DNA from: Marsupella aquatica
Taxonomy: Eukaryota > Plantae > Marchantiophyta
Length of the DNA stretch: 64,000 bases
NCBI GenBank assembly: GCA_973895155.1
Contig: OZ316898.1
Coordinates: 21,543,305 to 21,607,304 of the forward strand
Direction of reading: 5' to 3'
Position 1 is the stretch's first letter, and every line of letters starts with the position of its first letter. Of the stretch, positions 1 through 64,000 are shown one piece after another. Made by a program: the position numbers and the translations under genes. Below the pieces are notes generated by a model that saw only the letters and a program-made list of their open reading frames with translations, ran no database searches and had not been told where the DNA came from.

Positions 1-787
1 GATGGGCAATAGAAATTCTAGAAGACCAATACTTCCCGACCATAATACCAGCCCAACCATGGCACAGAAGGGAATTTGAAGGTGAAGAGCACATTAAGGA
101 ACCAGATTGAAGGTGTGCGGCAGGAATTCTAGAAAGCCAATCCTTTCCGACTAAAATACCACCCCAACCATAGTGCAGAAGGGAAGGGTCTGTCGGCAAT
201 TTGAATTACTTGTTCCCAGGCTGCTTCCAAGTGCAAGCAAGCGTGGACGTGGGTTCCCACTTTAGTTAGACAAACTGTAACTTTAGTTAGAGAAATTCAT
301 TGAACGTGGGACGAACAAAAGTATTGTGCTTGCAAAAAGAATAGAGACAGTTTGTGTCTATCCCAACTTCATATTCTCGCTGCCTTTGGCAACAGAGAAG
401 AAGATTTAATTGCACAATGAATTGGTAATACAGAGCGTACAATGGTTTTGGTGGGGACAGTTGCCAACTCAACAACTTTGAGCTTTTAACTATGTTGTGG
501 CCTACCTAATTATCGCTGAAAGTGCTCAGACAATAAATGTTCACCTATTGCCGTAAAGTATAAACATTGTGCACGTTCAGTTCCGCTACTTGAATTTACT
601 AAATCGAATTGGCAAGTGTTGGATTACACATCACTTCCCAAGTTAAAGCAACTTAAATTAGCTGGAGTGAGGGTTGCCACCTATTGGAATTTGGAACTGG
701 AGTGCTTCTTGTGCACCACCATCAGCTTTGCCTCGGCTGACTTTTGGTGTAGTCCTCCCATCAAGCGTGCGTAGCCCCTGAGACACA
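1..787 (+). repeat. Direct repeat copy A (partner at 2701-3478), containing 111-bp units that encode a 37-aa repeat
   Basis: 1-787 aligns by eye with 2701-3478 (ORFs 287..475 and 2960..3166 are near-identical). The unit GGGAATTTGAAGGTGA..GGAACCAGATTGAAGG..GGAATTCTAG also recurs at 12374, 30551-30720 and inverted at 49605-49785. Confidence 0.9.
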
Positions 788-847
788 GAAAAAAAGTTTG
801 GAGCCATTTTGGGCTCCCACCACAAAGCTGAACTTTAAGTTCAGCCA

Positions 848-2670
848 ATTAAGAGTGTACCAAGGGTTAGCGCGAGGTGCAATACAATGCCCACAACAAG
901 ATAGATTAGGCAATTCAACCATACTACCCTGCTGTGCCTGTTTGTTCCCAAAAAAACCTTCACCCCTACTGGAAGGTTGCCCATTCAACCTCCTTACAGT
1001 AGCAGACAGAACAGAAATCATCACAAGTAATCCAAAAATGCAGACTACTGGACAGTACAGTGAGTACTTCTGATTATTATACAATAAGAGTGTTTTGGTC
1101 AGTGATGATGTGGTTTGTCAATAGCTTCTCATCCTACTTTATAAAAACAACAATGAGGACAGTCTGACTAGCACCGCATTTCTTCATTAATGAACATGTC
1201 TCTTTATGGTAGTCCACAAAACAAGACATTCCACTCGTAAACAAAATAAGACATTCCACTTAGAGGACCATTGCTCTCCTACTGTTCAACTGAGTAATCA
1301 CTTATCAAAGTGGCTTCAAGTGTGGCTGTACGTTATAGAATACCCCCATCCCACGTACCCCCCTTCACCTTCAATACTGTAATTTGATACGTAAAAACTT
1401 TCGTGACTTTTCTCTTTGTATATTTGAGTGCATTAATTCTCCATAATGCACCCCTTTTTTTTAGGAGGGGATTATACAAAACACCATAAATATAGTAAAA
1501 GCAAAAATTAAATATAGTTTTACCATACAAAAATAATAATTTAAATCTAGTCAAGATCTCAAGATGATAACCAAATCTTATATGGTGATACTAACACAAT
1601 ATCTATGAATTGAATCTAATATAACTAAAGAAGGTATATTTTTAGCCAATTCCATAGCAACCACTTCTTGGATGACCCTTTAATTTAAATTTTCTATTTC
1701 AGGGATTCATTTTTTCTTGTTTGTTACCGAAAAGTCACTCAAGTTTTTACGTGCATTAATGTCCTAGTTACAGGCATTATATCCCACAATGCCCTCTAAC
1801 CAGGACATTATGAATCCTATTAATACCCTTCAAAGCACATGGGCATTAATTTGCATTACCCCAGCACATGGTGGCTGTGCGTTTTGGAATACCCCATCCC
1901 TCCGTACCCCCCAACCTTCAAAATACTGTAATTTAATACATACATACCCTTCGGAGCACATTGGCACTTGCATTACCCCAGCACATGGTGGCTGTGCGTT
2001 TTGGAATACCCCATCCCTCGTACCCGCAACCTTCAAAATACTGTAATTTGAAACATATATACATACCCATCCGAGTACATGGGCATTTGCATTACCCCAG
2101 CACATGGTGGCTGTGCGTTTTGGAATACCCCATCCCTCGTACCCCCCAACCTTCAAAATACTGTAATTTGAAACATACATACCCATCCGAGCACATTGAC
2201 ATTTGCATTACCCCAACACATAATTATATACAAGCCATCCAGATAGTGCACTTGTGATGCCTATTGAACTCAAATTGCCATCAGAAGCTATGGACAGAAT
2301 ACTTGACAGAATTCCACGATCACTTGTTATACATATAGTTCATTTTTCCTGTCCATTTGGAAATTGCACAGATTAACAAAAGTATCCATAATGGTTTGTC
2401 ATCGTAGAAAGTGATGACATCAAGTCAATTTTAAGCACTCCCTCAGAGGTGTAATTGTTCGGCATTTGTAAATACCTCACAGTATATATCACGACTGTAC
2501 ACATTGAATTAGTTCTAATCAGCCATTTCCCACGTCCAAAATTGAATGGTGACACTTTTGATTCTAACGGAGTTTAAAGGTTTCAACATGAATACTATTG
2601 CTGCAAAAATGTTTAACCGGAAATGTTATGGGACTCTACGGTTTAACCAGAAATGTTATGGGAGCCTACG
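848..2670 (+). repeat. T-element upstream module, with an inverted copy at ~50165-51469
   Basis: ATTAAGAGTGTACCAAGGG at 848 is the reverse complement of the sequence ending at 51469. ORFs 798..1073 and 51307..51516 share LRVYQGLARGAIQCPQQDRLGNSTILPCCACLFPKKPSP. The inverted copy lacks about 1490-1585 and 2215-2520. Confidence 0.92.
1835..2215. repeat. ~117-bp tandem repeat, about 3 copies (about 2 copies inverted at 50335-50580)
   Basis: Unit GCATTACCCCAGCACATGGTGGCTGTGCGTTTTGGAATACCCCATCCCTCGTACCCCCCAACCTTCAAAATACTGTAATTT; a partial copy lies at 1320-1390. Confidence 0.95.
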
Positions 2671-2700
2671 AGCGACGAGCACTTAAGGAACCAGATTGAA

Positions 2701-3478
2701 GACGGGCAACAGGAATTCTAGAAGGCCAATACTTTCCAACCATAATACCAGCCCAACCATGGCACAGAAGGGAATTTGAAGGTGAAGAGCATTAAGGAAC
2801 CAGATTGAAGGCAGGCAGCAGGAATTCTAGAGAGCCAATCCTTCCTGAAATACCACCCCAACCATAGTGCAGAAGGGAAGGGTCTGTCGGCAATTTGAAT
2901 TACTTGTTCCCATGCATGCTGCTGCCAGGTGCAAGCAAGCGTGGACGTGGGTTCCCACTTTAGTTAGACAAACCATATCGAAGAAATTCATTGAATGTGG
3001 GACGAACGAAAGTATTATGCTTGCAAAAAGAATAGAGACCGTTTGTGTCTATCCCAACTTCATATTCTCGCTGCCTTTGGCAACAGAGAAGAAGATTTAA
3101 TTGCACAATGAATTGGTAATACAGAGCGTACAATGGTTTTGGTGGGGACACTTGCCAACTCAACAACTTTGAGCTTTTAACTATGTTGTGGCCTACCTAA
3201 TTATCGCTAAAACTGCTCAGACAATAAATGTTCACCTATTGCCGTAAAGTATAAACATTGTGCACGTTCAGTTCCGCTACTTGAATTTACTAAATTGAAT
3301 TGGCAAGTGTTGGATTACACATCACTTTCCAAGTCAAAGCAACTTAAATTAGCTGGAGTGAGGGTCACCACCGATTGGAATTTGGAGCTGGAGTGCTTCT
3401 TGTGCACCACCATCAGCTTTGCCTCGGCCAACTTTTGGTGTAGTCCTACCATCAAGCGTGCGCAGGCCCTAAGACACG
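2701..3478 (+). repeat. Direct repeat copy B of 1-787
   Basis: Colinear similarity to 1-787 that ends after CCCT(G/A)AGACAC. Confidence 0.9.
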
Positions 3479-4208
3479 AATTGCAGCTCATGAGCTTCAA
3501 ACGGTCTACAAGCATTACAAGCATTTGTGTGGCAATTCTAATGGTTGTTGTGAGCAATTGAAGGATAGACTTATACTGCAGATAATAATGCCGGCAACCC
3601 CATCCCAATTTCCTCATTCCAATCAGTAGCATGCTCTGGTTTATTCCACAGCTCTTGTGGGGCCCAATAGAAACTTCCAACCATGGCAACTCAAATGAGC
3701 AAGAAGCAGAAGAGGTATTCATCGATTTGACTAACCGGTGTTGCGACAACGCTCGCTCAAAAGGACTCAAACAATTCCAGTGCCAATTTTCAAGTGGCTC
3801 GCTCAGCCACTCGCTGCAAAGTTGCGCAGCTACCTTCGGTTCTGCTGTTGCATGAAGACACAAAATTGGCTAGAAAATTTGCAAACAATTATGTGAAGGA
3901 GAAACGACGCAGGTGGGGCAAGTTAATGGCCCGGGCTAAACTCAAAGCATCGATTCAGAGCTTGAAAGCAAACAAAATGGTAGTTGACTAAATTTTTTTG
4001 CTGTGGTGGGTGTGTTGACCTCGCCACACAACAACTCACAGGACGACAGGGTGAAACAAGTTATAAAAAGTTAAGTTCCAAGATTTTTGGCACTTAACTT
4101 TCCAGTGAAGTACTCACAAAACGACGGACACTAACTAGAGATCGTTAGTGATTTTAACTATCAGATTTAACTATGAGTGCGAGTTGAGCCGGCAGGAACC
4201 CTACGCCT

Positions 4209-7200
4209 ATTTTCTTTTGATTTCCTTGGAATGGTAGCCATTTTATAAATTGTTTCAGTTCCCCGCAAAAAGCCCCATGGGGAGGCAACCAAGACAGAAC
4301 AGAGGGCCAAACCTCAAAAATCCAACCGAATCCCACCTCAGGCAAGGAATTAACCTCCCCGGAGACACCTAATAGCAAAAGAGGACGACCAGCAACCCAA
4401 ACACACACCACACAAACTCACAACCAGCTTGAGGGCATCAATGCCCCCAGAACCATACATTCATTGGTCTCAACGTTCAAACATCACTGCAAAATCAGAG
4501 TCACCCAACGGAAGTGAAACTGATGCCCCCACTGCCAAGCCAGCTCCTGTGAAGCCCATCGATACATGATTTGGCTCGTAGCAGGCGAGTGCACTTCCTA
4601 CCCCGGGGGCAACGCCGACCAGCAGCAAATAAGTTCTCCACTGCCTCTGACAGGACAAGTCCCAGGTCAAACACACGTCTCTCCCCCGTCTGAAACATGT
4701 GAGTGTTTCTCCCAATCCAGAGCCTCCAGAGAATCTGGTGCAAGACAAAAAGTTGCGCCACTCGGATGGGCTCCCTCCCACAGGCTGAATCTAAAAGGGC
4801 CATCAGCCCTTGTCCAATTGGCATATCCAGCGCACTCAACAAGGTCAAACAGAGACGCCAGCAGCAGACAGCATGTGCACATTGGAAAAAAAGGTGAGGG
4901 ATGGTTTCCAGCCGTCCGTTGCACACCTTGCAGTCACCGTTGCTCACCTCTAATCTATGCGCATGGCCCCAGTGAACAAGCCCCCCACAATGATCCTCCA
5001 TATAAAGTTCTTGCCTCTGGTTGGTAAATCCGATCTCCATAGTCTGGACCAGCTCTCATTCCATCCTCTCTCCTCTCGGGTAAGAGACCAGATCCTATTC
5101 AGGCGTTCGTGATTTGAGGTCTTGGGCCGCCAGAAGTCATACACTCTACAGTTCTGAATTCTAAAATCCTTCAATGGTTCAGGTCTATCTGTCCACCCCC
5201 ACTGTTTGGCATACAGGAAGTACTCTGACCGGCAGTGTGAAGCGCTCCATATACTTTCCAAGAACTTCCGTGCAAGCAATCGATGCTCTGCAGAGAAGCC
5301 ACGCATGTTGCTCCATCTAAGCGGGAGATCCTTCCAACATCCTTCCTCTGCCGACCAACCATCACCAATCGATCTCATTCCCAGCCGGCCACAGATCGTT
5401 GCAATGTCTGTAATGGCTGAATTAGGAAGAGAATGAAAGCCCACCATGCATCTGAGTGTGTCAGTGATGCTCCACCGGGCAGGCGGCCCCCCCGGCCAGG
5501 CTCATAGGATAGATGGGCTCTCACTAGCTCCCAACATCGCCAGAGACCCGTAGTGTAGGGGAGCCCACTAAAGGAACGAGGTGTTAGTACATAAAAGCAA
5601 CTGGTCCTGGAACTAAGGAGTATCCATTTCTCCTAATAACCTTGTAGTTCATCCACCCCAACAATCCTAGATTGGCCGCCAACATCTTGGACCATTCTAG
5701 TTCTGGCGAGTTTAATACCCTAAAGCTCACCATTGAGAGAGCACGGCATCAGAGTGGCTGTGGAAATCCCGAAATCCCAGTCCCCCCTCCACTCGTGGCA
5801 GTGCCATCCTGTCTCAAGCCACCAACGGAACCTTCTTCCCTCCTGAGTCGTTGTATCCCCATAGAAAATCTCTACTGAGAGCAATAAGCTTCTTGGCTAG
5901 ACCAGCAGACGCCTTGCAATACATTACATGGTAGATCGGAATAGCAAGTAGTACTTGTTTAACTAGTAATGATTGGCCAGTAAAGGAAAGCAACTTGTTG
6001 GACCAAACAGCAAGCCTGGCACAAATTTTGTCGAGGCAGAATTTGTGCAATTGTTCCGTGCTCAAGCCCACCCCAAATGGTGCACCAAGATATTTTTGTA
6101 TCTCCCCCCTTTGACTGATATTGGCAGCCCGTGTTATTCAGCCAAACAGGGACCTCCTCCATTGCCAATGGAATCACAACTGATTTCTTCAAATTCAGTC
6201 GAGCACCGCTAGCCTTCTCATAACAGTCAAGAGCAGTTGTTGCTTCCTCAAAAGCATTCTCAGTTACAGGGATAAACATCTCCACATCATCCGCAAACAA
6301 TCTGTAGCAAATAGTGAGATCAAGCGAGATCTGCAAGCCACATAGTCTACCCGCTGCCAGCTCTGCATCAAGAAAATCCATGAGTGGCTGCATGGAAATA
6401 ACAAACAGCAACGGTGATAAAGGGCAGCCCTGTCTTACCCCACACTTGAGCTCAAACGTGTTAGATAGTAAACCATTCACCAAGGCACGTGAAGATGCCT
6501 GAGCCAACAACGCTCTTACCAGTGTGATGAAACGTCCGCTTATCCCTAGCAACTGCATACATTCCCATATATATTCATGCAAAACACGGTCAAAAGCCTT
6601 CTCAAAGTCTAATTTTAGAAACAATGCCTCTCGTCTCCTTTTGTGAACCCAATCACAGGCAAGCCAAGCAAGGGAAATGTTTTCTAAGATGTGGCATCCA
6701 GGGATAAATCCAGTTTGTTGCGGACTGATTATCAAGTATAGGATTGGTTTTAATTGCAAGGCGAGGATCTTGGCAATTAGCTTGTATATCGTATTTAGCA
6801 TTGTCAATGGGCGCCAGTCACTTAACAAACGTTTGTCCGATTTCTTGGGTATGAATTTAACAATTCCTTCACAAATATCAGCATCGAGGGCACCCGTAAG
6901 CCAAAATTCCTGTATCATATCCACTAAATCCTGACCAATAAAACCCCAACATGCTCTGTAAACCTCTGTTGTCATACCGTCAGGCCCCGGTGTTTTGTCA
7001 CTGGGCAAGAGCCACAGCACATCCTTCACCTCCTGGAATGTAGAGAGCTTCTCCATCTTTAAAATGTCCTCCCTTGAAAGGGCAAACCTTGTGTTGCTGA
7101 GCAGTCTATCATGAGCCAGACGTCTCTCTTCTGCCTCTGCTTTGGAAAAAGACTCAGGTGAGTACAATGTTTCACAAAACTCTTCAACCTCCTTCAAAAT

Positions 7201-8178
7201 CAATCTCGGGTCAGAGATCGTACTCCCATCCACCCTGCTCAAGGAAGAGATAGCCTCCCTGGATCTCTTGGCTTTCACTGTGGCAAAGAAAAATTTAGTC
7301 AATTCATCTCCTTCCCCCAACCACTTAACTCTGGCTAGCCTGCGTCCTCTATGAGCTTCCTCCAGTTCCAAAGCATGCAGTGTGTCCTCAGCATCCATGA
7401 AATCAACAATGTCCTCCTCCAATTGATTTTCTAGAATGGCCATCTTAAGTGTCCTTAGTTGAGCTCTCTGAAAAGCCATCTCCACCTCCGTTGTCCTTGG
7501 CTTGGCTTGTATCTCCTTAAGTGCTTGTCTCAGTCTCCAACTTCCATTAGTAAATCGATTACGCAGGTCCACACATTTCTCTCTTCCCACTCTCCAGGCT
7601 TCTTCGAGTAGTAGCATGTCCTCTCTTTTCCGAAGCACAGCCGAGTTGGCCATAAACAGTCTCACTTTCCCTCGCTCCACAGTCTCAGTCAATCCTGCAA
7701 TCCTCACATTCAGCAAGATCGGGTCGTGATCAGAAAGAGCCAATCCCCCATCGTGAATGAGTTCCACCTCGCTAAGCCATCCACCCATTTCACTTACGTC
7801 AATCCTGTCAAGTCTGGACTATAGCATCACTCCATTACGCTTCCTCCTCCATGTGAAATGCGGGCCAATCGCTCCACCTCTAAGCTCCCATGATCTGTCA
7901 GGTTCAATCTCATCTTCAAAAATCTCCAGAACTCAGCCTCCCTACCTCGGATTAGTGGAGACGGTCCCGTTGAGTCATTTCTACGTTCAATCATGTTGAA
8001 GTCTCCACACAACAGCCAATCATTGTGCGGCAGCGTCATCTTTAAATCATGCCCAAGAAGTGACCTTAATCTAGCTGAACTGGGAGCGTAAATGCAAGCA
8101 ATCCCAAACGTCACATCTTCCTTCGCGACCACGGCCCATACTGCCCTTCCTAAATCCAGTGCTCCGGAGCAAACTAGT
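4209..8178 (-). mobile_element. 5'-truncated, decayed L1/Tx1-type LINE (APE endonuclease, reverse transcriptase, zf-RVT)
   Basis: Endonuclease motifs CIYAP..LCGDFN (7827..8132) and SDHDPI; RT motifs KTPGPDG, WRPLTMLN, QQTGFIPG, LDFEKAFDRV, GVRQGCPLSPLLF, LFADD (5959..7788); CKVC..ETIPHLFFQC (4501..5040). Split over several frames. A-rich 3' end ATCAAAAGAAAA near 4209 on the minus strand. Confidence 0.93.
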
Positions 8179-8897
8179 GCGTTGGAGGTGGTTCCAACAG
8201 TTTCCCAAAATAGCGCTCTCCAGCTTCAGCATCAGCTTTTGCTGCCAAGGACAGGCATTCCTGTGGTGACAATTTTTCCTTCTTTGAAAGTCGCGCTCCC
8301 TCTACGTACACACCAATCACAAAGTGTTGAAGAGGAAGAGAAAAACAGGAAAGTCATCCAATAATCACTCAAAGCAAGGAGTCTACAAATTTGGCACGAT
8401 TCCGGCAGAAATGCTTTATCGATTAGCAAAGCAGGAAGACACAGGACACCTGTAATTGCAAAAGTGCTTTCCAAACAAATGCCAGAGCAAGGGCGACAGC
8501 TGCTGTCCATGATACCCTTGATCACTTTTCAGCAAAGAAAACAAAGTAGCAACAGAGGGGTGCTCAAAGGAAAAAACTCAACGAAAAGAGAAACCAGAAC
8601 AAGAACCAGAAGATACTGACGAGAAACACATTGCTGTGAAATTCAGTTGGAATTACCATCCGTAGAGTTTCCTTTTTGAAGCCAAATTGCAAACTTAATT
8701 GCCATTTCCAATCCGTCAGGTACCACTGGGAACATGCGACGGATTATGTCTTTGAGCTCCATTTTCGACGACCCTAGCAACATAGGTACTCCGACCCAGC
8801 CAAGGCATAGTTTCACAGCAACGTCTCGCAGTCGTGTTTCGTCATGAATAGTTCTCCAAAGCAGGTTCATAATATTTTCTTCTTCACCACTCGCCAT
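8179..8897 (-). pseudogene. Truncated paralog of the Crinkler-like gene (exon 1, intron and start of exon 2)
   Basis: MASGEEENIMNLL.. exon matches 26551-26791. Similarity to 26074-26800 stops at 8179, where LINE sequence begins; the frame then reads ..EPPPTH-stop. Confidence 0.85.
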
Positions 8898-9352
8898 TGG
8901 ATCTTGCAGGCTAAACTATACTGCTTACTTCTTAAGATATATGCTAGCATAGACAAGACAGCCACAGACGCAAGTTATAACAAAAGAAAGCACATACAAA
9001 TGACAAGCAGAAACGAAACCCCTCGGGTTGACAGAAATTGTAGCAACAGAGGAAGCGACAGAGGAAAGAGCACACCACAAGGGTGAAAACTACGGTATGA
9101 GGCTGTGAAAATCACCATCCACCAAACCCTAGATCACCAAAATCCCAGTCCAAATCCTGCAACCGTGCAATGTAAGGCCTTATGATCCGTAGTCTATCAT
9201 GACAATCAATTAAACATGCAACGATTCACCACCTCAAAATTTCCAAACCAGACTGCTCGCAATCCGCCACACACTTCAGTCTATGCAGAACAGACCAGTA
9301 TACCGAAGGCTCGGACTCTTATGCCGAGGGCCTCCTCGGTCGGTAGACAAGG

Positions 9353-9484
9353 AGTTGATCTCGTTCCCGACCAGTTGTGCCTTGTGTAAACCCCCGGGCC
9401 TATATTTGAGATCCCCCAATGTTGATCCGTTGCCGACCTGTTGTGCCTTGTGTAACCCCGGGCCTATATTTGAGAACCCCTAAT
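9353..9484. repeat. ~66-bp tandem duplication upstream of the Crinkler-like gene (also 27238-27369)
   Basis: GTTGATC..CCGACC.GTTGTGCCTTGTGTAA.CCCC.GGCCTATATTTGAGA occurs twice. Confidence 0.85.
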
Positions 9485-10719
9485 GTTTATGGTTATGGTC
9501 CTACCTTACTCCTTAACGAGGTATTGGTACTTGGCCCTCCATTCAGGATCTCCCTTCTCAAGGCAGATCTTGCCCTCCATTTGGGATCGCCCTTCATGAT
9601 GCAAATCTTGGTCCTTCATTCAGGCTGCTCTACCCGCGGCCAATCTGGACCGTCCATTCAGGGTGCTCAATCCGCAGCTAATCTCCGCCCTCCATTTAAA
9701 AATGAACGGCCAGATTGTTAGGGTTTAGGGCGTTCCTGCATCACCATCCAACAGACAGCTGCTATTGGACGGCCCAGATTTTGTTCACCGGGCCGGTGGT
9801 TTCCTGGGCGGGCGTTACTTAATCTAGGAGAGCAGCAGGATGCGGCCACTTCCCATTTCACTTTCTGGAAACGCTGTCAGGTTGGAAGTTTGTCGTCTGT
9901 GCAGGAGCCATTTCCATCTCGGCCGGGATGAGCTTTCTCTCGCATTCTAGTCATTCTCCTTCGTGCCTCTCATTCCGTGTTCATCGAGAGCTTGAGTAGA
10001 TTTGGGTGTTTTGTCTAGGCTCGAGACGACCGGCTGTGGTGAATGTGGGTGCGGCTGTGAGTTGACTGTTGGAGCACAACTCAACTTTGAGTGGCCTGGT
10101 TTTTATTTCTCTTTCCATATCAATTGCTTTGGATGTATGCCATCTTTTTGAATGCGTGCCATACTTGTTTTATTATATGCTTATGTCGGTCATTCTAATG
10201 AACATTTTCCGCTCTATTTGGAATCTTTTAATGTTGATGCTGAACATGACTGCTGAAGGTTTTTCTCTTGTGTTACTCCCGTTCTGACCTATGTTGCCGC
10301 TGTGTAGCAATAATATCTAGTGGAGTAAGGACAAAGTCGCTCAATCATGCCTCCGAAAACATTCCAAGGTGTTTTGACTGTTTTCTTGCATTCGGTTTTG
10401 TTCAGTACTCCCTCCGCATTGGGGGCCGCTTCAGTTGTAGACTGCTAGGGGTTGCTTGACACTTGTTCATCTCTTCCCTTGTAGGACTCATCTTGAATCA
10501 TTATAGACCCAAAACGAGGCTTCGGCTAACTGATCAATGCTTTCCCCATGAATGATGAAGCAGAGATCGCCAGAGAGCTTGCGCCTTTGATGCAAGTGGA
10601 GTTTGATAGTTTAAACATCAGTGCGAGAGGAGCTTAATAAGGGTTTAATGATTGCCAGCCAGATTCCAGATTCCAGACCAGAATTTGAACTCCCTGAATT
10701 ACTAGATAATTTATTTGAT

Positions 10720-12375
10720 TGTGCCACGGATCGTACTCGGAGAGGTGGTGGGACTCTGCTACCTCCGGTATGAGTCAGTCCTCATTAAGAACCCATTGTC
10801 CACTACCCCCTCGGCCAGGAAGCTAGAGGACTGGTATTTAGCTCCCTTGCCCCCAGGAGCCCGCGACTCTACTCAGTTTATCCCCTCGGGTAAGCCCAAA
10901 ATCATTTTCAGACGTGCCTCATTGAGACACATCACTCTCCCGTGCGCTCGGGTTTGTTGACGGGCCTCGTCAAAGTTTTGAATGAACTCCGTCATATCCT
11001 GCCCGTAGTACCTGCTTTCGTTCCAAGGGAGAGAGGCGAGGTGCTCAAACCCTTGGGTCTTCAGATAGCATGCATACTTGGGGTGGAGGATGTTCTTGTG
11101 AACATTGTCCCCCATGCGATGCATGGTCAGCTTGGCTACCGCAACCGTGGCCAAAGGCAACCCGGATACGGCTGCGGGTTCCTTCCTCTTCCTACCCCGA
11201 GACTGATTCCCGGGTGACTAGAAGAAGGGGACATCTCTCCTTCCTCTCGGTCAGGTGGTGGTAGTGCCATTGCCGTGAATATTGGTGTCGGGGCCGTTAG
11301 AGTTACCGTGTTATCCCCTTGGGCTTGCTGGAGTGATGCTGGGTTGTTCGGCGCTTGTTCGGTCATACCCCGCGGCCGTCGATTCAGGGGAGGGTGAGCC
11401 TCCTCATCTTTGGAGCTAATATTCACCGCATTCACCATGGATCATACTCGAAGAGGTGGTGGGACCGGTGGCGGGGACCGGTTCGGCTGAGGCCAAGGAG
11501 GTGTAGGTGCGGGTACGGCTCGGGGGGCTGACTATCAAAAATCTTAGGAACCACGTGCGATCCAAAATAGGTATTTTTGATAGAAATTAACTAAATTTTT
11601 AAAAAGCGTAGGAGGCAAAAGAAGGTATTATAAACTCATGTTTAGAGAATATTCTCTAATATATAATTTTTATAAAATAAAATATGTTATTAATATTGAA
11701 AATAGAGAATATTCTTGGAATTTTTTTTTTATAAAATAGGTCTATTTATATTAGGCTAGGATCGCACGTGGTACCCCAAAATATACACTTAGTTAACCCC
11801 CCGAGGGGTACGGGCATGGGTTGGCCGGCACTGGTCGTTGATGGTAGAGTTGCCATGAAGTTCTGCAGGTGCCGGTGGAGGTTTTCCAAAGCAAGTGTAG
11901 ACGGCCTTGTCGACCGGGTAGTGTTGAACTCGCTGTTGATGATAGCCCGGACCCAAGCGGGGATGTGGTCGAAGTGGTGCCGTTGCAAGTCGATCGTGCC
12001 CGGGAGAGTGAAGACCGCATCCGGGAGCCGAAGCAATGCTTCCCAGAAGCCGATATATTTTCCCCCATTGAAGAAGTACCCTGATACTTCTTCGGGTCGG
12101 TAAAGCTCGCTCTGGGACGGGTAATCAATGTTAAGGAGATAGTGGTGTCGGCCTGCTAAGCGAATGGCTCTCTCGTATTCGTGTTTGATTTCCTATCGGC
12201 GTGGGTTGGCGTGTTTTAATGAGTCGGCCAAGTGCCCTCCGATAGACAGGAACTGTGTCCAGAATTGTATGGCCGAACTGGAAAGGATCACATGCGACGT
12301 TCAGAGGAGATAGCAGGTGACTAAGGATAAGCAAGAGAGCTGGAGTCGAAGCTGGCGTGTGGACTGAAGAACTGG
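10720..12375 (-). mobile_element. Partial copy of the LTR-like segment 28605-30366 with a decayed accessory ORF
   Basis: Same sequence as 28605-29967; ORF pieces at 10873..11160 (GFEHLASLPW..EFIQNF..LGLPEG), 11136..11438 and 11746..12036. Confidence 0.6.
11519..11805. mobile_element. MITE, 287 bp, with ~45-bp imperfect TIRs and an 8-bp TSD GGGTACGG
   Basis: Ends CTCGGGGGGCTGACTA..ACCACGTGCGATCC and GGATCGCACGTGGT..TAGTTAACCCCCCGAG; TSD at 11511-11518 and 11806-11813; the paralog near 29400 has an empty site with a single GGGTACGG. Confidence 0.93.
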
Positions 12376-13224
12376 GAATTTGAAGGTGACAAGCACATTA
12401 AGGAACCAGATTGAAGGCTGGTACAGGAATTCTAGAAGCATTGACCAAGCTTTGTTTCCTTTGTATTTCTCACGAACCTAATTGAACGGTGACACTTTTG
12501 ATGCTAACGGAGTCCAATGGTTTCAACATGAATGTTATAGCTGCAAAAGACTTTAATTGGAAATGTTATGGGAGTGCGGGATTACAAGTGAGTCACCATG
12601 AATGCTAGTGGTGTATGAATACTTAAAACATAATGTTATGGGAGCCTACGGTAACCACCCGTAAGTCACCCTAATCTATACTAGCGGAGTTTAAAGGTTT
12701 TAATAACAACGTTGTGGGAGTCCAAATGTTGAAACGTCGAGACCGTGCACCCCATGTAGGAGACCATGCACCGCGCTCCCTAAATACCCTGAAATGGCCT
12801 GAAGACCGGACTCATTGCACGCGGTGTGCAAAGAAGATATGTAGAGGTAAACCCCGAACCATAAACGGGAGTTGGCATTTGGAGGATGGCAGGATTGCAG
12901 TTGATCCCTTGGTGTATTGGGGGCCGTGGGAGGGAGCCACGAGGAACAACGCAAGGGTAAGGGAACCCTATAATAAACCCTAAATGACGGGGAGGGAGGG
13001 TGGGCAGAGTTGATGCGAGGGGAGTATGGAAAGAAGGCCGCAGTGCTATCCGGGCTCCCGAAGCAGTGAGTTTTGAAGAATGGCGCGGGGATCGACTTGC
13101 TTCGTAATGTTGATTCCTTTGTATTTTCATGGCGGGACGGTCTTTTTCGGGCACTTGTGGCAAAAAGACCACGAAAAAGACCGCAAAGACCGGGCATTGC
13201 GATCATTGGGCTGCACGAAAATGT

Positions 13225-13725
13225 ATATAGGGTTGCACATGCCCCCTAGTACTCGCACCCTCTAAATGGGGGGTCACCCTCACCCTCAACCCCCATGGAA
13301 TCGCTCCCCCATCCTCACCCCCAGCTCGTTACACCCCCAAATGCTAGAGTAGGGTTCCACACGCCCCTTGGTACTCGCACCCTCAAAACTGGGGGGCACC
13401 TTCACCCTCAACCCCCATAGAACCGCTCCCCCACCCTCACCCCCAGCTCATTACACCCCCAAAAGCTATAGTAGGGTTGCACACGCCCCCTAGTACTCGC
13501 ATCCTCAAAACTGGGGGGGCACCCTCAACCCCCATGGAACCCCTCCCCCACCCTCACCCCCAGCTCGTTACACCCCCAAAAGCTACAGTAGGGTGGCACT
13601 CGCCCCCTAGTACGCGCACCCCAAAAATTGGGGGGTACCCCCACCCCTAACCCCTCCAAAATGTGCACACAACAAACTGGGGGTGAAACTCACCCCCAAT
13701 ATTCCCAAATCTCACTAGTACTTAA
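13225..13725 (+). repeat. Diverged 121-bp satellite (about 3.5 units) plus terminal stem-loops of T-element copy 1
   Basis: Reverse complement of the 47160-48612 family (CACCCTCAACCCCCATGGAACCCCTCCCCCACCCTCACCCCCAGCTCGTTACACCCCCAA); continues at 20476 after an insertion. Confidence 0.9.
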
Positions 13726-15318
13726 TGTCAGATGCCTAAAAAACATAATTACATAGGAATTATGTAAATATGGGTAAATGTTTTTGTTTTGTGTATAGTT
13801 TATATCAATTAGTTATTTAGTGTACAAAACTAATATCAATAAATGTATTGATTCTAGAAAAATATTGACTAGGAAAGATAAGTTATAGTTGAAGGTCAAT
13901 AGAAAAAAAATAAGTATTATCTAAGTAGTTGTGGTAGGTGTCAACTAATGAGTGATCAAATAAAGCAATAGGAAATGCCTAAAATTGCTACATGGTCACA
14001 ACGAAAAAAATATCTTTGAGAAAAAATCTCAATATAAGTCAAAAATAAAATAAAATAAAAAGACAAGATTCTATAACTTGCAAGAAAAGTTATAAAAAAG
14101 CAATAGGGAATGCCCAAAATTGCTACATGGTCACAACAAAAATAGTGGAGAAAGAATCTCAACAAAGATGATACTTCTAATCCAAGTAGTACTAAGCCAA
14201 GGAAAAAGACAATGAGATATTTCAATGGACGGATTAGAAGTCAATTAGCTAGTGTGAAGACGATTCTTAGCCTAGTGGAAAAGTGTGGACAAAAAGGAAA
14301 AAGAATACTCATCAAGAAACAAGGAGTAGAATCATTTGAAAAAAAGATAGATATGGTTATAGAAGGGCTCAAGTTCAAGTATAGATAAATAGCATCATGA
14401 GTAGTAGATCACAAGCTTAAGGCAAAGCATTGTGAGAAATCTACAAAGAGTATAGACCTTAGTGAGCAAATTAGAAGTACTAGGAGGGAGATGGTGATCA
14501 TCAAGGTGCATCAAGCTAGGAGCTTTAGGCATAGATTCTAGAAATGCCGGTCTATGATCCTATTATATTTGTGCGCACCAAATATCTTGTTTGGAGAAAG
14601 TTAGGACATGGCAATGATATAGGGAAGTGGTTTACACAATTCCTTGGGGATACTAAGGGAATTTCCAACTCAAGGCTATTGCGATGGGTCTATATTGCAC
14701 TTTACATTCGACAACATCAAGTAGTCTTGAATTCACAAGAGAAGGCAGAACTGAATAGCAAGGTGCAAGATGCTATTGGAGGATGGTTACAAGATTGCAT
14801 TAGAAGGACAAGACCAAGAGACAATGACGCAATCACTGACTGACCCTCGCTATCTAGTGTACCTAGATCAGGTCAAACATCGGGCCAAGTTTTCTCTGTG
14901 GAATCAAGTAGGTCGTCCAACCCAGGATCCGGACCTGTGGTTTTAACACTTATTTTGGTACTTGTGAGGCAAGTAGTGTGATACAGTACATTAGTTGGAT
15001 CTTGAACGACAACGGAAGTCTTTACCTTTCATCGGTATCACACTCAAGACATGGATGAAATTCAAGAAGCTATGCAAGAGAATACCTACACAAGTGTTCA
15101 GCAACCGGACCAGACAGCACTACTCCAACAAGATTAGTTCTCCCACGACAATAGTTAAGATCAGTCAATCTCCACCATTTTAGTTAAATAGTTAAAGTAG
15201 TTAGAAAAGTCTCATACTTTTCCAGGAGATAGCCCTTATGTAGCAGACCATACCCTGAAAGTATCGACCAAAACCGACATATAGTTTAGATGTTAGAGCA
15301 TTTTTAGTTTTGCAGTAG

Positions 15319-18300
15319 CGTGAGTGCGCAACGGCGCTAGTGCTCCAAAGCGCAAAGGCGCAACGGCGCTTCCAACACTTAGAAAATTTTCCGGAACAAT
15401 ATATTTTTTATCCGACAGCACTTTTCATTGATTTTATTAAGGCACTTAGACACCTCAAAAAAGTCTAAACTTTTGCTAGCATGTAGCATGTATATAAATC
15501 TTCCACCTAGGAAAGTTTCACCCCATTTTGACTTTTATGTTAGAAATTAAAATTCTGATAAACTCACTATTTATTAGTTTTATCACAAAAGTGCAAAAAA
15601 CACTTTTACTCCAGTTGTGACGCCAATGACATGGTCCTTATTTTGTAATCTGATTAAGTAGGTTGCTGTATGCAAGGAGTAGCTATTGATATTGCATAAC
15701 AATTAGCAAGATGGCAAGAATAAGGGTAATCATGGCGTTAAAAGTAGGGAAATAAAAGCTATGTCGCGGGTGGTCGACGATCATATCTCTTTCAATATGT
15801 CACCAAATCCGGATCTGTAAAGAGCATTGGAAAGATCTGGTCAGGGCGAGTAAAATCGATATAAAACACTTGAGAAACGGAGGTGTATTAAGAAAGATAC
15901 GGCCTGATTAGTGTGACGGGTTAACTTGTGGCCGGAATTAGCGGATTCGGCTTCAGTTTCGGGTTAACCCAAGCTCGACCACGGCTTAGCTTATGTGAGC
16001 ACGGCTTCAGCTTAGCTCAGGTCAGCACGGCTTCAGCTTAGCTTAGGTAAGCACGGCTTCAGCTTAGCTCAGGTAAGAACGGCTTCAGCTTAGCTCAGGT
16101 CAGCACGGCTTCAGCTTAGCTCAGGTCAACACGGCTTCAGCTTAGCTCAGGTCAGCGCGGCCTCAGGTTAGCATAGGTAAGCTCGGATTCGGGCTCAGCT
16201 TAGGCTAGGTTAGCGGATAGCGGATAGTGGGTAGCGGCCTAACCCGAGACCACGGGTTAGCTCTACTCGGGTTAGATAGGATAGCTAGGTTAGCCAAACT
16301 CGGGTTAGCTATGTAACTCGGGTTAGCGCAGCAGTGAGTACCCCCTCTCGGTTGCGGGGGCATAACTCTCTGTGTATTTGACCAAATCGGCTATAATTGA
16401 CCTCGTTGGAAAGAGGAGCTCAAGCCGCTTCCAACGCTGCTATCCACGCAGAAAATGGTTAAATAGAGAAATCGGGAGAGGAGGCGCAAGCTCGCAAAAA
16501 CCATGGAGGAGGGCCGAATCCGAAGTACATAGCCAATTCGAGATAGAAATAAAGTTGCGAGTTAGGGTTCAGTAGTTAGAGATAGTGGCGGCTCTGTTAG
16601 GGCTGGGATGGGGCTCCAGCAGCGTAGTATCCACCCATTTGGGCTCAGTATGAGAGTATATAGAGCAGCCCCCGGTAGAGGCAAGGGGGGGGACTTCAGT
16701 TGTGTGATCTCACTTAGACTGAGCAGCGGGGAGGAGCTCTGTGCAAGCAAGGCTGGACTTGGACGCTGCGTGTTGGGGAGAGCTTGGTTGTGCTATTACT
16801 CAGGGAGTAATCAGCCAAGCTTCACAGCAACGGGTTGCTAGGTTTGCGAGCTGGATTGTGGCTCTTTCTAGTGGGCAGCACAACTGGGTTCTTTTCCCCC
16901 GATACAGAGCCTTGGTGATAGGTGATGTATTGGTGATTGTAAACTATGGGGAGGATTTCAATTCGATTTGCGGTGGGCACATTAGGGAGGCTGAGGTACT
17001 GATTAAGGGGCAGCAGGAGGAGCATTTACAGTTCAATCTGGCAAGGCTACGTGATCCATGGGGAGTCCCGGCCTTTGTCTGGTGGAGAGCACTAAGGGAT
17101 CTATGGCCAGAGCTAAGCTTGCAGGGCAAGCGTGAGGCCGGGCCTCATTGCAGTCTGGGGTAGATCGCCGTTAGGCCTGGTACCAGCTTTGAAGTCGAGT
17201 CAACTATGCATGCGTAACTTGACGTTCTGAATTGGAGGTGTGAGATCTGTATGTGCCCCCAAGAATGAAGTGCAGTGAAGGAGGTTGAGTTTAGGATTGA
17301 GTTTGCAAGGCAAGTACGGGATTGGTTCGAGTCCAATCTGCCGTTGCAATCTGGAGTGAGCCGGGCTCAGGTTCAGGATTGAGCTTGCATGGCAAGCACG
17401 GGGCTTGCAGGGCAAGCACGTCACAATCTGGAGGAGACAGCCTTCGGCCCTAGTGTTCGGATCAAGTGTTCTCAGTGAACTATTGTGCACATCTTTGAAT
17501 CTAATTGAGTTTTCCTCTCAGGCCTCATTTCTCTCATGGATGTGTGTGTGAGGCAATCTGAGTGTATGATGGAACTAGCAGCGCCACTGAGAGGTGTACC
17601 GGGTGCATTGAAGCGGGCTGGGTGAGGACTGTCATAGCTCTGATTGTTGAGAGTGGAATGGCAGAGTGGTGGGGCAATGGCTTAGAAGTCCCTAAGCCGG
17701 GAATCAGTCAGGAGTCACTGGTTTATGGGTACATTCCGGTGGCGGAATAGAAACATACCTATGACAGTAAGCATATGTATAGACCTATGCGCACCGTAGC
17801 GCTAGGCCCTGTGTGTACGGGCCCGATATGAAGACCCCTTCTCACCAGAACTATCATGAGCGCAGATCTGATCCCCAACCTTGGTTCCTTGGGATTGAGC
17901 TTGGGTGATGTGTGATAGAGTCTTGCTATGATAGTCTGGTGTTAAGGGCATAAACTGGTGTTTACCGGCATTCACAACATCCCTTCGTGATCCTCAGGTA
18001 CAAGGAGATGGTTTTGGCACCCATAGTGACGTTTTTGGTGTTAAAACCCATGTCAATCGCGTGACACCAGTTTACACTAGGGATAACTTTTGGTTAGTTT
18101 TTCATTCCAGCAACATTCTAGTGAACCTTGAGTACTCTTATAGCATATTTTCATACTTTTTACTTTAGTTTATGACCCATAAGATATGAAAGGGCATGTC
18201 CTTTCATTATCTCTTTCCCTTAGTTCCTGCCACCCTATATGTAGTTGAATTTTTGCCACTTTTTGTGTGAAAAAATTTCATGAGCGCTCAGTTGCAAGAT

Positions 18301-19065
18301 TGCAACTTTGTTACCTCCATTTGTAGTAAGCACTCCATTGTATATGAGTACTTAATACAAAGGAATTCTTCCCCCTTCAAGTCTAAATGAATGAGAAGTT
18401 TGGACCCTTGAAGTAAAATTATTGTGATTGTTAAATCTTTTGAGTATGTGGAAATAGATTCCTTGTTGGTGATGTTTCACATATTCCTTAGTTCTTGATG
18501 CATAGTTTTTGGCGTGATATTGCTTGTGCATGGGATGCAAAGATTGTTACTTACCAATTACTTATGGCTTCAAATTTGATCATGATGGTGTCTCTTATTT
18601 GTGACACAAAGTACCGATTGGATACAGAAGTGATTGATTACTAGTCTCCACTCAGTACCTTGGAAAGAAAAGTTGAGACATGTTGACGGCATTTTAGTAA
18701 TCATCCTAGTACCGTAATCCTTTCCAGAAATGTTCTTCCGGATATACCACCTAAATCATACCAAATGAAGTTATGTTGAGGAATCACCTTGGTTGTTTCC
18801 TAACTCCCTCACCATACCTCAAGATTTTCATTGTGTTTTATTAATTGTTTCCATTTTGTTAATTTTATTTTTAATGTCAAGCAGACATTTAAAACTATGC
18901 CTTGCTGAGCAACCATAGTAAAAGGCTCAACCTTTGTGTTTTTGTTACCTTATTCATTCATAAGTGCTAAATCATAGAAAATCATTCCTTACATGTTTTT
19001 CCATGGGAACGAATACCGAGTTTTGGATCTTAAATGTTTATTTATGTCCCTAGTGTGATACTACA
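15319..19065 (+). mobile_element. Solo LTR, 3747 bp, Athila-like family, TSD AGTAG
   Basis: AGTAG at 15314-15318 and 19066-19070. Begins CGTGAG (presumed TG mutated; compare TGTGAG at 40060) and ends ..CTACA. The 3' part shares blocks with 45445-46295 (GATATGAA..GGCATGTC, AGACATGTTG.CGGCATTTTA, GGGAACGAATACCGAGTTT). Confidence 0.85.
15999..16180. repeat. 26-bp tandem repeat (about 7 copies) inside the solo LTR
   Basis: Unit GCACGGCTTCAGCTTAGCTCAGGT(C/A)A. Confidence 0.95.
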
Positions 19066-20491
19066 AGTAGATGGGGTAACTTGGAATCTGCATGTTGTGT
19101 AGAGATCAAACGAGACAATGAAGCTTTGTCGGCTCATACTCGTAGTATTCTTTGTAAATACCTTTTAGATCAGTATGCTACTTACTTGGTGAAAAACCAA
19201 AAGTAGAAAACCTTATAAATAGTAGTTGTAGAATAAATAATCAAGATTCTTTGTACAAATCTTGAGATATGTAGCTCTAGGTATTTAGCCTAGGGTTGTT
19301 AAGAATGATTCTTGACCTTAGATGTACTATGGCAATTGAGTGGCTTTGATTGGATTTGAGTGGAGGCCATAGGATACCAACCATATAAATAAGAGGGAGT
19401 GGAGGCTCACTTCCTCACTTGCTCATTAGTTGCTCACTTGCTTGCTTTCTTGGAGGGGCGCCACGGGTTGGGACTCAAGAGAGAAGGAGTGAGGACTAGT
19501 GAGGAGGTAGAGTGTGTGGCACCTTGGAAGTTAGGAGTTAGTGTTCATGAAAGACTCTAGTATTGAAGACCTTGGGTGGAGTCCAAGCTTGTACTAAGTT
19601 TACTTGATATAAACCTATGTGCCTTACTTCCTTGGACACTCTTATTCTTACTTGTGAAAGGAGTGTGATACTTTCTTTTGGTGGTTTTATAACATGTTTT
19701 TGACGGTTTTCTTTTGATTTTTTTGGTGACATCTTTTATAATCTTGAAGTACTTTGGTGATAGAGTTTGATTACCAAACAATGTTGGAGTACATCACCAA
19801 GATTTCTTGGACAAGAAATGATGTGATTGTATGCTCGGTGGTTGTTTGGCCAAGCACTAGCACACCAAGTGGAAACTTTATCTTTGTTTGAGATTTTGAA
19901 GCCAAACTTTGGTGATCGAGTTTTGGTTGATCAAGAAGGCACTGGGGTGTAGTATGGGCAAGGATTCTTATGGCGAGTGTTGACATGACTATATTGGCGA
20001 GAGGCAATTGATCGATCACTAGCGAATCAAAGTGGCGCTTCCATTTTTTTGTGGTTAGACAATTAGAAGTTGTGTAGGCTGACTTGTTGGATGGTAGCCT
20101 GACATGACAACCCACGGTGGTAACAGCCCGTGGTGGTTCTGACATTGGTTGGTGCAGGGTGACCAGTTATAGAGGCTAGAAGTCCCCTTGATGGATTTCT
20201 CTTCTGGCGACAGAAGTAAAATCATCTAGTGCAAGTTTGGATTTGATACAAGATTACTAATGTGGCGGCAGCCAATAACGGTCTTGTAGTTGTTTAGAAT
20301 ACTAAAATCTGCAGTATGTGTGTGAGGATTTAGTTTTCCTAAAGATAGATGTATTGTGAGTACTAATTTCCAAGATTGCATCCCTCTTGAGAACCCAAAA
20401 TGATAAGGGACTGTGTTTTGAGAGTGAAATGAATTAAGTATGTGTTAAGTCCCAAAGCAGAGGTCTGACACTTAAAAAACTAGGGATGACA

Positions 20492-20506
20492 CCCTAAACC
20501 CTAAAC
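20492..20506 (+). repeat. Interstitial telomeric repeat (CCCTAAA)2 closing T-element copy 1
   Basis: ..AAAACTAGGGATGACA|CCCTAAACCCTAAAC. Confidence 0.85.
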
Positions 20507-22202
20507 TTAAATTTTTGGGTTTTGTGTTAAATGGGTGCTGTTTGACGAAGCACCACTCTCCATAACTGATGGTGTACAATTGCTTTTTGGATATACATGC
20601 GATGAAAGAAACCAGTGTAATCATTCATAGTTTTACTAGCAATGTTGCTAGCAAGAATAGTACACATTGTAACATTGCAATCGGACAAACTGTTCAAACA
20701 TTTATTCCAAATTCAACCCAACCGTTCTGAGATATAACTCTGTTACACACCAAACGTCCGAGAACTCTTGGAACTTCGAGGTCAAGGGTCCGGACTCAGG
20801 AGAACTAGACTGTTACAAAATGTCTATGCCCTAGAAGCTGGACTACTGATCATGGACTTCTGATCAAGGACTTGCTGCCTTGTATGCATCGGAATCGGAG
20901 TCAGAAACCGTATCATAGTTGGATGAAGCGAGTACATTTTCCGTCCAATAGTTGTGAATCTCCAGGTCCCTCTAGTATGACTCCTCCTCTCTCTTCCGCT
21001 TCTTTGATACCCCCTTAGTGAGGGGAACATTTGAGCGAGAAGACAAGGGAGTTTGGGAGACCGACTTGGAAGATGTCTCCTTAGAAGGTGTCACTACCTA
21101 TGATTCCTTGCAGACGAAGGGAGGGACTCAAGTCGAAGAAGATGTACTACTCTTCATTGCATGGTTATACTACTCTGCTTCGGTTGAGGGGAGCTTGGCG
21201 GGGAGTCTAGTGGACCGTTTGTTTTGGCGTTATATCGGAGGGCTTTGAGAATCCATTTTGGAGGAGCTTTACCCTTGTTCCGTGCTATTTCTCTTTGTAA
21301 CTGAAACCAATGCCATTCAGATTACTTATAATCTTATGCAAGATCTACTTATGTCGACAAACCAGATAGCAGATGACATTCAATACCTCAAAGATGACCA
21401 AATAGCAAGGAGAAAATAAATGACAGAGAACGGAGATACCTCAATTCGGAACCGACTTACAAATCCCTGGTGCGTGTGATTGCCGAGGAACTCTTTGCAA
21501 TGCTGCAATGACAGTAGAACATGACAGGCCTTCGAGTCCCGCAAAGAGAAGAAGAGAAGCGCGTTTGGAGTCTCGCGGCGAAGAGAAGGAGAGCGCAAAA
21601 CAATGACCGAAATGGAAGGAATGGAAATGGTTCGGAAGGTCCGAGTGAGATATAGGGGATGGTGGAAAGCGGGAGATCCTACACAACGGTTTTGGGATCC
21701 GGTCTGTTAGGGGGGTACGATGAGTGTCACGCTTGATAGCCGTATGGAGCTTTGGATTATGTCCGGGGATGCGCTCCCAAGATTGCTTTAGTCAAAGACC
21801 GTTATTCCCAGTCCGTTCTCATGATGCATTTTTCACGTTGTTAAAGACCGCACGCCGAAGTTCGTGGGAGAATTATGGGCTGCACGATGGCTAGCGATTT
21901 TGCTGGCCTGATGTACGTTCAAATAGTACGGTCAATTATGGTTGCTTTGAGTGGCTGGTTGTGCGAGAAATACGTGATATGTACAAATATATTGTCAACG
22001 ATAGGTTTCGTAATGTAATGTAATAATGAAGTTTCTGTTGTAAAACAAATTACTTTTAGGCTAGCGAGTGTCAATTCATGCTAGTGAGGTAATTTTCATG
22101 CCAGATTTTGCATATGGCAAGGAGAAAATGTTCCCGTGCAAGGAATTTTTTTACTGTTTCCTCGCACGCTACAATGACCCGATGAAACTGGCATCCTTAC
22201 AG

Positions 22203-22604
22203 GTCATCAAAGCTTAGACCCGGTCGAGCTAGCGGAGAAGGCGATAGGGAACGTTAGAAAGATGGACGAACAAGCCAAGGCACTAGCATGGAGACACAGA
22301 GCGAAAAGAACTAGAGAGCACAATGAGGCCTACTTAAGAGAAGCAGCTACTGCTCAAATTAGATTAGGAGAATTTGATGAGGCTCCTAGTGGGGCTTTTG
22401 GTGAAAGGGGGCAATGCTGACTCTCGTACAAAAAAGCCAAGAGGTGGGCTGACTGCTCTCTTGCGAAAGAAACCAACGGTGAAGGATAGGCTGGCTCGCA
22501 GGCTACTGAATGGGCGTGTCACGGATGCAACTGTTAGTCAGCTAGCCAGGGATCAAGATGCAGCTTACCGTGAATCGTTTCGCAATCAGTGGACAATGAA
22601 GTAG
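22203..22604 (+). pseudogene. Probable terminal exon relic of an unidentified gene, with one frameshift
   Basis: After TTACAG the frame reads HQSLDPVELAEKAIGNVRKMDEQAKALAWRHRAKR..GAFGE, then shifts near 22405 into GGNADSRTKKPRGG..KKPTVKDRLARRLL..FRNQWTMK*. Protein-like, but the family is not recognised. Confidence 0.4.
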
Positions 22605-24682
22605 TTGTCTTCATGAGTCCTTCAAAAGGTTCCAGATTATGTGTGTAGTCAACTGGACCATAGAAACTGATCGAGGCGAACGTCCTGGTACTACAGTTTT
22701 TAGAGTTCCATCTTGAGATTGGTAAGCTGCGAAAGGGGAAACAGTGAGCTAATATGGAAGTTGTCAAGCTTATTCTAAGACTTCCGCAGGTTTCTGAAAG
22801 GAAGACCGGGAGTAAACTAAAGAGAGATATCGATGACTTTACCTGGTGAGTTAAGGCAACTCATAGAAGAAGTTTTTCTTTATGGCATCTGAATTTCAGG
22901 ACTTGTGAGTCTCAAAATTTATCAGTCCGGCCGCGGTGTTAGTGACAAAGGACCGTCCTGAGATTTGCGTTGGTTGCTGAATACTATCCATCGTTTGAAA
23001 GTTTGGCAGTTGAATGAGAGGGGGCTTCTTTTTTGCGTCATATGAACTACGTTTTAAAGGGCAGAATGTACAGAAGAATTTCATTTAGTGTAGTTCTGTA
23101 TTTGTTTTGACAGCTCGGTCTGATTATTTCATAGTGGATTGCTGTCAGGTTTTGGAAAGGAAGAAGTGAAGGCTCACGCAACCATGCCTCTCAGATCAAT
23201 CTCTTGGAAGACCATTATTGGGATTAAATTGTCAGATTTCGTACATGATCTCACGACTTGCAGAGAGCAAGGCAGATATGTCAAAGATAGTTCAAAAGGA
23301 TCTCACAATGAAAAAGAGTATCTAATTGACAACCGATGTAGGTATGCAGTAGTTCCTATTTGGGGGAAACTCTAGCAGTTGTAGCTTATTCTGCTAACTT
23401 CCCACTCAGTTTCCGTTGCAAAGGGAGAATCTCCTGTTCCTTGACGATTGGGCCGGCGTGTGAAATAGCTCAAACCCATTGATATTTTAAACTCTCCTGT
23501 GCCCTTCTTCGGTCCAGTGTGTCCTCATTCTTGATTGGGTCATTATTTGGCATCTTGTACTCTGTCCTTTCCGTTCCCAAGTGGGGGATTTTAGACTTGA
23601 AAATCAATCTATTCGACAAAAATCAACGGAGGATTCATCATCCCAAACTATTGAATATCTTTGGACCTCGTTGCTACTGTAAGTGCAGAGAAGTACATTA
23701 AAGTATGCTTACATGTGGAGCATCACTCAATTTGTGCCTCTAGTTGCTACTTCCTATCCTGTTCCATCAAAAATAATGGTATGATCGAAGGCAAAGTTCT
23801 GGCAAGGCAGAGTGAAAAAGGGGGCAACGTGGCTCTCGTCTGCCATCTTCGTGCAAATTTTGCATACCAACAATGCTATGCAAATTGTGTATACTAACTG
23901 CATTAAACTCAATTTTGGACAGTCAAGTCCATGTCATATTGGGATCAACTGTCTCTCCTTGGAGGAGACTGCCCTATGGTGTTTCTTCTCCAAATCTTCA
24001 TTGACTGACAGATGCAATAACAAAACCCAATTGTAGTTGGAGAAGCTAGAGAAACCATAGGATCAGGTGTCCCCATATAGGAGAAGCCAGAGAAACTATG
24101 GGTGAATCAGTTGTCACCATATCAACAGCAATCGACTTGACAGAACTCAACAAATATGGAAGATAGAAATGTATCACTTATACTTGCGTGTCAAGAAGTA
24201 AAATTTAATACAAAAATGTTAAATGTTCTCTTAGGCTGTCATCAGTTGATCGTTGATTGTGTCTTCAAAGTTGGCCACCAACTGTCACTCCAACACACCC
24301 CTCTCATGAAATGTGAACTATAGTCATCACTATCTTCAGGGTTTTGAGGCCCAAATCTCAGCAAGGAATGCGGTCTTGGCATTGCCTGAGAAACAAGAAG
24401 CACCTACTTTTCAGACTAACTGAAACAGACACACAACACCAGAAAACAGCAGATCAACACTATCATGCCTGCCACCTAACGTATCCATGTGAAGTGCATT
24501 GGAGATTGAAAAGATCAACATCCACAAGAAGTGACCGAGTTGTAGTCATCTAGAGTAAGATCAATGGGCAAAACGAAGGGTAAACCACCCAAGATGAGTA
24601 TGCTGATGAGAATTGAACACGAATTTCAGGGAAAGCAGATCACCTTCCAATGAGTTACTGATACGAGTATCATAAAACCTGT

Positions 24683-26791
24683 CTACAGCTTTGTGCCAAA
24701 CACGCGACATCGTTCGCAACGTTTCTTGCAGATATCCTCAAGCATCTTCGCTGCTGCTGTACGCTCCTGCTGCATTTGTTTTGCCCGGGATCTCATCAAT
24801 TGACGTTCTTCCGTACCGCCTGTAGAAAAGTCATCGAGCCATTCAGCTATAAGTTTCCCGAGTTGGTACATGTCCGATCCCTTGGTGTATCTTTTCCTTT
24901 TGTCATTGTCTTCTTCCAACGTTTCCGCATCCCAACCCGTTAAGTCCTCACCAACCCATACTTCATTGTCGGGTCCAGCAGCTTCCAAGTCTATGATCAC
25001 CCATTTCCATTCACCCAAATCATTTACTTTGATAACGTTGGGCCACCTTATGTCCCTGTGGGTGTAGCCTTTCATGTGCAAGTCCGCAAGGCCGCATAAC
25101 ATGTCATGCGTGGCATTTACTAAATCCTTGCAATCCTTAGGCTTTGCATATGGGTCACCAACAGGTTGTAGTCGCAATACTGTTCTAGCCTTGGATCGTC
25201 GGACGGATATAAGTTGGATCAGGTACCTGGAGCCAGCGATTTTTTCATACAGGCATTCTATCGCGGTCACCTTCTCTTTCGTCAATCCTGGGATTTCCTT
25301 CGTCACGCAGTCAGGATAGATCGTCACTGCTCCACCATAAACTCTTGCTATTGGCTTATATAATGCCAAGGGGATGTCACTATCCAGTTCTTCCTGTAGT
25401 TTCTGTAGGAGACAGTGCATCCGAATGGTGCTATGTAGGAACTTGGCTACATCGCTCAACATATTCAAGTCATAGAGTTGTGAGATACTTTCACAAAGAA
25501 TTTCCTTGCCTCGCGGATAGAGCTTCAGCCATCGAAACTGCCTTCCACCGGAGCAACCACCAATCACATAAGGGAGCTTACCATAGAACAAAGGGCTCCA
25601 TGCCTTTAATTTTGAGGTGTTCTCACCTGCAGCCTCGTGCCGAAGTGCCGGGTCTGTCTTATTCTCCCATCGGAGAATGAGACAATCCCTCACAAACAGC
25701 TGAAAATCTGGTCTTAATAGCGGTTTTAGTGGTCGCGATGCTACAGTACTAGTCGGGGGATTGGGTGAATCCAGTAACCAGTCCAAACCTTTTAATTTTC
25801 CGTTTGCTGGAGCCTCCTCATTTAATAATGAGATGAACTCTCCAGTGAGAGTAGCCAATTCATGTGAGCTGGTGGCCTCATTGCCTGGACAACGACGCAT
25901 TATATGTCCGAACACAATGTCGCAGAAGGATGCCAAGTCTGTCGCCGCTGCGGGAATATCAAGCTCCACCAGCTCAGAAGAGCGTATTTTCTTGAAAATT
26001 ACAGGATTGCGAATTGGGAGCGGTACTGGTGTCTGGGACAAAAACTCCGAGAGTTCAAGGGCACTTCGTGGGAGCGTCGGAGGTGGTTCCAACAGTTTCC
26101 CAAAATAGCGCTCTCCAGCTTCAGCATCAGCTTTTGCTGCCAAGGACAGGCATTCCTGTGGTGACGGTTTTGCCTTCTTTGAAAGTCGCGCTCCCTCTGC
26201 GTACACACCAATCACGAAGTGTTGAAGAGGAAGAGAAAAACAGGAAAGTCATCCAATAATCACTCGAGCAAGGAGTCTACAAATTTGGCACGATTCCGGC
26301 AGAAATGCTTTATCGGTTAGCAAAGCAGGAAGACACAGGACACCTGTAATTGCAAAAGTGCTTTCCAAACAAATGCCAGAGCAAGGGCGACAGCTGCTGT
26401 CCATGATACCCTTGATCACTTTTCAGCAAAGAAAACAAAGCAGCAACAGAGGGGTGCTCAAAGGAAAAAACTCAACGAAAAGAGAAACCAGAACAAGAAC
26501 CAGAAGATACTGACGAGAAACACATTGCTGTGAAATTCAGTTGGAATTACCATCCGTAGAGTTTCCTTTTTGAAGCCGAATTGCCAACTTAATTGCCACT
26601 ATCAATCCGCCAGGTGCCACTGGGAACAGGCGCCGGATTATGTCTTCGAGCTCCATTTCCGACAACTCTAGCAACATAGGTACTCCGACCCAGTCAAGGC
26701 ATAGTTTCGCAGCAACGCCTCGCAGTCGTGCTTCGTCATGAATAGTTCTCCGAAGCAGGTTCATAATATTTTCTTCTTCACCACTCGCCAT
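24683..26791 (-). CDS. Crinkler (CRN)-like protein: short N-terminal helical (SAM-like?) domain, PD-(D/E)xK restriction-endonuclease-like domain, protein kinase
   Basis: Predicted exon 1 26791-26551 (GATG|GTAATT) splices in phase to exon 2 26196-24683 (polypyrimidine tract, ..GCAG|AGGGAG). REase-like motif RPDF..LILRWENK; kinase motifs HRDIRWPNV, IIDLE, SDMYQLG. Open to the stop codon. Confidence 0.82.
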
Positions 26792-28604
26792 TGGATCTTG
26801 CAGGCTGAACAATATACTGCTTACTTCTTAAGATATATGCTATGAAACCAGGCAGAGACAAGACAGCCACAAACGCAAGTTATAACAAAAGAAAGCACAT
26901 ACAGATGACAAGCAGAAACGAAACCCTCGGGTTGACAGAAATCGTAGCAACAGAGGAAGCGACAGAGGAAAGAGCACCACAAGGATGAAAACTACGGTAC
27001 AAGGCCGTGAAACTCACCATCCACCAAACCCTGGATCACCGAAAACCCAGTCCAAATCCTGCAAACGCACGATGTAAGGCCATTTGATCCGCAGTGTATC
27101 ATGACAATCAATTAAACATGCAACGATTCACCACCTCAAAATTTCCAAACCAGACTGCTAGCGAATCCGCCTCACTTCAGTCTATGCCGAGGGCTCGGAC
27201 TCTTATGCCGAGGGCCTCCTCGGTCGGCAGACAAGGAGTTGATCTCGTTCCCGACCAGTTGTGCCTTGTGTAAACCCCCGGGCCTATATTTGAGACCCCC
27301 CAATGTTGATCCGTTGCCGACCTGTTGTGCCTTGTGTAACCCCCTGGCCTATATTTGAGAACCCCTAATGTATATGTTTATGGTCCTACCTTACTCCTTA
27401 ACGAGGTATTGGTACTTGGTCCTCCATTCAGGATCTCCCTTCTCGAGGCAGATCTTGCCCTCCATTCGGGATCGCCCTTCACGATGCAAATCTTGGTCCT
27501 TCATTCAGGCTGCTCTACCCGCGGCCAATCTGGACCGTCCATTCAGGGTGCTCAATCCGCAGCTAATCTCCGCCCTCCATTTAAAAATGAACGGCCAGAT
27601 TGTTAGGGTTTAGGGCGTTCCTGCATCACCATCCAACGGACAGCTGCTATTGGACGGCCCAGATTTTGTTCACCGGGCCGGTGGTTTCCTGGGCGGGCGT
27701 TACTTAATCTAGGAGAGCAGCAGGATGCGGCCACTTCCCATTTCACTTTCTGGAAACGCCGTCAGGTTGGAAGTTTGTCGTCTGTGCAGGAGCCATTTCC
27801 ATCTCGGCCGGGATGAGCTTTCTCTCGCATTCTAGTCATTCTCCTTCGTGCCTCTCATTCCGTGTTCATCGAGAGCTTGAGTAGATTTGGGTGTTTTGTC
27901 TAGGCTCGAGACGACCGGCTGTGGTGAATGTGGGTGCGGCTGTGAGTTGACTGTTGGAGCACAACTCAACTTTGAGTGGCCTGATTTTTATTTCTCTTTC
28001 CATATCAATTGCTTTGGATGTATGCCATCTTTTTGAATGCGTGCCATACTTGTTTTATTATATGCTTATGTCGGTCATTCTAATGAACATTTGCCGCTCT
28101 ATTTGGAATCTGTTAATGTTGATGCTGAACATGACTGCTGAAGGTTTTTCTCTTGTGTTACTCCCGTTCTGACCTATGTTGCCGCTGTGTAGCAATAAGA
28201 TCTAGTGGAGTAAGGACAAAGTCGCTCAATCATGCCTCCGAAAACATTCCAAGGTGTTTTGACTGTTTTCTTGCATTTAGTTTTGTTCAGTACTCCCTCC
28301 GCGTTCGGGGCCGCTTCAGTTGTAGACTGCTAGGGGTTGCTTGACACTCGTTCATCTCTTCCCTTGTAGGACTCATCTTGAATCGTTACAGACCCAAAAC
28401 GAGGCTTCGGCTAACTGATCAATGCTTTCCCCATGAATGATGAAGCAGAGATCGCCAGAGAGCTTGCACCTTTGATGCAAGTGGAGTTTGATAGTTTAAA
28501 CATCAGTGCGAGAGGAGCTTAATAAGGGTTTAATGATTGCCAGCCAGATTCCAGATTCCAGACCAGAATTTGAACTCCCAGAATTGCTAGATAATTTATT
28601 TGAT

Positions 28605-30366
28605 TGTGCCACGGATCGTACTCGGAGAGGTGGTGGGACTCTGCTACCTCCGGTATGAGGCACGTCCTCATTAAGAACCCATTGTCCACTACCCCCTCGG
28701 CCAGGAGGCTAGAGGACTGGTATTTAGCTCCCTTGCCCCCAGGAGCCCGCGACTCTACTCAGTTTATCCCCTCGGGTAAGCCCAAAATCATTTTCAGATG
28801 TGCCTCATTGAGACACATCACTCTCCCGTGCGCTCGGGTTTGTTGACGAGCCTCGGTCGAAGTTCTGAATGAACTCCGTCATATCCTGCCCGTAGTACCT
28901 GTTTCCGTTCCAAGGGAGAGAGGCGAGGTGCTCAAACCCTTGGGTCTTCAGATAGCATGCATGCTTGGGGTGGAGGATGTTCTTGTGAACATTGTCCCCC
29001 ATGCGATGCATGGTCAGCTTGGCTATCGCAACCGTGGCCAAAGGCAACCCGGATACGGCTGCGGGTTCCTTCCTCTTCCTACCCCGAGACTGATTCCCGG
29101 GGTGACTAGAAGAAGGGGACATCTCTCCTTCCTCTCGGTCAGGTGGTGGTAGCGCAACTGCCGTGAGTATTGGTGTCGGGGCCGCTAGATTTACCATGTT
29201 ATCCCCTCGGGCTTGCTGGAGTGATGCTGGGTTGTTCGGCGCTTGTTGAGTCGTACCCCGCGGCCGTCGATTTAGGGGAGGGTGAGCCTCCTCGTCTTTG
29301 GAGCTAATATTCACCGCATTCACCATGGATCATACTCGGAGAGGTGGTGGGACCGGTGGCGGGGACCGGTTCGGTTGAGGCCAAGGAGGTGTAGGTGCGG
29401 GTACGGGCACGGGTTGGCCGGCACTGGTCGTTGATGGTAGAGTTGCCATGAAGTTCTGCAGGTGCCGGTGGAGGTTTTCCAAAGCAAGTGTAGACGGCCT
29501 TGTCGACCGGGTAGTGTTGAACTCGCTGTTGATGATAGCCCGGACCCAAGCAGGGATGTGGTCAAAGTGGTGCCGCTACAAGTCGATCATGCCCGGGAGA
29601 GTGAAGACCGCATCCGGGAGCCAAAGCAATGCTTCCCAGAAGCCGATGTATTTTCCCCAGTCAAAGAAGTACCCTGATACTTCTTCGGGTTGGTAAAGCT
29701 CGCTCTGGGATGGGTAATCAAAGTTAAGGAGATAGTGGTGTCGGCCTGCTAAGCGGATGGCTCTCTCGTATTCGCGTTTGATTTTGTATCGGCGCGGGTT
29801 GGCGTGTTTTAATGAGTCGGCCAAGTGCCCTCCGATAGACAGGAACTGTGTCCAGAATCGTATGGCCAAACTGGAAAGGATCGTGTGTGACATTCAGAGG
29901 AGATAGCAGGTGACTAAGGATAAGCGAGAGAGCTGGAGTCGAAGCTGGCGCGTGGACTGAAGAACTGGTGCACTGCAAAGGATCGGCCCCCCTTTATACC
30001 CTGAGAGCTCGTCGATCGCCCGATGCCTCCTCGTCGCTTATAGGCCGAGCCTTTCACGCTCGCAGTGTACCGGCCACTTTGCCGGTCCGGGTCAGCTTGT
30101 GTCAGTGGCCGCCTCCCGGAGTTTGTTATACGGTCCCGAGGGGGGGGGGAAGGGGGCCCATTACACGCTCGCAACCCGGGCATGCGAATGGCAACCTGCC
30201 GCCAGCCCGAACATGAATTCCTCTTATTGACTAATGATTTCCTACTCATAATGGCTACCTAAATACTGTCGTTATGCTAATAATAACAACCTAAGATACC
30301 CCTAACGCGCATGCTAAGCATGGTTAGACCGAATCACTCATTACCCACCGTACCAGCGGCGTCACA
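28605..30366 (-). mobile_element. LTR-like segment (TGTG...CACA, ~1.76 kb) with a TATA box and a decayed Transposase_32/PMD-like ORF
   Basis: TG/CA ends; minus-strand GGGTATAAAGGGGGG near 29985-30001; ORF pieces 29576..29893 and 28805..29326. The flanks TTGAT and CAATA do not match, so there is no TSD. Confidence 0.55.
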
Positions 30367-30904
30367 CAATACGCCATCCAAGCGACGCAAGATTCAGGGC
30401 GCACTGCCACCAGTAAGCATAAAAAATGTAACCATTTGGAAATGCCTTCGCTCGAAGACTACATCCGACAATGACTCTAATCCATCACTTGCTGCAATTA
30501 TTGACGACGTCAATACGCCATCCAAGCAACGCAAGATTCAAGACGCAGAAGGGAATTTGGAGGTGGCGAGCACAGTAAAGAACCAGATTGAAGGCCAACG
30601 ACAGGAATTCTCGAAGGCCAATGCTTCCCGACCAAAATACCGACCCAACAATAATGCAAAAGGGAATTTGAAGGTGACAAGCACATTAAGGAACCAGATT
30701 GAAGGCTGGTACAGGAATTCTAGAAGCATTGACCAAGCTTTGTTTCCTTTGTATTTCTCACGAACCTAATTGAATGGTGACACTTTTGATGCTAACGGAG
30801 TCCAATGGTTTCAACATGAACGTTATAGCTACAAAAGACTTTAATTGGAAATGTTATGGGAGTGCGAGATTACAAGTGAGTCACCATGAATGCTAGTGGT
30901 GTAT
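30367..30904 (+). repeat. T-element module with a repeat-protein relic (TPSK.RK twice, 37-aa repeats)
   Basis: ORF 30311..30769; matches 12374-12615 directly and about 49430-49936 inverted. Confidence 0.8.
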
Positions 30905-33900
30905 CACTAGTAGAAACCGGGGCATTTCGTGACCAGACCACTTGTGACTGGGGTGACCACGCAAGTGCAACCTTTGAACATCAGTCTTATTTTTGAGACG
31001 CCATAAGACTAGATAGTCATAAGTAGTCATGTTTATGACTACTTAAGACCATTGAACTTTTTAAAAATCTTGATCTATTGAATGAGTCATTCAAGTATGA
31101 CTACATAGTCATACTTAGTCAACATAAGACAATGGCCAATAGTAAGCCAAGTCCAATTTAGTCAACAAAATTGACTTGTCCATTAATTTTCATTGTGGCC
31201 ATTGAACACTTTTTAAAATAATGTAGTGCCATATGCCTGGTTAGAGGATATTTACCCGATCCCATACACATTCTGAGCCATGGGATTACGCTTTACATAG
31301 CCATTGACTGAACTATATGCAAGGGGCATAAGGGTTTGCTAGGGAGGCTTTTTTGTGGTTTTGTGTTACATGAAGTGCAGTTTAGGCCTAACTCATCCAC
31401 ATGCATGTAACCCTTCCTGCCAAAGTTTAGGGGGGGTTGTAGCAAGACACCTAAAGGGGGTTTAGGGGGGGTTTTAGCAAGACACCTAAAGGGGGTTTAG
31501 GGGGGTTATATCACAAGGGTGGGGGGGTTATATCGATCTCAAGGGGGAGGGGGTTTAATCGGAGGACATGCACCATTGGATGGAGTTGATCGCCACCATC
31601 AGGTCAAACTTTTCCGTTCCCGCGTCCCGTTTAGTCGCACGTCCCGTTTAGTCACACATGTCTGAGCTTCCTTCGATCGGGTCCCGGGAGAGTTTGCAGA
31701 CACCACTTGAGGCGGAAGTGCATCCTTGCGGTTGGCTAGGGTGCGCATTTCCTTCACTTTCCCTCGATGTTTACGAGCTCATTGTGGTGGTGTGGGTCCC
31801 GTCCATGCGTGCTCCCATTGTTGTGGCTTCCATCGCTGCGTGCTGGACACATTTAAGTCTTCCATTGCAAGTAGAGCGCATTTGCAGCTGCTTCAAGGGA
31901 GGTGATCACTACTGCTGCGGAAGGAGGGAGTCAGTCGGGAGTTTCGCTACTGCTGCGGAAGGCACTGCACAAGCTTTACTAATGCGGGACCTGTGTGGGA
32001 GGCGTAATAAAAGACTTAGGATCAAAGCCCGATGCTGTCTAATCTCATTGCTTAGGGTGAAGTCTACTGCTATCCTTCTCTTCCAAGTGTATTGTGAGCT
32101 CAAACAACGTACGTGGGATTCCTGTGGTCTTACCGTTCAAGCTGCGACCAGTCTCAGGAGCAGCTCCTCAATCATCCCGGGCATTGGAGCTTAGTGAACT
32201 GTAAGTGCGTGCATACCCTTCCAGCTGCGTCTTTTACTAAGGAGCTCATCAATCTTCTTGGGCATTGGAGTTGAAGTTATAGTTGAAGCCAAACCTTATT
32301 CAGTTCTTGGTGGGCATGAGAACTGAGCGCACAACGCACATTGGCAGCAACAAGGTCCAGGGACCATTTTTGTAGTTGCAAGTAGTGACGGTTTTGCTTT
32401 GGGAGTTGGGAGCTCCTACGAAGGAGGTCAGCTGAACAAGCCTCATTGCTATTGGGAGTTGGCATTGGCAAGGAGGGCGAAGGGAACGGATTGGCAGCTG
32501 CAAGCTACATTGGAGTTGTTGCGACTAACTCAGGACATTGCAAGGGTGTGTTTCGGGTGAGTTTTTGGTTGAAGAACCGGGAAGAGCCTGCGGTTTGCCA
32601 TCAAGGAGCTGTAGTTGGAGACCGGCCCTCGTACCTGCATTCTTCCATCCAGCACATGGGTGAGCGAAAGTCCATTCTTATCTCTCATTGTTTTTCTCTG
32701 ACTCGTGCTTTGATCCAATGTATGTATTGCTGCTATGTCACCCTGTGAAGAGAGACTGGACATTGTAGCTACTCATTCTTGATCATGTCATCAGGCATAG
32801 GACCTCAACTACGACGGAAAGATACCACATTCTGTGGGATCGATAGGACTGTTGTGCCTTGCGACATCGGTCACAGTGTGAGGAAAGGAGCAAGTTCACT
32901 ACATTGCAGACGTCCAAGTGGCTCTATGCTTTGCTTTTATCAACCTACGACCGGCCAGCTGCGCGCTGTGATTTCAGTTTAGGGTGGTCTTTGGAGCTTC
33001 ACATTTTCCCCGAACACACAGGTGCCTTCCTCTGTCTCTTCTTCTATAGCTCTGTCTTGTGCTTTCATCGAAGCCCCTTGCAATCGGATGTTGAATGTGA
33101 AGACAAGACTGATTGTTGACACTGTACTGAATGCTAAGCCTCCTCTAAATCAATTCTGAGATGGGACTGAATGTTGAGATTCATGTTAGGTTTTTTGTGG
33201 TCGGAACACTCTGCGAAGCATTTCAATATATATGCATCCGAGTTCCCAATAAGTATTGACAGCCATCGCAGTCTAAAGTGGGCCTCTGGTAGTATTGTGC
33301 ATTGGGGGCGCGCACTCAATAGGAAACTTGTAGTTGGTTTTACCAACAACAGAAGCTGCATTTTTGAGACAATTCCATGGACATAAAATATCCAATTGGA
33401 CGTCGGAATGAAGACATGATCTCTAACTATCTTGCACTATATGTCCTTTGAACTGCATTCTTAGATAGCCCAAATAGTTGAATTCCAAGTGGGACAGTTC
33501 ACAATCCACAGAGTTGAACCAATTCTGAAATAGAATATAATTCTGAAATAAAATATTTTCATTCTGAGAGTCATAAAGTCAAAACTAGTTCATTTTAACT
33601 TTGGCCACTGTCTGGCATGAAAGTCTGGAATGCATATACATATTCGATATCTTCATGTCTGTTTCATGCATACATTCTTGGCGGTGACTGCTGTATTCAA
33701 CCTCCAATGTCCCGTGCATGTGTGAACAATTGTTTCACTCAGGTTTTTTCAATTCTTTCCGCTCTGTCTTTGAATGTGCTATTCATGAATCACTTTGTCT
33801 TTGAATGTGCTCAGGCATTTGTTTTGTGTTCTTCGTGTCCCTAGTATTAAGACTTCATTTTGGTGCAGGTGGAGTGCAAAAAGGCAAGAGTTCTAATTCA

Positions 33901-35140
33901 GTCCTATTTGCGAGCTTGTATTTGAATGTAGTATTTTGGCTTCGATTGGCTCCTCTGTTTTGCTAGCTTCGAAATGTCTGCTCATAACATTTTTTGATGA
34001 ACATAGGTATGGACAGAATAGAGTAATTGGGAATTCAGATCATATTGTTGTGTGCTTTGTTGGGGATCCTCATGTGTATGTAACTGCATACACATTCTAC
34101 CTGAGGGCAGTATGCCTGTACACCTCAGGTAGAACCAAGTACTATCTGTCGCATGATATAATTCCACTACACTTCTATATTAATGTTGCCTAAGTGCTTT
34201 ATTGTATTTTTTGGTTGAAATGATGTCACTTGCATTTCATAGTCAGTCTTAGTTGGTTGGCTTGGTATTCATTTGCTTTTCACTCCCTGGGGCTAGTGAA
34301 TTTGTTTGCTGTCACTGAGTTTCTTGCGTAAGAACTAGATGTTGTTCATTTTCTCGATCCATGCTCTGTTTTGCTCTGTTTCCTCTGTTTTGCTGGCTTC
34401 TTCATGTCTGCTCATAACATTTTTCAGATCGTGTAGTTATGGATAGAACATAGTAATTGGGATCATACTGTCTTCTGCTCTGTTGGGGATCCTCTTTGAA
34501 TATATATATACTTGGTCACATGTATTGAGCTTGGAGGCAGTTTTTTTATTCCCATCTTCATTTTGTCAAGTGACCTTTCTGCCACCCCCTTTTGGTGGCC
34601 TCTTTTTTAGGAAGCTCCTTATTGTGAACACAGTCTGTACTTTGGTTATGAAGTTTGACTGAGTGCTGCGGGCCAATTCCTGTGCCGACCTGTGCTGTAA
34701 TTTGCTTTGTTTTGCATCCACTCTTTAGTTTCCTTCTATTTTATCGACGAGTTTCATGCATATCATGTTTATAAGAGCTTTTGTGCTGATGCACAATATA
34801 GTTGTGCCAACTGAATGCCAATCTACCTACACTCCTGCTCAGTTCACTCTTGCAAGCAGTGAACTACCTCTCTGCTGCTCACTGTAGGGTGAGACTTTCA
34901 GTCTTTCTGGATATTGTAGTTTGCAACATTGTTCATTAGGAGTGTTTCATGCTATGTTTATACTATGACCTCTAGTTGGAACCAAGGGAATGACACAGTG
35001 AGTGGGAACTGATTAGTCTCTCTTCTGGTTGTTGTTGGAGAGGCAATTACAGTTCCTGCTGACCTTGCTGATCGAAGGACGTTTGAGGACGTGAACACAA
35101 GACATCTGAACAACAACAACAGTTATGGTGAGCACCCGCA

Positions 35141-35578
35141 ATGCTGAACATGATTGTGCGGCTTGCATGCAAGGCAGAGAGGTTGCGCCTTGAGTATGTC
35201 AGACTTGGGATCCTTCCTGCCCAGTCTGCATGGTACTTTGAGTACCTTGTTGTTGCCAGGAATAACTACAGCCGGCCTGTACCTACTTCTCCACCCTTCC
35301 CAACATCCTTGGTATTTCTGTCTCTCGTACATGACCCACCACAAATTAGGGCCCAAGGGTGTGTACACAGTTGCCAATATGACTGTCCTGCCTGTCGGGC
35401 ATCTGGCCCAGAGTTGGATGACCGTTCTCTTGGATGTCAATTTTTGCATAGAGCACAATGTATCATCTGGAACCACTCGCCATCCTGTAGTGTGCCTGGC
35501 AATGTCACTTGTCCTGGCCTCCCAGACCCCACCACTGGTGCTTTTGGTGTCTACACATGTTTGGATCACACGCTGTAG
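35141..35578 (+). CDS. Cys/His-rich ORF within the CACTA interval, possibly a zinc-finger relic
   Basis: CVHSCQYDCPAC..C..LH...C..TCLDH; no family recognised. Confidence 0.3.
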   Translation: MLNMIVRLACKAERLRLEYVRLGILPAQSAWYFEYLVVARNNYSRPVPTSPPFPTSLVFLSLVHDPPQIRAQGCVHSCQYDCPACRASGPELDDRSLGCQFLHRAQCIIWNHSPSCSVPGNVTCPGLPDPTTGAFGVYTCLDHTL

Positions 35579-36374
35579 AGGAGCACAGTTTGTCACCCCG
35601 TATGCACAGACCAGAGTGGAATGACCTCACACTTAATGCTCTGACTTAAGCACCAAGGATATTAATTTAAAATTTTGAAGTATGAGAAATTTTGGGTAAA
35701 GTGTTTAGGGTCCAGAGTATATAACTTATCCTATTTTGGCTGCACTAAGTGGAATATTATAATGTAAGAATTAAGCAAGCTCTCTTTAAATTCTCCATTC
35801 AAAGATTGCTTTAATGTCTACTTTAACTTGGCCAACATTGTAACATTCTATGACATAATTAATGGGCCATGCGATAACCTGCAAACATCCCTTACACGTA
35901 TGACTTATTTGTCTCACTATCATAGCCTATATAGGATGTATAAACTAAGTACAACCCTCATCACATTGCTTGATCCCAATCTTGTTGGAAAAATGCCTAT
36001 TTTTCATGTGATGACTATTGTATGTGATTCAAATGCATGAAATGTTGTTGCAGATCTTTTTTGGTGAATCACATCCACGAATTTGAGGTGTTGGTGGAGC
36101 AATTGTACTAGGGGTTCAGTTTTGTGTGTGGGCTCAACAAACCAAAAGTATGTCTGCTCTGCATCCTTGTGTGGCCATTGCAATTCATTGTAGTAGCAAA
36201 TGCCTTTGTACCTTAAATGCTAAATTTTACTTTCTGTGAAGTCTGCTAAAGTACATTGTCTGTACAGTCTGCCAAAATGTATTGCCTGTACCGTCTACTT
36301 AATTGTACTGTCTGTCTCATGCGTAGGTATGGCACGCCCCAAAATTCCAGCGAAAAAGCATGTGATCGATAGAG

Positions 36375-39300
36375 GTGAGCAACACAGGTGTACCTGGGCC
36401 ACATGTTACTAACTTCTCTACAAGTCAGATTTTCCAGAAGGCAGCTCATTGTTGTGCCATTTGTGACGATGGTGGGAGCTTGGTAATCTGTGAGGGCCCT
36501 TGCATGAGGCATTTCCACCTCAACCCGGAGTCTCACCTTGCTGCAAAAAACAATTGTCCAGGGGTGGGCCTCCCGTCAACACACCAGGGAGACTGGATGT
36601 GCACTGGTTGTTTGGAAAAGCAGGCTAAGTGTGCACAGTGTGGGAAGTTGGGGTCCTATGAGGGCTCTGTTGATGCTGCACCGGATGTTAGGAAATGTCC
36701 AGACCATTTTTGTGTGAGGTTTGTCTGTTTTGAGTGTTTGCCTGCTCATGCCACAACTTGCTGTCAAACACTTGTCAAGGAGCTTAAGCGGCTTTTCTCC
36801 CCAAAAGACTACCTAATACCTTCTCCATATCATACCAGGGTCACAAAAAGATTTACAAAACTTTTGAAATGTGCCTACAATGTCTAATCACTCCATACAT
36901 AAGTAGTTTCAACTCTCCACTTCTAGAGAGGTAGTCCCCTTGACTACTTTTGTACTCACACCCTTCCTCTCTCCTCTACTCCAAGGATCAGCAAGGGGGA
37001 TCTCCGCTCCAAGCTATCACCTTAGAGTAGATTCTCACACAAACACCCAAGAACCAAAGTACTTTCCTCTTCAAGCTTAAGTCTCCTCAAGACCCTCAAA
37101 GTAGTGTTACCCCTCAACCTTGCCCCCTGGCCTTGGTTTGGGTCCACACATCCCCCTTTGAGCTCTAGAGAAGGCTCCTCTATCTAAGGACTCTTCCTCG
37201 TGTTCTTACTTCTTGTTAACACCACACACCAAGCAAAATACTTTCCCCCCTCAAGCTATAATCCTTTCTAAGTCTCAAAGTAGTGCTCTACCTTAACCTT
37301 GCCTCCTTGGCCTTGGTTTTGTACTAGCACATCCCCTTTGAGCTTAGACCAAGATTACATCATAGCATGGACTCTTCTCTTGCTCTCATATACTTCAAAT
37401 GCACTCACACTTAATGGTCACAATGAAGATTGGCAAGTCTCCTTTTATTGCATCACCTTTACAACAAAAGTTCACTACACATTCTCCACACTAAGCATGG
37501 ACCACCTCTCCCTTCTCAAGCTTAGCCCTACCTTGGCAAGGTAGAGATTCCACTTAAGAGATGAGACTCCCGGTCCCTAACAAATAAAAACTTACTCCTT
37601 ATATACTATTCTCCTTCCACACCACACCAAGCTTGACCTGGGGTCCAACTACTCCTCCCCCAAGTCCTCCTAACACACAAAGTCCAACTCTATAGTTCGT
37701 AGCCCACCCTACAACCTATTGTTTGCACTCCTTCCAAGCCCTGGAATATGCCACACATGAGTTGCATGCTTTGACCTCCAAACCTTCTCCCACTTATGGT
37801 CCTCCTCACCAGCTTCCCAACCCACTTGAAAGCTTGCAAAAAGAGTGAGTGAGTCTCAAGGTGTGCCTAGTCAAAGATGGCCTTATTTTACTTGTAACCC
37901 CTTTACTACCTAAGTAAACTACCCCCTATACTTACTTTTCTTAACATGATGGCCTTACACCTTTGAAAAAAGGTAAGTACCCTTCCCTAGAGCCTAACTA
38001 AAGTGGTATGGGTGCAAGAAAGATCAGCCCCTAAATCTGGTAGTTATTCCCCTATGCCGACTTTGGTTTGCAAGCTATCGGGACCCCCTCGTGGCCTTGG
38101 CTAAAAATATATTTGAGTGACTCTTTTTCTGGGTTTCCACCTTCACCAAGGGGTGCCTTATCTTCCCCTAACTCAACACAAAAAAAATTGGGCCCCAACG
38201 GATACCCTAGCCAAAGTTATGTCCATTCTCCCAAGGCCAGTTTTTGGTGTAAAGCGGGTGTAAGCGACGACCCGATTACACTTACGTTATACACCCCTTA
38301 TGGAGATTCCAGATGTCACCAGGGGAGAGTACTCTCATTATACTCACGTTTCTTATGAAGAATTTGATAAGGACATCAATTTTTGCAGCCATTTTCCTCT
38401 CTCTTGAATTCAATCTGAAAGTGCATCATTCTCTATTGGATTCTAATGGTAGCAGGTCAATCTACAGCTCAACCAGGTTTGCAGCACCCTTCTCAGTCCA
38501 CCTCCATAGCCATCCAGCCTTGCAAGTGATTCAAAATCGCAGCAGAATTTTGCAGCAGCCATAGCCCACCAATTCACAGCTAGCAGCACAACAGCACATT
38601 CGAAGCACAGCAACAGATTCGAAGCACAGCAACAGCAGCCATAGCTTGATTCCTTCTCAGCAACTAGCTCTATTCCAATCACTCATCCAAGCAGGTCTCT
38701 CTTCTCAATTTTGCAACTGCCCACCTCTGCAATTTCGTAGCTAGCAGCAATCCTATTTTGCAGCCATAGCTCTTCAATTCGCAGCAGTAGCCCTCTTCCT
38801 TGTTGATCCGCTAATCAATTCTTGTGCAGCAGTCCATCTGATCAGCCGCCAGCCCTTCAATTTCGTAGCCCACCATAGCTCACAGCCAACCAACTAGCTC
38901 TTGCTCAGCAGCAGCCTATTTCTCCATAGCAAGCAGCTCTATTCCAATCAACAGCATCAAGCAGCCAGCCAATTCTAATCAGCATCCCATGCCTGAAGCT
39001 ATAGTAGCTCAATTCAATTTCGTAGTTGCCTCTTGATCCCAATTCAAAGCAAGCATCTCATGTATTGACCCTTATGGTGTTCCTGACCTCGTGCTTGAGT
39101 CGCCCCGGCCTCGTGCTTAAGTCGTGGTCGCCGCCGACGCGGTTGACACTTAGAAAAATTTTGGATTTTTTTGTTGGGAAAACAGTATTTACAGGCCGTT
39201 TTGGATCGCCCCCAAAAATCACATATGAGTCCAAAATGACTTCTGAGTATATATACATATTTTCTGGACATAGGACTATGTCCTGGTTTACTAATATCTA

Positions 39301-40059
39301 AACAAAACCTTATCACCGATTTTCTAAAATTAGGTAAAGTGGGTCAATTATTATGTTTTCCAAAATTCTTCTCACCTTTGAGATGCTCCCAAAAAGTAAC
39401 CAAAGATACCCAGCTTCTACCACAAGTTTCCAGAGATAGAGTGGACCATATTTAACCCACTTCCAAACTTGGAACTCCTAAATTTACTCATCAGCTATTT
39501 TTCCCGGGACCCGCTATTTTGTTAATTTAAGTCACACCAAAACACAAGGAAACCCTAGGTTGAGACCCCACTTGACATCTAACTTTTTAGGGGTGCTCTA
39601 GGGACCTCCTAGCATCTATGGGAAAAATATGAACCAAAACTAAGACTTCAAGTGTCGGGTTGTTTCCCCGGCTTGGAATAGTCGCCTAGTCTAAATAAGG
39701 ACGGAACGTTGTATGCCCCATCATAAAGACCTTCTTATCCCTTGTCACTTGTTTAGAACTCAGTAACCTTCCATTCCACTTTCTTTCCTATTCTACCTAC
39801 TTAAGTTCCTAAAACCTAGTTACTCCGATAGCACTTAAAACGTCTTTCTTACTATTCCTTGTTCAAAAAGCAAAAAAATGACAAGTTTCTTACATAAACC
39901 TATATCGAGCCATTCCACACTTGCCCAATTCATAGGTGCAAGGCATGTGGTGAGCATGATGATGAGTACTTGGCTGACATAGTCCACTGTGCTAGGTGTC
40001 CCACTATGTGGCACTATCATTGCTTGAAAGATCGTCAAGCAGAGGGTTATGCTTGTGAC
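36375..40059 (+). pseudogene. EDM2-like atypical PHD-finger exon split by a solo LTR
   Basis: 36375-36761 encodes CAICDDGGSLVICEGPCMRHFH..C..WMCTGCLEKQAKCAQCGKLGS..DVRKC....C.RF. Removing the LTR and one TSD joins it in frame to 39925 onward: CPIHRCKAC..VHCARCPTMWHYHCL. Spacing resembles the EDM2/NSD-type PHD cluster (recalled, not searched). Confidence 0.82.
36762..39919. mobile_element. Solo LTR-like insertion, 3158 bp, TG...CA, TSD CTTGC
   Basis: CTTGC at 36757-36761 and 39920-39924; ends TGTCAAAC and CATTCCACA; removal restores the PHD reading frame. Confidence 0.92.
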
Positions 40060-41308
40060 TGTGAGCCGCTCAATTAGTGGGTTAAATTAGTTTTAGGTTA
40101 GATTTTTTCTTTTTTGTTCTAAGTAAGCATATTATGCCTGTAAATGAGTGAGAAGTAGAAGTGAAGCTGAAGTAAACTCTCTTCAGTATAGCAGAGTAAG
40201 AAAGTTTCATTAGTTTAAACCACGGTTAACTTAATAGTGGATTAGTGGATTAGATAGGTAATCAGATCCTTAGAGTTTGTAATTTAGGCTGAGATTTTTT
40301 CTGAAGGTTCTAGGCAGGCCCTGGAGAACCCTTGTAAAAGTGCAAGTCATTTCAACCGTTCAATTAGAAGCTATTTATAGTGGAACAAAACTTAAAATAG
40401 CCAACTTGCAGGACCTAGGGAAAATAGCCAGAGAGCAACAAATGTATTTTGAAGGCTAGCCATGGTGTTACTATACCTAACAATATCCCTCAGAATTACT
40501 AAACCTTGTTTTGGACTTATAGATACTTTTTGGGAGTGGTCCAAATTCTGTAAAAGTAGCTATGAAGTATGACGGATTGCAGACTTTGAACAATTATAAA
40601 AAAGCCAAGTTTAGTTATATATCAACTCTAAGAATTGTTTTAGGAAGCCCTAGGGCTAGGAAATCCAGGAGTATGTTCATAATAGTTTTTTTTCCTTATG
40701 AGTGAGTTTTGAGCTATAGGCGAAGATGGCTAATGTTAAATGCCATAAGTAGCACTTAAAGGGAGACTTAAAGGGAGGAAAGTTCTTTGTGCTTACAAAG
40801 GGGTAATTCAGAGAAACGTGGTGGACTCATTTACATCTGTAAAGGGCAGGGTTACAATGTAAAAGAACTAGCTAAGGCCAGGTGTCGAGCCCAGAATTCA
40901 ATAGAGCAAAAATCAAAGTGAAATTGAAGGGAGAATGGAGCTCAACGCTGCAGCTGAATGGAGAGCCAATACTCCACCAAATCAAGTAAGAAGAACTGGG
41001 CTGGAATGCTGGGCTCAAGGAGAATCAGAAGACCTGAACTAGAAGAGGAAATTCTGGAGCACGAATTAAAGGAGAACACATGGAAGGGAAATTAATAGAG
41101 AAGATTGAAATTTCTGAATCAGAGAGAATATTTTACAGAAAGGAGAAGTCATCGACTACTAACAAGGGGGCTCTTCAGGCGAAATCAACTTGCACCTTCC
41201 ATAGGGGAACTTCGAGGTGGCAACAGTGGACAGCTAGAAGACCATTTCCTCAGCTAGGGTGATTGACAAGAAATCTGAGCTGTGGCCCTTAACTTCAGGA
41301 ATTGAATG

Positions 41309-41522
41309 TAGTATCAAGTCCATAGAGATATTTCTGAAATTAGAATGGCTGCTCTTTGGACTCAAGAATTGAATGCAGGATTAGTATCAAGTCCATAGAG
41401 ATATTTCTGAAATTAGAATGGCTGCTCTTTGGACTCAAGAATTGAATGCAGGATTAGTATCAAGTCCATAGAGATATTTCTGAAATTAGAATGGCTGCTC
41501 TTTGGACTCACAAATTGAATGC
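41309..41522. repeat. 73-bp tandem repeat, 3 copies
   Basis: TAGTATCAAGTCCATAGAGATATTTCTGAAATTAGAATGGCTGCTCTTTGGACTCA at 41309, 41382 and 41455. Confidence 0.95.
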
Positions 41523-41538
41523 TACCAAGGTCAACCGA

Positions 41539-41566
41539 CCCTAAACCCTAAACCCTAAACCCTAAA
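41539..41566 (+). repeat. Interstitial telomeric repeat (CCCTAAA)4
   Basis: Four perfect units. Confidence 0.95.
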
Positions 41567-42242
41567 TCGAGAGAAGAACACATGGAAGGGAGATATTTTT
41601 GTAAGAATGGAGGGCTGGTATGAACAGAAGCACCAGCCAGACTTCCTTCAAATAAGCCACGATCCCTTCAAACAAGTTCAGTTCTCTAAGTCCTAGCTTA
41701 GTTCTCTCCTTGCTCCAAACTGAATCAGGCAAACCGAGTTTACACCAGTAACTAAGCCTTGAGATAAGGTTGACCCTAGTTTAAAGTGACAATATCGATG
41801 GGTTCTGCTGAAACCTGAATAAATCGCTTAGTTTAGACTCAATCGGAGTACTTTTAAATGCATTGGAAAGCTATCGACGGTGGCTAGAGGCTGGCACAAG
41901 CTAGGAGGATTGGGAGTTCACTAAGATTCTCTTGGAAGTCAGGTTGTATAACAGTTTGATATTGCCAGCTACTTGAGAGGTTTCGATTGTGGTAAGGCTC
42001 TAAAAGGAGGTCAAGTGGGACTACAATCAAAGTGCATGGCTGATCCAAGAGTTCCTGATCCAAGAGGGCTACCTGATCATCACTTTCCTCCCCTGGTCCA
42101 CAAGGCTAAGTTCACCTTGTGGAGTAAGCATGGGAGAGCTGTAAGTAGTGAGTAATTCCAGAAGTATGAAGAAATTGAAATTTTTAAATTTTTTTACGTT
42201 GTTTAAACTACACTTACTGTTAATATCGGGAAGTTACTTTAG

Positions 42243-42480
42243 TTTACGAGTTTAAGAGTATACTCAGATTACGAGTATACCAGTCTACGGGTTACTCTTT
42301 TACGAGTAAACTGATGGCGAGTAAACTTACTTTACGAGTTTACTAGTTACGGGTAAGCTCCACTTTACGAGTTTACTAGTTACGGGTAAGCGAGTTTACT
42401 AGTTTGCGACAGTATACGAGTTACGAGTATAGTAGTTACGACTTACTAGTTAGGGCATTACGAGTTGTGCCTTACGAGTT
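42243..42480 (+). repeat. TTACGAGT/TTACTAGT motif array upstream of the 800-aa ORF
   Basis: Many clustered TTACGAGT, TTACGGGT and TTACTAGT motifs. Confidence 0.85.
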
Positions 42481-42665
42481 GGCAACCGATGATCGCGACG
42501 TCTTACGGCTACTTTCAACGGGACTTAGCAACGGGATGGCGAGCGCGAATTGAAGGGAAGGGGAATTAGACCTCGAGCGCTCACTCCTGACTTATTTACT
42601 GCCACCTCCATTGTTTCTGCCAGCTCCCCCACTCCTTAGCGCACTCAACATAACGGAGGAGAGCT

Positions 42666-45068
42666 ATGGCGAACCTCGGTATTGATGAACAGTACCGAGT
42701 TGACACTCTGGCAATTCCTAAGAGCATAGTCGCCCGAATTCCACAAGCGCCCGATAGCTATGCAAATTTACGGACTTCCTTACAACAGCTAGGTTTGGAG
42801 CATCTACTTGCCGTCCCTTGGAAAGTAGAGCTCGACACATATTTGCAGGATTTTGTAAAGGGATCAATGCTTGCTCCTGAATGTCAACAAACTATTAGAG
42901 CTCGACCCAGCTTATGGACTGTAGAACAAATTGCTTATGCCTTCCGCTGCCCTTCAGAAGGAGAAGGATTATATTCAAAGAAGAAAGATTTGTCTACACC
43001 CTACTTCTCTGGGATTCGCAATCTCACCAATGGCTGGAATTTGACACAGTGTACTTCTCCAGATTTGAGAGTGCTTCTGGAATTTCTAGTACCCATTTTA
43101 CACCCGAAGAAGCCAACCATCTGTCCAGTGGCTTTGGTGAATACAATTGTAGCCGCACACAGTGGAGCCGTCCAGGTTAATTGGGCCCTGTTAATTTTCA
43201 ATGTGATGAAGGATCAGGTGAGAACCATGAAGGCAGGTAGACCCACTCATCTGCAGGTTTATTTGTCTCAACTCTATCATGCTTATGAATGTTTATATCC
43301 AGAGGAGAGAACGGAGAGAGGGCTGCTCTTGATTGAGTTAGGCATTGAAGAAGGCCTGAGTATGGAAGAACCAGTGGATGCTATTCCCCTGGATTCTCAT
43401 GATCAGAATGTGGATGCTGAGATGGAATTTGAAGATACACCTGCTCATAACTTAGAGCTGGTTCGACACCCCCTGGCTAACATGGTGTATTCACCAAGAG
43501 TTTATACAAGAGAATCTGGAGCTGGCGAAGACAGAGATTTCCCTGAGCAACCAGCCGACGTTGCTGAACTCGTTCTTGCAACTATCAATCTAAGGACCAA
43601 CTCATCCACACCTCCAAAGGCAGAAGCGAATCAACAACTCGTCGATAAGTTGACATCTCTTCTTAGTTGCAGTGATGATGGTCTTTTCGATGCTGTCAAT
43701 GATTTAAGAATGGAAGCTGTCAGTTTGAAGTCACCATTCCCTGATCAGTTAAGCCCTATCAGGATGACCTCTCCTCCAGGAGAGACAACACCAGTGGAAT
43801 ATGTGACTCTCACCCCTGTTACCCAACAGACCTCCTTTCAAGCAGGTGGTGACCTTGTTCCAGTAACAGACAATATTAGCTGTGCAGCTATTGTGGATGA
43901 TCTACTGGAGATACTACAGTGTAACCCTCGGCAGATAGTCACTGTAGTTAGCAACCTGGTGCAGCGATGTCCCACTGCTACCCCTTCTCCTAGTCGAAGT
44001 TTTCCCCCTTACAGCCCTGACTCTAACTATGAACCCACCGAAGGACCGTCCTATCATCAGACACAGTATGAGCATCCTTATGTTCGAAGGGATCTTCCCG
44101 AAGACTCTGATCCGCCCTCAGATGATGACTCTATTAGGTCTTATGAAAATTCTCTTTGGTCATCCCCAAGGCAAGGATTTGAGAATATTGATGTAGCTCT
44201 AAAATCAAATCCAAATCTAGTAGCAGTGATCACCTCGTCTACCCAAACCCCCAGGAATGCTACTATCGCAAGCAGGTACCCTAGACGTCCTGAGTCAGAA
44301 GTACACAGGTATGTCACCACTTGCAAAGTAATGCAGGCCAACAGACCACCGGTTGGAGAGTTCTGGAGATACTACTATCTAAAGAAGACTGAGGCAAGCT
44401 ACATTTTTGATCTTAGGTGTCTTGGAACTTCTAGAGTGGAAATGGCACAATTTGATGAGTTCTGGACTGACTCAATTTACTTTCGGCCTATTCTTGCTAT
44501 GATGCTACTCCAAGGTGATGTAGAGGTAGAGGATCCAGACCTAGTTCTGGCATACTTTGGAAACTTTGCCGCCTATGCCCTAGATTTTGTGATTTCCTTC
44601 CTGATGCAGAGCAAGAAGTCTACTGCTCCACAGCACGATTACATACCACGAGAACCCAAGGTTACCCTTGTTTCAACCAGTACATTGGCTGAGAAACAGA
44701 GGATCTGGAATAATGTCACTTCTCAGACTCTAGCTGAATTCAATCGATATTTCAGAGATGTCAGGTGGAGACTTCGCCCCTTCTATTCCAGGATGCTGAA
44801 TAGTGATGAGTTCCTGTTTCATTATTCCCAAGTGTACGCTGCTACTTGCAACAACTATGATGTGCTCGGGATCTACAGAGAAGCTCTTCGTATAGATTCA
44901 TGTTATTTAATGAAAAGGATGCCCTTGATGTATCCTGAGAGACAACTGAGGTGCCTACCTTACTCAAGAGGATCCCCACGCCAAGCTGAACTGATAGAGG
45001 TTACTCAGAACCGAATTGTTACCCTTGTGGAGTTGCTGGAACCCGACGACATCCGACAGCAAGCTTGA
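42666..45068 (+). CDS. Intact 800-aa retrotransposon accessory protein (N-terminal domain resembling bryophyte LTR-element ORFs, Transposase_32/PMD-like)
   Basis: Uninterrupted ORF. N-terminal motifs LGLEHLLAVPW..TIRARPSLWT..GEGL..LLEFLVPILHPKKPT..VNW..YLSQLYH, then a low-complexity P/S/D/E linker and an aromatic-rich C-terminal domain. No gag, RT or integrase motifs. Confidence 0.8.
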   Translation: MANLGIDEQYRVDTLAIPKSIVARIPQAPDSYANLRTSLQQLGLEHLLAVPWKVELDTYLQDFVKGSMLAPECQQTIRARPSLWTVEQIAYAFRCPSEGEGLYSKKKDLSTPYFSGIRNLTNGWNLTQCTSPDLRVLLEFLVPILHPKKPTICPVALVNTIVAAHSGAVQVNWALLIFNVMKDQVRTMKAGRPTHLQVYLSQLYHAYECLYPEERTERGLLLIELGIEEGLSMEEPVDAIPLDSHDQNVDAEMEFEDTPAHNLELVRHPLANMVYSPRVYTRESGAGEDRDFPEQPADVAELVLATINLRTNSSTPPKAEANQQLVDKLTSLLSCSDDGLFDAVNDLRMEAVSLKSPFPDQLSPIRMTSPPGETTPVEYVTLTPVTQQTSFQAGGDLVPVTDNISCAAIVDDLLEILQCNPRQIVTVVSNLVQRCPTATPSPSRSFPPYSPDSNYEPTEGPSYHQTQYEHPYVRRDLPEDSDPPSDDDSIRSYENSLWSSPRQGFENIDVALKSNPNLVAVITSSTQTPRNATIASRYPRRPESEVHRYVTTCKVMQANRPPVGEFWRYYYLKKTEASYIFDLRCLGTSRVEMAQFDEFWTDSIYFRPILAMMLLQGDVEVEDPDLVLAYFGNFAAYALDFVISFLMQSKKSTAPQHDYIPREPKVTLVSTSTLAEKQRIWNNVTSQTLAEFNRYFRDVRWRLRPFYSRMLNSDEFLFHYSQVYAATCNNYDVLGIYREALRIDSCYLMKRMPLMYPERQLRCLPYSRGSPRQAELIEVTQNRIVTLVELLEPDDIRQQA

Positions 45069-45277
45069 AGAGATCTTTAAGTATTTTTAGTTAACTTTAA
45101 GAGTAGTACATCTTATCTGATTTTTATAAATGTGCTCTAGAGCTTTAAAAGTCATGAAACCTTTTCAGTGTATAGTCTGCACTTAGGAAAGCCTACTGGC
45201 AAAATTTGAGGCTTTTCTGAGCTACGAGTAGGCAGTTAAAAATAGTTGAATTTACCAAGTTTTTACTTATGTTGAAA

Positions 45278-45387
45278 TTACGAGTTACGACTTAGTTAGA
45301 TTTTTACTAGTTAAGAGTTACTAAGTTTCCGATTACGAGTTACGGTAGACAGACAATTACGAGTTAATAGTTTACTAGTTACGAGTT
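45278..45387 (+). repeat. TTACGAGT motif array downstream of the 800-aa ORF
   Basis: TTACGAGTT near 45278, 45333, 45357 and 45379, plus TTACTAGT variants. Confidence 0.85.
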
Positions 45388-46305
45388 CATACTTAGCCAT
45401 TTTTCCGACTTTTCACTTACTGAATCGCCATTTTAACTTTTTGAGGGATATGAAGAGGCATGTCTTTTCGACCCTGTAACCTCTCACTCGACCGATTTTG
45501 ACTATAAGATAGTTCTGCCACTAGTGTAGTGGATGGTTAAGTTTTGCAGTTTTGCCTCTCCCTTGTGTTAAACTAGTTGATCATGAATCTATGAGTTCGA
45601 GATCAGGTTTAACATTTGGAGAGACTTACCTCCTTCTTGTATTTTGGAACCCAAATACTTGAAGTAAAACCTCAGTTATGAATCTCGTGAATTATAATGT
45701 CAGATTCCGCTTTGGTGACACATTGTAATCTCACAAGTTCTTAGAGTTAACTCATTGAGTTTAAGTTGCATTGGAAATGATGTTTTCACCTTCATGTTGC
45801 TTAGTACCATCTAAATGCTGAAGTATTTATCCTTTTAGATCTTGACTAAGTATCACTTAGGAAGAAAGGTCAAGACATGTTGCCGGCATTTTAAAAGGAT
45901 ACTCTAGTATGCAGTTTAGATCTGAAAAGCCGTGTGGATTTGGATTCCCTTAAAGTTATTCCATTATTACTTATGTCTAAGGAGTAACCTTGGTCTATTC
46001 CAGACTCCCTTAGCATACTCTAAGAGATTTTTCCTTGTGTTTCGTTAATTGCAACCTTTTGCTTAATTGATGGTTATATGATGTTGAGTTATCATCAAAA
46101 ACTGCTCACCGCTGTGGAGCGATCTTCAAAATACCTTAGTAAAGTAATCAAATTTGATTACTATGTGTGGAAAACATCTTAATTTCTTTATTATTGTTTA
46201 AAACTATCAAACCAACCCAATCTTGTTCTTTACGGGAACGAATACCGAGTTTGAAGACCTTTAAATGTGTTTTTGGTTCTTCATAGCAAACTACATGAGA
46301 TTTTT

Positions 46306-46323
46306 TGGCGCCGCTGCCGGGGA
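46306..46323 (+). promoter_or_regulatory. Primer binding site, tRNA-Asp type (Athila-like)
   Basis: TGGCGCCGCTGCCGGGGA after a T-run, 10 nt downstream of the inferred LTR end; one mismatch to the familiar Athila PBS TGGCGCCGTTGCCGGGGA. Confidence 0.85.
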
Positions 46324-46418
46324 ACAAATCAAGGATGGTTTGAAGTACAGGCAGTGAATGCCAAAAGGAGGTTAATTCAGTGAATCTGGAATAAACAAAA
46401 GAAAGGTGGAAGTTGACC

Positions 46419-47093
46419 ATGGAACCCCAAGGAGAATGGGAGTTCCCTCCATTACAAATTCGATCTTTCACAATGGAAAATGCACCAGAGGCATTTAGGG
46501 AGAGATTTGGAGGTGAAACTCCTTCCTCAATTTTGGAAAGAAAGAGAAAAGCTAAAGCCAAGAAGGAAAGACGAAATGGGGCTTAGTGGGGGAATATCCT
46601 TCCCAAGAAAGAGATGGTGAGGAAAAGCAGACCTCAGAAAAGAGAAAGAGCCTTGATTAGGTCAAGGGATAATCAAACACACATGATTATCAGTGCCACT
46701 GCAAGAGAGAGAACAACTATTTTGAGAAGGCAGGTGTCCAACATCAGAGGAGGAAGCTACTTTTGGGGTGGCGAATTGGTGAAGGTTGACTCCTGGGACA
46801 CCAATATTTTGTATGATTGTGTATTTGTTTTCAGAAGAGCCCTAGATGGAAGACTGGAATTGATTGAAGCCACTCAAGATGAGGAATTTGATGCCAATTT
46901 TATTCCCCCCTTACTAAAAGAACATGACATTAAGGAGGAAGTATTGGAGGAGGAACTTGAACATCAATTAAGGGAAACGTTGGATAAGTTAAAAGGGAAT
47001 CCATTGTGGAGAAACCAACTTGATTATGTTTTAACAGAGTTTTACCAGAATAATCCCAATTTAATACTTAGGGAGGAAAGACCAGTTATGACC
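46419..47093 (+). pseudogene. First internal ORF of the Athila-like element, one premature stop, truncated by telomeric repeats
   Basis: ATG at 46419 is in frame with ORF 46614..47105 through a single TAG; the frame runs directly into TTTAGGG at 47094. Confidence 0.6.
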
Positions 47094-48868
47094 TTTAGGG
47101 TTTAGGGTTTAGGGTTTAGAGTGTCATCCCCAGTTTTCACATGTGGCATACCAGTTTTTTAAGTACTGGTATGATTATTGAATATTGGGGGTGAGTTTGA
47201 CCCCCAGTTTGTTGTGTGCGCATTTTGGAGGGGCTAGGGGTGGGGGTACCCCGCAATTTTCGGGGTGCGTGTACCAGGGGGCGAGTGCCACCCTACTGTA
47301 GCTTTTGGGGGTGTAACGAGCTGGGGGTGAGGGTGGGGGAGGGGTTCCATGGGGGTTGAGGGTGAGGGTGGCCCCCAGTTTTGGGGGTGCGTGCACATGG
47401 GGGCGTGTGCAACCCTAATTGAGCATTGGGGGTGTAACGAGCTGGGGGTGAGGGTGGGGGAGGGGTTCCATGGGGGTTGAGGGTGAGGGTGGCCCCCAGT
47501 TTTGGGGGTGCGTGCACATGGGGGCGTGTGCAACCCTAATTGAGCATTGGGGGTGTAACGAGCTGGGGGTGAGGGTGGGGGAGGGGTTCCATGGGGGTTG
47601 AGGGTGAGGATGGCCCCCAGTTTTGGGGGTGCGTGCACATGGGGGCCTGTGCAACCCTACTGTAGCATTGGGGGTGTAACGAGCTGGGGGGGAGGGTGGG
47701 GGAGGGGTTCCATGGGGGTTGAGGGTGAGGGTGGCCCCCAGTTTTGGGGGTGCGTGCACATGGGGGCGTGTGCAACCCTAATTGAGCATTGGGGGTGTAA
47801 CGAGCTGGGGGTGAGGGTGGGGGAGGGGTTCCATGGGGGTTGAGGGTGAGGGTGGCCCCCAATTTTGGGGGTGCGTGCACATGGGGGCGTGTGCAACCCT
47901 AATTGAGCATTGGGGGTGTAACGAGCTGGGGGTGAGGGTGGGGGAGGGGTTCCATGGGGGTTGAGGGTGAGGATGGCCCCCAGTTTTGGGGGTGCGTGCA
48001 CATGGGGGCGTGTGCAACCCTAATTGAGCATTGGGGGTGTAACGAGCTGGGGGTGAGGGTGGGGGAGGGGTTCCATGGGGGTTGAGGGTGAGGATGGCCC
48101 CCAGTTTTGGGGGTGCGTGCACATGGGGGCCTGTGCAACCCTACTGTAGCATTGGGGGTGTAACGAGCTGGGGGTGAGGGTGGGGGAGGGGTTCCATGGG
48201 GGTTGAGGGTGAGGGTGGCCCCCAGTTTTGGGGGTGCGTGCACATGGGGGCGTGTGCAACCCTAATTGAGCATTGGGGGTGTAACGAGCTGGGGGTGAGG
48301 GTGGGGGAGGGGTTCCATGGGGGTTGAGGGTGAGGGTGGCCCCCAATTTTGGGGGTGCGTGCACATGGGGGCGTGTGCAACCCTAATTGAGCATTGGGGG
48401 TGTAACGAGCTGGGGGTGAGGGTGGGGGAGGGGTTCCATGGGGGTTGAGGGTGAGGATGGCCCCCAGTTTTGGGGGTGCGTGCACATGGGGGCCTGTGCA
48501 ACCCTACTGTAGCATTGGGGGTGTAACGAGCTGGGGGTGAGGGTGGGGGAGGGGTTCCATGGGGGTTGAGGGTGAGGGTGGCCCCCAGTTTTGGGGGTGC
48601 GTGCACATGGGGGTGAGGGTGGTCAAAATTGGGGGTGAATCACCCCCAATGTATGCATACTAGGAGTGAGTCCACGCTCCTATCGCGACGAGGTGATCAC
48701 AACTAGGGGTACGAGTAGTTGGCTTTTTATGTAATTTTGACTTTTTTAAAGTATTGGTAAAACGTTTCATTTTGGTGGATTTGCGCAAATAGCACGTTTT
48801 GGAACGTTACGTGCTCGCCTAGCACGTTTTTTTGACAAGTTTAGCAAAAAGAAAAAAAAGGGTTAGCG
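47094..48868 (-). mobile_element. T-element terminal unit 1: (TTTAGGG)3-TTTAGAG, stem-loops, expanded 121-bp satellite
   Basis: About 47108-47416 appears identical to 48890-49198 (offset 1782); the same terminus occurs inverted at 13560-13725 plus 20476-20506. Mobility is inferred. Confidence 0.6.
47294..48612. repeat. 121-bp G-rich satellite, about 11 near-identical units
   Basis: The ORF track repeats with a 121-nt period; G-runs are confined to the plus strand. Confidence 0.97.
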
Positions 48869-51545
48869 TTTAGGGTTTAGGGTTTATGGTTTAGGGTTTA
48901 GAGTGTCATCCCCAGTTTTCACATGTGGCATACCAGTTTTTTAAGTACTGGTATGATTATTGAATATTGGGGGTGAGTTTGACCCCCAGTTTGTTGTGTG
49001 CGCATTTTGGAGGGGCTAGGGGTGGGGGTACCCCGCAATTTTCGGGGTGCGTGTACCAGGGGGCGAGTGCCACCCTACTGTAGCTTTTGGGGGTGTAACG
49101 AGCTGGGGGTGAGGGTGGGGGAGGGGTTCCATGGGGGTTGAGGGTGAGGGTGGCCCCCAGTTTTGGGGGTGCGTGCACATGGGGGCGTGTGCAACCCTGT
49201 ATATATCTTCTCTGCACAGCGCGTGCAATGAGGCCGGTCTTCAGGCCATTTCAGGGTATTTAGGGACCGCGGTGCATGGTCTCCTACATGCAGTGCACGG
49301 TCTCAACATTTCATTATTTGGACTCCCACAACATTATTATCAAAACCTTTAAACTCCACTAGTATTGATTAGGGTGACTTACGGGTGGTTGCCGTAGGCT
49401 CCCATAACATTATTTTTTAAGTGTTCATACACCACTAGCATTCATTGTGACTCACTTGTAGTCCCGCACTCCCATAACATTTCCAATAAATGTCTTTTGC
49501 AGCTATAACATTCATGTTGAAACCATTGGACTCCGTTAGCATCAAAAGTGTCACCATTCAATTTGGGTTCGTGAGAAATACAAAGGAAACAAAGCTTGGT
49601 CAATGCTTCTAGAATTCTTGTACCAGCCTTCAATCTGGTTCCTTAATGTGCTCGTCACCTTCAAATTCCCTTCTGCATTATTGTTGGGTCGGTATTTTGG
49701 TCGGGAAGCATTGGCCTTCGAGAATTCCTGTCGCTGGCCTTCAATCTGGTCCTGACTGTGCTCGCCACCTCCAAATTCCCTTCAATCTGCATCTTGAATC
49801 TTGCATCGCTTGGATGGCGTACTGACATCGTCAATAATTGCAGCAAGTGATGGATTAGAGTCATTCACTGTCGGATGCAGTCTTCGAGCGAAGGCATTTC
49901 CGAATGGTTGCATTTTTTATGCTTACTGGTGGCAGTGGCGTGGCATGGTTTCAGGCTGAGTGTGCAGTGATGGAGCTTCTCTTCTGTACAACATCCATGG
50001 TTGCGGTATCCATGCCTTGCTACTCACCTCCATCTGTGTTGCAACTCCATTCAGACACTCCTAGGACCCAAATCGCCTTCACTGTCCAACCCACCATACA
50101 ACACTCTTATGTAAAGGCTGTGTCTCACATGCGATACATGGTATGTCTCCAAGTTTCAGCATATGGACTCCCACAACATTTCCGGTTAAAGTGGAGGCTC
50201 CCATAACATTTCCGGTTAAACCGTAGACTCCCATAGCTTTCATGTTGAAACCTTTAAACTCCGTTAGCATCAAATGTGTCACCATTCAATTTTGGACGTG
50301 GGAAATGAGATACAAAATTTTGGACGTGGGAAATGCCCATGTGCTCAGATGGGTATGTATGTTTCAAATTACAGTATTTTGAAGGTTGGGGGTTACGAGG
50401 GATGGGGTATTCCAAAACGCACAGCCACCATGTGTTGGGGTAATGCAAGTGCCAATGTGCTCCGAAGGGTATGTATGTATCAAATTACAGTATTTTGAAG
50501 GTTGGGGGTATGAGGGATGGGGTATTCTAAAATGCACAGCCACCATGGGCTGGGGTAATGCAAATTAATGCCCATGTGCTCTGAAGGGTATTAATAGGAT
50601 AATGTCCTGGTTAGAGGGCATTGTGGGATATAATGCCCGTAACTAGGACATTTAATGTACGTAAAAACTTGAGTGACTTTTTGGTAACAAACAAGAAAAA
50701 GTGAATCCCTGAAATAGAAAATTCAAATTAAAGGGTCATCCAAGAAGTGGTTGCTATGGAATTGGCCAAAAATATACCTTCTTTAGTTATATTAGATTCT
50801 ATTCATAGATATTGTGTTAGTATCAGGTAGGTGTTTTGTATAATCCCCTCCTCAAAAAAAGGGGTGCATTATGGAGAATTAATGCACTCAAATATACAAA
50901 GAGAAAAGCCACGAAAGTCTTTACGTATCAAAATTACAGTATTGAAGGTGAAGGGGGGTACGTGGGATGGGGGTATTCTATAACGCACAGCCACAGTTGA
51001 AGCCACTTTGATAAGTGATTACTCAGTTGAACAATAGGAGAGCAATGCTGCTCTAAGTGGAATGTCTTATTTTGTTTACGAGTGGAATGTCTTGTTTTGT
51101 GGACTACCGTAAACAGACATGTTCATTAATGAAGAAATGCGGTGCTGGTCAGACTGTCCTCACTGTTGTTTTTATAAAGTGGGATGAGAAGCTATTGACA
51201 AACCACATCATCACTGACCACACACACTCTTACTGTATAATAATCAGAAGTACTCACTGTACTGTCCAGTAGTCTGCGTTTTTGGATTAGTTGTGATGAT
51301 TTCTGTTCAGTCTGCTACTATAAGGAGGTTGAATGGGCAACCTTCCAGTATGGGTGAAGGTTTTTTCGGGAACAAACAGGCACAGCAGGGTAGTATGGTT
51401 GAATTGCCTAATCTATCTTGTTGTGGGCATTGTATTGCACCTCGCGCTAACCCTTGGTACACTCTTAATCTTAAAAGGTGTTCATCTGTAAAGGCCAAGT
51501 ATTCTGATAAACCCACACAACACTATTGAAAGAAAAGGAACAAGG
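48869..51545 (-). mobile_element. T-element unit 2: telomeric tract, terminus, satellite, 111-bp module and 848-2670 module
   Basis: TTTAGGG-TTTAGGG-TTTATGG-TTTAGGG-TTTAGAG at 48869-48903, then inverted matches to 12374-12845, 30402-30904 and 848-2670. Followed by GGTTTAGGGTTTAGAGT at 51544. Confidence 0.6.
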
Positions 51546-51669
51546 TTTAGGGTTTAGAGTATTCTGAGAAAACCACACACTGTTGACACTGTTTACATGA
51601 TAAATGGCCATTGTCAGTAAGAGATACAAAAGTTGAGGTCATGTAATGCGGTATTATGGTTCATATTAT

Positions 51670-52055
51670 TTAGGAAATTGGGCCATATACGTGGATATCA
51701 TGCACAAGCTAGGGTAATCTAATAATCGAGTAATGTACAACTAAGGTTAATGTTAGGAATACATCCGAACCTCGGGGTAATCCAATCACAAAGCAATGTA
51801 CTAGACAAGTTAATCTTAGGATATTGTGCCATACACACGGATACGAAAGTTGGGGTAATCTTATCCATCAATAAATATACATTAATTAATGTTTAGGATT
51901 TGTGCCATACACATGAATACAAAAGCCGGGGTAATCTTATAATCAATAAAGTACTAGTAAGGTTAATGTTTGGAAATTGGCCACACCCATGGATACAAAG
52001 CTGGGGTAATCCTACACATAGATACGAAGCAAATGCCGGGGTAATCTAATAATCA
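51670..52055. repeat. Degenerate tandem repeats
   Basis: Recurring GGGTAATC(T/C), GCCATACAC and GGATAC blocks. Confidence 0.7.
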
Positions 52056-53252
52056 TAATTAAAGTACAAATGAATGTATTAAGGAATGTACTAAGCTGGG
52101 CTGTAAAAATGTGGGGTTTTACATACATGGACACAAGACTATAAACGTGACGAAATGATGTAATCATGCAGGTCAGGTAAAGTAGGAAGATTGTTTGTTA
52201 CACCAACAGTCTTCGGCCACAAATGAGTTTTCGGCCACAAATGAGGTGTTGTACAACACATTTGTTATGTCATACAGCCATCCATTTGAGTAGTGTTTTT
52301 TTATCTAGATGTAAGTGTCCAGTGTGAGGGAAAATTGGCAGGTCATGTGGGACTGGGGAAAATAAATTTTGATTTGTGTGAAGTGCGGCTCACACGTCGC
52401 TTCTAGGTTCTGAAAATCTAGGGTTGATGGTAAAAATGAAAATGTATAATCTGAGTATGAAATAGATACGGAGGTGTCGAGGAGTAAAACTAGACCAGAC
52501 CAGAATGGGGCAGGGGGAGTTTAGGGTCCATTTATATTGAATGTAATGAGAGAATTGTTTACTAGAATAAATGGTACCCCATATTTAAATAACGTGTCTA
52601 TTGATCGATACCCAGGAAAGAAAATACCGTCCTATCTTCTTTGCACTTCAACCGATGCACAATGCTTGCCTTTCTAGAGAACAAGGTAGCCAAAACAAAT
52701 TCACCGAAGAGAATAGATAGTTCAAAACTCCTGACTCTAATTTACAAATACTACAAAAAAACATTTGACTCTTACCTGAAGTTTTCCTATCGTCTAAAAT
52801 CTTAAAGTTTCCCTTTCCTGAAGCTCAAATTGTTTTTCCTTCCCTGCCCTTCCTCAAGTTTTTTTCCCTAGTGCCTGAAGCTGGAGTTTTTTTTTCCTTC
52901 CCCCCTGACGGTGAAGTTTTTTTTTCTTCCTGGAAAAAGCTGAATTTTTTTTTGCTTGCTTTGGTTTTTGCTGTTTTTCTTCTCCCCCACTTTCACATTA
53001 TGTAGGTTTGTACATCATGTGCGAAAAAAACTAGGATACAATGTATGGATTTGATGAAAAAAATCACCTCTGGTTTAGGGAACCAATATAGAGCAGGTAA
53101 ATTCAGGCATGTACTTTGGCTGGTATTTGTCCCTGCAATACCCAAAATGCTGGTCCGGTGAGGTTTAGGGTCTTTTCAGTACGTTTGGAGTCCTTCTACC
53201 GGCGCAGGGCGCCTTCATGGGGTCCCTGCCCGCTTTGTTGCTTGCTATGACT

Positions 53253-53738
53253 AATAAAAGTACCCTCATTAATAAGAGTACCCTCATGGACAAGGCCCAA
53301 CACAAGGATACCCTTAGGAGATAAGAGTACCCTCACTGATAAGGGTACCCTCATTATCAAAGTACCATTGTTGATAAGTGTACCCTCATTGATACTTAAG
53401 AGTACCCTCATACGCAAGGGTACCCTCAGGAGATAAGAGTACCCTCATTGATAAGGGTACCCTCACTGATCAAAGTACCATTGTTGATAAGCGTACCCAT
53501 TGATAAGAGTACCCTCGCTGATAAGAGTCCCTCGCTGATAAGAGTACCCTCGTTGATAAGAGTACCCTCAAGCACAAGGGTACCCTCAGGAGATAAGAGT
53601 ACCCTCATTGATAAGGGTACCCTCATTGATCTAATTAAGTACCATCGTTGATAAATGTACCACATTGATAAGAGTACCCTCACTGATAAGAGTACCCTCA
53701 TGCACAAGGGTACCCTCAGGAGATAAAAGTACCCTCAT
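53253..53738. repeat. ~20-bp minisatellite (ATAAGAGTACCCTCA core) with a larger CAAGGGTACCCTCAGGAG sub-period
   Basis: Many GTACCCTC motifs; accounts for the spurious ORFs between 53196 and 53707. Confidence 0.92.
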
Positions 53739-56093
53739 TCACATGGGGAGCAATGAAAATAGGGATAATTGTAACCACGTCCAAAAGGTGAGATCTGTGA
53801 TCATAGCCATTCAAAAATACTGTCCTTCAAAACCTTGAGGACTTTAGTTTAAGAACTTTTCTAACAAACAGTTCAAGAATGTTTTTATAACAAAGAATCC
53901 AATAAAGTGTAAACTTTAATTTTATGGTGTTCAATTTTTTTAGATTTTCCCACACTATAGCAAACAAATCCACTGAATTTGTTTATTCTAATTCCAATTC
54001 AGTAAATATTACAATTCCGGTCAAATAGTACACGAACCATTTCAGATCTGAGTACCGAAATGCCGTAAGTTGTAATTTTTATCATTAGATTTATGAATAA
54101 TTCAACATGTAGGTGGGGAGAAAGGGGGAATTTTGATGTTGAGGTACTCACCTTCATAAATCTACTATTGATTTGTCCCAAGGAGTGTACAGTTCTTTCC
54201 TTGGTCTCGCCTCAATATTTGTACAATGTTGGCATGAATGACACTGCACAGAACACTAAAAGGATTTAGTGTCTTGAGGATGACCAAAAACAATGACAAG
54301 AAACCTGAAACTGAAACTCATTTGTCCAAGTGCATGTAGAGCTTCATATCATTGGCAACAATAGTGCTTGAAGCCAACTTACTTTTGAATGACGTGTAAG
54401 GCAATATCTTGTGAAAGAGGGCCGATAGCTTCCCAACTACTAAAGGAAGTAGATTTTGCACTCACAAAGTCATCCCAACAACCAGATCCCCTTGTGCAAT
54501 CTGAGAAACGTGGAGTATTCAATAAAAAGTTCAAAGCAAAATGTAATAAAACCATCATAAACTCAATATAATGAAATGTAACCATGTCCTTTGTGATAAA
54601 TTCTGCAAACCCTTCTGCTTTTTAAATATCTACTAATTAAAAGGAAAAGGATAATACACCAGAATTTACTTCAAAACTCACTGTCAATCATGTTCTCCGA
54701 ACAATAAGAATGATAGGGAGGGAAAATGTCAACCTGGGCATACGCCCAAGTCAGGGTGTGAAGCTTAATTTTCAGGATCCTGGAATTGTGGCCGGAGAGA
54801 GGCAGCTTGCAGCAACAAGTGCTTCAGGCTTCTTCCTCATCAGCATAGCCAACACCACTAGGAGACCAACCTAGAGCAAGTACAGGTCGAGCTCCCTCCT
54901 TGTTTGTGTAGTTCAATGTTCTGACCATGTTCAATGTGCTGCATTCCCTTGGGTTTGGATGATCTTCCCTTGGCAGAAATGAGTCACATTCCAGAGTTAC
55001 TCCATGCATAATGATTATTCACCTGCCCCTGGGGTTGGATGATCTTTGTGTGGGATAAATGCCCGGTTTGAGTTAACGGGCAAGTTTACGTGTTGCCCTA
55101 CGGGGTGTGGTTGGGACCGGGTGGGGTTGGGATAGGGTTGGGATGAGGTTGGGACGGTGTCAGGATAGGGGCGGGATGACCAGGTGTGACGGATGACAAA
55201 TCAAGGCCAAACCAGGCATAAATGAATCACACTTCAGAGTTACTCAAGGCAAAATGATTATTCTTCTGCCGCCAATCTGAATTGACTACTTGTAGCCTGG
55301 TGGAATCAGTGGATACTCATTACTTGGCGAGAGGTTGCACCATAAAGATTGTTATGGTTAGGAATCAAATAATAGTTGAGTGTTCATTAAGTGTTTATAA
55401 TACCTTGAAAGGGTTTAACAGTTTAATGATTAGATGCATGGGACCCGGATGGGATCCCATATGAGCTTACACTTTGAATCGTTCAACAATCTGAACCATA
55501 AAATGTACAAGGGTAAATTTATAAGAAGGTAATGGCATTGTGACTTTTTTCATCAAAGCAAGCTGGAGTGCCAGTTCCTTGTTATTAGGATATATCTAGA
55601 TCCAGACTAGCTCCAGAGTACCAAAATCTCTGCACTTTTGGGGCACTCTGTTGTGCTATGCATTTGAGGGAGTATTCATATCTATAACTAGACCAATGCC
55701 CGTGCGTTGAACAAAAGATGTTGACATGAGAAAACATACCAAGGAGAGAGAAAGAGTAAAAGTGAGGAAAAGATATCAAAGTGAGAAAACTAAGTGAATA
55801 GTTTAGCTACTCATTTGCTAAACTAACAACAATAAGTTCAGCAGTTAATTGGCAAGGGAGTCCACCCTACAATTTAGCTGGTTGCAGTCAAACTGGAGTT
55901 TGGACTTTGAATGCCATAAACTTACATTCCACCATGGGTGAGTGCAATGTGTGTATTTAGGCAAAGCTCAGATAATTGAAGGGAATGGGCTTACTCCCCT
56001 CTTTTATAGGGGGAGTGACACTTATTTCACTGACAGTTTACATAAGACTGCAAGATGGGCATCACTAGAAGAAATTAATAAGAAATCATTAGT

Positions 56094-56500
56094 AAACCCT
56101 AAACCCTAAACTTTCTACAGTAGTTGATTCTAAGTGTGTTAATTTATATATATAGTGCACGTTGCACATATTGGTGAGAGGCAGCCAGGGGTGAAGTCTC
56201 AATGTGTGATCACATGTAGGGTCTGTTGAGGGGAATCTAACATTTAGGATACTTAGACCAGTACTGTCAAAGAACTCACACTCCCCTGCTGTAAATTAAG
56301 CCGACATTGCTCCAAAGCAGAGACAAACTTTCTAAGTTCATTGATCTACAAAACTCTCCCCACATTGAGACCTTACTAAAATAGAAAACGAGGAAGAAGT
56401 ACATTTAAGAAAACTAAGGACCAATTTCCTGAAAAAGGCCAAACAAAGTACAATGGAGTAAAGCAAATTATAGAGATAAACTAAACCCTAAACCCTAAAC
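56094..56500 (+). repeat. Two short interstitial telomeric tracts (56094-56111 and 56481-56500)
   Basis: AAACCCTAAACCCTAAACTTT at both sites. Confidence 0.85.
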
Positions 56501-56799
56501 TTTACCCTCAGCTTAAGTGATTTAGAAAGGAAATGCAAACACAGCAAAGGTTAATTAAATCAATTATTTTGAGCTCAATTTATTAATTGTTATCAGTAAC
56601 AAAATGATGAAAAATAACTGCAAGAAAGAAGCAACAATGGGTACTAGATAGAGGACAAGGTTCACATGTGGTCCCAATAGGTTTTTGCCCACAGGCAGGT
56701 CCCATTTGTTTAATATGTTCCGTTAGCTTACATACATCTAATGAGGGTCCAAATGGAAATGAATCACTCTACCAAAGAACAAAATGAGCCAAATCTGTG

Positions 56800-57130
56800 G
56801 ATGAGACCCAATAAAGGGGAGAAGGGACAGGATCCCAATTACATGACCCCCCAAAACGGGGAGAAGCTGATACAGGATCTCAACTAAATGAGACACACAA
56901 GAGGGGAGAAGAGACAGAGGATCTCAACTAAATGAGACACACAAAAGGGGAGAAAACCAGAGAAATACCATTTGAAGACCAAAGACTGAGCCAACATTCC
57001 TGAGTTCCGAATAACTACAAAGATTCAGAAATTATGCTAACCTAGGTATTATCACTATCGAAAATTCCTGATCAAGCCGCCAATAACTACAAAGAACTTA
57101 GAACATGCTAACCTAGGTATTATCACTATC
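56800..57130. repeat. Two short tandem repeat clusters (~55 bp and ~72 bp units)
   Basis: GGGGAGAAG..GGATCTCAACTAAATGAGACACACAA repeated; AATAACTACAAAGA..GCTAACCTAGGTATTATCACTATC twice. Confidence 0.8.
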
Positions 57131-60100
57131 TAAAGTAGAGACTAGATTTTCTGCGAGCAACAAGACCATTCATATCTTCTAGAGACTAAAGTGACCAAAC
57201 ACTGTCTAAATGCTCAAGCAACAGCATGTAACATCCGTATCTTGTAGCTGTCCAACTATGTACTAGTAGTGCCCACTGCAAGGTCTCTAGCTCTGGATGA
57301 ATGCCTGGATTGAATGACAATCACTACCATGAAAGGTTTTGATATATAGCAGGCCAGTGACTCTGTTAATCGATCAAGCTCTTTGGCCAGGCATGTCAAG
57401 AAGTTGGAAGGACGGGCTCATTCCCACAGATCAAGATTCTATTCCTCTTTCAATTGTTGGGTTGTCGACAATCTTTAGAACTGCATTGAGTTGTCGTAGA
57501 GACCCTCATCCGTTCGCCCCAGTGAAGGGAAGGGATCAACGAGAACCGCACTCAACGCCCTCTTCTCCAATTGAAAGAAGGATCTCCTTCTATGGATGTC
57601 CCCCCAGGAGATCCCGAGGTGCACACTCAAGGGGCTATGATGTCTGGCCTTCTCTTACAATTGTTATACCAAATTCCTGGAGGTACTGCTCGGCAGGTCG
57701 TTGCACAGTGGAAATGGTTGCCAATGGAAACGAAGACTTGCGTAGATGCTAAGAGTTATGTAGATGCTAAGAGTTGGGTACATGCTAAGAGATGTGTAGA
57801 TGCTCTTGTTAAGATTAACAAGGAGATCACGGTATTGTGGGAAGTAAAGGCAATAGCCCCGCAGTTACAGACGAACTTGGACACGTAATTGATTTTGTAG
57901 TTAAACTTTGTTGAAAGTCTTTATAACAGAGCAATCACAAGTTCCACGCATGCGCGATTGTGAGGAACCAAGTCCAAGTTGCCGCGCGCGCGAAATGACA
58001 AAATTTTACGGGGAGCACAATGTGCACACAACGTAAACTCAAGACTCTATGAGTGCTTGGAGCAAGGTGGACAGGCTATGGGACGTGATCCAGATTTTTG
58101 ACCACCCTCTGCTGGGGAAGCTGCAGTGGCATTCGTTCTCTTGGAGAAGCTATAGCGGCGACCCTTTGGAGAAATCAGCTGGCAGTCTCGAACAGTCTAC
58201 AAGGCCCAATGTTAAGCTTTGATGGCGGCGAGGCAGTCTAATCACAAAACCTAAAAAGTTGTAGCAGGAAGTGGAGAAAAAAACAGGCGCAATGTGTACT
58301 ACTTAAAAAAGTTCCAAAAGTGGCGTTTTGGGTAGAATAGGGCGCTGCCCTCAGCCTTTTGGTCCCGATCCCCTAACAACTTTGTGGCGGGCTTCGGCTA
58401 ACAGGTTCATTATTGGTGTGGGAGTTCTACTCGACCAGCCACCAGAGGCCTTAGTGGACATAAACGCAGTAGCTAGTACAGTAGTTCACTTGACGTGACC
58501 AGTGAGGTGCAACAACCACTCGGTTGATTGAAGCATCAAAAGAATTGGCTGAAACGGCCACAATCTCATACAACATACATGGCAAGGTCTCTATGCCAAT
58601 TTCCCAGCCTTATCTAGGGACAGATTGAAGGCAGCTTCCGACCACGAAAGTCACAAAACTGCCTATGAGCCATCCGTACCTCTAAAGATCCGCCATATAT
58701 AGACCCTCTTCACAGCTTTATACAATCTTCCGACTACCGCAGCCACAATAGTGTGCTAGAATTCACTGTGAAGTACTGGATTGGCTCCACTCTAATTCGT
58801 GCCTTACTCGAGACATGAGAAACGGAAAAATTGACGCGTCTAGTTTTGTCTCACCTTGTTTAAGTAAGCAATGTTGACAATCGGGTCGAGAAGGTACTGG
58901 AGGAATGCATCCAATGTGAAGGAGTGCTTTGCTTTCATCAATATCGTATTCTAGTGAGCCATCTGCTCATTGATGATCTTCTCGGCATCACCCAACCTCG
59001 GTTTCACCTTGCTCTGCGTTCAGAAACTCTTTAAACTTTGCCGGGACAATGACATCATTCTCTGCATACTTGTGCATGCGATCAAATCGCCTCTTTGGTA
59101 ATTAAACCATTGTCCATCAATCTCTCCTCCTATACAAGCTCGGAGTATCCATCTCTATATATCCTGCCCACAGGACTCTAGGGGGAGGCACAACATAATC
59201 ACAACAAAAACTTTTCTCTTTTGCACGAATGAAGCACCGAAAATAGTGTTTAGAAGCGAAAAGAAATTATGCACTTAACACAGGCCTGAATATCAGATTT
59301 GCACGGGAGGTCAAGTGTATTATCTAGCTGGGACTATTTTCGCACCTTTCTCCCATAAAACAACGCGCAATATATATATTCCAACACATTCGCAGTGCCA
59401 AATTAATGATCCCATGTTTGCACCCTGAGTTAATAAAGTGCAAAATAATTGAGAGATGCAATAGCTAATTACCGATCAGATCTAACTATATATGGAGAGA
59501 AGATACATTCGAAATAGAGAAGGGAGAACACCACAAGGATCTGTTGGCAGCAGCAGTCGATACAAAGTCGATCTAACCAGACGAGTGACAAGTACACATG
59601 TTAGAGACTCCTCGATGAAGCTCAAACGACAAGACTGGTAACAAGCCCAGTTGAAAAACTCAAGCTGCGATAGTCCAACGAGAAGCAAAACGATGAAGAA
59701 ATGAAGGCGGGACCCCACGAGCCAGAGAATGCAACCCTAAACCCAATATGCCGCTTCACTAATTCGCTCAACCTTCAAACACACGGATCCCTGTGGCCCT
59801 GCAAAACATAGGACCCATGTGCTCACTAACAAGTGGGTCCGCAAAGGTATTGAAAATGAAAAAACCAAACATCTCACAAGAAAGAATGACGACATCGGCC
59901 GTGGGGACTAGAGAGCGAGAGATGACAGCAGCATCCCGGTTTGTTCGTTTGCAACTCGACACAATATGCAAAAGTGAGTTGTTCGCAAGATGTGGGCACC
60001 GTTGACGTGACTCGGTCATGTTGCAGTGTTGCGCGTTCCAAAGTCTTCTACCGGACAGGTTTCATCATTCGGAGAATCTCAACGCCTACTTTGGACTGAT

Positions 60101-60812
60101 TGACTGGAGAAGTGGAGATCCTAGTGGACGAAATATTTGCACTGCTGTAATCCTTGTATTCTCAAAACAGTGATGTCGTCAATGTATTTTGTTTTGAGGG
60201 GGATTTTCATGTCATTGCGGCGGACGAGCGTTTGGTGTGTACTTAGAGTAAAGAAACCTTATGCCAGGCGGGGCTGTTCAGTGGTGATTGAGCTCCCGCG
60301 TCGACATGCATTCTATCTCTCAAGTGCTGCCGGTGGTCTGTTGCCCCCCAATGATCTGCGAAAGGCGATGAGACTCTGAGCATCGCTTGCTTGAGTCTAC
60401 AGGAATGAATGGTTTGCTTAAGAGGTCACGTGTAAAGTCAATACTGTGCTGAGCTTTGGAAAATTCGGCGGAGTAGTTAGGGATCGCGATGCTGTTGGGT
60501 CACTAAGAGTAGATGCTGTCGGAGTAATGTTGTAGCAAGCCAATGTGATTAGAACAGCCATGTCAGCAGCTTTGGACACTGGGCCAAAGGGAAAAGACTG
60601 ACATAATACTAAAGCTGATTTGATCCACCTGGCTGCTCAGTCGGCTACAAAGTGCACATTCATTCAAGCTGCAATTCGGAAGTGCGGGGGCAAGGAGGAA
60701 AAGGGGCTACAGCTGTACACAGCCTAGGGATCAAATGGGCGATGGGGACAGTTCGATAAACAACTGGGACGAGCAGATGCTACGGGGCGGGACCCAGAGG
60801 TCAGACTTCCCA

Positions 60813-60925
60813 TCTGGGACAAAGCATGCTCAGATAAGCTTGGAATCAAGCCTCAGTATGTAGCCGCTCTGGGACAAAGCATGCTCAGATAAGATTGGAA
60901 TCAAGCCTCAGTATGTAGCCGCTCT
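60813..60925. repeat. ~55-bp tandem duplication
   Basis: TCTGGGACAAAGCATGCTCAGATAAG.TTGGAATCAAGCCTCAGTATGTAGCCGC twice. Confidence 0.92.
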
Positions 60926-61029
60926 GTCAGGTTTATTGGGGCCTGATAAAGCTTGATTCACACTAGGACTGCCACTACGTAAGTTAGCACTCTGGACAGT
61001 AGCTCTGGGAACAAGGAGCTGTGCTTGGC

Positions 61030-61674
61030 TGGAGCACCAGAGAGATTGTGATGCCATCGGCTATCTCTAGGTGAGAAACAATCACGTCCTGCCATAAATG
61101 TCCCCTCGGGAAAAGAAAGGGCAACTTTCAGTACTATGGTTCTGTACTAGGACCCGCTACAAATTTACAAAAATAGTTGACCTCCGCTGATCATTATTCC
61201 ACTTTTGATGGGCTGATACAAACCACCGTCGTTGAATTGGCCTCCAAACAGGACCTACAACGTTGTTTTGTCATCACTGCTACATCGCGATCGGCCTTCA
61301 CTAGATATCCCTTCCAATTTGTTCTAGATGCTAAATAATTAATCATCGACACTGAGTTTTGCCGACGATTAGGAGTAGATAATGTACGGCAGATGCTCAA
61401 ACTCGCTCGGAAGTTTGCAGCAACTAAATTTGAAGAGGAAGCCAAGAAGCTCTTCAGGGAACACTTTGACATCCTGAAGACTAATGTGTTTGATGTTTTG
61501 GAAGGACTTCATTATGATTCGGAAGGCTCACATGATGGTGAAGTCGTTTCAGGTCAAAAATCATTTGTGGATCTTTGTCAACTCATTCATTCACAATCCG
61601 TCATTCGACTCTCAAACCAGAGAGACCTTGACATCTCGTCAGGGCAGCTTCGGGTCAAAATGCGAACTATTTAG
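61030..61674 (+). pseudogene. BTB/POZ-domain gene relic
   Basis: Fragments in different frames: DCDAI, ETITSCHKCPLGKRKGNF (resembles the BTB ..HK.vL...S..F motif), and IIDTEFCRRLGVDNVRQMLKLARKFAATKFEEEAKKLFREHFDIL (post-BTB/BACK-like helices); stops and frameshifts present. Confidence 0.55.
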
Positions 61675-61935
61675 CGTACATCAGTACGAGAGCAGACCCT
61701 ACACGCACGGATGATTCAAAGCCGACCTGTCGAACATGCTCATGAATTTATTTTCCGCATGTTAGAGCTAATGGGCTGCCACATGCATTCAGGATGCTCA
61801 GATACGTGATCTCATTTGGCTTCACGCCTTCTTGGCGCATTAGATTGAAAATGTCGAGTGCAGATTGAACATGATCACTCCTAGCGTATCCCGCAATCAT
61901 GCTGGTCCAAGTAATAACACTCTTGTTCTGAATTT
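61668..61935 (-). pseudogene. PLS-class pentatricopeptide repeat (PPR) fragment
   Basis: Manual translation: QNKSVITWTSMIAGYARSDHVQSALDIFNLMRQEGVKPNEITYLSILNACGSPLALTCGK*IHEHVRQVGFESSVRVGSALVLMYAK*. Absent from the ORF track. Confidence 0.9.
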
Positions 61936-62783
61936 GATAGCAGTAGCGGTATCTTCTCCAGGATCAAATTCCTCCTGCTGGACTCGTTTACGAATCATCC
62001 CAGCTTTGCCATCAAAACTTGAGAATCAAAACTACAAGTTCTGAGAAGAAAAAGTATGAGAAGATCTTCCATCCAAACCCCAAAGCAACCCACCGTCATA
62101 CCCGCACATTGCCCTCTGAAAAACTATGGCGCGAGTGCTCTTGTTTATCGCCCTCCAAGAAAGAACCCTTTGCAACTGAAGTGTCGTGCATACAAAACGA
62201 AGAATTGACGACAAGTGGCAACAAGCAAGTAACGAGCAAGTGGCAACAAAATTGATGTAGATTGTGACGGGAAATAAAAGGAGCTCAGGCAGCAGGAGAC
62301 GTCATGCAAGAAATGAGCAGGACTTGAACCAGGATGGACAGTATCCCGGGCTGAAAAAGAGATTCTGTCCCGCTTCCTTGGGCGCTCAGAGGTGAGAAGT
62401 ATAGTTGCCCAGCAATGTAAGGTCGAAACGCAGAAGAACATCCAGTATACGTATATAGGTAGGGCCCTTACTAGGAATTGTGTGCCCAAAGGACTTGACG
62501 AGAGGCCGTGTAAAAGTGGTAACGCGAACCTAACAGGGATGACCGGATTCGTGAGCATGTAGCTACGCAAAGCTCGATACCAAGTCCCCGAGAAGCAACT
62601 ATAGCAATTGAGCAATCCGAAGCCAGTACGACAAGTAATTCTTAGCAGATTGTGAATTCTACAAGGATTGTGAGCTTGCGAGGATAGGCACCGGGATGTC
62701 CTTAGATCATGTAGAGATGTTGGTGGCCATCAAACCTCCGTGTCTGGCGCAGAGGTTGTCGTCGTCCAGGGGACGCTGGCGCG

Positions 62784-64000
62784 ATGTATGTGAAGGAGAT
62801 AACCTTGGACGGATTCAAGTCGTACGCTCAAAGGACTGTGGTTTCCGGCTTTGATCAGCAATTCAACGCAATAACAGGGCTGAATGGATCAGGGAAGTCG
62901 AACATCTTGGACTCTATTTGCTTCGTGCTGGGAATTACGAATTTGCAGCAAGTTAGGGCAAGCAACTTGCAAGAGCTGGTTTACAAGCAAGGGCAGGCGG
63001 GAATTACAAAAGCAACAGTTTCAATTCTGTTTGACAATTCGAACCGTAAGCGAAGTCCTATCGGCTATGAAGACTCGAGTGAGATTACTGTCACTCGCCA
63101 GGTAAGTTTACCCCTCACGAATTTATCTGAACTTCATTTCATTCAATTTCCGATATTAAGTTGGCCCTCTTGCCGAGACACCCGTCTCTGTTGGCCTGGA
63201 AACAGTCAGTCTTTTCTTCCGATGCTCCCCACACCTCGTGAATAAATATTTTGATGATCAATAGCCAAGAGAGATACCGGATCCAATGAGTGGCAGACAG
63301 AACATGAGAACATTTCGATTCGCACAGTATTCCATGGTCAGGCATTGTCTGATTATATGGTCTTTTGTCATACTGTAGATTATCGTTGGTGGACGGAACA
63401 AGTACTGGATAAATGGCCACGTAAGGCAGCCCACCCAGGTCCAAAATCTCTTCCACTCCGTACAGCTGAATATCAACAATCCTCACTTTCTCATCATGCA
63501 AGGTCGTATCACGAAAGTACTCAACATGAAGCCGCCTGAGATTCTGTCAATGCTAGAAGAGGCAGCTGGAACTAAGACGTACGAGTCGAAAAAAGAGAAC
63601 GCTCTCAAGACTCTGGAAAAAAAGCAGGCGAAATTAAGTGGATGAAATTGACAACCTTTTGAGTCAAAACATCCTTCCAGCTCTCGAGAAGCTATGGAAA
63701 GAACGAGCGCAGTACCAGCAGTGGACTTCCGGCAATGCAGTGGTGGATCGTCTCGACAGATTCTGCATTGCTTTCGATTTTTCGGAGGCTGGAGGTTGAA
63801 GGAAGCTTCTTCGGGTGAGGAGGCCAAAATGCAAGACAAGGTTGAGGCTATTAAATTATCTGCCGTCGGTAAGATTAGAGGAAGAAATAGCCCAGAACGA
63901 GGCTTCTGTTGCTGCATTGACTGAGGCCAAAGAGAAGCAGATGAATAGTGACATGAGAAGTTTGTCTGATGCGGTGGATAAGCTCTTGTGAAGGTCGACT
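62784..64000 (+). pseudogene. SMC2: Structural maintenance of chromosomes 2 (condensin) 5' part, frameshifted
   Basis: Exon 1 62784-63101 ([17 protein letters not shown] Walker A); GT-AG intron 63102-63378; exon 2 [32 protein letters not shown]. Frame broken by a TTAA insertion at 63634-63637 and again near 63790, 63874 and 63985. Confidence 0.9.

Follow-up and report, generated by a model that had tools for sequence, protein, structure and literature searches.

An abundant repeat directly after telomeric tracts in Marsupella aquatica points to telomerase break repair and copying rather than to a proven new mobile element

The 64-kb stretch of Marsupella aquatica DNA analysed here, referred to as the window, contains pieces of cut transposons stitched together by seven telomerase-type tracts, and at three of these seven junctions the preferred partner is one and the same repeat, T. 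The chain at 47-51 kb is built on a 5.5-kb 'seed' fragment (Table 1), which carries an 800-aa ORF and, in the same frame, a cut 172-aa ORF piece; the sequence joined to the tract at its left end runs leftward, opening with the terminal part of a 73-bp tandem array. The original prediction had this second ORF stopping abruptly at (TTTAGGG)3, and it is indeed cut at 47093, where its alignment to relatives of 289 and 294 aa stops, having covered only their first 154-158 aa; the relatives extend about 135 aa further. The C-terminal remainder does not occur anywhere in the window, including the 17 kb downstream. Judged from these alignments, the ORF is truly truncated and the left flank of tract 1 is a real break. 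The label 'Athila-like' attached to the ORFs was not confirmed, as they have no Pfam or Atlas match.

Table 1. Coordinates of features in the window
Feature	Position	Strand	Description
Copy A body	8179..13227	-	370-bp piece, X head, X, Z
Copy A, remaining head and 3.5 monomers	13228..13725	-	about 88% identity to units 1 and 2
Insertion in copy A head	13726..20470	.	6745 bp; ends TGTCAGA...TCTGACA; 5-bp target duplication CTTAA
Copy A start	20476..20506	-	(TTTAGGG)2 and first 16 nt of T head, then CTTAA
Copy B	20507..30904	-	headless; X, Z, kinase-like ORF
Tract at left end of seed fragment	41538..41566	-	four telomeric repeats; C-strand on +
Seed fragment, 5.5 kb	41567..47093	+	outward-pointing tracts on both sides
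Cut ORF piece	46587..47093	+	ends at tract 1
Tract 1	47094..47121	+	(TTTAGGG)3 then TTTAGAG; register 0; flank ...GACC
Unit 1	47094-48868	+	tract 1, head, array, tail
T head	47122..47237	+	fixed terminus TGTCATCCCCAG; imperfect fold-back and hairpins
121-bp G-rich array, unit 1	47238..48613	+	11.4 copies
Unit 1 tail	48614..48868	+	255 bp; unique in window; high-copy
Tract 2	about 48868-48903	+	variant repeats TTTATGG and TTTAGAG
Second T head and 1.5 monomers	48904..49198	+	with last 28 nt of tract 2, 99.7% identical to unit 1
Unit 2 body	49199..51469	+	mosaic, parts X and Y
Third short tract	51544..51557	+	TTTAGGGTTTAG; no T head
Second small chain	56093..56500	-	two tracts around 370-bp piece; orientation opposite to 47-51 kb chain

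T is non-coding; its fold-back head is followed by a G-rich array of 121-bp repeats and then by a variable body, and T is very high-copy in the reads, a statement based on the depth of short Logan contigs (our read evidence throughout), which is not a copy number. Tract 1 reads as (TTTAGGG)3.7 at 47094-47119, then AG, then TGTCATCCCCAG. The predicted repeat family with a fixed end on telomeric tracts is borne out, with the terminus TGTCATCCC(C/T)AGTTTT lying directly after a (TTTAGGG)n tract in all three window copies, with every head beginning at the identical base after the tract and with tract length varying among the junctions. The 25-nt pattern of tract plus terminus occurs three times in the window and in none of 100 shuffles, and no terminus lacking an adjoining tract was found there, even at up to 2 mismatches. 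When compared within the window, the sequences to the left of the three heads proved mutually unrelated, in keeping with the prediction, and have no common 3'-end motif. Purine-rich runs lie upstream of two tracts. The head folds back imperfectly over roughly its first 73 nt, a 9-bp hairpin lying inside, and next comes another hairpin (GGGGGT..ACCCCC). Read in RNA sense, the putative 3' end of T has a predicted compound stem-loop fold that leaves a CCCUAAA tail single-stranded (z = -4.0).

Unit 1 matches the unit of about 1.75 kb that had been expected after the first tract. Its array is 49% G, with 11 G4 motifs, a higher-order repeat structure and AACCCTAA in 7 monomers, and its G-rich strand runs in the sense of the telomere G-strand. 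The tail contains hairpins, a T-run and an A-rich stretch with a terminal GGGTTAGCG. Contigs from four runs span this tail and reach 24-29 nt into tract 2, and contigs from three other organisms cover the tail and the first 24-29 nt of the tract, overlaps that fall below the 31 nt required for bridging. Given that the tail and its variant-rich tract recur in other organisms, the far end of unit 1 is not a random truncation and, on the evidence of these contigs, is inherited. The notion of 'variably truncated' copies was not supported, since unit 1 ends in a distinct 255-bp tail that is absent from the other copies.

The second terminus, which had seemed identical over about 310 bp, proved to be so almost throughout (47094-47416 and 48876-49198 share 99.7% identity over 323 bp), and the variant repeat adjoining the T terminus is common to units 1 and 2. 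A longer second unit had also been proposed; a T head does follow tract 2, but unit 2 is a mosaic, its array passing at 49199 into a different body. Part X of this body is shared with 12374-12847 and 30402-30904, and part Y with 848-2221; contig read depth is very uneven along the mosaic bodies, and homology with the other window copy stops at 51469. Beyond the array, then, unit 1 carries the tail, and unit 2 and copy A carry X. We found no convincing tract at the far end of unit 2 or copy A. TTTAGGGTTTAGAG is present at 47108, 48890 and 51546, the last of these being the proposed third junction, where the tract exists but no T copy does, there being no T head. This third tract lies 76 bp past the end of homology with the other window copy, in a repeat different from T, where a 22-nt direct repeat (51496-51517, 51558-51579) surrounds a 38-bp insert whose end is the tract. 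No RT, ribozyme or ORF with relatives was found within T, nor any transposase, Rep, recombinase or endonuclease; none of the ORFs in T or its longer copies matches a known family, and the G-rich ORFs have no relatives.

The separate inverted copy with the same end was correctly recognised (tract and terminus at 20476-20506), but it is not a stub, since a 6745-bp insertion separates this end from the remaining head and array (13725-13228). The head hairpin of this copy, A, carries a paired change relative to the lineage of units 1 and 2; both hairpin changes are of the C-to-T type at the same CAG/CTG site and so may be two deaminations. In its body the 370-bp piece ends in a degenerate tract immediately before the X head. 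Homology between copies A and B stops at 8179, which is the start of a LINE-1-like sequence, and the sole RT in the window (5959-7788, minus strand) is LINE-1-like; the prediction was thus right that the window lacks a hammerhead and wrong that it lacks an RT. Copy B has its kinase-like ORF at 26215-24683, and its far end (20507) adjoins the copy A tract, giving the minus-strand order copy B, tract, copy A. Elsewhere in the genome, another copy has the X head directly on a tract (read joint 47117->49196), and other copies, seen in Logan contigs, include a 138-bp tandem duplication stitched with the telomeric unit TTTAGGGTCC.

The seven tracts of this kind lie on unrelated flanks, connect pieces that measure 370 bp, 1.75 kb and 21 kb, and run across the window in the directions C C, G G G, C C. 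Their start register is 5, 6 or 0 in every case, for which the chance is about 0.003 (with only seven tracts), and the flank ends in G, GG or GGG at five of them. It is this common start register that makes the tracts look telomerase-made, and in vertebrates in-register microhomology at break sites has been taken as evidence for telomerase (PMC2246262). Given this appearance, the proposal that T attaches to telomerase-healed ends fits, and the original interpretation as a whole is partly supported. The recurrence of T, an abundant repeat, from one fixed base after the tracts points to telomerase break repair and copying; it does not amount to proof of a new mobile element.

We tentatively favour an explanation in which telomerase heals breaks and the tract so made serves as primer for copying tract-bounded duplicons from a DNA template, as for yeast Y' elements. 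A break would expose a 3' end in any sequence, which in the window would be 47093 in the cut ORF, 48868 in the tail and 20507 at the end of copy B, and telomerase would put two to five TTTAGGG repeats on it, the step that the sequence does show. The new tract could then pair with an interstitial tract bounding a T copy elsewhere, and break-induced replication or synthesis-dependent strand annealing would copy T and the sequence beyond, until copying halts or the DNA rebreaks and the cycle restarts or the end is ligated. The outcome would be polar chains resembling yeast Y' arrays with internal telomeric tracts, in which T recurs because every event creates another tract-to-T junction usable as a donor. 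T itself may, with the same degree of caution, be described as a subtelomere-type, tract-bounded duplicon that reaches telomerase-healed breaks by spreading as DNA. A DNA-level process is favoured by the fact that the same type of tract joins the 21-kb piece, the 370-bp piece and head X, and stitches the 138-bp duplication; the lack in T of an RT, a ribozyme or an ORF with relatives also supports it. The joined pieces appear to be DNA rather than transcripts, and reverse transcription is an unlikely source for a mosaic of 21 kb. Against this reading, homology-driven invasion would have just 14-35 bp of tract to work with, which is short, and the conserved head hairpins, with one paired change between two lineages, hint at a functional terminus. 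The presence of the tail after the array in unit 1 and of X in the other copies would also call for at least two donor types; we saw no donor locus for T copying, and none of the T copies seen lies at a true chromosome end.

Attachment might instead be mediated by RNA, which we regard as possible but unlikely. T would then be a non-autonomous retroelement with a C-rich transcript ending ...GGGGAUGACAC(U/C)CUAAACCCUAAA, whose tail anneals to the telomerase-made G-strand 3' end and is copied in trans by an RT, either an endonuclease-less Penelope-type enzyme or telomerase, after which the 5' end is healed and the next copy added. The fixed terminus with its shared variant repeat, the predicted stem-loop with its free tail, the copy A hairpin retained through a paired change and the polar chains growing on cut flanks all agree with this, and endonuclease-less Penelope-like elements (PLEs) have been described to attach to G-overhangs via reverse-complement telomeric repeats (PMC8557442). 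The window, however, holds no PLE RT and no hammerhead beside the repeats, the far end of unit 1 is an inherited tail and not a truncation point, and RNA-mediated attachment cannot explain why tracts of the same type join a 21-kb mosaic or stitch tandem duplications. That T is an RT-less land-plant retroelement colonising telomerase-healed ends, served in trans by a Penelope-type RT or a template-switching telomerase, is a doubtful proposition; if true, break healing would itself directly promote the multiplication of a selfish repeat. Neither process is proven; the evidence speaks for a general process of repair and copying at the DNA level rather than for a dedicated retroelement.

The tracts could also predate T, which would then be mobilised by an endonuclease, a recombinase or an HUH enzyme into a pre-existing interstitial (TTTAGGG)n, in the manner of TRAS/SART or MoTeR or as a circle recombining via its own tract, leaving tract on both sides. 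Tracts do flank unit 1 on both sides, the TTTAGGGTTTAGAG motif recurs at all three plus-strand tracts and short interstitial tracts are common in the sequence, but the cut ORF is not resumed beyond the chain, neither copy A nor unit 2 ends in a convincing tract, the pre-tract sequences have no common 3'-end motif, the third tract lies within another repeat and has a 22-nt direct repeat of its own, and T encodes no transposase, Rep or recombinase, which makes such insertion very unlikely. It is improbable, too, that the chain is the relic of a former chromosome end, built at the terminus as head, array, tail and telomere and internalised by fusion or inversion, with T a telomere-adjacent repeat and no process acting at internal sites. 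The polarity of the G-rich strand and the tail adjoining a variant-rich tract, a configuration usual at the inner boundary of a telomere and also found in other organisms, would suit such an origin, and yeast and humans are known to have internal subtelomeric tracts (PMC6410037); tracts in both directions would nevertheless require several inversions. Finally, we give very little credence to an assembly artefact (collapse or mis-join of high-copy repeats) or to T being the start of an LTR (TG...) after a polypurine tract. The near-identity of the unit 1 and 2 heads in very high-copy sequence, the initial TG, the purine-rich runs before two tracts and the long direct repeats A and B could all be read in this way, but the three left flanks differ, one being a cut ORF, and the contigs of four runs cover the tail and 24-29 nt of tract 2. 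As the LTR of an LTR retrotransposon T was rejected, since it has no CA end, primer-binding site or paired plus-strand LTR within 47 kb, has three unrelated upstream flanks, and lies 40 nt from the purine run.

A 2025 review describes telomere-associated mobile or spreading repeats as rare in plants, naming only Selaginella PLEs and Silene Retand (PMC12477314). The literature that we found on telomerase in the repair of internal breaks concerns vertebrates only, and our search returned no report for plants of a telomerase tract with a repeat at breaks. If the pattern is genome-wide, it would offer a natural system for studying competition between telomerase and end-joining at internal breaks, show how healed ends gain subtelomere-type sequence, allow a test of whether healing drives repeat amplification and transposon erosion, and provide a direct means to tell DNA-templated from RNA-templated extension of healed ends.

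Amongst known systems, the PLEs (Athena/Coprina/Terminon) share with T an element end with reverse-complement telomeric repeats joined to the G-strand, and with its locus the polar chains and the capture of host sequence between units (PMC8557442). All three heads abut (TTTAGGG)n, as the 3' end of a PLE would, though the adjoining repeats may belong either to T or to the healed end. The kinship originally suggested was not supported, since neither T nor its longer window copies have a PLE-type RT ORF, the RT present being LINE-1-like, and no hammerhead was found by Rfam at the gathering score in the whole window or even at E<=10 in 46500-52500. In apparent contrast to the collinear truncations of PLEs, copies of T share the head and then continue into the tail or X, and the same kind of joining also involves pieces with no relation to T. 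Telomerase-mediated insertions in vertebrates (Nergadze et al. 2007, PMC2246262; PMC8537989) resemble all seven tracts in their short exact repeats at break sites, in register with the flank end, and extra templated sequence can be co-inserted. In those cases the break is resealed and only a tract or a fragment of telomerase RNA is added (PMC2246262; PMC8537989). Here, in contrast, kilobases of high-copy repeat follow the tract and the original sequence is not resumed.

TRAS/SART, MoTeR, HeT-A/TART and Zepp are tied to telomeric repeats in a fixed orientation, occur as head-to-tail arrays and are accompanied by short non-autonomous partners. T likewise lies in a head-to-tail array in one orientation relative to the telomeric repeats, but has no RT, endonuclease or poly(A) at its fixed end, and the TRAS/SART/MoTeR type was rejected given that the target is not resumed in the 17 kb downstream and that T lacks an RT or endonuclease. 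A Helitron was also rejected; hairpins are present, but neither the termini nor the bases beside them are those of a Helitron, and there is no Rep/helicase ORF. Yeast Y' elements and human subtelomeric duplicon boundaries have head-to-tail units with short telomeric tracts of telomere polarity between them, come in more than one unit size, contain G-rich minisatellites and spread onto new ends through recombination or break-induced copying. T differs in having no helicase ORF, in the placement of its tracts on freshly cut unrelated sequences and in chains that are bidirectional, in an apparently internal, transposon-rich region. It resembles them in its tract-separated head-to-tail units of several sizes and its G-rich minisatellite, with tracts of telomere polarity separating the pieces both on the plus strand (tract, unit 1, tract, unit 2) and on the minus strand (copy B, tract, copy A).

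The predicted layout of tract, terminus, first unit, second tract and head again is present where it had been placed in the 47-51 kb chain. Here short (TTTAGGG)n tracts lead into T, a high-copy repeat made of a head, a 121-bp G-rich array and a variable body, and the base at which T begins behind the tract is always the same. The near-identical start of some 310 bp claimed for units 1 and 2, the two T copies of this chain, extends over 323 bp at 99.7% identity (47094-47416 vs 48876-49198). The head terminus reads TGTCATCCC(C/T)AGTTTT, and a 25-nt pattern of tract plus terminus occurs three times in the window vs not once in 100 shuffles. No terminus lacking a tract was found in the window, even with two mismatches permitted. 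The array is 49% G, with one G4 motif per monomer on the plus strand, and its monomers are grouped in a higher-order pattern of three to four; seven of the monomers contain a telobox-like AACCCTAA that runs opposite to the tracts. Three tracts end in TTTAG followed by AG(T) (47115-47121, 48897-48903 and 51553-51559), and copy A, a third T copy on the minus strand (8179-20506), has TTTAGGG at the equivalent position. The AG(T) endings could be telomerase reading 1-2 bases beyond its template boundary, and not part of T.

Layout of the T copies, the insertion in copy A and the contigs that join tail to tract
Feature	Position	Strand	Remarks
Tract 1, (TTTAGGG)3.7	47094-47119	+	AG comes next, then the terminus TGTCATCCCCAG
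T head, unit 1		+	~115 bp between tract 1 and array
121-bp array, 11.4 copies	47238-48613	+	
Unit-1 tail, 255 bp	48614-48868	+	found once in the window
Tract 2, with variant repeats	48868-48903	+	T head then reappears
Unit 1 after array			tail unique in the window
Unit 2 after array	from 49199		different body, X
Copy A after array			370-bp piece, then X
Insertion in copy A, 6745 bp	13726-20470		ends TGTCAGA...TCTGACA; 5-bp duplication CTTAA
Tail-to-tract contig	48747-48892		2 differences
Tail-to-tract contig	48747-48897		15 differences
Tail-to-tract contig	48515-48897		4 differences

The units had been described as variably truncated, which was not borne out, as the bodies that follow the array differ from copy to copy; judged from these sequences, the T units are not truncations of one master sequence. 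The 370-bp piece of copy A has ~45 nt of the head of X in common with it and nothing more, and carries a degenerate tract at its end. A read joint (47117->49196) places a tract directly onto the X head in another genomic copy, which makes X a second recurrent 'head'. The third tract, taken in the original prediction for a further T junction, lacks a T head; TTTAGGGTTTAG forms the end of a 38-bp insert here (51496-51579), which this tract closes between 22-nt direct repeats (20/22 bases identical). Exact contigs from three organisms cover this interval, and the tract is a separate small event. The homology of unit 2 to a further copy in the window stops at 51469, 76 bp short of this tract. A copy of the distal body of unit 2 (848-2221, -) sits between 790-bp direct repeats (1-790 and 2701-3480, 93% identical), and window positions 1-3480 have a 2.7-kb period without telomeric tracts.

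The flanks of the tracts are cut. An ORF piece at 46587-47102 is similar to 289- and 294-aa proteins through their first 154-158 residues only, and the abrupt stop reported for this ORF is genuine, in that its relatives run on and tblastn aligns it only up to 47093, immediately before tract 1. The 'Athila-like' label finds no confirmation in Pfam or Atlas, neither of which matched the ORFs; the protein Atlas was also blank for an 800-aa ORF. This ORF and the cut ORF are carried by a 5.5-kb fragment (41538-47121 with its caps). Its caps point outward, the left one being (CCCTAAA)4 and the right one (TTTAGGG)3.7, and the fragment has the appearance of linear DNA of which both 3' ends were healed.

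Both strands were searched for maximal exact tracts; with one old tract conserved within copy A and copy B (a headless relative, 20507-30904(-)) set aside, seven remain, and their flanks are unrelated to each other. All seven start at register 5, 6 or 0, that is, the start position within TTTAGGG (chance ~(3/7)^7 = 0.003), with a flank contribution of 0-2 G at six and AGGG at one. The tracts are telomerase-type; in-register microhomology at vertebrate break sites has been used as an argument for telomerase action (PMC2246262). Their order on the plus strand is C C / G G G / C C, pointing outward from the fragment 41567-47093, and the chains are polar. To the left of this fragment lie a 21-kb mosaic (41538 to 20507) containing copy B and a kinase-like ORF, then a tract and copy A; to the right, a tract separates unit 1 from the unit 2 that follows it. 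A second leftward chain at 56093-56500 consists of two C-strand tracts enclosing a 370-bp piece found once in the window; both flanks there end ...AAAG ahead of the tract.

The inverted copy that had been noticed does have the same terminus and a tract, but the short match described is only a fragment of copy A: the match at 20476-20506(-) resumes at 13725(-) once the insertion is excised, and the copy continues beyond it. Self-comparison of the insertion revealed no internal long terminal repeats. The tract of copy A comprises two repeats, the 21-bp head duplication of units 1 and 2 is missing from it, and its identity to the units is ~88% through head and array. The junction of copy A is therefore older, arose independently and has a left flank of its own.

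No ORF of T or of its longer relatives matches a family, and the PLE/TERT-like RT or HUH-Rep ORF sought in the longer copies of the window did not emerge; a protein search found no relatives of the array ORF. Contrary to the statement that the window holds no RT, one is present at 5959-7788(-), though it is LINE-1-like (E 3e-40 to human L1 ORF2p). This ORF adjoins 8179, where the match between copies A and B ends, and no tract lies there. The absence of a hammerhead core was upheld by Rfam, with no match at gathering score in the whole window and no hammerhead at E<=10 within 46500-52500. ARAGORN detected no tRNA-like part, a bacterial promoter/terminator scan returned the known hairpins and nothing else, and exact-pattern scans of metagenome contigs with the T head and array 21-mer gave no match. 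In endonuclease-less PLEs, a PLE RT occurs together with telomeric repeats in reverse complement and a hammerhead next to them (PMC8557442); only the repeats are common to them and T, the RT and hammerhead being lacking here. A telomerase-RNA retrocopy is rejected in view of the kilobase length and very high copy number of T. The kinase-like ORF (510 aa, 24683-26215(-)) has weak Pkinase_fungal/Pkinase matches and an HRD loop, starts in sequence common to copies A and B and continues in B only, and has relatives at 50-68% identity, the best of them from Calypogeia fissa and Ceratodon purpureus and others from metagenomes. Two C. fissa kinase loci share the coding region alone, with neither T nor tracts, so that the kinase gene has no fixed link with T.

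In short Logan contigs, whose depth is not taken as copy number, head, array and tail are much more abundant than the flanks. Tail contigs of three other organisms extend 24-29 nt into the variant-rich tract 2, falling just below our bridging threshold of 31 nt because contigs break inside the tract; they nevertheless indicate that the tail-to-tract join was inherited and not created at the window locus. A 138-bp tandem duplication corresponding to window positions 49795-49932, stitched with TTTAGGGTCC, is found in other X copies (contigs of organisms A and B), and a contig of organism B joins a tract to the mid-tail of unit 1 (47119->48731). An artefact or an LTR element is the explanation to which we give least credence. 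The contigs are compatible with a misassembly; the defining ends and partners fail for an LTR identity of T, as they do for a Helitron. Site-specific insertion of T at tracts is improbable, if slightly less so. The missing 135 C-terminal residues of the cut ORF match nowhere in the window, the 17 kb to the right included, so that the chain is not a simple insertion into the ORF. A relic chromosome end is only marginally more probable than site-specific insertion.

The tract-stitched architecture is real and unusual; T as a mobile element is unproven. RNA-templated attachment of T, the model of the original prediction, is unlikely, though it deserves more weight than the three explanations just considered. 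The C-rich strand of the head would form a compound stem-loop that leaves a CCCUAAA tail free (z = -4.0), and one copy A hairpin still pairs despite a double change. However, both changes are of C-to-T type at one CAG/CTG site, so they are weak as evidence, and we reject them as 'compensatory' proof of an RNA structure. What stands of the proposed telomere-attaching element is the fixed end after telomerase-type tracts on cut flanks; the truncation pattern does not, and T lacks the PLE RT and hammerhead of the Athena-type elements with which it was compared. The 21-kb mosaic is joined by the same type of tract, which argues for joining or copying at the DNA level. Our best reading, which we hold tentatively, is that the tract at a healed end pairs with a tract bounding a duplicon, from which DNA synthesis copies onward. 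The partner of a new tract would border a T copy already in place or a different duplicon, X for example, and synthesis would then proceed from the paired tract. Every such event would create an additional donor junction, and T would thereby amplify itself.

Plant telomere-associated elements have been termed rare (PMC12477314), and we found no literature on the T repeat, on any of four sequence strings taken from it or on bryophyte telomeric stitching. Telomerase-made interstitial tracts at breaks are known from vertebrates (PMC2246262, PMC8537989), and the 38-bp insert resembles vertebrate telomerase-RNA/tract insertions. The spread proposed here for T, in turn, resembles the spreading of yeast Y' and subtelomeric duplicons whose boundaries are internal tracts.
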